64,000 bases of DNA, from positions 325,748,001 to 325,812,000 of the forward strand of contig OZ024740.1 in the NCBI GenBank assembly GCA_964016885.1, in the 5' to 3' direction. Numbering within the stretch: position 1 is the first letter of the stretch; each line of letters begins with the position of its first letter. The position numbers and the translations under genes are program-made. The notes beneath the pieces are model-generated. The model was not told the DNA's origin. It did no database searches and saw only the letters and a list, made by a program, of their open reading frames with translations. The stretch is from Eledone cirrhosa. Lineage: Eukaryota. Positions 1-64,000 of the stretch are shown piece by piece.

Positions 1-2257
1 CATTGCCAATCTGACTCTTGCCGGCAGCAACAAAAACCAGAGCCATCTCCAATCTGCTTGCTTTGATTGGAAGAAAGCAGATTGGAACTTGTACTGCACT
101 GAGCTACAGCGCCCAAACTGGCATGAGATGTATAACTCTGGAGATGTGAACACTATACTCCAGAGCATCCTGGACTCAATATGGATAGCGTGTGCAGCAT
201 CGGTGCCACGTAAGCAGAAAAAAAAACGCCCAAAAAGTGCAATTTGGGAAACTTCAGCGGTCCGACTTGCCAGGAAAGAACGTCGGAACGCTGAATGGGA
301 ATATAAACTGTATAAATCAGATGCCAACAGAAAAAAGCGGAATAAATCTTCTAACCATCTCAAGCAAGTGACAAAGAAGGCAGTGCTTGAATTTGAACAG
401 TGCATAGCAACCAATCCTGACAGTAAGGTGTTCTGGAAATATGTTCATTCAAAGCAGAAATCTCACTCTCCAGTTGGTCCTCTTCTCAATCCCCACACAA
501 GCCAGATCACTGACGATCCCAAAGAATGCGCAGAACTCATTGCTGAGTGCTATGCAAGTATTTTTACTGTTGAAAACCAGAATGTACCATCTCCACCATC
601 AAATTCCATAACAACTATGGAATTTACACCTGCAATGTTGCGACGTCACCTTAAGAATAAGCGCAACCCTGGTCTTGATGGTGTTACATACCTGCTTCTC
701 AAACGTGGCGGGTATTTCCTTTTGCGCCAGCTTTCTTTCTTCTTTCAATACTGTCTCAACAATGGTGCTACTCCGGGGCAGTGGAAAACTGCCAGTGTCA
801 TTCCCCTGTTCAAAAAGGGCGACCGCACATCAGCTATCAACTATCATCCAGTCAGTCTTACTAGCTGTATGGCCAAACTGATGGAATCCTGTGTCAGAGA
901 AACACTTTGGAACTTCTGGAGCTCTCACAGCCTCATCCGGCCCTCACAGTTTGGATTTATCCCTAACTCCAGCTGCTGTGATCAGCATATTGAGTTCCTT
1001 GAAGACATCACCCGGATCACTGACAGCGGCTCATGGGTGGATGTTGTTTACCTTGACTTTGCTAAGGCTTTTAATTCTGTGCCACACAAAAGACTTATGG
1101 CAAAACTCTCTGCAATGGGTGTGAGGGATGATCTTTTCGACTGGTTGAAATCCTTCATTCTCAGCCGAAAAGAAGTAGTCACGGTTCTAGGACAGCATTC
1201 TTCACCATCTGGTGTACCACAGGGATCTGTTCTCGGTCCCCTTTTGTTTGTGGCATATATTAATGACCTAGATGCCAACTTACAGAATGCCACGGTACTG
1301 AAATATGCAGATGACATCAAGCTGTACCTTGAAATCAAAAGGACTGATCCTGAAATCTACAACTCTTTCCTACAATCAGACCTGGACACAATGCATCACA
1401 GACTGGCAACTGAAGCTGGCTGTGGACAAGTGTACCACCATGCATTTTGAGAGGAAAAATCCAGCGTCCACATACTCCCTCCACAACACTGATATCAAGA
1501 AGTCCTCTTGTGAACGTGACCTGGGCATTACTGTCAGCAGCGATTTGCGTTGTACAAAGCATGTCTCTAAGATTGTCAAGAAGGCCGAGGGTCTCTTGGC
1601 ATCACTCAGCAAGACCTTTGTTAGCCGCTCTCCAGCCATCTATTTAAAACTATACAGCTATGGTACGACCACACTTGGAATTCGCATCATCAGTCTGGAA
1701 CCCCTATCTTGCTCAGAACATTGACCTCCTGGAAACTGTTCAGAGACATGCAACCAAGCGCATACCCTCCATCAGACACCTACCATACTCTGAACGCCTT
1801 GCTTCCCTGGGCATGGATTCATTGAAGCTCCGACGTCTGGCAATGGACTTGGTAAATACCCACAAAGTTATTAACCATCTCGCCAATTGCAACCCTGAGC
1901 ACCTTTTTGATCTCCATGTGTCTAACACACGTGGACATGCCTACAAAATCAGAAAACAACACAGCTCCCATGACTTTCATAGACATTTTTTCACGCTCAG
2001 AGTTGCTGAAGCATGGAACAAACTGCCTGCGTCAGTTGTTAGCTGCTGAGACACTGCATCCTTTAAGACACTCATGCTTCCCGAAATACGCCAAAACTAC
2101 ACCTAATGTACTCCTTCCATACACATGCACACGTGTGTATCATGACTCATGCACTGTTCATTTTCCTGATGTTTGTACATTACCCTATGTACTATACATA
2201 CACTTTTTGATGAGTTGTGGTGCACCTGAGCACTGTACACAATATTTCATTATTATA
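1..2257 (+). mobile_element. CR1-type LINE, degenerate ORF2 (RT) and 3' end
   Basis: YLDFAKAF, GVPQGSVLGP, YADD and C-terminal RGH...FFTLRVAEAWNKLP motifs; frameshifts near 1390 and 1655; (ATT)n tail. Confidence 0.93.
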
Positions 2258-3004
2258 TCTAACTTTCTCATTATTAAGTCAGTGTTTGGAACAAACATTC
2301 TTACATAAATTTATGAATGATGGTTTAAATTTAAAATATGAGCTCTATAAAAATATACTGCCCTGTAACATAAAACCAGTGACAGTTGCAGGCAGTTCTG
2401 TATCAGAAGAATAAAGAAAAGTTTTTGGTTAAATAATTACTGACACGTGTGCTGTGTTTAGTTGGTGCCATTGTATATTATATAAGATTCTGACTTAGCA
2501 GACTCATTAGGATGTCAGTTAGAATGCTTTGTAGTATTTGTTTTGGTTCTCTGCAGTTCAAATCTGGCTGATGTCAAGTTTGTCTTTAATCCTTTTCAGG
2601 TTGATAAAATAACAGTCATTGACTGGGGACCAATTTTCTTCTGCATCTCTTTCTCACTTCCTCTCTAACACTCTCTCTCTCTCTGTATCTCTTGCCCACT
2701 TCTTCTGTACCTCTTGCCCACTTCCACTCTATCACTCTCTCTGTATCTCTTTCTCACTTCCTCTGTATGTCTTGCCCACTTCCACTTTATCACTCACTAC
2801 ATATCACATTCTCGCTTCTTCTGTATATCTTTCTCTGGAAGAAATCACCTATGTGAGCTCTAGAGAGGGATGCACTCCACCAGGTTTAAATGCCCACGAT
2901 CTGCCATATGTCACAATGTCATCGCTATGACTCCATCAGGAGTTAAGTGATCATCCCATTAATGGCATACTATAGAATAAAATAGATTTTAGCCAGCACT
3001 GCAT

Positions 3005-3300
3005 GTGACTCACTGGCACAGCTTACTGTGTCACACTGTCCATTGACACCACAGTCACCTTACTGTGTCACGCACACATTTTACTGTGCCACAGTCACAC
3101 CTTACTGTGTCACAGTCACATCTTACTGTATCACAGTCACACCTTACTGTGTCACACTGTCAAACCTTACTGCCACACTATCACATCTTACCGTGTCACA
3201 CTGTCACTCCATTCTGTGTCACACTGTCACACGTCACACATTACTGTGTGACACCCTGTTATGTCACACCTTGTTATACCCTGCTATGTCACACTATCAC
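3005..3300. repeat. minisatellite, about 21-bp unit (acagtcacaccttactgtgtc)
   Basis: visible tandem units that decay towards the right. Confidence 0.85.
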
Positions 3301-3363
3301 AGTATCTATCTGTCTGAATGTTTCACATTGATTGTAGTACTTGACGTGTTCTTTCCATTTCAG

Positions 3364-3603
3364 TTCAATGGCCGTATCGATTTTAAATTTGGAGTGTCTG
3401 AAATCGAGCAACAAATGCGGAGTAAAAAGTTCTACTCCCTGAAGGACAGTGAACTTGTATTTAATGTAACTGTTCAGGATTGGTTCCTGGCCATGTCACA
3501 GAATGGTTCAGCCACCTCTCACTGTTTTAGCTCCACAGTGAAGCTCCAATGGGTTGGAGATATAGTGCGAAGTTTTAAACCAAACACCCTTGTCTCGGTT
3601 ACC
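3364..3603 (+). CDS. TEP/Mcr-like exon A (FNGRIDFKFG...FKPNTLVSVT), phase 0-0
   Basis: ttccatttcAG acceptor, 240 nt open frame, GTaagt donor. Confidence 0.85.
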
Positions 3604-4578
3604 GTAAGTATTTATTTACATGATGAACAGAGTTATATAATAATGAAAGTATTTTAAAATAAAATTTTAATTAATAAATTGGAGGCAAGAAAAAGGAAGA
3701 GAGGGGAAAGAAAAATTAATTAAAATGGAGAAAGGAAAGGGAGAAGGAAGGGACAATTTTACAGTGTTGACTGGGTGGTATATTTCAGCTGTACCCTGCA
3801 GAAATGAGGGAAAATCCATTACCATAGAGAATAACACTTGTTGCATCAGCCATTCCACCTCGCAAGGTTCCTTTCTCAGGCGAGATGTACTTTCCTTGAT
3901 TTTGTGGGGGAAAACAGCAGTAGTCCAAGGACTGGGGAGGATACCAGAGGTTTTAATGATGACCAGTATGAAAAGAAAGTGGTCAGTCAAAATACTGTAT
4001 TTGGTTATCTTCAGCTTCTCTGTAGAAGTCCAGAGACAGGTGATGCCAGAGGTGAAAATAGCAACCAGCTCAAAAAGGAAGCACAATATTTGGTTATCTT
4101 CTGCTCTTCCGTGGCAATGACAACTGGCACAAAATGACATTGGCTTGAGTATTCACTGAAGAAATGGAATGAGATAGTTGGATCATGTGTTTGCGAAGGA
4201 TGAAAACAATAACTACTCCCAGGTCTAACTAAACCCCCCCCCCCCCCCCCCCCCCCCTCATATACTTATTGAATTTTGCTAATCTATCTCCAGCAAAATT
4301 TTATTGTAATTGATTAATATTGATACAGCAGCTGGAGGTTCTAATAATCATTTTATTTTAAATAAAAAAAAAACATTAGATATGACAAAAAAGAAACACT
4401 ATAAGAAATCCCATATTTACAAACGTACACTATGCAATTACCAATCCCCACAAGAATTTAAGCAAATGTCCAACCTCTCTCCACTTATTCCACACACACC
4501 CTATTAGTTGTGATCCGAGAGTAAGTGAGAGGAAAAGAACCAGTGGTAAATGTTTTTTTGTTTTGTTTTAATTTTCAG

Positions 4579-4761
4579 TTGGCGCTAATGAAACAAGATG
4601 GCAGCCAGGTTGTTGACGAAAACAAGAATGTAGATATAGTTGTTCATGCGAAGAATTTAAATAGTAAAACGTTAAAAGAAACAGAATCGAAGCGACCTGT
4701 CAATGGGTTTGTTACATATGAATTAAATGTTGGCAATGATGTTAAAATTATCTCCTTCACA
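4579..4761 (+). CDS. exon B (LALMKQDGS...KIISFT), phase 0-0
   Basis: ttttcAG acceptor, GTaagt donor, 183 nt. Confidence 0.85.
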
Positions 4762-5688
4762 GTAAGTCTTTTTTACATTCCTATGACAAACTACTGTATC
4801 CTGTTTATAGTGATGTGACTGTGGAGTTAACGTTTAGCATACTAGTAATTTTTATGAATTGTTTCCCTTGACACTGCAATATCTATTAAGGGGACATTAC
4901 TCATATGGCGCATTTAGTCATCCGCAGTGTGTTGAAGGTTAAGTAGTTTGCTTTGCAGTCATGTTGTTTCAGGTTCGTTCACACTGCTTAACATCTTTGG
5001 TAAATATCTTCTATTGGGTTGGCCAATACTTGGTGAGGTAAATTTGGTAAACAGAAATTATATGTGTGTGTTTATGCCTTTGTTTATGTCCCATAGTTTA
5101 GCAATATGACAAAAAGAGAGAATTAAAATAGTGCCAGACTTGAAAAATAAGTACTAAGAATATTTACCATGCATATAGCCTAGTGGTTAGTGTGTTGGTC
5201 TCATGATCATAGAATTGTGTATTTGATTCCTAGTCCAAGTATTGCATTGTGTTTTTGAGCAAAACATTGTATTTTACATTGATTTTCATTAAAACATTCT
5301 AGACATCTATGAGATGTAACTTCAGAGAAGATCAGCTAAAACTGCATAGGTGTGAGCTGTAACATTAAAAATATGATAGGACTGGGGCTGCAATCATTAA
5401 AGTCCCAAGAAACTTCTTATGAGATACAATTTCATAGAAAGCCAACTAAACCTACATAGGTATGAGCTGTAACTTAAACTCTTAACATTTTATGATGATT
5501 TAGCAGAGAATATCTAAAAACAAGATAATTCAAATGTGTTTAGTATCTTTACTAGTGGACAGATTATTGTGAAAATTTGCAGTAAACTAAAGGCTTATTA
5601 ATGTGGTTTCATGCAGTACAGAACATTATGAGTTAACTTTGCTTCTAACTAGTTAATATTTATTCCTTTTGCATTTAATTTTTTCAAG

Positions 5689-5790
5689 GCATCATATGAA
5701 GGATCTGCAGATGCAACACTAATAGCAAGTCGGTATTTTTCTGGAAGCCAAACTTATGTTTCCGTTACAACATCCACTAAAAATCCAATG
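5689..5790 (+). CDS. exon C (ASYEGSADATLIASRYFSGSQTYVSVTTSTKNPM), phase 0-0
   Basis: ttttcaAG acceptor, GTaagt donor, 102 nt. Confidence 0.85.
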
Positions 5791-6920
5791 GTAAGTCATT
5801 TTTTTAAAATAATTATATCAGTAAGGCAGCAAATTGGCAGAGTCATTAGGGCATCAAATAAAATGTGCATCTGTACCTGTATCCCAGCTCACTGGGCTCT
5901 GAGTTCAAATTCTGTCAAAGTCAACTTGGCTTTTTATCATTTCAAGATTGATAAAGTACCAGTCCAATACTAGAGTTGATTCTTCTTCTTACTATGTTTC
6001 TGAGTCTCCCTAACTCTGTCTGTCTGTCTCTCTTTGTCTAGAAGAGAGAAAACCCCTTATTTTTAGGTGTGGTAATTTTGGTGTATATTTTGTTTTTATT
6101 TTTACATTTATTTTTATCTTTAATTGATTTGATTTGCTCCCTTCTGTATTAACCTTTCTCCCCTCTTTACACCACCTCCAGACATATGCCAAAACTATAT
6201 TAAAATGAAAACAAAAATGGAAACAAAAATGAAAAATACCAGTTTCAATGTTGCTTTAGGCATGAAACTCCAGGTGTCTGATCAAAGTTTTTATCATTAA
6301 ACTTACTTACTTGTACTTGTGGCAGTGTTCACACAGGGTTGGTTGAGCCAGCTACATCGAAGGAATTCACAGTGTAAGTTCATTTCAATGGAGTTTCTTT
6401 GGGCGATTGATTTCACAAGCACTGCCCAGCTGCAAGTATATGCACTTTAGGATAGTGCAATCCAAGCATTGCATCTGTTATAGCACCAAGCTCTTGCTTT
6501 CACACCCAATCCAATTTGGTGGAGCCAGTGCTGTGACAAGATGCATGGGAGGGAGTTTGGCCAGCAGAGGTGATAAACACAACCTAATTGAACCATTTTG
6601 TAGGACGGCAGAAGCTCACCTACTGCCCAGCTCAGGCATACTGTCTCTTGGTATCATCAAAGAGTAACTACAAATACATTTTGTAAAACATTTCATTAGT
6701 AAAAAATAAAAATTATTAGAAAAGTCATCCTTATCATTTTCATAAATACTGCACACAAGCACACACACGCACATGTACACACACACACTTCAATAGTTTG
6801 TTTTCATTGCCACATATATTGAGGAATGGTTTATGGTGCTTAGCACCAAATCAACTATGAAGTCCTTGTACTTGTTTTTCTGTTAGTTAGCTATAATATT
6901 TTATTGTGTTTGTCTTCTAG

Positions 6921-6983
6921 GTTAACGAGTTTATGGTATTCCATGTGAAGACATCTACCTATGTTGAGAAAGTCTTTTATCAG
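6921..6983 (+). CDS. exon D (VNEFMVFHVKTSTYVEKVFYQ), phase 0-0
   Basis: cttctAG acceptor, GTaaga donor, 63 nt. Confidence 0.85.
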
Positions 6984-7479
6984 GTAAGATGGTGTCTGAG
7001 TTTCATCATCATCATTTTATGTCCGCTTTCCATGCTGGCATGTCCAAGACCAGACAGGTGGGAATGATCAACATTGCTCATTATTTTGCATATTTGGTAT
7101 GGTTTCTACAGCTAGATGCTCTTCCTAATGCCAACCACTTTACAGAGTGTACTAGGTGTCTTTTTGTGGCACCAGCACCACCAATTTACAGAGTGGACTG
7201 GATTTATTTTATCATGACACCAACAATAACACTTTGCAGAGTGCACTGGGTGCATTTTATCATAGCACCAGCACTAGAGAGGTTGTTACATGCTAGGCCA
7301 GACTGAAGATTCCTCTCAAACTCTATATTGTGTTCATTTGATTGCCAAACAATATAGTCTCCAATCTAGTGTCACAATATTTGTACCGCTTGGTCTTTTG
7401 TATTATGGCATATCGTGGGTCATCTCTTTTGTGAAGTTGTTATTTTTACATGTTAAATTGTTGATGCATGTTTGTATAT

Positions 7480-7975
7480 GTTAGACCTCTGTCAATTCTG
7501 ACGATGACTATTCCAGTTGTTTGATCAACAGAACAGCCTGCTGAGCATTCTACAGCCTTGTGTGTGTGTGTTGGACCTCCCTTAGTTCTGATGATGAGTA
7601 TTCCAGTTGTTTAATCAACAGAACAGCCTGCTTGTGAAATTAATCTGCAAGTGGCTGAGCATTCTACAGACGTGTGTGTTTCTGTGTGTGTGTGTGTTGG
7701 ACCACCCTTAGTTCCAATGATAAGTGTTCAGTTGTTTGATTTAGAGAATAATAGCTTGCTCATGTATATTTAGCATAATTCTTTGGGCGATTCAACATGA
7801 CATTGAGTGCGACAACATGACTGGCCCTTTGAATTACAGGTAAAACTAATTATTTCCAGCTAAGTGAACAGAAGTAATATGAAATAAAGTGTCATGTTGA
7901 AGGTCACAAAGCATCACCATTAATCAAACACTTTATGGTTGTGAGCCAAACACCATAACCACTAAGTCACACAAT
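7480..7975 (-). mobile_element. old tRNA-derived SINE family 3 with triplicated 3' end (related pieces at 9005-9305, 37630-37740, 43700-43990, 45940-46140)
   Basis: tRNA-like head at the right end; shared acctgtaattcaaagggccag...gaatctccctgagaa core; three tandem ccagttgtttgatcaacagaacagcctgc units. Confidence 0.65.
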
Positions 7976-8796
7976 TTTACAAATTGGTGTGATAAAATGG
8001 TGTTGGGGTTGAATGGCCTATATGTAATGCAAGTTGTGTTATTTTGTTTGGTGTTTGTTTTATATGGACACTGAGATTAGTATCGTGTGTTTTAGTATCA
8101 GGCTATGGCACTCGGTGCTCTCTATGAAATGGTTGGCATTCAACTGGTGATAACATAAATTAGGGAGAGCTCTTCAGTCAAGTCCACAACCGGACAGCCT
8201 CCTTAGTGTTGTTACCAAGAGGAAAGGTACTCAGTACACTTTGTAAAGTGGTTGGCATTAGAAATGACATAATATGCTGTAGAAGTTATGCTAAAAAGAG
8301 TCAAAAGAACTCTTCAGTTGTGTCTAGGACAAGACAACCTCCCACATGCCACAAGAAAATACAGGTACTCCATAATTCATATTTAGATTGAGTGGTTATT
8401 TCATATTATGTGTGCAGTGCTAATCAATAATATTTTTTGAATGTTCTGAAGAGATGGTCCAGGTAGGATCTGGTTAAAATGTTTCTTTACATTCTTTTCT
8501 TAATCATATCTAAAGCCCTTATGATGATTGGAACTGTTTTTGTTGTTGTTATTCAATGGATTTGCAGTATCAGTAGAGTATTGGACAATATGCTTTGCAG
8601 CATAGAGTTATGGTTCTTTACGTTCTGAGTTTAAATCCTGCCATGGTTAGCTTTGCTTTTCATCCCTATGGGGTTGATAAAATAAAGTACTAGTAATGCA
8701 CTGGGGTCGATTTAATTGACTACCCCCTTCTCCAAAATTGTTGGCTTTGTACCTAAATCAGAAATCGTTATTATTATTGTTGTTCTGTTGTTTCAG

Positions 8797-8991
8797 ATTG
8801 TTGCCAAGGGAAACATTCTTCTGGGAGATGAGCTTTTAATGGGATCCAGTCGTCAGAAGACCTTCTCTGTTGCTCTGTCGCGAAGAATGGTGCCAACAGC
8901 TCGTATTGTAGTATATTTCATTCGTCCTGCTGATCAAGAGGTTATTGTTGATGTCTTGAACTTCTTCATCAATGGAGCTGCCAATAATGAA
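8797..8991 (+). CDS. exon E (IVAKGNILLG...MVPTARIVVYF...ANNE), phase 0-0
   Basis: tttcAG acceptor, GTgagt donor, 195 nt; A2M macroglobulin-domain motif MVPTARIVVY. Confidence 0.92.
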
Positions 8992-9980
8992 GTGAGTATT
9001 TGCAGGTGTACTTGCAATTCAAAGTGCCAGCCTTATTACATACTGTGTCAAACTGAATCTCCCTGAGAATTATGTTAAAGATGTATGTGTCTTAAGAATA
9101 CTCAACCCCTTGTACTATAATACAAGATGGGCTGTATCTATAATTCAAATGGCCAGCCATATCACGCACTGTGTCATGCTGAATCTCCTTGAGAACTATG
9201 TTAAAGATGCATGTCTGTGGAATGCTCAGCCACTTACACTATAATACAAGATGAATTATACTTGTAATTCAAAGGACCAACCCTGTCACACAGATTCTCC
9301 CTGAACCCCAACACAACACATTTAGTAATATAAGTAACTTCCTCATTATTAAACTGGTTTTGGATCTTAAAGGTGTGTTCATAAAATTAGAGTTGAAGGT
9401 TTTTAGATAAATATAAATAAACATTTTAACATATAGTTTCATACCATAGCAGAAGGAGGTTTCAGGTGGTTTGGTATAAAAAGGGTTAAGATGGTGTTTG
9501 GAAAATAATTTGACAGCAAACAATATATATTGACATATTAAGCTGGTATTTGGAACATAACTTAACAAGTTTTTTTAAAATAATATTATGATTGAATGTT
9601 TTTAGATGAATATAAACAATTTAAGACAAACAGGGTTAATAGTTTTTCAGTTCAGAGACAAAATGTTTCTGGATTAAGAATGAAATAATCATCATTGTAA
9701 TTTTATGTCCACTTGCCATGCTTCATGGTTTGTGACAGTCAGAGACTAGACTGGTTGGAGAACATATTTGGTATGGTTTCTATGGCTGGATGCCCTCCCT
9801 AATACCAACCATCTTACAGCATGTACTGGATGCATTTTATTGTGACACTCACACTAGTATTTTATGGAGTGTACTGGGTGCATTTCTTTTTGTGACACTC
9901 GCACTAGTACTTTACAGAGTATACCGGGTGCACTCATTAATTAACACCACTCCTTACTTCATATGTTTGTTTTCTGTTAG

Positions 9981-10130
9981 GTACGAGCAACATTTAACCG
10001 TGGTAAAGATTTCACCCGTGACACCATTGAAATAAATGCTTATGCAGACCCAGGATCATATGTGGTGTTTGCTGCTGTACCCTACGACCTCTACATTCGT
10101 GGTATGGGGGCTGGCATCACACAAAACCAG
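9981..10130 (+). CDS. exon F (VRATFNRGKD...ADPGSYV...GITQNQ), phase 0-0
   Basis: tgttAG acceptor, GTaagt donor, 150 nt. Confidence 0.92.
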
Positions 10131-11471
10131 GTAAGTTGACCTATATATTGCCATGTAATATGTTCCGTGAAGGTGCTCAATCTAGTGGTTAGAGTGCTGT
10201 CATGGGTTTGATTTCTCAATCAGGTGGTGTGTTGTGTACTTGAGCAAAACTCTCCTTTTCCCACTTTGCTTCAGTCAACCCATCTGGAAATTATTACCAG
10301 CAGCAACTAGGGGTTAACCCTGGCATACTTTCCACCAGTGTGTCTTGCAGTTTTAACACTTATGAAGCTGTGGCCTGATGAATCTTTAGATTTGGGAAAG
10401 ACTTCAATTTTAACTTTTTAATACGTTCTGTAGTTGATATGACTGACTAAATTCTTTTAATGACCACAGTCAAATGACTAAAACCATTAAAAGAATGATG
10501 ATGATGATCATTATTATTATTATTAGCATAATTTTCAGTTCATTTTTCACACATGGAAGTATTAGATGGATTGTCATAGTCGGAGCTCTGGTGGATCCAA
10601 GTGAGCATTCTTGCTGATACATTACTTATTTAGCATGATTTCTATGGCTGGATACTGTTCCTAACATTAACTACCTTACAAAGTGTATTGAGTGTATTTT
10701 CTTTTTTGGTGTGGCACTAAGCACCATCACTGGGTATGTTTTATAGTGGCACAAACAATACCACTTTGCAGGGTATAGTGAGAGAATTATATACACTACC
10801 ATTTTATAAAGTGGACAGGGTGCATTTTATCATGGTGCCAACACTAATACTTTACAAGGTGTACTGGGTGCATTTTATTGTGAACCCAGCATAAAGAGGT
10901 TGTTACATGATCGGCCATGCTAAAGAGTCCTTTCAAACCCTGTAGTGTCTGCATTCAATAGCCAAACACTAGCCTTTGGTCTAGCTAATCTGTTCATCAT
11001 CATCGTCATCATTTAGCTAGCATGGGTTGGATTGGTTGTCACAGTCCAAATTAGTACTTATTCAGAGCAACAGACCTCTTAAGCGGATTGGGGTAGTCAC
11101 TTGTTTACATAGGTTCCTACACTCTATAGAATGCACCATGTGCATTTTATCATGTCACTAACATAAGAGAGATTGTGGTGCCTTTGACCTAGCAGAAGAA
11201 CTTGTCTAACATTAGATTCTTCTTCTTCTCCCTCTCCTCCTCCTTCTTTTCCTTCTTCTCCCTCTCCTCCTCTTTTTTCTTCTCTTTCTTCTCCTTTTCT
11301 TCTCTCTCTCTCTCTCTCACATCACACATCACACCACCATCATCATTAAAGAGGTTGTCATCAGCTCAGCCAGACTGAAGAATCTTCTCAAACCCTTATT
11401 GTTTCAATTTGATCAGCAAGCACTGTAACTTTTGGTATAGCTAATCTGTTTTCTGTTATAATATTTTGTAG

Positions 11472-11609
11472 TTGATTGATGAGCTCTACACATATGATGA
11501 ACCTGCCAACAGTACCTACAGACACTTATGGAGGGTTAATGAAGCTGAATATGAATACAAGTTCTTCTCAGCTAATGGCTATGGTATGGATGCCCATTCT
11601 ACTTTCATG
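11472..11609 (+). CDS. exon G (LIDELYTYDEPANSTYRHLW...GMDAHSTFM), phase 0-0
   Basis: ttttgtAG acceptor, GTatgt donor, 138 nt. Confidence 0.9.
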
Positions 11610-11809
11610 GTATGTTTACAGTTTCTTTTCTTACCTATTTTATTGTGGCATATACATTATCACTTTAGAGAGTGTACTGAGTGCATTTTGTCATGGCATG
11701 TGAGCACTGGCAAGGTACATTTTACCATAGCTAGAGCACTACCACTTGACAGTGTATTGGATGTGTTTTATTATAGCACCAGTACCAACACTAGAGTTGG
11801 TGCCATATA

Positions 11810-12021
11810 CAGGGTGTTTAAAAAAATTTCTTATTATTTGAGATGTAAATATCCCATAAACTACAAAGTCTAGGACAACAAGACTGAGCAGGTTTAATGT
11901 TGAGCAACATAAGATTTATTCCTCAAAATGTGTCAACATTATAACATTAATTTAGAATATATAGGGGTAGTTTCTCAAATATTTACATCTCAAATGATAT
12001 CTAATTCTTTGAAACACTCTG
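11810..12021. mobile_element. Tc1/mariner-type MITE
   Basis: TA followed by CAGGGTGTTT at the left end and AAACACTCTG at the right; TIR continues as tttgagatgtaaatat / atatttacatctcaaa. Confidence 0.75.
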
Positions 12022-12430
12022 TGTAGTCTGAAAGTGATCAGACCTATCTTGCATCTCAGATTTACTCCAGACTGCATCGTCCATTGTCCACTGTGCTGAT
12101 GTCCACGTGACTTACATCCGACTGACGATAACAGAACATTTCTCGCTCATGTTCACAAAACATGTCCACACTCAACCACGACCTGAGGGAATAGAGGCAG
12201 TCAGTAGGCTTGAACCCTGATGTGACATCACTCATCCCCCAACTTCTGGCAGTCCCTTCTCGACAGCCCCTCAACCTGTATAACTTATTAACTCCTCCCA
12301 TCCCTTGGAATTCAAGTTAACCCAAGTAGGATTTGAACCCAAAACAATTAAGTACTTTTCTACAATTCAATTTGAGGAATAAATTGTTTTGTTAGTTGAA
12401 CTTCTTCACCATCTGTTATTATTTTTGCAG

Positions 12431-12479
12431 CGAGCTGGTCTTTTAGTCTTAACTGATGCCAACATTACACAAAAAACAA
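12431..12479 (+). CDS. exon H (RAGLLVLTDANITQKT), phase 0-1
   Basis: ttttgcAG acceptor, GTgagt donor, 49 nt; TEP motif GLxVLTD. Confidence 0.9.
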
Positions 12480-13166
12480 GTGAGTATATATATTATATAA
12501 ATTGTTAAATTAACGAGCACATTAATTAATCCTTTTTATAGCAAACTTCCTGAAACTGACCCTGTTTCTATGATACAGAATTGTTTGTTTTAAAATATTT
12601 TTTATCTTCCATCATAAATTTATGTAAAAACTTTTATGTTTTAGACACCAGCTTAATAATGTGAATGTTAGTTATATTAATATATCCCTCCAAATTCTCA
12701 ATCATTTGAAAATCATCGGCATTGTCTTTCATTAGAAATATTGGGATGAAAGTTAATGCTCTTAAATCCCATAACCCATACTACTACTACTACTACTTGC
12801 ATAGACAATATATTAACTCAGTTTGACTTGGTTCAATCTACATTTTCAAATGATGTGTATGGATGATGATTGTTGGATGAAGAAGTGTTAAGAGATCCAA
12901 TAGACGGAAGCTGCTGCAGTAGAGGTAGGCTGAACCTCACAGGAAAGATGATGGAGCGTAACAAATGGAGGGAAGTTGTAATGGAAAAGACCCATCCAAC
13001 CCATGCAGCATGGTAAAATAGATGTAAAAGGGTGATGATAATGATTAATTTGGTTCTTAATTCTTGTTTAACTCTTAATGAACATTCACTGCATGAAACT
13101 GCATTAGCAAGACATTCTTGAAAAGTACAAAACAGCACTATGAATGCATAACATTAAACATTAGTC

Positions 13167-13609
13167 CAGAGGTTCTGAAAGTGGGGTATTGAGAGGGTCC
13201 AGTGGGGTGCTGGGGCCTGTGGGGATGGGGGAAGTAAAGATGATATAATAGTGTATTAAATATCAAATATAGTAAAATATATATATCTATTTATACACAG
13301 TATATATTATATTATTAGATATTGACGCATAGAGTTACGGCCCTTGCCATTCTGAGTTCAAATCCCGCCGTGGTTAACTTTGCCTTTCATCCTTACGGGA
13401 TCGATAACATAAAGTACCAGTAATGTACTGTTTAATTGCTGGCCTTGTGCCAATAGTAGAAACAATTATTAGATATAAATATTAATGATTTTATTTATTA
13501 CATACTATTTACAATTTGCATGTAGGCAGGTATCTCTGGAAATGGGGAGGGGGGGGGGAGGGGCTGAGGTATTAGTGAAGCAGTGGCCCAAAAGGTTTGA
13601 GAACTGCTG
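13167..13609. mobile_element. hAT-type MITE with nested SINE fragment
   Basis: perfect 8-bp TSD CATTAGTC (13159-13166 and 13610-13617); CAG...CTG termini; nested SINE has its own TSD ATTATTAGATAT. Confidence 0.85.
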
Positions 13610-14536
13610 CATTAGTCTTTACTTTAATTTACTGCAAATTTTCACAACAATTTTATAAGTATTTAAATTAACAAACCGCATAAAACCACATCACCAAGGC
13701 ATTCTTGAAAAATACAAAACAGCACTATGACAGCATCACATTTATTATATTAAAGTGCTAACAATAGATTGTGTGTAGTGTAAATTTATGTCATGCTGTA
13801 GAAAGGGAATGGTATGTGTGATAGAGCAAGATTAAGAGGGAAAGATAAACACAATTTTTTTTTATTTATTAAATTCATGCCTTTATGAAAAAGAGTGTTA
13901 TATGTGTCTGTGTGTATATGTGTGTATGAGGGAGAGAGAGAGAGAACCAAAAGACAAATTACTTTTTAAAACTTAGGTCATACTGTAGAAAGGGTGTATG
14001 TGAAAAAGAATGTGAAAGTGGTGGTCTTGAAATCTTTTTTAAAACCTGTTTAAATATTGGTTATCTTCAAGTAATGAGTAGAATATTCCATTTTTGGAGT
14101 TTGTCTTTTGTTAATATATTATTTGTGTTTGTCCATATATATAATGTATGTATGTGTGTATGTAAAAGGTAAACAGAAATAACTACACAAACAGTACATT
14201 ATATGGAAGGAATGTATTAGTTTAATGCTTGAAATAGCAGGAAGAGGGTCTTAACGTTTTGGACATTAGTCCTTCATCAGAAGAAAAAAATTAGAAAGAT
14301 GGAAGGGATGGGCAGGTAGGAATCTGAAAAAATGTTTTTAGAGAAAAATAACAGGTCCATTCACGTTACCATATATGTATGTGCATATATATGTATATAT
14401 ATATATATTATAAAGAGTCAGCACCCAACTCTTTATAATATAACCACACTATACTACCCCAAGTATAGAGAAACTGTTGAGTAATGGTCTACCTGTTTCA
14501 AACTGATTTATATATATATATATATATATAAATATA

Positions 14537-15228
14537 TCATCATCATCATCATCACCGTTTTACGTCCGTTCTTCCACGCTAGCATGGGTTAGATGGGTTG
14601 TCCTGTTGTGGGCAGTGTCTGGTCAGCTGACCATGTCTTGCTCATACAGGAACTGATTTGGCTTGATTTCTACAGCTGGATGCCCTTCCTAACACCGACA
14701 TCATTTACAGAGAGTGCTGGGTGCTTTTTCGTGGCGCCTACACGTCCACTTTACAGTGTGGGCTGGGTACTTTTTTGCCGTGGCACCTCCACGACCACCT
14801 TGCGGTGGGGGCATATTGTCTATATGCTTCAGCTTGTATCAATGGGAGGTCGGGTACTCTGTATTACTGCGTGACGCCAGAGATCACGGTTGTGTGTCAT
14901 TGCCTTTGAGAGGTGTAATTGGGTAAGGTTGGCATTTATCACCTCATCCCAGGTCTTCTAGGGTCTCCCCACTCCGCGGTTTCCATCGACTTCTAGTGCT
15001 CTGCACCTTTTTATGCAGATGTCATCCTTCATGCGCATCACATATCCATACCAGCGCAACCGCCTCTCCTGCACACAGCATTTGATTCCTCTTATGCTCA
15101 GTCTCCCTCTCAATTCATTTATGCTTTGTCGTTCATGTATATTACTGTTACACATCCATCGGAGCATGCAGGCTTTGTTTCTCTCTAATCTACGTAAGTC
15201 TTCCACCTTCAGCGCCCAGGTCTCACTA
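14537..15228 (-). mobile_element. RTE LINE 3' end, subfamily A (duplicated at 20404-21090)
   Basis: RRLRWYG and GRP C-terminal motifs, 3' UTR, (GAT)n tail. Confidence 0.92.
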
Positions 15229-15246
15229 TTTATATATATATATATT

Positions 15247-15281
<35 letters not shown>

Positions 15282-15372
15282 TTATATATATATTTATATA
15301 TATATTTATATATATATTTATATATATATATTTATATATATATATTTATATTTATATTTATATTTATATATT

Positions 15373-15403
<31 letters not shown>

Positions 15404-15452
15404 ATTTATATTTATATATATATATTTATATTTATATATATATATTTATATT

Positions 15453-15484
<32 letters not shown>

Positions 15485-15562
15485 TATATATATTTATTTA
15501 TATATATTTATATATATATATTTATATATATATATTTATATATATATATTTATACATATATT

Positions 15563-15593
<31 letters not shown>

Positions 15594-15594
<1 letters not shown>

Positions 15595-18500
15595 CGATAT
15601 TAATAAATGGAAACTATATTTATAAAACCATATTTATTTCATTATACATATTTCAGGGATACCACATTAAATTATGGTATGCCTTCATGAGACAAAATAC
15701 AATATATAACAGTTTTACAAATAGGTTTGACGTACCCTTTAAAATACAACCATTACTTTTGGAGGCTGTCTGGATAGTGATTTGTTTATATAATAAGTCA
15801 TAGTGTTAAGCACAATTAGAAAAAGACGGAGAGAAAGAAAAAAAGACGGAGAGAGAGAAAAGAACAAAGACAGAGAGAGGGAAAGAAAAGAGAAATATCG
15901 GAGAGAGAGAGAAATGTATGGAGAAAAGAGATAGATAAGGATAGGAGGAAATAAAAAAGAAAGAAAAGGAAGGAATAAGAAAAACAAAGGAAAGCAACAG
16001 AGAGATATCAAGTCATCATACAGAAAGAAAAACTCAAGAGAGAGAAATACTATATAGAGAGAGGGGGACAGTGACAACTTTACGTCATGTCATATTAAGT
16101 TGAGTTAACAATTTATATGAAATGAATAATAAAAATATAAATATAAGTATCAATATTCATGAATGGGACATAGATATATAATATGAGAAATTAAACATTG
16201 TTCAATAATGACCATATGTTTAGTTTAGAAACTTGAGATCAATATACCAAAATCTGAGTTCAAAATGTACCCTTGTTATAGAGATTAGTATTTTATGCAG
16301 ATATATATGTATATATACATACAGATATATATGTATATATACATACATATAGATACGCACGTCCTGAAAATAGAAATTATGTTTACTCAAGCCAACAATA
16401 TAGCCATACGAAACGTAAATGATTTCTCTTAATCATTGCTATATAGTCATTGTGTTATAAAAATTTCACAGTATATATATACAAATATATACGATTAACA
16501 ATCATGTCCTCATATATACGATTACCATTCATGTGTTTAATATTATGCACATCTGCAACATACCTCTCAACCACATAGATATATACACATACATATATAC
16601 ACATACATATATACACATACATATGTATAAATAAATATTTGCGTGCGTCCTCATGCATCACTCATGTATATATACAGACACATATACAAACACAAAAAAT
16701 CTATAACACTTTCTATGCATGTTAATACACACATATGCATTTGTATAGAGATAATCCAATATCAATAAATTACCAAAGGATTATAATTTGTAAATATAAC
16801 CATAGCAATACAAATTTAAAATACCAAAGGACTATATTTTGGAAATGCAACTATATAGTCAAAAGAAATCTAGAAATATCAAAGCATTAAATATCATTAA
16901 AACACTATAGAGTATCTTAAGTTAAAATAATATGTTTTATATATTTAGTATAGAAATTTATCCTACGTATATCTCAATCAAGATATTGAGAGGGTAGACT
17001 TGTGAAAGTTATGAGAAGCTATCATAATCAAAACAAATAAATAAAAATAATTTAAAAGATTTAAAAAATTTAAAAAACCCAATGATTCTACAGATAACCT
17101 TATATTTAATATAGAAATTTACCTTACGTATATTTTATTTAATACACTGGAAGTATAGACATTTTAGAGTAGTTTATTATATCCATGTTTATATTTAGGA
17201 AGAAAGTTTAAAAAGAAAAAGGTGAAGGAATCTAATGGATTATCGACAGGTTCCATATATTAACTAAAATTACTTAATTAATTATACTACATTTTAAATT
17301 TATATTTAAACGTTGAGTTCAATCTATGTCTGCAGCAACTGAATAAATTGTTCCTCAGATTAAGGGAATTTTTGGACTTTAATATAAAGAATATTTCTTC
17401 AATACAAAGATACCTGGGTGACAAAATCAGCAGCGGGGGAGGGTGCTCTGAAAGTACAGTAGCTAGAGTCAGAACTGGATGGAAAAAGTTCAGAGAGCTT
17501 ATACCACTATTAGCCGCTAAAGGGTTCTCCCTAAAAATGAAAGGCAGGTTGTATGATGCCTGCATACGAACAGCAATGTTGCATGGCAGTGAGACCTGGG
17601 CATTGTGTGCAGAGGATATACGCAGACTAGAGAGGAACGAAGCTTGCATGCTCCGCTGGATGTGTAATAGTAATATACGTGAACGGCAAAGCATAAACGA
17701 ACTAAGGAAAAAATTAGAAATAAGAGGGATCAGATGTTGTTTACTCGAGAGAAGGCTACGTTGGTATGGTCACGTGATGCGCATGAAAGACGACAGCTGT
17801 ATAGCAAAGTGCAGGGCATAAAGATAGATGGTAGCCACGGAGTAGGCAGACCCAGAAAAACCTGGGACGAGCTGATAAATTCCGACCTCACACACTTACA
17901 CCTCTCCAAGACAATGTCACTGGACCGAGACCTTTGGCGGTACTCAGTAATAGAGAAGACCCACCTTACCTAAATACAAAGTAAAACCTACTACAGTCGG
18001 CAGGCATCTCTAACAAAATACACCCCCGTCCCACCACCCCGCCCCTTTCAATGTAAAGTTATGTTGGTGCCACAACATCCAGGCCGAAACATATGAGATC
18101 GTGTAGGTGTCATGACAAAAAAAACACAGTCCACGCTGTAATGTGGCCATGTAGGTAACACGGTAAAAACCTCCCAGTCCCACACTGTAAATGTGGTTGG
18201 TGTTAGGAAGGGCATCCAGCTGTAGAAAACCTGCCAGACAGTCCACACTGTAATGTGGCCGTGTAGGCAACACGGTAAAAACCTCCCAGCCCCACACTGT
18301 AAATGTGGTTGGTGTTAGGAAGGGCATCCAACTGTAGAAAATCCGCCAGACAGTCCTATGTGAGCAAGACAACCACTCTTGCCTCAAGTGGGAAAACTCC
18401 CATCCAAACCCATGCAAGCGTGGAACATGGACGTTAAACGATGATGATGATGATGAAACTTCACAATTTTCTGAAGAGGAATTAAAAGGAGTAGCTTTTG

Positions 18501-18803
18501 AAATAATATTCCAATTCAACAAATATTTAATATTATCTCGTTTTAGGTCCCATAGTAGGCTAGATAGCGAAGTTGAAGATTTTTTGTTTGGATCTGTGAA
18601 AGAATTCTTATGATTATTGAAGCGAAATTTAAATTCTGTAGAGGTGGAACCAACATAGTTAAATGAATTTAAATTAGTTTTAACATTACAATTGTACACT
18701 ACATTTTTAGCTAAGCAGTTGTTACTTAACGGACAGTTAGATTTATTTCTACAGTTACAGTTATTTAATTGAATATTGTTTGGGTTATTATTGGTAAAAT
18801 AAT
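15594..18803 (-). mobile_element. Penelope-like element 3' part (GIY-YIG endonuclease and 3' region), split by an RTE insertion; duplicated at 21456-24665
   Basis: VYNC...YVGST...FKFRFNNHK...W...CEV joined to CIEEIFFIL...LN.RNNLFSCCRH once 17409-18455 is removed; degenerate hammerhead near its 3' end. Confidence 0.85.
17409..18455 (+). mobile_element. RTE LINE, 5'-truncated, subfamily B (duplicated at 23271-24317)
   Basis: YLG, GSETW and RRLRWYGHV motifs; (GAT)n tail; possible AAA target duplication. Confidence 0.92.
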
Positions 18804-20080
18804 AACTCCTCCGTTATTGCCTGCAGGACTATGATGAACAGGAGAGGGCTAAGGACAGAGCCCTGGTGGACCCCAACCTGTACGCTAAATTCCTCGCTAT
18901 ACTCATTGTTAATCCTAACTTTGCTGACTGCTCCCCTATACATGGCTTGTACCGCTTTCACAAGCCATTCATCTACTTCTAGTTTTCTAAGAGCCCACCA
19001 GATTACAGCACGTGGAACTCTGTCAAAGGCTTTCTCAAGGTCGACAAATGCCAAGTAGAGTGGCTTACTTTTAGCTAGGTACTTTTCCTGTAATTGCCTC
19101 ACAAGGAAGAGGGCATCAGTGGTGCCTCTTCCTGGTACAAACCCAAATTGCATCTCGTCTATATTCACCCGGTCCCTAATCAGCTGTGCTATAACTCTTT
19201 CTGTTACTTTCATGACCTGGTCCATCAACTTTATACCTCTATAGTTTCCTCTATCTAGTGCATCGCCTTTACCTTTGTAGCAGTTGACAATGATGCTACT
19301 GCACCAATCTTTTGGTATGGCCCCTTCTAGTATTACCTGGTTAACGATACGTGTGGTTATAGTGTGACCTACAGACCCAGATGCCCTCAGCATCTCGGCA
19401 GCTATACCCGATGGACCGGTTGCCTTCCCCATCTTCATATCTTTGATTGCCTTACTTACTACACTGCTGCTGACTTGTACTGCTGGTCCCTCTATAGGGT
19501 CTACTTGGGGTAGGGTCTCTTCTTCCCATGCATTCTCCTCATTTAGTAATCTATCATAATGACTCTTCCATGCATCTTTCTTCTCAGCACTTGTGAGGGC
19601 AAGCTCACCTTTATCATTCCGGATACACTTCTCTCCAATGACATCGCAACTATCTCTGACACACTGCCTCGCAATCTTGAATACCTCCTGTTTCTGGTCC
19701 TCACGTTGTAAAACATGCTTGAATTTTCTATCCTCTACTTCCCTCCTAGCTAAGTATACTTGTCGCCTAGCTTCCCTCTTGGTCTCTATGTAATGTACCC
19801 TGCTCCCTCAGTTCTTCCATTCTTTCCATGCCTGTCTCTTGGCCTTATCTGCTTCATCTACCTTATTGTTCCACCACCAAGTCACTCTCCTCCTGCTTGA
19901 GGTCTTACTCCAGCCACAGACCTCATCCGTCGCCTCTAGTAAATTATTTTTTAGGAACTCCCAGTTCTCTTCTACGTTAAATGTCTCTATCTGTTCTTCT
20001 TTACTATCGTAGGCGTTGAGTAAAATATCTTTAAATCTGTTACTGGTTGAGGGGACTTTCAGCTTCCAGATCTTTCTTCT
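18804..20080 (-). mobile_element. RTE LINE internal RT fragment (duplicated at 24666-25942)
   Basis: NYRGIKL, QFGF, FVDLEKAFDRV and GVHQGSVLSP motifs. Confidence 0.93.
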
Positions 20081-21108
20081 ATATATTTATATATATATAT
20101 TTATATATTTATATAGGCATACCATATTTTTAATATGATATCCCTGAAATATATATAATGAAATAAATATGGTTTTATAAATAAAGTTTCCATTTGTTTA
20201 ATATCGTATATATTTATATATATATTTATATATATATTTATATATATATTTATATTTATATATATATTTATATATATTTATATATATACATATTTATATA
20301 TATATATATATATATTTATATATTTATATATATTTATATATTTATATATATTTATATATATATATATATTTATATATATATTTATATATATATATTTATA
20401 TATATCATCATCATCACCGTTTTACGTCCGTTCTTCTACGCTAGCATGGGTTAGATGGGTTGTCCTGTTGTGGGCAGTGTCTGGTCAGCTGACCATGTCT
20501 TGCTCATACAGGAACTGATTTGGCTTGATTTCTACAGCTGGATGCCCTTCCTAACACCGACATCATTTACAGAGAGTGCTGGGTGCTTTTTCGTGGCGCC
20601 TACACGTCCACTTTACAGTGTGGGCTGGGTACTTTTTTGCCGTGGCACCTCCACGACCACCTTGCGGTGGGGGCATATTGTCTATATGCTTCAGCTTGTA
20701 TCAATGGGAGGTCGGGTACTCTGTATTACTGCGTGACGCCAGAGATCACGGTTGTGTGTCATTGCCTTTGAGAGGTGTAATTGGGTAAGGTTGGCATTTA
20801 TCACCTCATCCCAGGTCTTCTAGGGTCTCCCCACTCCGCGGTTTCCATCGACTTCTAGTGCTCTGCACCTTTTTATGCAGATGTCATCCTTCATGCGCAT
20901 CACATATCCATACCAGCGCAACCGCCTCTCCTGCACACAGCATTTGATTCCTCTTATGCTCAGTCTCCCTCTCAATTCATTTATGCTTTGTCGTTCATGT
21001 ATATTACTGTTACACATCCATCGGAGCATGCAGGCTTTGTTTCTCTCTAATCTACGTAAGTCTTCCACCTTCAGCGCCCAGGTCTCACTATTTATATATA
21101 TATATATT

Positions 21109-21143
<35 letters not shown>

Positions 21144-21234
21144 TTATATATATATTTATATATATATTTATATATATATTTATATATATATATTTATATA
21201 TATATATTTATATTTATATTTATATTTATATATT

Positions 21235-21265
<31 letters not shown>

Positions 21266-21314
21266 ATTTATATTTATATATATATATTTATATTTATATA
21301 TATATATTTATATT

Positions 21315-21346
<32 letters not shown>

Positions 21347-21424
21347 TATATATATTTATTTATATATATTTATATATATATATTTATATATATATATTTA
21401 TATATATATATTTATACATATATT

Positions 21425-21456
<32 letters not shown>

Positions 21457-24400
21457 CGATATTAATAAATGGAAACTATATTTATAAAACCATATTTATT
21501 TCATTATACATATTTCAGGGATACCACATTAAATTATGGTATGCCTTCATGAGACAAAATACAATATATAACAGTTTTACAAATAGGTTTGACGTACCCT
21601 TTAAAATACAACCATTACTTTTGGAGGCTGTCTGGATAGTGATTTGTTTATATAATAAGTCATAGTGTTAAGCACAATTAGAAAAAGACGGAGAGAAAGA
21701 AAAAAAGACGGAGAGAGAGAAAAGAACAAAGACAGAGAGAGGGAAAGAAAAGAGAAATATCGGAGAGAGAGAGAAATGTATGGAGAAAAGAGATAGATAA
21801 GGATAGGAGGAAATAAAAAAGAAAGAAAAGGAAGGAATAAGAAAAACAAAGGAAAGCAACAGAGAGATATCAAGTCATCATACAGAAAGAAAAACTCAAG
21901 AGAGAGAAATACTATATAGAGAGAGGGGGACAGTGACAACTTTACGTCATGTCATATTAAGTTGAGTTAACAATTTATATGAAATGAATAATAAAAATAT
22001 AAATATAAGTATCAATATTCATGAATGGGACATAGATATATAATATGAGAAATTAAACATTGTTCAATAATGACCATATGTTTAGTTTAGAAACTTGAGA
22101 TCAATATACCAAAATCTGAGTTCAAAATGTACCCTTGTTATAGAGATTAGTATTTTATGCAGATATATATGTATATATACATACAGATATATATGTATAT
22201 ATACATACATATAGATACGCACGTCCTGAAAATAGAAATTATGTTTACTCAAGCCAACAATATAGCCATACGAAACGTAAATGATTTCTCTTAATCATTG
22301 CTATATAGTCATTGTGTTATAAAAATTTCACAGTATATATATACAAATATATACGATTAACAATCATGTCCTCATATATACGATTACCATTCATGTGTTT
22401 AATATTATGCACATCTGCAACATACCTCTCAACCACATAGATATATACACATACATATATACACATACATATATACACATACATATGTATAAATAAATAT
22501 TTGCGTGCGTCCTCATGCATCACTCATGTATATATACAGACACATATACAAACACAAAAAATCTATAACACTTTCTATGCATGTTAATACACACATATGC
22601 ATTTGTATAGAGATAATCCAATATCAATAAATTACCAAAGGATTATAATTTGTAAATATAACCATAGCAATACAAATTTAAAATACCAAAGGACTATATT
22701 TTGGAAATGCAACTATATAGTCAAAAGAAATCTAGAAATATCAAAGCATTAAATATCATTAAAACACTATAGAGTATCTTAAGTTAAAATAATATGTTTT
22801 ATATATTTAGTATAGAAATTTATCCTACGTATATCTCAATCAAGATATTGAGAGGGTAGACTTGTGAAAGTTATGAGAAGCTATCATAATCAAAACAAAT
22901 AAATAAAAATAATTTAAAAGATTTAAAAAATTTAAAAAACCCAATGATTCTACAGATAACCTTATATTTAATATAGAAATTTACCTTACGTATATTTTAT
23001 TTAATACACTGGAAGTATAGACATTTTAGAGTAGTTTATTATATCCATGTTTATATTTAGGAAGAAAGTTTAAAAAGAAAAAGGTGAAGGAATCTAATGG
23101 ATTATCGACAGGTTCCATATATTAACTAAAATTACTTAATTAATTATACTACATTTTAAATTTATATTTAAACGTTGAGTTCAATCTATGTCTGCAGCAA
23201 CTGAATAAATTGTTCCTCAGATTAAGGGAATTTTTGGACTTTAATATAAAGAATATTTCTTCAATACAAAGATACCTGGGTGACAAAATCAGCAGCGGGG
23301 GAGGGTGCTCTGAAAGTACAGTAGCTAGAGTCAGAACTGGATGGAAAAAGTTCAGAGAGCTTATACCACTATTAGCCGCTAAAGGGTTCTCCCTAAAAAT
23401 GAAAGGCAGGTTGTATGATGCCTGCATACGAACAGCAATGTTGCATGGCAGTGAGACCTGGGCATTGTGTGCAGAGGATATACGCAGACTAGAGAGGAAC
23501 GAAGCTTGCATGCTCCGCTGGATGTGTAATAGTAATATACGTGAACGGCAAAGCATAAACGAACTAAGGAAAAAATTAGAAATAAGAGGGATCAGATGTT
23601 GTTTACTCGAGAGAAGGCTACGTTGGTATGGTCACGTGATGCGCATGAAAGACGACAGCTGTATAGCAAAGTGCAGGGCATAAAGATAGATGGTAGCCAC
23701 GGAGTAGGCAGACCCAGAAAAACCTGGGACGAGCTGATAAATTCCGACCTCACACACTTACACCTCTCCAAGACAATGTCACTGGACCGAGACCTTTGGC
23801 GGTACTCAGTAATAGAGAAGACCCACCTTACCTAAATACAAAGTAAAACCTACTACAGTCGGCAGGCATCTCTAACAAAATACACCCCCGTCCCACCACC
23901 CCGCCCCTTTCAATGTAAAGTTATGTTGGTGCCACAACATCCAGGCCGAAACATATGAGATCGTGTAGGTGTCATGACAAAAAAAACACAGTCCACGCTG
24001 TAATGTGGCCATGTAGGTAACACGGTAAAAACCTCCCAGTCCCACACTGTAAATGTGGTTGGTGTTAGGAAGGGCATCCAGCTGTAGAAAACCTGCCAGA
24101 CAGTCCACACTGTAATGTGGCCGTGTAGGCAACACGGTAAAAACCTCCCAGCCCCACACTGTAAATGTGGTTGGTGTTAGGAAGGGCATCCAACTGTAGA
24201 AAATCCGCCAGACAGTCCTATGTGAGCAAGACAACCACTCTTGCCTCAAGTGGGAAAACTCCCATCCAAACCCATGCAAGCGTGGAACATGGACGTTAAA
24301 CGATGATGATGATGATGAAACTTCACAATTTTCTGAAGAGGAATTAAAAGGAGTAGCTTTTGAAATAATATTCCAATTCAACAAATATTTAATATTATCT

Positions 24401-26255
24401 CGTTTTAGGTCCCATAGTAGGCTAGATAGCGAAGTTGAAGATTTTTTGTTTGGATCTGTGAAAGAATTCTTATGATTATTGAAGCGAAATTTAAATTCTG
24501 TAGAGGTGGAACCAACATAGTTAAATGAATTTAAATTAGTTTTAACATTACAATTGTACACTACATTTTTAGCTAAGCAGTTGTTACTTAACGGACAGTT
24601 AGATTTATTTCTACAGTTACAGTTATTTAATTGAATATTGTTTGGGTTATTATTGGTAAAATAATAACTCCTCCGTTATTGCCTGCAGGACTATGATGAA
24701 CAGGAGAGGGCTAAGGACAGAGCCCTGGTGGACCCCAACCTGTACGCTAAATTCCTCGCTATACTCATTGTTAATCCTAACTTTGCTGACTGCTCCCCTA
24801 TACATGGCTTGTACCGCTTTCACAAGCCATTCATCTACTTCTAGTTTTCTAAGAGCCCACCAGATTACAGCACGTGGAACTCTGTCAAAGGCTTTCTCAA
24901 GGTCGACAAATGCCAAGTAGAGTGGCTTACTTTTAGCTAGGTACTTTTCCTGTAATTGCCTCACAAGGAAGAGGGCATCAGTGGTGCCTCTTCCTGGTAC
25001 AAACCCAAATTGCATCTCGTCTATATTCACCCGGTCCCTAATCAGCTGTGCTATAACTCTTTCTGTTACTTTCATGACCTGGTCCATCAACTTTATACCT
25101 CTATAGTTTCCTCTATCTAGTGCATCGCCTTTACCTTTGTAGCAGTTGACAATGATGCTACTGCACCAATCTTTTGGTATGGCCCCTTCTAGTATTACCT
25201 GGTTAACGATACGTGTGGTTATAGTGTGACCTACAGACCCAGATGCCCTCAGCATCTCGGCAGCTATACCCGATGGACCGGTTGCCTTCCCCATCTTCAT
25301 ATCTTTGATTGCCTTACTTACTACACTGCTGCTGACTTGTACTGCTGGTCCCTCTATAGGGTCTACTTGGGGTAGGGTCTCTTCTTCCCATGCATTCTCC
25401 TCATTTAGTAATCTATCATAATGACTCTTCCATGCATCTTTCTTCTCAGCACTTGTGAGGGCAAGCTCACCTTTATCATTCCGGATACACTTCTCTCCAA
25501 TGACATCGCAACTATCTCTGACACACTGCCTCGCAATCTTGAATACCTCCTGTTTCTGGTCCTCACGTTGTAAAACATGCTTGAATTTTCTATCCTCTAC
25601 TTCCCTCCTAGCTAAGTATACTTGTCGCCTAGCTTCCCTCTTGGTCTCTATGTAATGTACCCTGCTCCCTCAGTTCTTCCATTCTTTCCATGCCTGTCTC
25701 TTGGCCTTATCTGCTTCATCTACCTTATTGTTCCACCACCAAGTCACTCTCCTCCTGCTTGAGGTCTTACTCCAGCCACAGACCTCATCCGTCGCCTCTA
25801 GTAAATTATTTTTTAGGAACTCCCAGTTCTCTTCTACGTTAAATGTCTCTATCTGTTCTTCTTTACTATCGTAGGCGTTGAGTAAAATATCTTTAAATCT
25901 GTTACTGGTTGAGGGGACTTTCAGCTTCCAGATCTTTCTTCTATATATTTATATATATATATTTATATATTTATATAGGCATACCATATTTTTAATATGA
26001 TATCCCTGAAATATATATAATGAAATAAATATGGTTTTATAAATAAAGTTTCCATTTGTTTAATATCGTATATATTTATATATATATTTATATATATATT
26101 TATATATATATTTATATTTATATATATATTTATATATATTTATATATATACATATTTATATATATATATATATATATTTATATATTTATATATATTTATA
26201 TATTTATATATATATATATATTTATATATATATTTATATATATATATTTATATAT

Positions 26256-26525
26256 ATCATCATCATCACCGTTTTACGTCCGTTCTTCTACGCTAGCATG
26301 GGTTAGACGGGTTGTCCTGTTGTGGGCAGTGTCTGGTCGGCTGACCATGCCTTGCTCATACAGGAACTGATTTGGCTTGATTTCTACAGCTGGATGCCCT
26401 TCCTAACACCAACCTCATTTACAGTGAGTGCTGGGTGCTTTTTCGTGGCACCTACACATCCACTTTACAGTGTGGGCTGGGTGCTTTTTTGCCGTGGCAC
26501 CTCCACGACCACCTTGCAGTGGGGG
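26256..26525 (-). mobile_element. RTE subfamily A 3' UTR fragment
   Basis: matches 14537-14810 with scattered SNPs. Confidence 0.85.
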
Positions 26526-26574
26526 ATATATATATGTATATTTATTTATATATATATATTTATTTATATATATA

Positions 26575-26609
<35 letters not shown>

Positions 26610-26776
26610 TTATATATATATATATATTTATTTATTTATATATATATATATATTTATTTATATATATATATATATTTATTTATATATATATATATATATA
26701 TTTATTTATATACATATATATATATTTATTTATATACATATATATATATATTTATTTATATACATATATATATATA

Positions 26777-26815
<39 letters not shown>

Positions 26816-26904
26816 TTATATACATATATATATATATTTATTTATATACATATATATATATATTTATTTATATATATATATATATATTTATTTATATATA
26901 TATA

Positions 26905-26963
<59 letters not shown>

Positions 26964-26994
26964 TTATTTATATATATATATTTATATATATTTA

Positions 26995-28092
26995 CAAGTA
27001 GGAGTACATCAGGGTTTGGTCCTCAGCCCGCTCTTGTTCATTATAGTCCTCCAAGCCATAACAGAGGAGTTTAAGACTGGCTGTCCATGGGAACTTCTCT
27101 ATGCTGACGATCTGGTTCTTATAGCAGAATCAGTAGAGGAGCTAGAGAATAAATTCTGGCTATGGAAACAGTAGTTGGAAGCAAGAGGACTGAGAGTGAA
27201 TCTAGCTAAGACAAAAGTGTTGATGAGTAGAAAAGAGGACAAAACCCTGATTCCGTCAGGGAAATGGCTATGTTCGATATGCAGAAAAGGAACTGGCATA
27301 AATTCTATAAAATGCACACAATGCAGATCCTGGGTACACAAGAGATGTAGCGGGATAGCAGGCAAACTAACAGGTAGGGAGAAATATGTATGCAGTAGAT
27401 GTACAGGGAAATTAGACAGTAGAAGTCGCATTGATAGACACATTTTTCAGATGCAGGAGGACGCTATAGAAGTGGTGGACAGCTTCCGGTACCTAGGAGA
27501 TCAGATTAGCATGGGAGGAGGGTGTTCCGAGGCCATAGTATCTAGAATGACGGGTTGGAAGAAGTTTAGGGAGCTGCTTCCTCTGTTGACGAAGAAGGGT
27601 TTCTCCCTGCATACGAAAGGGCGGTTGTATGATGCCTGTGTGAGGAGCGCGATGCTGCATGGTAGTGAAACATGGGCAGCAACTGCAGAGGATATGCGAC
27701 GGCTGGAGAGAAATGAGGCAAGCATGCTCCGTTGGATGTGCAGTGTAAATGTGCGTGAACGACCCAGCATAAATGTGTTGAGAGAGAAACTGTGTCTGAG
27801 AGGGATAGAATGTAGAATGAATGTAGGGAGGAGACTGAGCTGGTATGGACATGTGATGCGCATGGAGGATGGCCGATGGGTGAAGAAGTGCCAGGAAATG
27901 CCAGTTGAAGGAAGACGTGGTAGAGGTAGACCACGAAAAACATGGGCGGAGGTGGTGAGAACAGACCTCAGATCATTGAAGCTCACGGTGGAGATGACGA
28001 AGGACCGTGACGAGTGGAGAGATGCTGTGCTGAATAAGACCCGTCCGACCCTTGCAAGCAGGGAAAAGCGGACGTAAAATGATGATGATGAT
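26995..28092 (+). mobile_element. RTE LINE, 5'-truncated, subfamily C (essentially no 3' UTR)
   Basis: GVHQG, YADD, Cys-rich insert and RRLSWYGHV; the ORF stop is followed directly by (GAT)n; internal stop near 27172. Confidence 0.93.
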
Positions 28093-28106
28093 ATATGTAT
28101 ATATAT

Positions 28107-28398
28107 ATCATCATCATCGTTTAACGTCCATCTTCCACGCTTGGATGGGAGTTTTCCCACTTGAGGCAAGAGTGGTTGTCTTGTCCGCATAGGACTGTCT
28201 GGCGGGTTTTCTATGGCTGGATGCCCTTCCTAACACCAACCACGTTTACAGTGTGGACTGGGAGGTTTTTACCGTGTTACCTACATGGCCACATTACAGC
28301 GTGGACTGTGTGTTTCTTTGTCGTGACACCTACACGACCTCATTTGTTTCGGGCTGGATGTTGTGGTACCAACATAACTTTACATTGAAAGGGGTGGT
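28107..28398 (-). mobile_element. RTE subfamily B 3' UTR fragment
   Basis: reverse complement of the 18040-18455 UTR. Confidence 0.8.
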
Positions 28399-28416
28399 TT
28401 TTCCCTTAGTTCGTTA

Positions 28417-28450
<34 letters not shown>

Positions 28451-28808
28451 ATATATATATATTATATATATATTATATACCCGACCAGCCTTGCCTCAAG
28501 TGGGACAACTCCTGTCTAACCCATACTAGCGTGGAAAATGGACGTTAAACGAAGATGATGATGATGATATCTAATGCCATATTGATCTTTAATACTTGAT
28601 TAGAGTTCCCATGGCATCAGATGGTTAAATATTTACTCTATTATTTACTCTATGTATTTACTCTATTATTGTAAATATCCAAAATGTCATGTCTTTTAGT
28701 AAAGAAACTATAGATGTTTCAATTAACAAACCTGTTTTTAGATATTTTTTCTTAAATCATTTCACGATGTTAAGAATTAAATTGATTTCAATATTTCCTC
28801 TATCTCAG

Positions 28809-28922
28809 ATAGTTGTAATCAGGAGCCTAATTATTACCCATGTTTCCTGTCTGGCTGCTATTCTGAAAAGCAAAAATGTAACAAAAAATTTGACTGTGCC
28901 GATGGTGCTGATGAGCATGAAT
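28809..28922 (+). CDS. exon I, LDL-receptor class A module (SCNQEPNYYPCFLSGCYSEKQKCNKKFDCADGADEHE), phase 1-1
   Basis: tctcAG acceptor, GTgagt donor, 114 nt; six Cys once spliced, with the DCxDGxDE signature. Confidence 0.92.
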
Positions 28923-29052
28923 GTGAGTATAGAAATACAATTTTTCTAATATTCTCAACCTGTCCAACCCGTGCCAGCATCCAAATTAGATGTAAAATGA
29001 TGATAATGGTGATGAAAAGTTTAAAACAGAAATTTTTTTTTTATGTTTCCAG

Positions 29053-29158
29053 GTAAATATGAAACAAAAGAGAAGTTGATAACTGATATTGATAGAGTCA
29101 GTAGAATCCAGCGATTTTATGATGACAGTTCTTGGATTTGGCAAGAATATTTTGTAAA
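29053..29158 (+). CDS. exon J (CKYETKEK...SSWIWQEYFV), phase 1-2
   Basis: ttccAG acceptor, GTaagc donor, 106 nt; WIW corresponds to the A2M FPETWLW motif. Confidence 0.9.
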
Positions 29159-29269
29159 GTAAGCCAGTATATACATTCCTTTACACATGTCTATCTATAT
29201 ATATTGTTGTTGTTGTTGTTTAGCCCCAGGTCAGTCTTCATTGAGCAGTCCTATGATCAATGGTGTTTC

Positions 29270-29960
29270 AACTTTTGGGTTTAATTTGTTCCTTGTTTTA
29301 AAAATGTCCCCATTATTGATTATTGGGTACAACTTATCCCTTGTATTAAAATGTTTACCCACTGATGGGTTCCAATTTGCCTATTGTATTAAAAAGTTCC
29401 CCTTCCTGGGTTACAATTTATTTCTTATATAAAAATGTCTCCATTCTTGAGTACAATTTATTTCTATTATAAAGTTACCTTTCCTAGCCTACGATTTGCC
29501 CTTTGTATAGAAGAATTTGCCCGATCCTGAGGTATAGTTTGTGCAGTATTAAGTCTATCCACTCCTGGGTTACAATTTACCAATTTTCTATTAACAAATT
29601 TGCCCCTTCCAGGGTTATAACTTTTCCATTGTATTAAAAATGTCTCCATTCTTGGGTTCAATTTGCCCCTTGCATTAAATAAAATGTTTCCCACTCATGG
29701 GTTGCAGGTTTTCTTTTGTATTAGAATGTTTCCTTACTCCTGGGGTACAATTTTCTCCTTGTATAAAAAATGTGCCCACTTTTGGAGTATAATTTACCCA
29801 TTGTATTAAAAATTTCCCATTCTTGAATTCATTTTCCCCATTGTATTAAAACAAATGTTTGCCATTCTTGAATTACAATTTTACCTCTTGTATTAAAGAT
29901 TTGCTTCTTGGTGGGTACAAGTTTCCCATTGTAGTAAAGTTTTCCTACACTTGGATTACA
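29270..29960. repeat. degenerate minisatellite, about 41-bp unit (ttgggttacaatttgcccttgtattaaaaatgtctccattc)
   Basis: roughly 16 diverged tandem units. Confidence 0.8.
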
Positions 29961-30065
29961 TCAATCTGAGAGACTATTTCTCTCTAAATCATTCCTGATT
30001 CTGATATGTTTTTCAATGATGATGTTTCATGGGTCAATAATAGACAAATATTTGACCATTAACAG

Positions 30066-30183
30066 GCCTGATGGACGAGTGGATTTCCGAATTGATACAC
30101 CAAAATACCCGCTTACTTGGGTGATGCATGGGCTGTCTATTAGTCGAGATTTGGGTCTTGGAATTATGACAAAGCCAGTCATG
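30066..30183 (+). CDS. exon K (KPDGRVDF...TWVMHGLSISRDLGLGIMTKPVM), phase 2-0
   Basis: aacAG acceptor, GTaagt donor, 118 nt; TW...GLG A2M motif. Confidence 0.92.
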
Positions 30184-30483
30184 GTAAGTTAGGTTTTCTT
30201 TTAAATATCTGGTTAGTGATAGGAAGGGCATTCAGTTGTAGAAATCATGCCAAAAGGGGACTGCGAAGACTTCAGTTCTTTCAATGGTGCAACAATCTGT
30301 CTATTACTGGGGTCATGTTAAAATACACCTAGTACAGTCTGTAAAGTGGTTAGTGGTAGGAAGGGCATCCAGCTGTAGAAAACTTACCAAAAAAATGCTG
30401 AGAGGACTCTTCAATTTTGTCAAAGGCACATCAATTTCTTTAATATTGGTGCCATGATAAAATGCACCCAGTTCACTTTAGAG

Positions 30484-30783
30484 CAGAGGTCCTCAAAGTG
30501 GGCACTACCACCCCCTGGGGAACAGTGGGGGAATGGTAGATATGATATAATAGTATATTAAATATCAAATGATACATATATGAATATAGTAAAATAAAAA
30601 AATATATAATTATTTATACATAGTATATATTATATTATTTATTATACATAAATTAACGATTTTATTTATGTAATTTTTACAATTTGTGTGTAGGCAGGTC
30701 TCTCTGGAAATAGGAGTAGGGGCGCTGAGGGTATACGTGGCCATGGGAGAGGGGCAGTGGCCCAAAATGTTTGAGAACCTCTG
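30484..30783. mobile_element. hAT-type MITE (same family as 13167)
   Basis: TIR CAGAGGTCCTCAAA / TTTGAGAACCTCTG; TSD CTTTAGAG / TATTAGAG. Confidence 0.82.
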
Positions 30784-31054
30784 TATTAGAGGGTGGCAAT
30801 GAATGTAAGCAAGATGCATGTTCTCAGCCTGTCTGAGAGGGTGCAACAATAAATTGCATCCGGTGCACTCGGTAGTATGTGTGAAGTTATGTAAGCTAGA
30901 TTCAAACCCACTGGCCCATCTGAAAAATCAGATGCCTTGATTAAGTACTGACTTCGTCTGTGACTACCCATTCAATTCTTGTTGGTGGGGAAAGAGATGT
31001 TAAATGAGGATGATGATGATATATTTATATGATTTGCTTTGTTTGTTTATTTAG

Positions 31055-31174
31055 TATGATGCTGCCCGATACATGTACATCCAAGTGGAAGCTCCCACTT
31101 ACATTATCAGGGGTGAACAAGTTGGATTCCGTGTGACTGTCTTCAACTTTTGGGACCAAGATGATTTCATTGAG
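31055..31174 (+). CDS. exon L (YDAARYMYIQVEAPTYIIRGEQVGFRVTVFNFWDQDDFIE), phase 0-0
   Basis: tttAG acceptor, GTaaaa donor, 120 nt; RGE...VFN A2M signature. Confidence 0.93.
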
Positions 31175-31578
31175 GTAAAAAAAATATTTCAACGTTTTTC
31201 TCATTGTTTTACCTCTCTCTGTTTCTATCTTTCTCATTTTTCTCTCTCCTTCTCACCTTTCTCTCTGTCTCTCTCTCCAAATTTCACCTCCTCTACCAGA
31301 GGTTGCAACCAAGAGACATTGTCTGAGCAATGGAGACACCAATGGAAATATTATTTCTTCCATCTGATCTGACAAGCAGCTCCTTTTCTCTCTTCTGCCA
31401 GGAGTTGTGATTGACACATAGCATCAGTAATGGAAAGGCCATTAAAAACATTGTTTCCTTGGTCTGATCTGACAATTGGCTTCTTTCCTTTTACTGCACA
31501 TACTTCTCCACTCCTCCCGAGCCCCCTCCTCCCTTTTTTGGTATGCTCACTAATTCACATAATATAATTTTATTTCAG

Positions 31579-31695
31579 GTATTGGTCACTGCTCATGCAT
31601 CACCATTTCATAAATTTGTCCTGGTTGAAGAATTAGGCCTTGTCCAGTCATACAGTCCACGGTTAGCTAATGGTGACATGCAGACTATAGTGTTT
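31579..31695 (+). CDS. exon M (VLVTAHASP...VQSYSPRLANGDMQTIVF), phase 0-0
   Basis: tttcAG acceptor, GTaagt donor, 117 nt. Confidence 0.9.
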
Positions 31696-31806
31696 GTAAG
31701 TATAGGCTTACTAATATCATCACCATCACATTTAGTTTCCCATGCTTCACTGGGTCAGTTATTTCAGAGGTAGTACTGGTGCCAAGATAAAAGGCATGCT
31801 GTAGAA

Positions 31807-32000
31807 GAGCAGTTGCCAACCAGTGGTCCCTGGACCACTGGTGGCATTTATAATTTTGTCATATTTAATAGGTACATTTCATATTAATAAAATGGAAGTT
31901 CTCTGATCATTATTTTCCCAATGTATTTATCTTTTTAAAAGAATTCATATTAGTGGTCTGAGGGAGTGGTCTGTGAGGTCCGAAAGGTTGGCGACAGCTG
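31807..32000. mobile_element. hAT-type MITE, different family
   Basis: TIR gAGCAGTTGCCAACC / GGTTGGCGACAGCTG; TSD CTGTAGAA / CTGTAGAG. Confidence 0.7.
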
Positions 32001-32238
32001 CTGTAGAGTACAGGAACATATGTAAGCAAGAAGCATGTTCCTAATCTGTCTGGGAGATCAATATCTCTACTTGAATAACTCACTCAGTGATGACTCATCC
32101 AACACTTGCTAGCAGGGAAATGACATCAAATGATGATGGTGAAGATAAATTCCTCAAAATTCTTAATTAATTGAAATAGTGTATTTCATTAGAAATATCG
32201 TGACAAAAAGATTAATTGTTCTATTGATTATTTTCTAG

Positions 32239-32370
32239 CTGGAACCAGGACAGTCAAAAGACATCTACATGCCAGTCATACCAATTATTCAAACTGGTTG
32301 CTTTGATATAGAAATTAGTGCTTCATGTTTTATGGAGAGAGACTATGTCATACATAGAGTTTGTGTGAAG
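32239..32370 (+). CDS. exon N (LEPGQSKDIYMPVIP...HRVCVK), phase 0-0
   Basis: ttctAG acceptor, GTaaat donor, 132 nt. Confidence 0.9.
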
Positions 32371-32422
32371 GTAAATATATTATTCTTGTTTCTCTTTCTT
32401 TACAAACTTATCACTACAGTGT

Positions 32423-34936
32423 TCATCATCATCATCATCATCATCACCGTTTTACGTCCGTTCTTCCACGCTAGCATGGGTTAGATGGGTTGTCCTGTTG
32501 TGTGCAGTGTCTGGTCGGCTGACCATGCCTTGCTCATACAGGAACTGATCTGGCTTGATTTCTACAGCTGGATGCCCTTCCTAACACCAACCTCATTTAC
32601 AGTGAGTGCTGGGTGCTTTTTCGTGGCGCCTACACGTCCACTTTACAGTGTGGGCTGGGTGCTTTTTTGCCGTGGCACCTCCACGACCACCTTGCGGTGG
32701 GGGCATATTGTTTATATGCTTCAGCATGTACCCATGGGAGGTCGGGTACTCTATATTACTGCGTGACGCCAGAAGTCACGGTCGTGTGTCATTGTCTTTG
32801 AGAGGTGTAATTGGGTAAGGTCGGCTTTTATCACCTCATCCCAGGTCATCTTGGGTCTCCCCACTCCGCAGTTTCCATCAACTTCTAGTGCTCTGCACCT
32901 TTTTATGCAGCTGTCATCCTTCATACGCATCACATGTCCATACCAGCGCAACCGCCTCTCCTGCACACAGCATTTGATTCCTCTTATGCTCAGTCTCTCT
33001 CTCAATTCATTTATGCTTTGTCGTTCACGTATATTACTGTTACACATCCATCGGAGCATGCAGGCTTCGTTTCTCTCTAATCTACGTAAGTCTTCCACCT
33101 TCAGCGCCCAGGTCTCACTACCATGCAACATCGCTGTTCGGATACACGCATCATACAGTCTGCCTTTCATTCTGAGGGAGAAGCCTTTTGCAGCTAGCAG
33201 TGGTAGTAGTTCCCTAAACTTCTTCCATCCCGTTCTTACCCTAGTTATTGTACTTTCTGAACACCCACCTCCGTTGCTAATTCGGTCACCTAGGTAGCAG
33301 AAGCTGTCTACTGTTTCTACAGGGCCCTCCCAGAGATTGGTGGTACTTGTTTCCTGTGGCTGTTTGCTGCTTGCTGTTTCAGCACAGCTGCTACATCTGA
33401 ATCCTACATTCTTAATTAAGCTTCCTGAGATCCCGCTACATCTCTTGTGTACCCATTGTTTGCATTTGGGGCAGAGAATGGAGTTCCTACCTACACCTTT
33501 CCTACATACTGAGCAAGGCCATTTCCCTGAGGGGATCTGGGTTCTGTTTTCTCGTCTACTTACAAGGACCTTAGTCTTTGTCATGTTGACTTTGAGGCCC
33601 TTTCTCTCTAGTCCCTGCTTCCAGGTTTGGAATTTATTCTCTAGTTCTATCATAGATTCAGCTATGAATGCGAGGTCATCAGCATACAGGAGTTCCCATG
33701 GGCATCCGGTCTTAAATTCCTCCGTTATTGCCTGCAGGACTATGATGAACAGGAGAGGGCTAAGAACAGAGCCCTGGTGGACCGCAACTTGTACGCTAAA
33801 TTCCTCGCTATACTAATTGCTAATCCTAACTTTGCTGACTGCTCCCCTATACATGGCTTGTACCGCTTTCACAAGCCATTCATCTACTCCTAGTTTTCTA
33901 AGAGCCCACCAGATTACAGCACGTGGAACTCTGTCAAAGGCTTTCTCAAGGTCGACAAATGCCAAGTAGAGTGGCTTACTTTTAGCTAGGTACTTTTCCT
34001 GTAATTGCCTCACAAGGAAGAGGGCATCAGTGGTGCCTCTTCCTGGTACAAACCCAAATTGCATCTCGTCTATATTCACCCGGTCCCTAATCAGCTGTGC
34101 TATAACTCTTTCTGTTACTTTCATGACCTGGTCCATCAACTTTATACCTCTATAGTTTCCTCTATGTAGTGCGTCGCCTTTGCCTTTGTAGCAGTTGACA
34201 ATGATGCTACTGCACCAATCTTTTGGTATGGCCCCTTCTAGTATTACCTGGTTAACGATACGTGTGGTTATAGTGTGACCTACAGACCCAGATGCCTTCA
34301 GCATCTCGGCAGCTATACCCGATGGACCGGTTGCCTTCCCCATCTTCATATCTCTGATTGCCTTACTACGCTGCCGCTGACTTGTACTGCTGGTCCCTCT
34401 ATAGGGTCTACTTGGGGTAGGGTCTCTTCTTCCCATGCATTCTCCTCATTTAGTAATCTATCATAATGACTCTTCCATGCATCTTTCTTCTCAGCACTTG
34501 TGAGGGCAAGCTCACCTTTATCATTCCGGATACACTTCTCTCCAATGACATCACAACTATTTCTGACACACTGCCTCGCAATCTTGAATACCTCCTGCTT
34601 CTGGTCCTCACGTTGTAAAACATGCTTGAATTTTCTATCCTCTGCTTCCCTCCTAGCTAAGTATACTTGTCGCCTAGCTTCCCTCTTGGTCTCTATGTAA
34701 TGTACCCTGCTCCCCCCGTTCTTCCATTCTTTCCATGCCTGTCTCTTGGCCTTGACTGCTTCATCTACCTTAATGTTCCACCACCAAGTCACTCTCCTCC
34801 TGCTTGAGGTCTTACTCCAGCCACAGACCTCGTCCGTCGCCTCTAGTAAATTACTTTTTAGGAACTCCCAGTTCTCTTCTACATTAAATGTCTGTATCTC
34901 TTCTTCTTTACTGTCGTAGGCGTTGAGTAAAATATC
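32423..34936 (-). mobile_element. RTE LINE, 5'-truncated, subfamily A
   Basis: full RT core through C-terminus; premature stop at 33813 and frameshift near 34360; (GAT)n tail. Confidence 0.95.
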
Positions 34937-35074
34937 CATATATAGAAAAAAAAAGAAATTTACAGTATACACATTTACATGTTTAGCTAACCTCCTAGAG
35001 TGTTACATCTTGTTGCAGATTTCTTAGGTGTTTTAACAATAAGGATCCCAGTACAACCATATACATATATATGA

Positions 35075-37225
35075 ATCATCATCATCATCATCCTTTTATG
35101 TCCGTTCTTCCACGCTAGCATGGGTTAGACGAGTTATCCTGTTATGGGCAGTAGCCGGTCGGCTGAGCATCCTTGCTCATTGGGGAACTGATTCTGGCTT
35201 GATTTCTACAGCTGGATGCCCTTCCTAACACCAACCTCATTTACAGTGAATGCTGGGTGATTTTTTTCCGTGGTGCCTACACGTCCACTTTACAGTGTAG
35301 CTTGGGGCTTTTTTGCTGTGGCACCTCCACGACCACTTTGCAGTGGGAGGGTGTGGGGGCATATTGTCTATATGCTTCAGCTTCGGCTTGTACCTGTTCG
35401 GGTCTTCTGTATTACTGCGTGATGCCAGAGGGCACGGTCGTGTGTCATCGCCTTTGAGAGGTGTAATTGGGTACGGTTGGCTTTTATCACCTCATCCCAG
35501 GTCCTCTTGGGTCTCCCCACTCTGCGGTTTCCATCAAATTCTAGTGCTCTGCACCTTTTTATGCAGCTGTCATCCTTCATACGCATCATGTCTATACCAA
35601 CGCAACCGCCCCTCCTGCACACAGCATTTGATTCCTCTTATGCTCAGTCTCTTTCTCAATTCCTTTATGCTTTGCCGTTCGCATATGTTATTATTACACA
35701 TCCATCGGAGCATGCAGGCTTCGTTTCTTTCTAATCTACGCAAGTCTTCCACAGACAGCACCCAGGTCTCACTATCATGTAACATTGCTGTTCGTATACA
35801 CGTATCATACAGGATGCCTTTCATTTTGAAGCTCCCTGAACTTCTTCCATCTCATTCTTACCCTAGTTATTGTACTTTCTGAACACCCACCTCTGCTGCT
35901 AATTCAGTCACCTAGGTAGCAGAAGCTGTCTACCTTTTCTACAGAGCCCTCCCAGAGTTTGGTGGTAATGTTTACTGTGGCTGTTTGCTGCTTGCTGTCC
36001 CAGCATAGCTGCTACATGTGAAGCCTACATTCTTAGTTAAGCTTCCTGAGATCCCGCTACATCTCTTGTGTACCCATTGTTTGCATTTGGGGCAGAGAAT
36101 GGAGTTCCTACCTACACCTTTCCTACATACTGAGCAAAGCCATTTCCCTGAGGCGATCTGGGTTCTGTTTTCTCGTCTACTTATAAGGACCTTAGTCTTT
36201 GTCAGGTTGACCCTGAGACCCTTTCTCTCTAGTCTCTGCTTCCAAGTTTGGAATTTCTTCTCTAGTTCTACCATAGATTCAGCTATAAGTGCGAAGTCAT
36301 CTGCATACAGAAGTTCCCATGGGCATCCGGTCTTAAACTCCTCCGTTATTGCCTGGAGAACTATGATGAACAGGAGAGGGCTAAGAACAGTGCCCTGGTG
36401 GACACCGACCTGTACGCTAAAATCCTCGCTATAGTCATTGCTAATCCTAACTTTGCTGACTGCTCCACTATACATGGCTTGTACAGCTTTCACAAGCCAT
36501 TCATCTACTCCTAGTTTTCTAAGAGCCCACCAGATTATAGCACGGGGAACTCTGTCAAAGGCTTTCTCGAGATTGACGAATGCTAGGTAGAGCGGCTTAC
36601 TTTTAGCTAGGTACTTTTCCTGTAACTGCCTCACAAGGAAGAGGCCATCAGTGGTGCCTCTTCCTGGCATAAACCCAAATTGCATCTCATCTAGTTTCAC
36701 CCAGTCCCTAATCAACTGTACTATAACTCTTTCTGTTACTTTCATGACCTGGTCCATCAGCTTTATATCTCTATAGTTTCCTCTATCTAGTGCATCACCT
36801 TTACCCTTGTAGTAGTTGACAATCCTTTGGTATGACACCTTCTAGTATTACCTGGTTAACAATACGTGTGGTTATGGTGTGACCTACCGACCCAGATGCC
36901 CTCAGCATCTTGGCAGCTATACCCAATGGACCAGTTGCCTTCCCCGTCTTCATATCTTTGATTGCCTTACTTACTATGCTGCTGCTGACTTGTACTGCTG
37001 GCCCCTCTATAGGGTCTACTTGGGGTAGGGTCTCTTCTTCCCATGCATTCTCCTCATTTAGTAATCTTTCATAATGGCTCTTCCACGCATCTTTCTTCTC
37101 AACACTTGTGAGGGCAAGCTCACCTTATCATTCCGGATACACTTCTCTCCAATGACATCACAATTCTCTCTGAGACGCTGCCTCGCAATCTTGATCACCT
37201 CTTGTTTCTGGTCCTCATGTTGCAA
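35075..37225 (-). mobile_element. RTE LINE, 5'-truncated, more degenerate
   Basis: RT ORF 35972-36838 with YADD, several indels, (GAT)n tail. Confidence 0.93.
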
Positions 37226-37912
37226 GGGCCCAGAAACCTCTTACCTAGATATATGCCACAATGGCGCCGAGCATTTTATTGTAATATTTTAAGAAAAAAA
37301 GAAATCCTTTTTTATATATCCTCGCAGCATTTTCCTTCCTTATCCGTCTACATGGACTATCAACATTACACACGCAGCCTTAACACATCATCTCTTTCGG
37401 ATCATATCTACCCCAATATGAAATACAGTGAACAACCAAAAATATACTTCTAAAGAGCCTATCTGCTAAAACTTCACCCAATTAGACCAGTGACACCCAA
37501 TTGGGTTGGTCCTGTATCTAAGGAAACCCCATGCTAGAGTAATCTTGTTTCAGCTTAAAAAGTATGCACATCAGTACATTGCAACATATATAACACCTAG
37601 TCAGGTCCCATGTCTCCTAGGACTGCCCCAGGTGCCTGTAATTCAAAGGGCCAGTCTTGTCATACACTGTCATGCTGGATCTCTCAGAGAACTACATTAA
37701 CAGTACATGTGCATGTGAAATGCTCAGCCATTTGCATCTTAATGTCTGTGTGTTCAAGAAAATCTTACGCAAAAGCAATACTCTGTGGCATCATAACATA
37801 ACAAAACAGAGAGGACAGTTATGATTATAAATTCAATTTATATACAAACAATGTCTGTTCAATTTATATAAAGTGTTGGTGAATTATTTCATTTACTAAA
37901 TTGTAAAATGTG

Positions 37913-38156
37913 AATGAGGTGAACATTTGCAGCCTGCTGTAAATGCTAGCTAGAAGCTAGTGTAACAAGCTTATCAGCTAGTATGTGTGTATGTAGAAAA
38001 ATCAGCTGAATTCTGGCTTGGTCTGTGAAGAACATATTCTTCACAGACCAAGCCAGAATTCAGCTGATTTTCCTACATACACACATACTAGCTGATAAGC
38101 TTGCTCCACTAGCTTCTAGCTAGCATTTACAGCAGGCTGCAAATATTCACCTCATT
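37913..38156. repeat. 244-bp near-perfect palindrome (120-bp arms, 4-nt loop)
   Basis: 37913-38032 is the reverse complement of 38037-38156 with about 4 mismatches. Confidence 0.95.
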
Positions 38157-38621
38157 ACTAGCAGGGAAAACAGATATTAAATGGCGATGATAGTGATGAT
38201 GATTATACGAGAGAGTCTTAAATTAAATGACTGAGAGTTTTAATAGAAGAGGAATAATTGCCAAGAGTTTGGAAAAGGAGATTATGAGTGTGGTGGAGAA
38301 GCTGAGTGACTGGTTCGTAAGGGATGGAGATGTGTTGTGGTAGCTACATGCTGGTTTTTGGGAGTAAAAACTGCATGAGCAATGTGGTAGGATAGCAATA
38401 GGAATGTCATTGTAGGAGATGATAAATTAATGGAATAACTAGCCCTAAAACCAATAAATGTGAGGTGGAGAAACGGTGACTGGATGGTAGAGAAAGGACT
38501 GAGGCTGTTATAGCTACATGCTGGTTGTTGGGTGGAGGTTGATAAAAAAAAAACAGAAGTCATAAAAGCAAAGTAGATTTGTAAAGTATATGTACTAAGT
38601 TTCTCCATTTCAATCTTTCAG

Positions 38622-38793
38622 TCTGATGGTGTGCTTAATTATTACCATATTCCATACTTGGTCGACTTGATCACTCAGTCATCTGTTATTGTACCAAATT
38701 TTGATATTCCAATAAATGCTGAGTTTATTCAACCAGAACAGAGAGAGCATGACTATGTGCCTGGCTCAGGAAAAGCTACCAGTTATATTTTTG
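38622..38793 (+). CDS. exon O (SDGVLNYYH...YVPGSGKATSYIF), phase 0-1
   Basis: tttcAG acceptor, GTaatt donor, 172 nt; VPGS motif. Confidence 0.92.
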
Positions 38794-38848
38794 GTAATTT
38801 GTTTTTTTCTTTTTTCAATTCATCATCATCATCTCTCTCTCTCTCTCT

Positions 38849-38898
<50 letters not shown>

Positions 38899-39701
38899 CA
38901 CACAACACCAGCACAAATGTGATCCTGAAAATAGAACTTTGAAAAGCTATCTATAGTTCAAAAACAAATTAGATAATCATGATTCCTTCTTAACCCCCTT
39001 TTAAAAAAACCCCAAAAAACAACCTATAATTTATTTTGTATAAACTAACTTCCATTCGTTCTATACTGTAAATTTGCATGTATATATAAAAACTCATTAG
39101 GTGCAACTTCAACTCTTCATTATTGATTTTCATATATATATATATATATATTTGCTGATTGTCAGAAGAATGCCATCCCTTCATGGAACATTGCTCAGTC
39201 ATGCGCATGCAGATAACTTTTCAGACCTACTTTTGTTTTGGAGCATGTTCATAGATGTGACACTCTCTCTCTCTCTCTTTTGGCAATACCGGCCGGGATA
39301 TGTCTTCATGCATTCTACTATGTCTGGTCAGTCCATCATCTGACTTGCAAATTAACCCACAATCACTGCAAATGTACTTTGGAGTGTGTGGTGGTAGAAA
39401 CATCTCACAGGTGGCTTGATTTCTCCCTGGCTTGTGTGATTTCAGATAGTTGACAAATCCATGTGTGTATATATAGTAAAAGAATGAGGAGTAACATGGT
39501 CGACTGTACAAAAGGATTTATTAACAGTATTAACAATTGTTTCATTAATCAGGTGAGTCTAAAAGCCGCTGATCGTTAGAAGTTAAGTCGCTCAACTTTA
39601 ATTACAGTCCATCAAATCAAAGCCATACGTTAAAATTAAAACTATCCTCGACAGAGTACTCACAACCTCTAGCTGGATTACCTTAAACGATACTTTGTTA
39701 T

Positions 39702-39743
<42 letters not shown>

Positions 39744-39779
39744 AAAGAATAAACATGGGTTGTGTAGTTGCTGGATAAG

Positions 39780-39946
39780 GTGCACTTATAAAAAGAGGAA
39801 AGCAAGAACGGGAAAAAATGTTCCTTCATCAGTTGTCTGCTGGGGTCTTGGACATTTTAATGCGTTGAAATGTCCTAAACCCACAGCAGACAACTGATGA
39901 AGGAAAATTTTCTCTCGTTCTTGCTTTCCTCTTTTTGTAAGTACAC
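39780..39946. repeat. about 167-bp imperfect palindrome
   Basis: aaaaagaggaaagcaagaacg pairs with cgttcttgctttcctcttttt; ttccttcatcagttgtctgctg pairs with cagcagacaactgatgaaggaa. Confidence 0.9.
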
Positions 39947-40155
39947 ATATATACATAAGAAGGAATACTCAGTATAGTAATCAAGAGCAGTAATTATATA
40001 TGAGAAACTCCAGAGTAACGGGCCACTGTCTTGTCTTTAATAAAACTATACATAATATATATTTAATGCAATACAACCGTCGCCACCACCACTACAACCA
40101 TCACCAGTGTAATCACCACCACCACCACTTTATTCTTATTCTGTTAACTTACCAG

Positions 40156-40344
40156 GTGATGTAGTGACTCCAGGTTTCTTTGAGGAATACCTGAATGCTG
40201 AGAACATACTGTATCGTCCCTATGGTGTAGCAGAGAACATTGTCTTCAACTTTGCCTACAATGTTTTGACACTGAAGTTCAAGAAAGCCAGTATGCAGCT
40301 CAGTGATGAAACCTTAAGAACATCTTTGAAATACCTGAATGTTG
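40156..40344 (+). CDS. exon P, start of thioester domain with degenerate motif (GDVV...RPYGVAENIVFNFAYNVL...YLNV), phase 1-1
   Basis: accAG acceptor, GTaagc donor, 189 nt; aligns to PxGCGEQNMxxFAPN. Confidence 0.93.
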
Positions 40345-41416
40345 GTAAGCTCCTCTCTTATATAATATATTCATTATAGTGTAGCTTTATGTCTGCTTTG
40401 TATGTAGGCATAAGTTGCTAATGGTCCAAGACAAAACAGGTCAGAGCAACTAATCTTGCTCATATTTAGCATGCTTTCTACAGCTGAATGCCTTTCCACA
40501 CACCACTTTACAGATTATACTGGGTGCATTTTATTATAGCACCAGCACTAGAGATGTTGTCATGTCCTCAGCAGAACTAAATAGTCATCTCTATCATATA
40601 CTGTAGATGTTCAATTGCCAGCCATTTTACAGAATATACTGGCTAGATTTTATTATTGCACAAATACTAGAGAGGTTACTTTGTCTTTTGTTTAGCTAAG
40701 AATCCTCTCCACACTACATTTTCATTCTTTAAAGGCAAATTTACTTCAGGAGTTTGATTTGAAGAGGAGCGATGCTGTCAAGAGAATGAATGAGAGAGTA
40801 TGAAGGGGAAAACAAAGTGCAAGTGTGGAAAGAGTGGAAAAAGGTCATTGAAATTTTGAAAAAATTAATATAGTGTAGCTGTGTGAGAATGACAAACACT
40901 AGTGTTTCAGAATTTTTAACCAGCTTCAATGATGTTCACTCACTCAGTACTGAGGTAAAATAAGCTAACGTCTTCTGTAAATTTTTGTGTTAGTGCAACT
41001 ACTAAATAATTGTTTCTATTTTTGGCACAAGGCCAGTACATTACTGGTACTTTATTTTATCGACTCCGTAAGGATGAAAGGCAAAGTTAACCTCGGAGGG
41101 ATTTGAACTCAGATCATAAAGGGACGTAACTCTGCTGGAAAGCATGTCTGACCCTCTACCGATACTGCCAATTCACCTCCCTAGAGAGCTACTACTAAAT
41201 AATTGTTTCTACTTCTGACACAAGGCCAGCAATTATCCCAGTGTATTACTGGTACTTTATTTTGTCGACCCCATGAGGATGAAAGGCAAAGTTAACCTCG
41301 GCGGGATTTGAACTCAGACCATAAAGGGACGTAACTCTTTGCTGCAAGGCATGGCGGGCTACTACTAAATAATAACAACCCATCTTGGCTGCGCTATATG
41401 CAAATGAACACCATCA

Positions 41417-41654
41417 TTAACCCTTTAGTTACCAACCCAGCTAAAATTGGCTCTGGTTCTATGAAATAAAGTCACCTATTTTAAAGGTTTCCAATTTAAA
41501 TTAAAATCTCCCAATGTAATTTTATATAAGAACCTTACATTGAGTTACTATCTTGGTAATGAAATAATTAATAATTTTTGTAAACTCTTCAAAATTCTTC
41601 ATTAACAAAGTAAAATACTGTATTTCATTAGAAATGCAGTCATGAAAGGGTTAA
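41417..41654. mobile_element. TTAA-flanked piggyBac-like MITE; inverted copy at 45091-45326
   Basis: TTAA-CCCTTT...AAAGGG-TTAA; interior is the reverse complement of 45091-45326. Confidence 0.7.
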
Positions 41655-42577
41655 AGTTTCTTGAGTGTGATTTGAAAAAGAATGATGCTGCTAAGAGATT
41701 GAATAAGGAGTAAGTATGAAGGGAGAAACAATGATAGGATTGTAAGGAGAACTGAGAAAGGGAAACAGTGCTAGCTCCATGTTGGTATATTGGCTTCTAA
41801 TAAATAGTTTTGTGTAATCCTGTTTCAATATTACCCTATCCTTTGCTTGGTTTAACACAACTACTTGGTCCTTGTGTGCCTTTAGCAGAGTCAACTCTTT
41901 TATAAGTATTTGGACCACTGGTTTAAAGATACCTTTCTCCCACCAGTCCTGGAGGCCCTGCAAAGGGGTCATTGATACTGCCCTTCCCTTTTTGACTTAA
42001 AAACAGTAAACAAGAAACATGATTTAGGCATCTGGTGTTTATGAGTTCAAATTTCATCATGCTCAGTTTTAACTAATATTCTTTTTGGTTCAGTATAAGA
42101 AGATTCATTCATTTATACTGCATGTGAAGGAGAGTGGCCTGGTGATTGGGGTTTTGAATTCACAATCATAAGATTGTGGGATCGACTCCTGGACCAGGCA
42201 GTGCATTGTCTTTTTAAGATGCTTCATTTCATGATAGAACTGTGACCACTATCGTTAAAACACTTGAAAAAGCTCCTATGGGATGCAAACTCATTGGAGG
42301 CCAGCTAAACCTACATAGATGTAAGCTGTAACAGCAACATATATATGTGTACATATGATATGACTGGGACCCACTATTATTAAAACATCAAAGAAACCTC
42401 CTATGAGATTTAGCCTTGTAAAAAGCCAGCTAAACCTACATAGGTGTAAGCTGTATATTTCATTTAAAAACAAATTTCAATTATACAATCCCTGGGCTGT
42501 TACATCAAGTAGATCTTGGATCTCGGTGAAATAAACCATCTGTATCAATTCTATAAATGTGTTGGGTTTCATTACAG

Positions 42578-42656
42578 CCATGCAAAGAATTTTGAGTTAC
42601 ATGAATGAAGATGGCTCTTTCAGTATGTCTCGTGATCATCGCAAGAAAAGTATATG
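42578..42656 (+). CDS. exon Q (AMQRILSYMNEDGSFSMSRDHRKKSI), phase 1-2
   Basis: ttacAG acceptor, GTaagt donor, 79 nt; QR.L.Y...DGSFS motif. Confidence 0.93.
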
Positions 42657-43294
42657 GTAAGTTTGTTTATAAAATGCTTCATTATAAATACTTCTTTTTC
42701 TTCTTCTTCTTCACCCACTTATTCCTGAGAGGGTCGTGGGGACAGAATCCTCAAACACTCCATACAATGGGTCAGAATTGATCATCTCCAACTGATCCAG
42801 TTGGATCCCCAAGCAAGACCAGCCAAGCTCATGGATATTAGCCAACCATCTATCCTAGCAGATAGATGAAATCTGGCCTGTGATGTTAAAAGCCTTAAGT
42901 AGAGAAGGTATTCTCTGGCTGACTCGTGTGTGCCAGGTGGCCTGATTCTCTAGAAAGGCACCTAAGCAATGCCAATCAGGAGTGATCATCCCGATTTTTA
43001 AAAAGGGAAACGAGAGATTGTAAATACTTGTCAGATAAAATGTGCCATCATTATCATTTCATGTCTATTTTTCCAGCTGGCATGGGTTGGACTAGTCATT
43101 ATAGACTAAGTTAGTATGTTATCAGAGCTACTGTTCTCCTAGATAGGCCAGGGAACCACACCTCACTTAATGTGTTCATTTTTTTGGCAGGACTTATATG
43201 GCTGGATGCCCTTCTTCTAATTAACAACATTCATTTATTTAAAACTTTATCTTTCTTGGTCTCCGATCAAATTAATTCTCTTTTGTTATTTCAG

Positions 43295-43463
43295 GCTTAC
43301 AGCTTTTGTTGTCAAAACTCTTTATTCAGCTCGAGAAGGAGAATGGGAGCGAGACTTCTTTGTTTCATTGGAACTTATTAACAAGATGGTAACTTGGATT
43401 TGTTCCCAGTGGAACTCGACGGAAGCCTTCAACACCGAGCATTTTGTATATGATCGGAAAATG
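43295..43463 (+). CDS. exon R (WLTAFVVKTL...HFVYDRKM), phase 2-0
   Basis: tttcAG acceptor, GTaggg donor, 169 nt; WLTAFV motif. Confidence 0.93.
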
Positions 43464-44344
43464 GTAGGGAAAATTTTGGAATGTTTGTTCTTTTAGATGC
43501 TTCAGTCATATTAAACTGTGTCCTTGCTAGAGTACTACTTTGAAGGGATTTAGTCAATGATATTAATCCCAGTACTTATTTTTTCAAATTTGATTCTTAT
43601 TTTAAGAACAGGACATAGACACACACACACACACACAGATATAAACACACACACACACATATAATTACACACACAGATATAGTGGACACAGCATTATTAA
43701 ATGGTTATGGGGTTTGCTTTGTAATCTTTAAGTCCTGAATTCAATCCCTGTGAATGGGATCTTGAACAAGTGTCATTTACTGTAGCCACAAGTTGACACA
43801 CCATGCCTTGTGAGTGAAATTAGGTAGATGGAGTGTACCTGTAATTCAAATGGCCAGCTTTGTTATACACTGACATGCTGAATTTCCCTGAGAATTATGT
43901 TAAGGGTACACATATTTGTGGAATACCTCGGTCATTTGCATGTTATTCTCATGAGCAGGCCGTTTTATTGATTGAACAACTGAAAAACTCATTAAAACTA
44001 ACTTAGGTGCATTTCATATGCATATATAGGATGGGCTTCTGCACAGGTTCCATCTACAACATTTCACCTATAAAGCATTGCTTAACCTGAAGCTTTTGTA
44101 GAAAACGCTTTCTCAGGGTGCCACACAGTGGGACTGAACCCCCAAACCATAGATATTATCTACCTTAAGTTTATCTCGGTCTTCAAATATATACTGTGTT
44201 CTAGCATAAAAATTCATTATTTATGCATGAATAATTTTATATGGATGTAGGCATGGCTGAGTGATTAAGAAGTTTGCTTAATTTTAAATGTAAACAAGAA
44301 TTTGGAGGGATTTGATAAAATAACTAACTTTCATTATTTGGATT

Positions 44345-44770
44345 GTCGGTATCAGTTGAGCATCAGACAACATGCTTTGTGGCATAGAGTTATGGTCCTT
44401 TACATTCTGAGTTCAAATCACACCGAGTTTAACTTTGCCTTTCATCATTACGAGGTTGATAAAATAAAGCTCCAGTAAGTGCTGGCTCGATTTAAATGAC
44501 TTTCCTCTCCTCTTAAAATTGCTGGCCTTGTGCCTAAGTTATTAAGTTCGTGTGAGGGCAGTGGATTGGCAGTATTGGTAGAACATCAGAAAACGTTTTG
44601 TGGCATATAGTTACATCCCTTTACGTTCTGAGTTCAAATCCTGCTGAGGTTAGCTTTGTATTTCATCCTTACAGGGTCGATAAAATAAAGCACCAGTAAT
44701 GTACTGGGATCAATTTACTTGACTTTCCCCTTCCCCAAAATTGTTGGCTTTGTGCCTAAATCAGAAACCA
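44345..44770 (+). mobile_element. SINE family 2, tandem pair (other copies at 8558-8768 +, 13323-13464 +, 41010-41358 - pair, and degenerate near 2500 and 5830)
   Basis: recurrent GAGTTCAAATCC B box followed by TTTGCCTTTCATCC...GGTCGATAAAATAAAGTACCAG. Confidence 0.8.
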
Positions 44771-45413
44771 CTATTAAGTTGGTGGTTTGGTATATAACTT
44801 AGCCTAGCTTCTCACATAAAGTTATAAAGGAAGGTTTAACTCTTGACATCTCATATTAATTTAACAGAAAATATTTAAAAACAGCTTTGTTAATTTTAAT
44901 GTTTATAGTATCTACCCTAGCCCCACAATATCTTTACTAGGGAAGAGATTGTTGTAAAAATGTGCAATATTAGAGTAAATACTTTAATATTTAATATGAT
45001 ATAGTGGTGTTTTGTACTTTTCAATAATGTCTTTTTAATATAGTTAACTACAGTACAAGATATTAAGTGTTAAATTTAAATATGAACACTTTAACTCTTT
45101 CATGGCTGCATCTCTAATGAAATACTCTATTTTAATTAATTAAGGAAGAATTTTTAGGGATTTACTAAAATTATCAATCATGTCATTACTAAGATAGTAA
45201 ATTAATGTAAGGTTCTAATATAAAATTCTTGGAAGATTTTAATTTAAATTGGAAACCTTTAAAATGGGTGACTTTATTTCATAGAACCAGAGCCAGTTTT
45301 GGGCTGGGCTTGTAACTAAGGGTTAAAACAAATGGAATTTCATCATACATCAAGGAGTGGTTTTTGGCAAGTTGGTATCAAAAGGGTTAACATGTCATTT
45401 TCTTTTATTCCAG

Positions 45414-45515
45414 TCTGCAAGAACCTCTTGGGATAGTAGCGTTCTTGAAATGGACCCTATAGCCCTCACAGCCTATGTTTACATTTCTCTGTTTAGTATC
45501 GGCCAAGTCTCAGGT
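45414..45515 (+). CDS. exon S (SARTSWD...PIALTAYVYISLFSIGQVSG), phase 0-0
   Basis: ttccAG acceptor, GTaagt donor, 102 nt; LTAYV motif. Confidence 0.9.
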
Positions 45516-46203
45516 GTAAGTACATATTCTCTGATTCTGTCTATTATTTCTCTCTCTCTCTCTTTCCATCTCTCCTTCTCTCTACCCCTCACCCCCGCTT
45601 TCCCATCTCTCTCTGTCCCTCTTTCCCACTCCCTATCCTTCTCCCCCTCTATCCCTATCCCTCTCCCCCTCTATCCCTATCCCTCTCCCCCTCTATTCAT
45701 GTCCCACTCTCCCTCTATCCCTATCCCCCCTCTATCTATCCCTCTCTCTGTCCCCTGTAAATATTTACCACAAGAAGATGCCATATGTATTGTAACCAGG
45801 AGCATATTCATAAGGCTGACTAGGTTCAAGCCGAGGGGCCCTATAATTACTAATGGTTACATCAGTTTATTTTGCTAAAGCACTGTTATTTGTGTCCTAG
45901 GCCTCCGGTGGTCAAAGCCCTTTACATATACATATAAAGGTATGTGGCTTAGAGGTTAAGGCACTGGGATCATGATCGTAGACTGACTAGGTAGTGCGTT
46001 GTCCTTAAACAAGATACTTATTTCATATTGCTCCAGTCCACTCAGCTGATAAAATTGAGTTGTACCTGTAATCCATGATGACAGACTTGTCAGATATGGC
46101 ATGATACTGAATCTCCCTAAGAACTATGTCAAGAATGCATGTGTATGTGGTATATATGTATATATATATATATGAGTATGTGGTATATATGTATATATAT
46201 ATA

Positions 46204-47286
46204 TCAGTATGTAGGAAAGGTGTAGGTAGGAACTCCATTCTCTGCCCCAAATGCAAACAATGGGTACGCAAGAGATGTAGCGGGATCTCAAGAAGCTTAA
46301 CTAAGAATGTAGGCTTCACATGCAGCAGCTGTGCTGGGACAGCAAACAGCCACAGGAAACAAGTACCACCAATCTCTGGGAGGGCTCTGTAGAAACAGTA
46401 GACAGCTTCTGCTACCTAGGTGACCGAATTAGCAGCGGAGGTGGGTGTTCAGAAAGTACAATAACTAGGGTAAGAACGGGATGGAAGAAGTTTAGGGAAC
46501 TACTACCACTGCTAGCTGCAAAAGGCTTCTCCATCAGAATGAAAGGCAGACTGTATGATGCGTGTATCCAAACAGCGATGTTGCATGGTAGTGAGACCTG
46601 GGCGCTGAAGGTGGAAGACTTACATAGATTAGAGAGAAACGAAGCCTGCATGCTCCGATGGATGTGTAACAGTAATATACGTGAACGACAAAGCATAAAT
46701 GAATTGAGAGAGAGACTGAGCATAAGAGGAATAAAATGCTGTGTGCAGGAGAGGCGGTTACGCTGGTATGGACATGTGATGCGTATGAAGGATGACAGCT
46801 GCATAAAAAGGTGCAGAGCACTAGAAGTTGATGGAAACCATGGAGTGGGGAGACCCAAGATGACCTGTGATGAGGTGATAAAAGCCGACCTTACCCAATT
46901 ACACCTCTCAAAGGCAATGACACACAACCGTGACCTCTGGCGTCACGCAGTAATACAGAGTACCCGACCTCCCATGGGTACAAGCTGAAGCATATAGACA
47001 ATATGCCCCCACACCCCCACCGCAAGGTGGTCGTGGAGGTGCCACGGCAAAAAAGCACCCAGCCCACACTGTAAAGTGGATTTGTATGCGCCACAAAAAA
47101 GCACCCAGCACTCACTGTAAATGAGGTTGGTGTTAGGAAGGGCATCCAGCTGTAGAAATCAAGCCAAATCAGTTCCTGTATGAGCAAGGCATGGTCAGCC
47201 GACCAGACACTGCCCACAACAGGACAACCCGTCTAACCCATGCTAGCGTGGAAGAACGGACGTAAAACGGTGATGATGATGATGAT
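46204..47286 (+). mobile_element. RTE LINE, 5'-truncated, subfamily A
   Basis: ORF 46320-46988, 3' UTR and (GAT)n tail; flanked by TA repeats. Confidence 0.93.
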
Positions 47287-47569
47287 ATATATATGTATAA
47301 TATATATATATATATGTGTTGTATGTATATATATATATGTTGTATGTATGTATATATATATATATATACATATGTATAATATATATATATGTGTTGTATG
47401 TATATATATATGTATAATATATATATATATGTGTTGTATGTATATATATATGTATATTTATATATATATACATATGTATAATATATATATATGTGTTGTA
47501 TGTATATATATATGTATAATATATATATATATGTGTGTTATATGTATATATATATGTGTTGTATGTATA

Positions 47570-47613
<44 letters not shown>

Positions 47614-47700
47614 CACAAACATATATATATATACACATACACACACATATATATATATATATATAAATATACACATACATATATATATATATATAAATAT

Positions 47701-47732
<32 letters not shown>

Positions 47733-47766
47733 ACATACACACACACATATATATATATATACACAT

Positions 47767-47849
<83 letters not shown>

Positions 47850-48048
47850 CACACACATATATATATATATACACATATATATATATACACATATATATAT
47901 ATATACACACATATATATATATACACATATATATATATACACATATATATATAAATACATACACATATATATATAAATACATACATATATATATATATAT
48001 ATATACACATATATATATATATATATACACACATATATATATATAAAT

Positions 48049-48140
<92 letters not shown>
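47287..48140. repeat. compound (TA)n/(CA)n microsatellite; similar tracts at 15229-15593, 26526-26994, 53011-54946, 56380-56775, 58880-59390 and 61060-62485
   Basis: direct inspection; these tracts produce the IYIY low-complexity ORFs. Confidence 0.97.
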
Positions 48141-48699
48141 GTAAAATGCCCCATTTGTTTTTCTAAAATAATCTTGTTTGTTTAATTTTGGCCGAAAATT
48201 CTAGGATTTATAAAATGGCCTCCTTGTCCCTCTTAATCTTTATCCCCCCCCCCCCCATATCGTAGACGCGCCTGCTGGTTCACCCTTTCAATCACTCCCT
48301 TCTCTCACTAAATATAAATAAACCTGTTATGAGGTACGAATCTCAGAATTTGTCAACGCTTATTAATGGTCAGATCTGCTTGCTCTCCTGCGAAATGTAA
48401 TGTAAAATGCCATTTTTTTCTTGTCTCTCCAGCCTCTCGGTCCATTCATTCATATATCCGTATCATCGCCCAGAATCCATTCTTTTGCTCTCTCTCAATG
48501 CTATTCTATAATTCTGTCTGGTTGTTCTAAATAATCTTTTTGTATTTTAAAATCCCATTATTCGCTTATTACTGTTATATGCTTGTCCAATTATGCCCAA
48601 AATTCGAAGATTATATTTATACCCCTCCCACCTGCCCCCACTCTCCACCATTATTATTTGGACCAATCATAAGTCAGGTCAGCGGCCTATGCTATCACT

Positions 48700-50874
48700 T
48701 CACCTGGTTGCTTTTCGATGTGATGGATGGACTAAGGAATTGTGGAGAGTCTGAAAAATCTGGACACTCAGTGACAATGCCAAAGATAAAGACAAATTCA
48801 CCTCATGCTGCCGGACGAAAAGGCAAGGACTCCTCCTTTGTTTCGGCCGCGGATGGCCAACATAACCCCAACCCCATCACCCCACCAAACGCAATCCAAA
48901 ACTTCAGAGTTGGTACCATGAATGTAGACACCTTAAAAGGTCGCTCTAACGAGGTTGTAGAAATGCTTGAACATAAGGAGGTTGATGTTTGCTGTAGCCA
49001 AGAGACCAGGTGTAGGGGTGGGTCTGCTAGATTCATTGTGGGTAAAAAACGATGCTATAAGCTTTTCTGGGTGGGAAATGACAATGGGCTGGGTGGAGTA
49101 GGAATCATGTTAGCAGTAAAATGGGTAGATAAGATAATAGACGTAAATAGAGTGAACGACAGAATAATTAAAATAAGACTTGTCCTAAATAGAACTACTG
49201 TGACAGTAATATCTGCGTATGCACCCCAATCCGGACTGCTTGGCGCTATAAAAGACAGATTCTTTGAGACATTGATGCTCACTACCTCCCAAATAACCGA
49301 CAGTGACTACATAATTATTGCTGGCGACCTAAATGGTCACGTTGGACAACATTGTGATGGCTATGATGGAATCCATGGAAGCTATGGGTTTGGTACTAGA
49401 AATGAGGAAGGCTCCAGAATCCTGGAATTCTGCTACACAAATAACCTAACTATCTGTAACACTAACTTCAAAAAAACGAGACAATCACTTGATCACCTAT
49501 AGATCAGGGGAACACGCCAGTCAGATAGATTATATCCTTACCAGAAGACGTGATAGAGTGTCTGTTGTAAACACTAAATCCCTCCCCCATGAAGAATGCA
49601 CCTCCCAACATAGACTCATAGTCAGCGACCTCATAGTCAGGACAAGACGTACTCGACAACAGAGGAGGACTATTCTCAGGAGAAAAATATGGAAGCTAAA
49701 GGACCCCACAGCCAGTAATAAATTTAAAAGCATATTACTTGATTCTTTCGACAGTAAGGAAGAGCAATTAGAGTCGTACAATATAGAGGAACAGTGGGAA
49801 TTCCTGAAAGCTAACCTGCTGAAGGCGGCAGATGAAGTCTGTGGCTGGAGCAGGCCTATAGGCATGAGGAGAGTAACGTGGTGGTGGAACAGTATGGTGG
49901 AGGAGTCAATTAAGGCCAAAAAGCAGGCTTGGAAAGTATGGCGGGATGGGGGAAGTAGAGAAGACTATCAAGTGGCCAGGAGGGAAGCTGGGAGACAAGT
50001 GTACTTCGCAAGAAGGGAAGCATGGACCAAAAACGTGAGGTGTTCAGGATTGCTAGGCAATGTGTCAAGGAAAACCGTGATATTGTCGGGGAGAAGTGTG
50101 TCCTTAATGATGATGGTGTACTTGCCATCACTGACGCTGATAAGAAGGTAGCTTGGAAGTGTCACTACGAAAGGCTACTAAATGATGAGAATAAATGGGA
50201 GAAAGACAGTCTCCCCCACATCGATCCAATAGAGGGACCAGCAGTGCGAGTTGAAGGTAGTATAATAAGTAAGGCAATTAAACATATGAAGACGGGTAAG
50301 GCGGCTGGGCCTTCGGAAATAGTTGCTGAAATGCTGAAAGCATCTGGAACGGTGGGACACACTATGGTCACTCGGATAGTAAACCAAGTCATACAGAATG
50401 GGGCCCGTTTCGAAGGACTGGCGTAGCAGCACCATCATTAACTGCTACAAGGGTAAAGGAGATGCTCTTGATAGGGGTAACTATAGAGGCATTAAATTAA
50501 TCGACCAGGTCATGAAGGTCACAGAAAAAGTAATAGCGCAACTAATCAGAGAGCAAATTGATCTAGATCAAATGCAGTTCGGGTTTGTGTCAGGTAAAAG
50601 TACCACAGACTCTCTTTTCATTGTACGACAACTACAGGAGAAGTACCTAGCTAAAAGTAAACCCCTATACTTAGCTTTTGTTGACTTGGAGAAAGCCTTT
50701 GACAGAGTCCCACGCCCCATTATCTGGTGGGCTCTCAGAAAACTAGGTGTTGATGAATGGCTTGTGAGAGCTATACAAGCCATGTATAAAGAAACAGTCA
50801 GCAAGGTTAGAATTAACAACGAATATAGTGAATAGTTTAGCGTAAAAGTTGGTGTTCATCAGGGCTCCGTTCTT
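48700..50874 (+). mobile_element. RTE LINE 5' half (AP endonuclease and RT N-part), 3' end missing; 5' boundary approximate
   Basis: GTMNV, QET, SAYAPQ, GDLNGH, QIDYIL and SQHR APE motifs; RT runs to GVHQGSVL; frameshifts present. Confidence 0.93.
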
Positions 50875-51125
50875 AAGGAAGAAGTCCAGCTGATTTGAAC
50901 TTAATGCGTAAACATAGACCGTTGGACTTCTTCCTTGTTGAAAATCCAAGTACCGTCATTCGATTAATTGATGAAATATATTTCTTTAATGGAATATATA
51001 CAGGGAAGATTAATCATATTATAAGGTATCTATTTTTGAAGTTCTAGTTAACTTTATTTAATTACCTACCTAGCTGTGTGTGCTTACACACTTGTAAAAA
51101 TTATCTCCTGTGATTATTCATGTTT

Positions 51126-52013
51126 AATAATAATAATAATAATGAAATTATTGTGTACAGTGCTCAGGTGCACTACAGCTCATCAAAGGTGCATGTATAG
51201 TACATAGAATCATGTACAAATGTCAGGAAAATAAACAGTGTATGAGTCATGATATAATAACAATAATGAAATATTGTGCACAGTGCCCAGGTGCACCACA
51301 ACCCATCAAAAAAGTGCATGTACAGTACATAGGGCAATGCACAAACATCAGTAAAATGAACAGTGCACGAGTCATAATACATACATGTGTGCATGTGTAT
51401 GGAAGGGGCACATCAGGTGTAGTTTTGGCGTATTTCGGGAAGCATGAGTGTCTTAAAGGATGCAGTGTCTCGGCAGCTAACAATTGACGCAGGCAGTTTG
51501 TTCCATGCTTCAGCAACTCTGAGCGTGAAAAAATGTCTGCGAAAGTCATGGGAGCTGTGCTGTTTTCTTATCTTGTAGGCATGTCCACGTGTGTTAGACA
51601 CATGGAGATCAAAAAGGCGCTCAGGGTTGCAGTTGGCGAGATGGTTAAAAACTTTGTAGGTATTCACCAAGTCCATTGCCAGACGTTGGAGCTTCAATGA
51701 ATCCATGCCCAGGGAAGCAAGGCGTTCAGAGTATGGTAGGTGTCTGATGGAGGGTATGCGCTTGGTTGCACGTCTCTGAACAGTTTCCAGGAGGTCAATG
51801 TTCCGACCAAGATAGGGGTTCCAGACTGATGATGCGAATTCCAAGTGTGGTCGCACCATAGCTGTATACAGTTTTAAATAGATGGCTGGAGAGCGGCTAA
51901 CAAAGGTCTTGCTGAGTGATGCCAAGACACCCTCGGCCTTCTTGACAATCTTAGAGATATGCTTTGTCCAACGCAAATCGTTGCTGACAGTAATGCCCAG
52001 GTCACGTTCACAA
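51126..52013 (-). mobile_element. CR1-type LINE, 5'-truncated, with a second 3'-tail copy at 51126-51255
   Basis: ORF 51413-52018 is nearly identical to the C-terminus of the copy at 1-2257; two (AAT)n tails in tandem. Confidence 0.92.
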
Positions 52014-52163
52014 ATCAATTTCTAGTTGTTATAAAATGCTCAGACCTATTCATTAGAATCTTAGAGCTTATTTTGCGGGTGATATGGCGCATGCCTTTCC
52101 GGCATGACACCCATAATTTTGATTTAGATTAAATTCATTTTGATTTATCTTAATTTTGGATAT

Positions 52164-52203
<40 letters not shown>

Positions 52204-52207
<4 letters not shown>

Positions 52208-53007
52208 TCATCATCATCATCATCAACGTTTAACGTCCGTGTTCCACGCTTGCATGGGTTTGGACGGGGGTAGTCCCACTTGAGGCAAGAGTGATTGTCT
52301 TGCTCGCATAGGACTGTCTGGCAGGTTTTCTACAGTTGGATGCCCTTCCTAACACCAACCACATTTACAGTGTGGGTCTGGGAGGTTTTTACCGTGTTGC
52401 CTACACGGCCACATTACAGCGTGGACTGTGTGTTTTTTTGTCGTGACACCTACACGATCTCATTTGTTTCGGCCCGGATGGCGCGGCACCAACATAACTT
52501 TACATAGGACGGGGTGGTGTGGATGGGGTGGGGGTGGTGGTGGTGGGACGGGGTGTATTTTGTTAGAGATGCCTACTGGCAAGGCGGGTCTTCTCTGTTA
52601 CTGAGTACCGCCAAAGGTCTCGGTCCAGTGACATTGTCTTGGAGAGGTGTAAGTGTGTGAGGTCGGAGTTTATCAGCTCGTCCCAGGTTTTTCTAGGTCT
52701 GCCTATTCCGTGGCTACCGTCTATCTTTATTGCCCTGCACTTTGTTATACAGCCATCGACCTTCATGCGCATCACGTGTCCATACCAACGTAGCCTTCTC
52801 TCGAGTAAACAACATCTGATCCCTCTTATCTCTAATTTTTTCCTTAGTTCGTTTATGCTTTGCCGTTCACGTATATTACTGTTACACATCCAGCGGAGCA
52901 TGCAAGCTTCGTTCCTCTCTAGTCTGCGTACATCCTCTGCACACAATGCCCAGGTCTCACTGCCATGCAACATTGCTGTTCGTATGCAGGCATCGTACAA
53001 CCTGCCT

Positions 53008-53010
<3 letters not shown>
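52204..53010 (-). mobile_element. RTE LINE 3' end, subfamily B
   Basis: ORF 52563-53000, UTR and (GAT)n tail. Confidence 0.92.
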
Positions 53011-53051
<41 letters not shown>

Positions 53052-53117
53052 TGTATGTATATATATATATATATATGTGTGTTGTATGTATATATATATA
53101 TATATATATATGTGTGT

Positions 53118-53160
<43 letters not shown>

Positions 53161-53256
53161 TGTTTGTATATATATATATGTATATATATATATATGTATA
53201 TATATATATGTATATATATATATGTATATATATATGTGTGTGTGTTGTATATATAA

Positions 53257-53597
53257 GGCACATGACTTAGTGGTTAGAGCATTGGCCTTGCAATCGAAAG
53301 GTTGTGAGTTCAATTCTCAGACCGGCTGATGTGTTGTTTCCTTGAGCAAGACACTTTATTTCACATTGGTCCAGTTTACTCAGCTGTAGGAATGAGATGA
53401 TAGGGACTGGAGTCCTTATCATTCCACTGCAAAGTGGTCGTGGAGGTGCCACGGAAAAAAGCACCCAGCACTCACTGTAAATGAGGTTGGTGTTAGGAAG
53501 GGCATCCAGCTGTAGAAATCAAGCCAGAATCAGTTCCCGTCCCACCCTTGCAAGCAGGGAAAAGTGGACGTAAAATGAAATGAAATGATGAAATGAT
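53257..53597 (+). mobile_element. tRNA-derived SINE family 1 (tRNA head, CORE-like domain, RTE-type tail)
   Basis: A box TGACTTAGTGG, B box GAGTTCAATTC, CCTTGAGCAAGACACTT, tail shared with the RTE at 28040-28092, (ATGAA)n end. Confidence 0.88.
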
Positions 53598-53623
53598 GTA
53601 TATATATATGTGTGTGTGTGTTT

Positions 53624-53656
<33 letters not shown>

Positions 53657-53658
53657 TG

Positions 53659-53696
<38 letters not shown>

Positions 53697-53839
53697 CTTG
53701 CAAGCAGGGAAAAGTGGACGTAAAATGATGATGATGATGATATACACACACACACACATATATATACATACAACACACACTCACATATATATATGTGTGT
53801 GTGTGTGTTGTATGTATGTATATATATGTGTGTTGTATG

Positions 53840-53870
<31 letters not shown>

Positions 53871-53872
53871 TG

Positions 53873-53935
<63 letters not shown>

Positions 53936-53972
53936 TGTATGTATATATATATATATGTGTGTGTGTTGTATG

Positions 53973-54009
<37 letters not shown>

Positions 54010-54040
54010 TGTATGTATATATATATATGTGTGTGTGTTG

Positions 54041-54081
<41 letters not shown>

Positions 54082-54094
54082 TGTATGTATATAT

Positions 54095-54580
54095 TTCATT
54101 TCATTTTCATTTCATTTTACGTTCGTTTTTCCCTGCTTGCAAGGGTGGGATGGGAACTGATTCTAGCTTGATTTCTACAGCTGGATGCCCTTCCTAACAC
54201 CAACCTCATTTACAGTGAGTGCTGGGTGCTTTTTTTCCGTGGCGCCTACACGTCCACTTTACAGTGTGGACTGGGTGCTATTTTGCCGTGGCACCTCCAC
54301 GTCCACTTTACAGTGTGGGCTGGGTGCTATTTTGCCGTGGCACCTTTATGACCACTTTACAGTGTGGGCTGGGTGCTTTTTTGCCGTGGCACCTCCGCAA
54401 CCACTTTGCAGTGGAATGATAGGGACCCCAGTCCTTATCATCTCATTTCTACAGCTGAATAAACTGGAGCAATGTGAAATAAAGTGTCTTGCTCAAGGAA
54501 ACAACACATCACCCGGTCTGAGAATTGAACTCACAACCTTTCGATTGCAAGCCCAATGCTCTAACCACTAAGCCATGTGC
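54095..54580 (-). mobile_element. SINE family 1 with four internal 49-bp repeats
   Basis: reverse complement of the 53257 copy with an expanded internal unit. Confidence 0.88.
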
Positions 54581-54686
54581 ATATATATATATATATATAT
54601 GTGTGTGTGTTGTATGTGTATATAAATATATATATATATGTGTGTGTTGTTATGTGTATATAAATATATATATATGTGTGTGTTGT

Positions 54687-54739
<53 letters not shown>

Positions 54740-54751
54740 TGTATGTATATA

Positions 54752-54802
<51 letters not shown>

Positions 54803-54804
54803 TG

Positions 54805-54847
<43 letters not shown>

Positions 54848-54885
54848 TGTATGTATATAATATATATATATATATATGTGTGTTG

Positions 54886-54941
<56 letters not shown>

Positions 54942-55089
54942 TATACATTCAGGTTTGTGGTTCACCACTGTATAGATCTGGTCTATTCCGTATGGTCAAT
55001 CGTAATGTAATAATATAGAGAGTTCTCAACGTAAAGCAGTTCAACCGTCTTTGTTTTTGTAGTTGGTGGTGCTATTACGGAGTTAAATA

Positions 55090-56378
55090 TTATAATGAAA
55101 TGACAGGAGGATGGACTTGTGTAAATCCTTGAAAGGTTTATTATACTATGATCATTTCAATGACCGGGTTCCATATGAATCCGGTTATATCATCAGGTAT
55201 TCGAAATATAATACGTGAATGTAATAGATAAAATCCATGGGGCTGAAAATCGAGGACCCGAGGGTGACCGCTATCTTGCACCCTCTATCTTAGCCGGTCG
55301 CCCTCGGGTGACGTGGCTAAGGCTCACAGTGTGCTACTACCGGTCAGATAAAGGAAAACAGAAAGGGATGGGGACATAAGTTACAAGACAAAAGAAAGAA
55401 AGAAAGGAAGGAGAGAGAAGAAGGGGAAGGAAGAAGAAGAGAAGCCAGGGTTAATGTCAGCTATAAGAAGAAAGACAGAAAGAGGAGGAAAGGTCGGTAT
55501 TACAGTCGGGCCAGGATTGTCGCGAAGAAATTTTTTTCTTCTACGGGACCCGTATCTAAACAACTACTACCGGTCAGATATAAGCGAACAAAAAGGGGGA
55601 AGTAAGATAAGTCTGCGGGAGGAAGACAGAAAGAGGGGAGAAAAGAAGTAGAAGAGTAAGGGTTGATGGCTACAAGAAGGAAGATAGAAAGAAAGAGGAA
55701 GAAAGGTCGATATTAATGTCAGACTACAGTCAGGCCAGGAATGGCGCGAGAAAATGTTCACAGGGACCCGTATCTTAGCAGAGCTGAATATAGTGGGGGT
55801 CAGTGTGTTATAATGTGTGAGCAGAAGATTGAAACGTTATGTTTTTGTTTAGACTTAGAGGATGAAGTTAAAAATTAATAATTAATAATTAATATCAAAG
55901 AAATTAGAAAATTTAAAGTAAAACAGTTTAACTTTTTAAGGTTGAGATATCTAATAGTTCTGTAATACCGACCTTTCCTCCTCTTCCTTTGTCTTTCTTC
56001 TTATAGCTGACATTAACCCTGGCTTCTCTTCTTCTTCCTTCCCCTTCTTCTCTCTCCTTCCTTTCTTTCTTTCTTTTGTCTTGTAACTTATGTCCCCATC
56101 CCTTTCTGTTTTCCTTTATCTGACCGGTAGTAGCACACTGTGAGCCTTAGCCACGTCACTCGAGGGCGACCGGCTAAGATAGAGGGTGCAAGATAGCGGT
56201 CACCCTCGGGTCCTCGATTTTCAGCCCCATGGATTTTATCTATTACATTCACGTATTATATTTCGAATACCTGATGATATCACCGGATTCATATGGAACC
56301 CGGTCATTGAAATGATCATAGTATAATAAACCTTTCAAGGATTTACACAAGGCCAGCCTCCTGTCATTTCATTATAAT
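55090..56378. repeat. about 420-bp near-perfect inverted repeat (55090-55506 / 55960-56378) with about 450-bp spacer; probable Penelope-like pseudo-LTRs
   Basis: arms are reverse complements with few mismatches and each holds a hammerhead motif. Confidence 0.9.
56267..56324 (+). ncRNA. type I (dimer-type) hammerhead motif in a Penelope-like pseudo-LTR; antisense copy at 55143-55200
   Basis: AUAC-CUGAUGA-(ACCGGAUUC...GAACCCGGU stem II)-GAAA-UGAUCA palindrome-UA, predicted cut, then GUAU; base of stem II is imperfect (U-U). Confidence 0.65.
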
Positions 56379-56417
<39 letters not shown>

Positions 56418-56503
56418 TGTATGTATATATATATATATACATATGTGTGTGTGTGTTGTATGTATATATATATATATATACATATGTGTGTGTGTGTTGT
56501 ATG

Positions 56504-56538
<35 letters not shown>

Positions 56539-56544
56539 TGTATG

Positions 56545-56575
<31 letters not shown>

Positions 56576-56623
56576 TGTATGTATATATAATATAAATATA
56601 TATATGTGTGTGTGTTGTATGTG

Positions 56624-56656
<33 letters not shown>

Positions 56657-56896
56657 TGTATGTATATATAATATATATATATATATATGTGTGTTGAATG
56701 TATGTATATATATATATACATATGTGTGTGTGTGTGTTGTATGTATATGTATGTATGTATATATATATATATATAAAGAATGAATAATAACAGGTAGACA
56801 TAATAAAAAGGTAATTTATTCCGTGTGCTTACAAATGTTTCCATGGTGTTTATACAGCGTAGTTATGCTATGTGCAAATTTATAACTATTTGCAAT

Positions 56897-57243
56897 TTCA
56901 TCATCATCATCATTCATTTCATTTTACGTCCGCTTTTTCCCTGCTTGCAAGGGTGGGACGGGAACTGATTCTGGCTTGATTTCTACAGCTGGATGCCCTT
57001 CCTAACACCAACCTCATTTACAGTGAGTGCTGGGTGCTTTTTTGCCGTGGCACCTCCACGACCACTTTGCAGTGGAATGATATGGACCCCAGTCCCTATC
57101 ATCTCATTTCTACAGCTGAGTAAACTGGAGCAATGTGAAATAAAGTGTCTTGCTCAAGGAAACAACACATCACCCGGTCTGAGAATTGAACTCACAACCT
57201 TTCGATTGCAAGGCCAATGCTCTAACCACTAAGCCATGTGCCT
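56897..57243 (-). mobile_element. SINE family 1
   Basis: near-identical to the other family 1 copies. Confidence 0.88.
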
Positions 57244-57311
57244 CCATATATACTTTGTATATAGATACATATATATATATATATACAACACACACATATA
57301 TATATATATAT

Positions 57312-58878
57312 ATCATCATCATCATCATCAAAACCGTTTTACGTCCGTTCTTCCACGCTAGCATGGGTTAGACGGGTTGTCCTGTTGTGGGCAGTGTCTG
57401 GTCGGCTGACCATGCCTTGCTCATACAGGAACTGATCTGGCTTGATTTCTACAGCTGGATGCCCTTCCTAACACCAACCTCATTTACAGTGAGTGCTGGG
57501 TGCTTTTTCGTGGCGCCTACACGTCCACTTTACAGTGTGGGCTGGGTGCTTTTTTGCCGTGGCACCTCCATGACCACCTTGCGGTGGGGGGAGTGGGGGC
57601 ATATTGTTTATATGCTTCAGCATGTACCCATGGGAGGTCGGGTACCCTGTATTACTGCGTGACGCCAGAAGTCACGGTCGTGTGTCATTGTCTTTGAGAG
57701 GTGTAGTTGGGTAAGGTCGGCTTTTATCACCTCATCCCAAGTCATCTTGGGTCTCCCCACTCCGCGGTTTCCATCAACTTCTAGTGCTCTGCACCTTTTT
57801 ATGCAGCTGTCATCCTTCATACGCATCACATGTCCATACCAGCGTAACCGCCTCTCCTGCACGCAGCATTTGATTCCTCTTATGCTCAGTCTCTCTCTCA
57901 ATTCCTTTATGCTTTGTCGTTCACGTATATTACTGTTACACATCCATCGGAGCATGCAGGCTTCGTTTCTCTCTAATCTACGCAAGTCTTCCACCTTCAG
58001 CGCCCAGGTCTCACTACCATGCAACATCGCTGTTCGGATACACGCATCACACAGTCTGCCTTTCATTCTGAGGGAGAAGCCTTTTGCAGCTAGCAGTGGT
58101 AGTAGTTCCCTAAACTTCTTCCATCCCGTTCTTACCCTAGTTATTGTACTTTCTGAGCACCCACCTCCGTTGCTAATTCGGTCACCTAGGTAGCAGAAGC
58201 TGTCTACTGTTTCTACAGGGCCCTCCCAGAGATTGGTGGTACTTGTTTCCTGGGGCTGTTTGCTTGCTGTTTCAGCACAGCTGCTGCATGTGAATCCTAC
58301 ATTCTTAATTAAGCTTCCTGAGATCCCGCTACATCTCTTGTGTACCCATTGTTTGCATTTGGGGCAGAGAATGGAGTTCCTACCTACACCTTTCCTACAT
58401 ACTGAGCAAGGCCATTTCCCTGAGGGGATCTGGGTTCTGTTTTCTCGTCTACTTACAAGGACCTTAGTCTTTGTCATGTTGACTTTGAGGCCCTTTCTCT
58501 CTAGTCCCTGCTTCCAGGTTTGGAATTTATTCTCTAGTTCTACCATAGATTCAGCTATGAGTGCGAGGTCATCAGCATACAGGAGTTCCCATGGGCATCC
58601 GGTCTTAAACTCCTCCGTTATTGCCTGCAGGACTATGATCAACAGGAGAGGGCTAAGAACAGAGCCCTGGTGGACCCCAACCTGTACGCTAAATTCCTCG
58701 CTATACTCATTGCTAATCCTAACTTTGCTGACTGCTCCCCTATACATGGCTTGTACCGCTTTCACAAGCCATTCATCTACTCCTAGTTTTCTAAGAGCCC
58801 ACCAGATTACTGCACGTGGAACTCTGTCAAAGGCTTTCTCAAGGTCGACAAATGCCAAGTAGAGTGGCTTACTTTTAG
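57312..58878 (-). mobile_element. RTE LINE, 5'-truncated, subfamily A, uninterrupted ORF (young copy)
   Basis: about 420 aa open frame with FVDLEKAFD and YADD. Confidence 0.95.
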
Positions 58879-58893
58879 TACAACACACACACA

Positions 58894-58981
<88 letters not shown>

Positions 58982-59063
58982 TGTATATGTATGTGTGTGT
59001 TGTGTGTGTGTTGTATATATATATGTATGTGTGTGTGTTGTATATATATATGTATGTGTGTTT

Positions 59064-59094
<31 letters not shown>

Positions 59095-59121
59095 TGTATA
59101 TATGTATGTGTGTGTGTGTTG

Positions 59122-59154
<33 letters not shown>

Positions 59155-59247
59155 GTGTTGTGTAGATATATATATATATATATATATGTGTGTGTTGTAT
59201 ATATATATATATGTGTGTGTGTTGTATATATATATATGTGTGTGTTG

Positions 59248-59282
<35 letters not shown>

Positions 59283-59458
59283 TATATGTATGTGTGTTGT
59301 GTATATATATATATATATATGTGTGTGTGTTGTATATATATATATATGTATGTATATGTGTGTTGTATATATATGTATATATATATATGCCAGAGGGCAT
59401 AGATTGTAGCTACAACCAAAATCTAATCTAGTCCTCTTTCTATTAATATCCATCACAG

Positions 59459-59636
59459 GAAGCTGCTGTATGTATTATGACTACCTCTAGAGAAGCTGAG
59501 CTCTACCTGGCAAAAAATGCTGACACCATTAAAGATGAAGACATCTTCACATTAGCCATTACCACCTATGCTCTGACTCTGTCCAATCAAAAGAATGCAT
59601 TTATCTACAAAAGGCTCTGGAATCTACACCAAGGGG
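59459..59636 (+). CDS. exon T (EAAVCIMTTS...FTLAITTYALTLS...LWNLHQG), phase 0-1
   Basis: cacAG acceptor, GTatgt donor, 178 nt; LA...YAL helix of the thioester domain. Confidence 0.9.
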
Positions 59637-59819
59637 GTATGTTTTCATGTTTTCTATAGCTCCATCACCATCCTCATCTCTTTCTCCATCACCATCCTTA
59701 TTTTCATCTTCAACAGCATCACTACCATCATCACATATTTTCTTACTGGCATGGGTTGAATGGGTTGTTAGTTTAATGTTTAGCTTCGTTTCTACATCTA
59801 GATCCCCCTTCCTGACACC

Positions 59820-59914
<95 letters not shown>
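59820..59914. repeat. perfect (AC)n microsatellite, about 47 units
   Basis: direct inspection. Confidence 0.97.
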
Positions 59915-59916
<2 letters not shown>

Positions 59917-60445
59917 TTTAATGTCCATTCCCTCCCTGCTAGCAAGGGTTGAACATGTCGCCACAATGTCATTACTTAATCAGATCTACTGGCATGCATA
60001 CGTGTGCCAAGTAGGTGACATGACAAAAAGTACCCAGTCCAAACTGTAAAGTGGTCATGTAGGTGACACACAAAATGCACCCAGCCCACATTTTAAATGT
60101 GATCGGCATTAGGAAGGGCATCCAGCTGTAGAATCCAAGCCCAAATCAGTTCTGTATGAGCAAGATGAGGTCATCTGACCTGGCTTGTCGCATAACAGGA
60201 CAACTTGTCTAACCCATGCTAGCATGGGAAAGTGGTTGTTAAATAGTTGATGATGAGGTTATGTATACACACATGTATATAAACATATCATCATTTAACA
60301 TCTATTTTCCAGGGCTGCTCAGAGGAGGATGAGTTAGGGATGTAAATGAGGAAAGATTAATGTGGGGGTGATAGAAAGGAGCAACTTAAATATGGTTGCA
60401 TCTGCCCTTTACAGACATTCTTACATGCTGATTTCATCCCACTTA

Positions 60446-60571
60446 TAATAATAATAATGAATATTATTGTGTACATTGCTCAGGTGCACTATAACTCATC
60501 AAAGGTGCATGTATAGTACATAGAATAATGTACAAATGTCAGGAAAGTGAACAATGTATGAGTCATGATAT
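60446..60571 (-). mobile_element. short CR1 3'-tail fragment
   Basis: nearly identical to 51130-51255. Confidence 0.8.
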
Positions 60572-60723
60572 ACAGATAAACACACACACACACACACACA
60601 CATGCATGTGTGTGTGGAAGCACAAGTCTTCTGTAGTGCAGCAGATCACCAACCAACTTTATCCTCTGTCATCTTCTCCATCAGGTCCAAATATTTTTTC
60701 ATAACAGAAAAAAAAAGTCACAG

Positions 60724-61050
60724 AATGTCAGTTTCAGTTGAGAATCCCAAATAGTGCTGTTTCAAGATTTGTTAATCTCTCATAAGTGACATTCACTCAA
60801 TCATGGCAATAGACTAGAGTCTATATAGATTTTACATGATGAAAATTTGCTAGAAATGCTCATTTGCATATAACTTGGTTGGTTATAATTGATTGACAGT
60901 AGCACTAAGACTGTGTTTAAACATATCATACAAAATCTATATAGACTCTAGTCTATTTCTATGTCAGTACTAGTTGAGTGAATGTCACTGATGAAAGGTT
61001 AACAAATCTTGAAACAGTGCTGTCTGGTATTCTTGTGTGATACTGACATT
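60724..61050. repeat. imperfect inverted repeat (about 60724-60840 / 60926-61050)
   Basis: ctgtttcaagatttgttaa pairs with ttaacaaatcttgaaacag; aatagactagagtctatatagatttt pairs with aaaatctatatagactctagtctatt. Confidence 0.9.
60980..61032 (+). ncRNA. type I hammerhead ribozyme motif
   Basis: GAAUGUCA-CUGAUGA-AAGGUU(AACA)AAUCUU-GAAA-CAG(UG)CUG-UC, predicted cut, then UGGUAUUC; all core nucleotides present, stem I 8 bp, stem II 6 bp. Confidence 0.8.
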
Positions 61051-61291
61051 GCACATACACATACATACGTAAAAATAAATACATACACACACTCACACAC
61101 ACTCACACATACATATACACATACATACACATACACACATATACATATATACATATATATACATATATATATATATCTATACATATATACACATACATAC
61201 GTACATATCACAAACACATACATACAAATACATATACACACATGTGTGTAAAACTCATTCTTAGATGTATTCATATGAATCTTGTTTAACT

Positions 61292-61351
<60 letters not shown>

Positions 61352-61870
61352 TATATATATATATACATACACACACATATATACATACACATACACATAC
61401 ATATATATATACATACACACACATATATACATACACATACACATACATACATACACACACACACATATATATATATAAGAAAAAACATAAATATTATATA
61501 TATAAAAAAAACAAATGTATATATAAAAATAAAAAGTTGGGAATACGACAAATAATAAATAAATAAATAATTAAAAAAGGGTATAAATGTTTATAGCTTA
61601 TATAGAGCACTCAACAAATTCCTGGAGCAAATGATCAATGCAAATTATGCATATACACACACATACATGTATATATATATATACACACACAACCATAGAA
61701 ATACACACACACACACACACACACATACATATATATATACACATATAGGAAAATGTATGACCCCACGCCAGAGCTCAAGCCGTTTCTGAGGCTATTATAT
61801 ATATACACACAAAACCATTATATAAAAATACACACACACACAAATATACACACACACATTATAGATATAT

Positions 61871-61968
<98 letters not shown>

Positions 61969-61969
61969 A

Positions 61970-62304
61970 GGCACATGGCTTAGTGGTTAGAGCATTGGCC
62001 TTGCAATCGAAAGGTTGTGAGTTCAATTCTCAGACCGGGTGATGTGTTGTTTCCTTGAGCAAGACACTTTATTTCAAATTGCTCCAGTTTACTCAGCTGT
62101 AGAAATGAGATGATAGGGACTGGGGTCCATATCATTCCACTGCAAAGTGGTCGTGTAGGTGCCACGGCGAAAAAAACACCCACCACTCACTGTAAATGAG
62201 GTTGGTGTTAGGAAGGGCATCCAGCTGTAGAAATCAAGCCAGAATCAGTTCCCGTCCCACCCTTGTAAGCAAGGAAAAAGCGGACATAAAATGAAATGAA
62301 ATGA
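61970..62304 (+). mobile_element. SINE family 1
   Basis: near-identical to the other family 1 copies; flanked by (TA)n. Confidence 0.88.
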
Positions 62305-62402
62305 ATATATATATATATACACACACACAAATACAATAGAAGCATATAAAATACAATTATATACACACATACATATCCATACAGATAAATATAAACATAC
62401 AT

Positions 62403-62484
<82 letters not shown>

Positions 62485-62487
<3 letters not shown>

Positions 62488-64000
62488 ACACACAGAAATA
62501 AATATCTAAAATTATAAAAGGTGGGTATGTGAAGGGTAAGGTAGAAAGTAGGGGGGAAAATAATGAAAATAAATGACATAGGAAAAGGTTTAAATATAAG
62601 GGGAGATAAGGGAGAAAAAGAATATAAGAGTACAGAAAGTGAATTCAGAAGGTAAAAAAACCCTAGTGGATGTAAGGCGTAGAGAGCAGAGAAGAAGTTC
62701 AAGGTGGTTGAGTTATCGTAAGAATGTCAATCCAGTTACAGATCCGGTGTGATTTCAGGTGAGGACAACATCTGAAGATCTCTGTCTTTGAGTTCAGGCA
62801 AGTTGAAGTGGCTTTCAAGTTTTGTAAAATCCAAAATTTTTCCGTGGTACACAAAGAACAATTCTTTGTGCCCCTTTGGTACTCCTTCGAATGGTCTAAA
62901 ATAGACCAATCGATAGAGTACGGGATGTTTTTATCCTTGAATTCCCACACCTTATTAGCGAGAGCCGTTGCTGTTCTTTTATCGGAGTGTTTAAAAGAAG
63001 CGACATGTGCATAAAACCTGGTTTTAAACCTGTCCTGAGTCATGCCAACATATCGTTCACTCCTGGCTGGCTGGTTATTAATTAAAGGTGTCACTTTGGC
63101 CTCATATACAATGGATTTGGTGTTACATTTGCCCTGTAATGGGCATTCATCCGGTTTCCTGCAACTGCATCCTGGATTTATTCTCGTACGATTGGAATTA
63201 GTGAATTTAGACTTCATTGATGGGCAGCAAGAGTAACTGATTTTAACTACATTTCTATTAAATATCTTATAATATCTATGATTAGGAGGAAAATGTTTAT
63301 CTAAGAGGTCAAGGAGTTTCCTTCCTACATTAGTTTTGACAGTTAGAGAGAAGGGGGTGTAAACCAAATAATTTTCCTTTTCCTATTATTTAGGGGGGGG
63401 GGGAGTAGGTAAATAATTAATTTGTTCTGTAAATCCGCTGTTATTAAGGGCTTTATTATAATAAGGGGCGGCTTTATTAAAAATATCTAGAGACGAAGAT
63501 AAGGTAGAAATCCTACGGCTAATGTTGGGGATAAGATTTTTTAAAACTATAGTGGGATGGCAAGACTCTTTGTGTATATATCTAAGATTTTCGTTAGGTT
63601 TATGATAAGGTTTAAAAGAGGCAGTAAGTAGATCAAGATTAATGTCAAGAAAGTTATCATTGGTAAGGTTCGTATCTATAGTAATTTTAAGGTTAAGATT
63701 AGCAAAAGTATTGATTAAATCTTTACGGAATTTATCAAGGTTATGGCCGTTGGTGGTATGAGAAATTGCCAATCCGTCATCACGGTATAAAACGATATTA
63801 TGGGAAGGAAATTTCTCTTTGAGGGTGTGGAGAAGGAATAATCCTACTAAGTCACACACATCCGCACTGTCATATGAACCCATTGCAACATCAAAAGAGT
63901 TTTCAGGGTTTGACTTTTTAACCCAAATACTTTCATTAGTAAAGAGTAAAGTTTTTCTAGCATGAAAGATAATGTCTTCTTCTAATTTAGAAATATTAAT
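62485..64000 (-). mobile_element. Penelope-like element (RT plus C-terminal GIY-YIG), continues beyond the window
   Basis: MGSYD and LYRDDGL RT motifs; CSCRKPDECP linker; IVYEA...YVGMT...FKTRF...CSLC..EK...LN..TE...CPH endonuclease. Confidence 0.93.

Follow-up and report, generated by a model that had tools for sequence, protein, structure and literature searches.

An intron in which a hammerhead ribozyme faces a damaged antisense copy of itself raises the question of whether the pair is a regulatory device of the host gene or the residue of a mobile element. Such an arrangement is present in the stretch of octopod DNA analysed here, 64,000 nucleotides from Eledone cirrhosa (hereafter the window), for which the original prediction was a fold-dependent switch, with an intact ribozyme on the transcribed strand that could be blocked by its decayed upstream arm and modulated by ADAR editing.

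The hammerhead motif and its host intron

The host gene, an Mcr-like TEP, lies on the + strand. Its exons are placed by two octopod thioester-domain proteins (76-81% across the query exon), whose matches map exon by exon on that strand over the window and 20 kb further; the short upstream exon, when used for an initial protein search, gave no match. The presence of an LDLa-like module and the lack of a GCGEQ-type thioester motif, which are defining features of Mcr, fit the Mcr-like label. The element is located inside an 8.3-kb intron (Table 1), and the hammerhead starts 1,344 nt past the donor of the exon ending at 59636, which bears out the predicted position of the ribozyme about 1.3 kb after an exon of an Mcr-like gene on this strand.

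Table 1. Coordinates of the repeat copies, hammerhead motifs and host gene features in the window.
Feature	Position	Strand	Remarks
Upstream exon, TED domain of Mcr-like TEP	59453-59636	+	host-protein mapping
Host intron	59637 to window-equivalent 67907	+	end beyond window
Left repeat copy	~60689-60928	-	monomer ~160 to 392, on to ~88
Left arm of inverted repeat, as paired in + strand pre-mRNA	60724-60850		
Damaged hammerhead of left copy	60742-60794	-	U in place of G5 at 60784, stem III disrupted, AUU at the cut site
Hairpin loop, 74 nt	60851-60924	-	5' part of left copy
5'-to-5' (head-to-head) junction, no gap	60925-60928		repeat alignment and public contigs
Right repeat copy	60925-61050	+	monomer ~293 to 392, on to ~26; then (CA/TA) microsatellite
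Type I hammerhead motif	60980-61032	+	12/12 core positions; predicted cut after 61024

A stretch of approximately 5.9 kb is found twice in tandem in a host intron (~14500-19500 and 20400-25400) with identical ORF translations, and represents either a recent duplication or an assembly artefact. A short inverted duplication (55141-55605 and 55928-56326) has identical translations on opposite strands, and fragments of RT with a PHD-like cysteine cluster behind them (57617-58894 on the - strand, and 32767-33890; Pfam RVT_1 and PHD) occur in several copies among the introns of the host gene. SINE-type tRNA-like heads in opposite orientation (57179-57236, -, and 61976-62033, +) flank the exon at 59453-59636. 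Downstream of the host gene, at locus L144 (1684-4632), the translations contain replication/helicase fragments that are presumably Helitron-like.

The motif of the right copy comprises a CUGAUGA core, GAAA and a GUC triplet, all found by sequence, and agrees at every position with the core consensus (C3 U4 G5 A6 N7 G8 A9, G12 A13 A14, A15.1-U16.1, H17). Three helices of 8, 6 and 3 pairs are possible, with an open stem I whose wobble pairs total 3 (exceeding a plain duplex by 2 G-U), an A-U pair at the base of stem II, and a palindromic stem III. The latter is a 10-nt near-palindrome ending in GUC (61014-61023), which in the monomer forms 3 bp closed by a GUGC tetraloop; the pairing originally drawn, CAG-UG-CUG, requires a 2-nt loop that the energy model forbids. 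The label "minimal" given to this hammerhead also had to be abandoned in view of its stem lengths, since the min-HHR of Penelope-like elements (PLEs), as characterised in the relevant part of PMC4209133, lacks stem III, has a helix I of 4-5 bp and a helix II of 7-8 bp, and is further marked by an unpaired base 5' of helix II. The right-copy motif fits instead, by its sequence, the description of the canonical metazoan type I hammerhead given there. The G10.1-C11.1 pair mentioned in the same source as typical of canonical hammerheads is absent, being A-U in the right copy and in the majority sequence of the repeat family described below, and G-U in one variant class.

Of the complete type I hammerhead originally predicted, the core, the GUC triplet and stems I and II stand, but the claim that 60980-61032 folds as one goes too far. 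Its minimum-energy fold instead joins the CAGUG of stem III to CACUG in stem I/core, a competing helix that exists because a CpG-type change in stem III created CAGUG. In the energy model, the active fold of the isolated right copy lies 8.6-10.5 kcal/mol above the ensemble, compared to 4.2-4.6 kcal/mol for the family majority, and it is energetically inaccessible in the right copy both alone and with the left arm. The family majority also has an outer stem I of 5 more pairs beyond a 2-nt bulge, a feature bearing on a loop 1/loop 2 tertiary contact and lost from the right copy via 4 changes at 61034-61037. A scan of 56000-64000 against Rfam, the hammerhead model search proposed along with the prediction, yielded microsatellite and tRNA-like matches only, and no hammerhead model match at E<=10.

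A dispersed 392-nt repeat family

Each arm is a piece of a non-coding repeat whose 392-nt unit has a GC content of 0.35, a longest stop-free run of 59 aa and a single hammerhead. The majority sequence, whose ends repeat every 392 nt, was derived from 131 of 140 fetched loci (9 overlapping or duplicated ones were dropped), and removal of 2 further duplicates left 129 loci with 208 fragments, chosen by similarity or pattern and not at random. A DNA search detected copies at 83-92% on many chromosomes among the 40 of 838 candidates that were scored. A 30-nt pattern of core and stem II has 96 exact matches in the genome, far beyond chance given 0 for the reversed control; these matches contributed 60 new stretches in addition to ones already in the set. 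A stem III pattern with a perfect palindrome has 32 genome matches. Since about 4% of copies are expected to match the 30-nt pattern under the measured decay spectrum, the 96 matches correspond to an estimated ~2,400 copies, a figure that ignores indels and subfamilies. The genome-wide copy count suggested with the prediction therefore identifies the element as anything but a one-off. The best other matches to the full unit reach only 74-80% (40 of 1,124 candidates scored), so that there is no young copy among the scored ones; 25 loci from this search were left out of further analysis.

Copies exceeding one unit account for 36 of the 208 fragments, the longest being 669 nt. Of 128 copies, 46 carry one stem I variant and 33 another, each able to pair; stem III is 10 nt long in 98 of them and 8 nt in 26, with the palindrome kept in both length classes. 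These subfamily differences preserve the structure, which points to selection during the active period of the family.

Among copies picked by their upstream sequence, mismatches affect 33 of 320 core positions (10.3%) and 528 of 5,305 flank positions (10.0%, p=0.85; CpG and polymorphic sites are left out of this rate, which lowers it), and the full core is retained in 7 of 26. The mismatch at CpG sites in these copies is 42%. The catalytic core thus decays at the flank rate across copies. A lenient test, in which the core must be complete and every inner stem pair kept, G-U included, marks the right copy as unusually well preserved and so speaks against its being a mere relic: it is passed by the right copy, by none of 43 copies picked without regard to the core, and by 0.7% of copies in a substitution-only decay simulation. 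However, the test is also passed by 9 other copies in the set, with ~16 expected among ~2,400, and the right copy was noticed in the first place for its intactness, the very property that the test scores.

As for its nature, the family has a tandem unit within 150-450 bp (392 nt) carrying one type I hammerhead, and so has the sequence characters of a metazoan non-LTR retrozyme. The original proposal, a retrozyme-like element that is non-autonomous and whose stem III is palindromic, is accordingly supported, and no RT + GIY-YIG ORF is attached to the units in the copies analysed. It represents an extinct family, apparently unreported in octopods: literature on octopus in connection with hammerhead, Penelope or retrozyme yielded no such family, although the supplement of PMC7229834 may list cephalopod families. 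For the giant squid genome, the pertinent part of PMC6962438 counts 235 Rfam hammerheads without detail.

Insertion anatomy and the inverted arrangement

The ends of the copies are informative with respect to how the family moved. Whereas 5' starts are scattered, 3' ends cluster at monomer positions 184-203 (50/208) and 150-172 (49/208), for which ~11 and ~12 would be expected if uniform; the two preferred ends, ~35 nt apart, together make up 99 of the 208. Flanks after the long end are mostly (TA)n-rich as read by eye. Head-to-head junctions are present in 34 of 129 loci (the present locus and 33 more), tail-to-tail in 1, and 30 of the 34 head-to-head junctions abut within 20 nt. In the 10 junctions with both outer ends at preferred positions, 7 are long+short, 3 short+short and none long+long. 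Penelope-like insertions, as described in the corresponding part of PMC8557442, are truncated at the 5' end, form partial tandems, target microsatellites and carry an inverted 5'-truncated copy and, at one end, a 30-40 bp tail; the end and junction patterns of the family match this type of insertion. Hammerhead pairs on opposite strands, 100-700 bp apart, have already been mentioned (PMC4209133, in the part on such pairs).

A broken Penelope-like element with RT and, at its C terminus, a region of GIY-YIG type (62490-64000, -) lies in the same intron, 1.5 kb downstream. Its family yielded 59,127 candidates, of which 150 were scored at 88-97% protein identity; some of its members have open frames >700 aa, and a microsatellite is found in the 3' region. 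The element at 62500-64000 was rejected as parent or partner of the retrozyme, there being no common 3' end and one weak 45-nt match (E=0.008) over 30 loci. At locus L126 (1083-1396), a GIY-YIG fragment adjoins a retrozyme fragment on the same strand, an adjacency seen at 1 of 131 loci and probably due to chance. Near Penelope copies there is a second, different family of hammerheads, characterised by a stem II of 4 bp, a stem III that is short and palindromic, and A at the cut (L159, L161 and L175, with two copies ~420 nt apart in L175); it likely represents the minimal pLTR-type motif. More hammerhead-core-like motifs near Penelope copies were noted in L166, L175 and L159, as well as in L167 and L172, where they are paired on opposite strands and flank the Penelope element.

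The Penelope-type ends, together with the 5' truncation of most Penelope insertions, could also be accounted for if an autonomous Penelope-like element, with ORF copies outside the sample, had the family as its terminal repeat (pLTR), or if the family were a MITE bounded by terminal inverted repeats. At 2 of the 131 family loci there is indeed a Penelope protein fragment (38-43% to that of the window). Nevertheless, copies extending beyond one unit continue into another unit and not into an ORF, and the 84 5' flanks tested include only 4 pairs with common abutting sequence and no common extension. Moreover, Penelope endonuclease fragments are so abundant in this genome, given the candidate number above, that 2 Penelope neighbours are unremarkable. 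The MITE variant was rejected, since the inverted pieces begin at variable positions of a tandem unit, unlike fixed terminal inverted repeats. Taken as a whole, this origin is decidedly improbable.

At the locus itself, the left copy has suffered deletions of ~47 nt between two internal direct repeats, of 9 nt and of 26 nt, and its CUUAUGA core and AUU cleavage-site triplet confirm the inverted repeat with a mutated left core that had been predicted. The 74-nt loop was considered as a foreign spacer and rejected, as it is family sequence. The paired arms (60724-60850 and 60925-61050) are 84% identical across 117 aligned columns. Contigs from three public runs cross the junction with 0 differences, although all three runs derive from one sample, from which the assembly itself may have been made, and this support is hence not independent; run depth over the core is ~4,600-5,500, compared to 5-6 for unique contig, and is not to be read as a copy number. 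Measured against the family majority, each arm has an identity of 87%, and the changes private to one arm number 9 on the left and 9 on the right. Of the changes within the 53-nt motif, 6 belong to the left copy and 3, all of them pair-keeping, to the right. The supposed design of an intact copy opposed to a decayed one is difficult to maintain in view of the equal numbers of private changes and of the recurrence of the inverted arrangement across loci. A hammerhead core in both arms is found at 5 of 129 loci, the locus under study included. Both arms have T14 and A16 in common, a combination present in 3 of 135 other copies, and this rarity favours a single template and a single insertion event. 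The preferred 3' ends and (TA)n junctions of the family are missing at the locus, where both copies have lost their usual 3' ends, and the marks of insertion hence constitute family-level evidence.

Fold in the pre-mRNA, origin and related systems

Within 60724-61050, forcing the hammerhead fold in the presence of the left arm costs ~62 kcal/mol in an energy model that, like the others used, omits tertiary contacts, Mg2+, proteins and kinetics. In folds of the growing transcript, pairing with the left arm involves 53 of the 66 right-arm nucleotides present at 60990, where the core emerges, and 85 of the 100 present at the cut site. Simulated A-to-G changes at 10-100% of arm adenosines outside the motif still leave a gap of 45-69 kcal/mol, and when arm adenosines are made unpairable 29-53 kcal/mol remain at 30-50% of them and 15 kcal/mol at all those outside the motif. 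A switch needs two states of similar energy, whereas those found here are ~60 kcal/mol apart and the blocking arm is transcribed first. The ribozyme is therefore predicted to be permanently off: according to these models, the hairpin keeps it locked off in the pre-mRNA, and is likely not a gene switch.

Octopods are heavy RNA editors, and an antisense arm gating a selected hammerhead in an octopod Mcr-like intron, to be opened by ADAR or a helicase, would link RNA editing to intron self-cleavage. The sense orientation within the intron, the octopod host and the place of the right copy in the best-preserved ~1% by the lenient test are in keeping with such a co-opted function. It is hardly credible all the same, as the arms have drifted equally, their arrangement is common to about a quarter of the loci (34/129), and editing, for which the simulated proxies leave 15-69 kcal/mol and thus offer no modulator of the kind originally envisaged, would also reach the five catalytic adenosines that lie in the duplex.

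A less demanding alternative shares the same origin, but treats the right copy as a weak ribozyme that has no selected function and still severs the intron from time to time, with the left arm protein-bound, edited or untranscribed. The 12/12 core, the inner stem pairs all kept and the GUC triplet are compatible with residual activity, as is the stem III self-dimer, which is still possible at a predicted -12.4 kcal/mol (-16.9 for the family majority). This would have to be reconciled with the CpG decay of stem III that gave rise to the competing helix, the loss of outer stem I, the A-U pair at the base of stem II and the 62 kcal/mol gap in context predicted by the model. In addition, the locus has one motif per strand and the window contains no second same-strand copy, and 8 of 9 predicted Xenopus dimers failed to cleave in the set reported in part of 10.64898/2026.07.22.740005. 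We consider this residual activity unlikely.

We thus regard it as very probable that the locus consists of decayed fragments of the 392-nt family, lying 5'-to-5' in the intron and likely derived from one Penelope-type insertion of an extinct non-LTR retrozyme, with a ribozyme that should, by prediction, be locked off. During the active period of the family, transcripts of more than unit length would have been cut by the hammerhead into monomers or circles, with dimerisation through the stem III palindrome helping this cleavage. A Penelope-like RT/GIY-YIG protein acting in trans may then have copied the retrozyme RNA into (TA)n tracts, beginning at a preferred site ~197 nt past the cut and often leaving an inverted, 5'-truncated second copy. 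The arms at the present locus would stem from one template and have been identical at insertion, with drift and the loss of outer ends coming later. Transcription of the host gene would produce the left arm first, which would zip up the right arm on its emergence; because of this order, what is expected is a long imperfect duplex, a plausible ADAR substrate, that is not cleaved and plays no part in regulation. The locus is likely an ordinary repeat relic; in genomes of this kind, an intact-looking hammerhead facing a broken one is to be expected as a by-product.

The closest parallel is provided by the non-LTR retrozymes of the mussel Mytilus galloprovincialis, reported in part of PMC7229834 to have units of 350-390 bp and ~5,000 motifs. 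The octopod family resembles them in its non-coding, low-GC (35%) 392-nt unit with one type I hammerhead, its short stem III with a tetraloop, its thousands of copies and its mollusc host. It differs in that no long tandem arrays were seen (up to ~1.7 units in 208 fragments), all copies are old, and the locus has a single motif on each strand. With Penelope-like insertions, as covered in part by PMC8557442, it shares 5' truncation, partial tandems, an inverted 5' copy, (TA)n flanks and two 3' ends ~35 nt apart. Unlike the Penelope-like elements treated in the relevant portions of PMC8557442 and PMC4209133, it is without an RT/GIY-YIG ORF, and its hammerhead is of the canonical and not of the minimal PLE type.

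Vertebrate non-LTR retrozymes (10.64898/2026.07.22.740005, in the part concerned with their genomic copies) are likewise dispersed monomers, many of them intronic, for which mobilisation by PLEs has been proposed; in Xenopus, 42-44% of copies are intronic and 1 of 9 tested dimers cleaved. A sequence link to a PLE pLTR of the sort discussed for those elements was not found here among 30 loci of the neighbouring Penelope family, and the locus, with its one hammerhead per strand, lacks the two consecutive complete hammerheads by which activity is defined in that source. So far, the main grounds for proposing Penelope mobilisation have been pLTR similarity and co-occurrence in vertebrates. The insertion anatomy of the octopod family, i.e. 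a fixed 3' end ~197 nt from the cut, a one-sided tail, inverted 5' copies and copies of more than one unit, gives direct structural support for Penelope-like machinery moving such elements. The family also extends non-LTR retrozymes to octopods, which is of modest use.

Finally, the locus may be compared with the intronic hammerheads of amniotes and the HDV-like ribozyme of CPEB3, with which it has in common that the intron of a protein-coding gene contains a ribozyme motif on its sense strand (PMC6765202, in its account of these cases). The role of these conserved intronic ribozymes is still without definitive proof according to that account. They are single conserved loci, whereas the octopod locus is one of many decaying copies, predicted to be sequestered by its own antisense counterpart and bearing no clear sign of selection.
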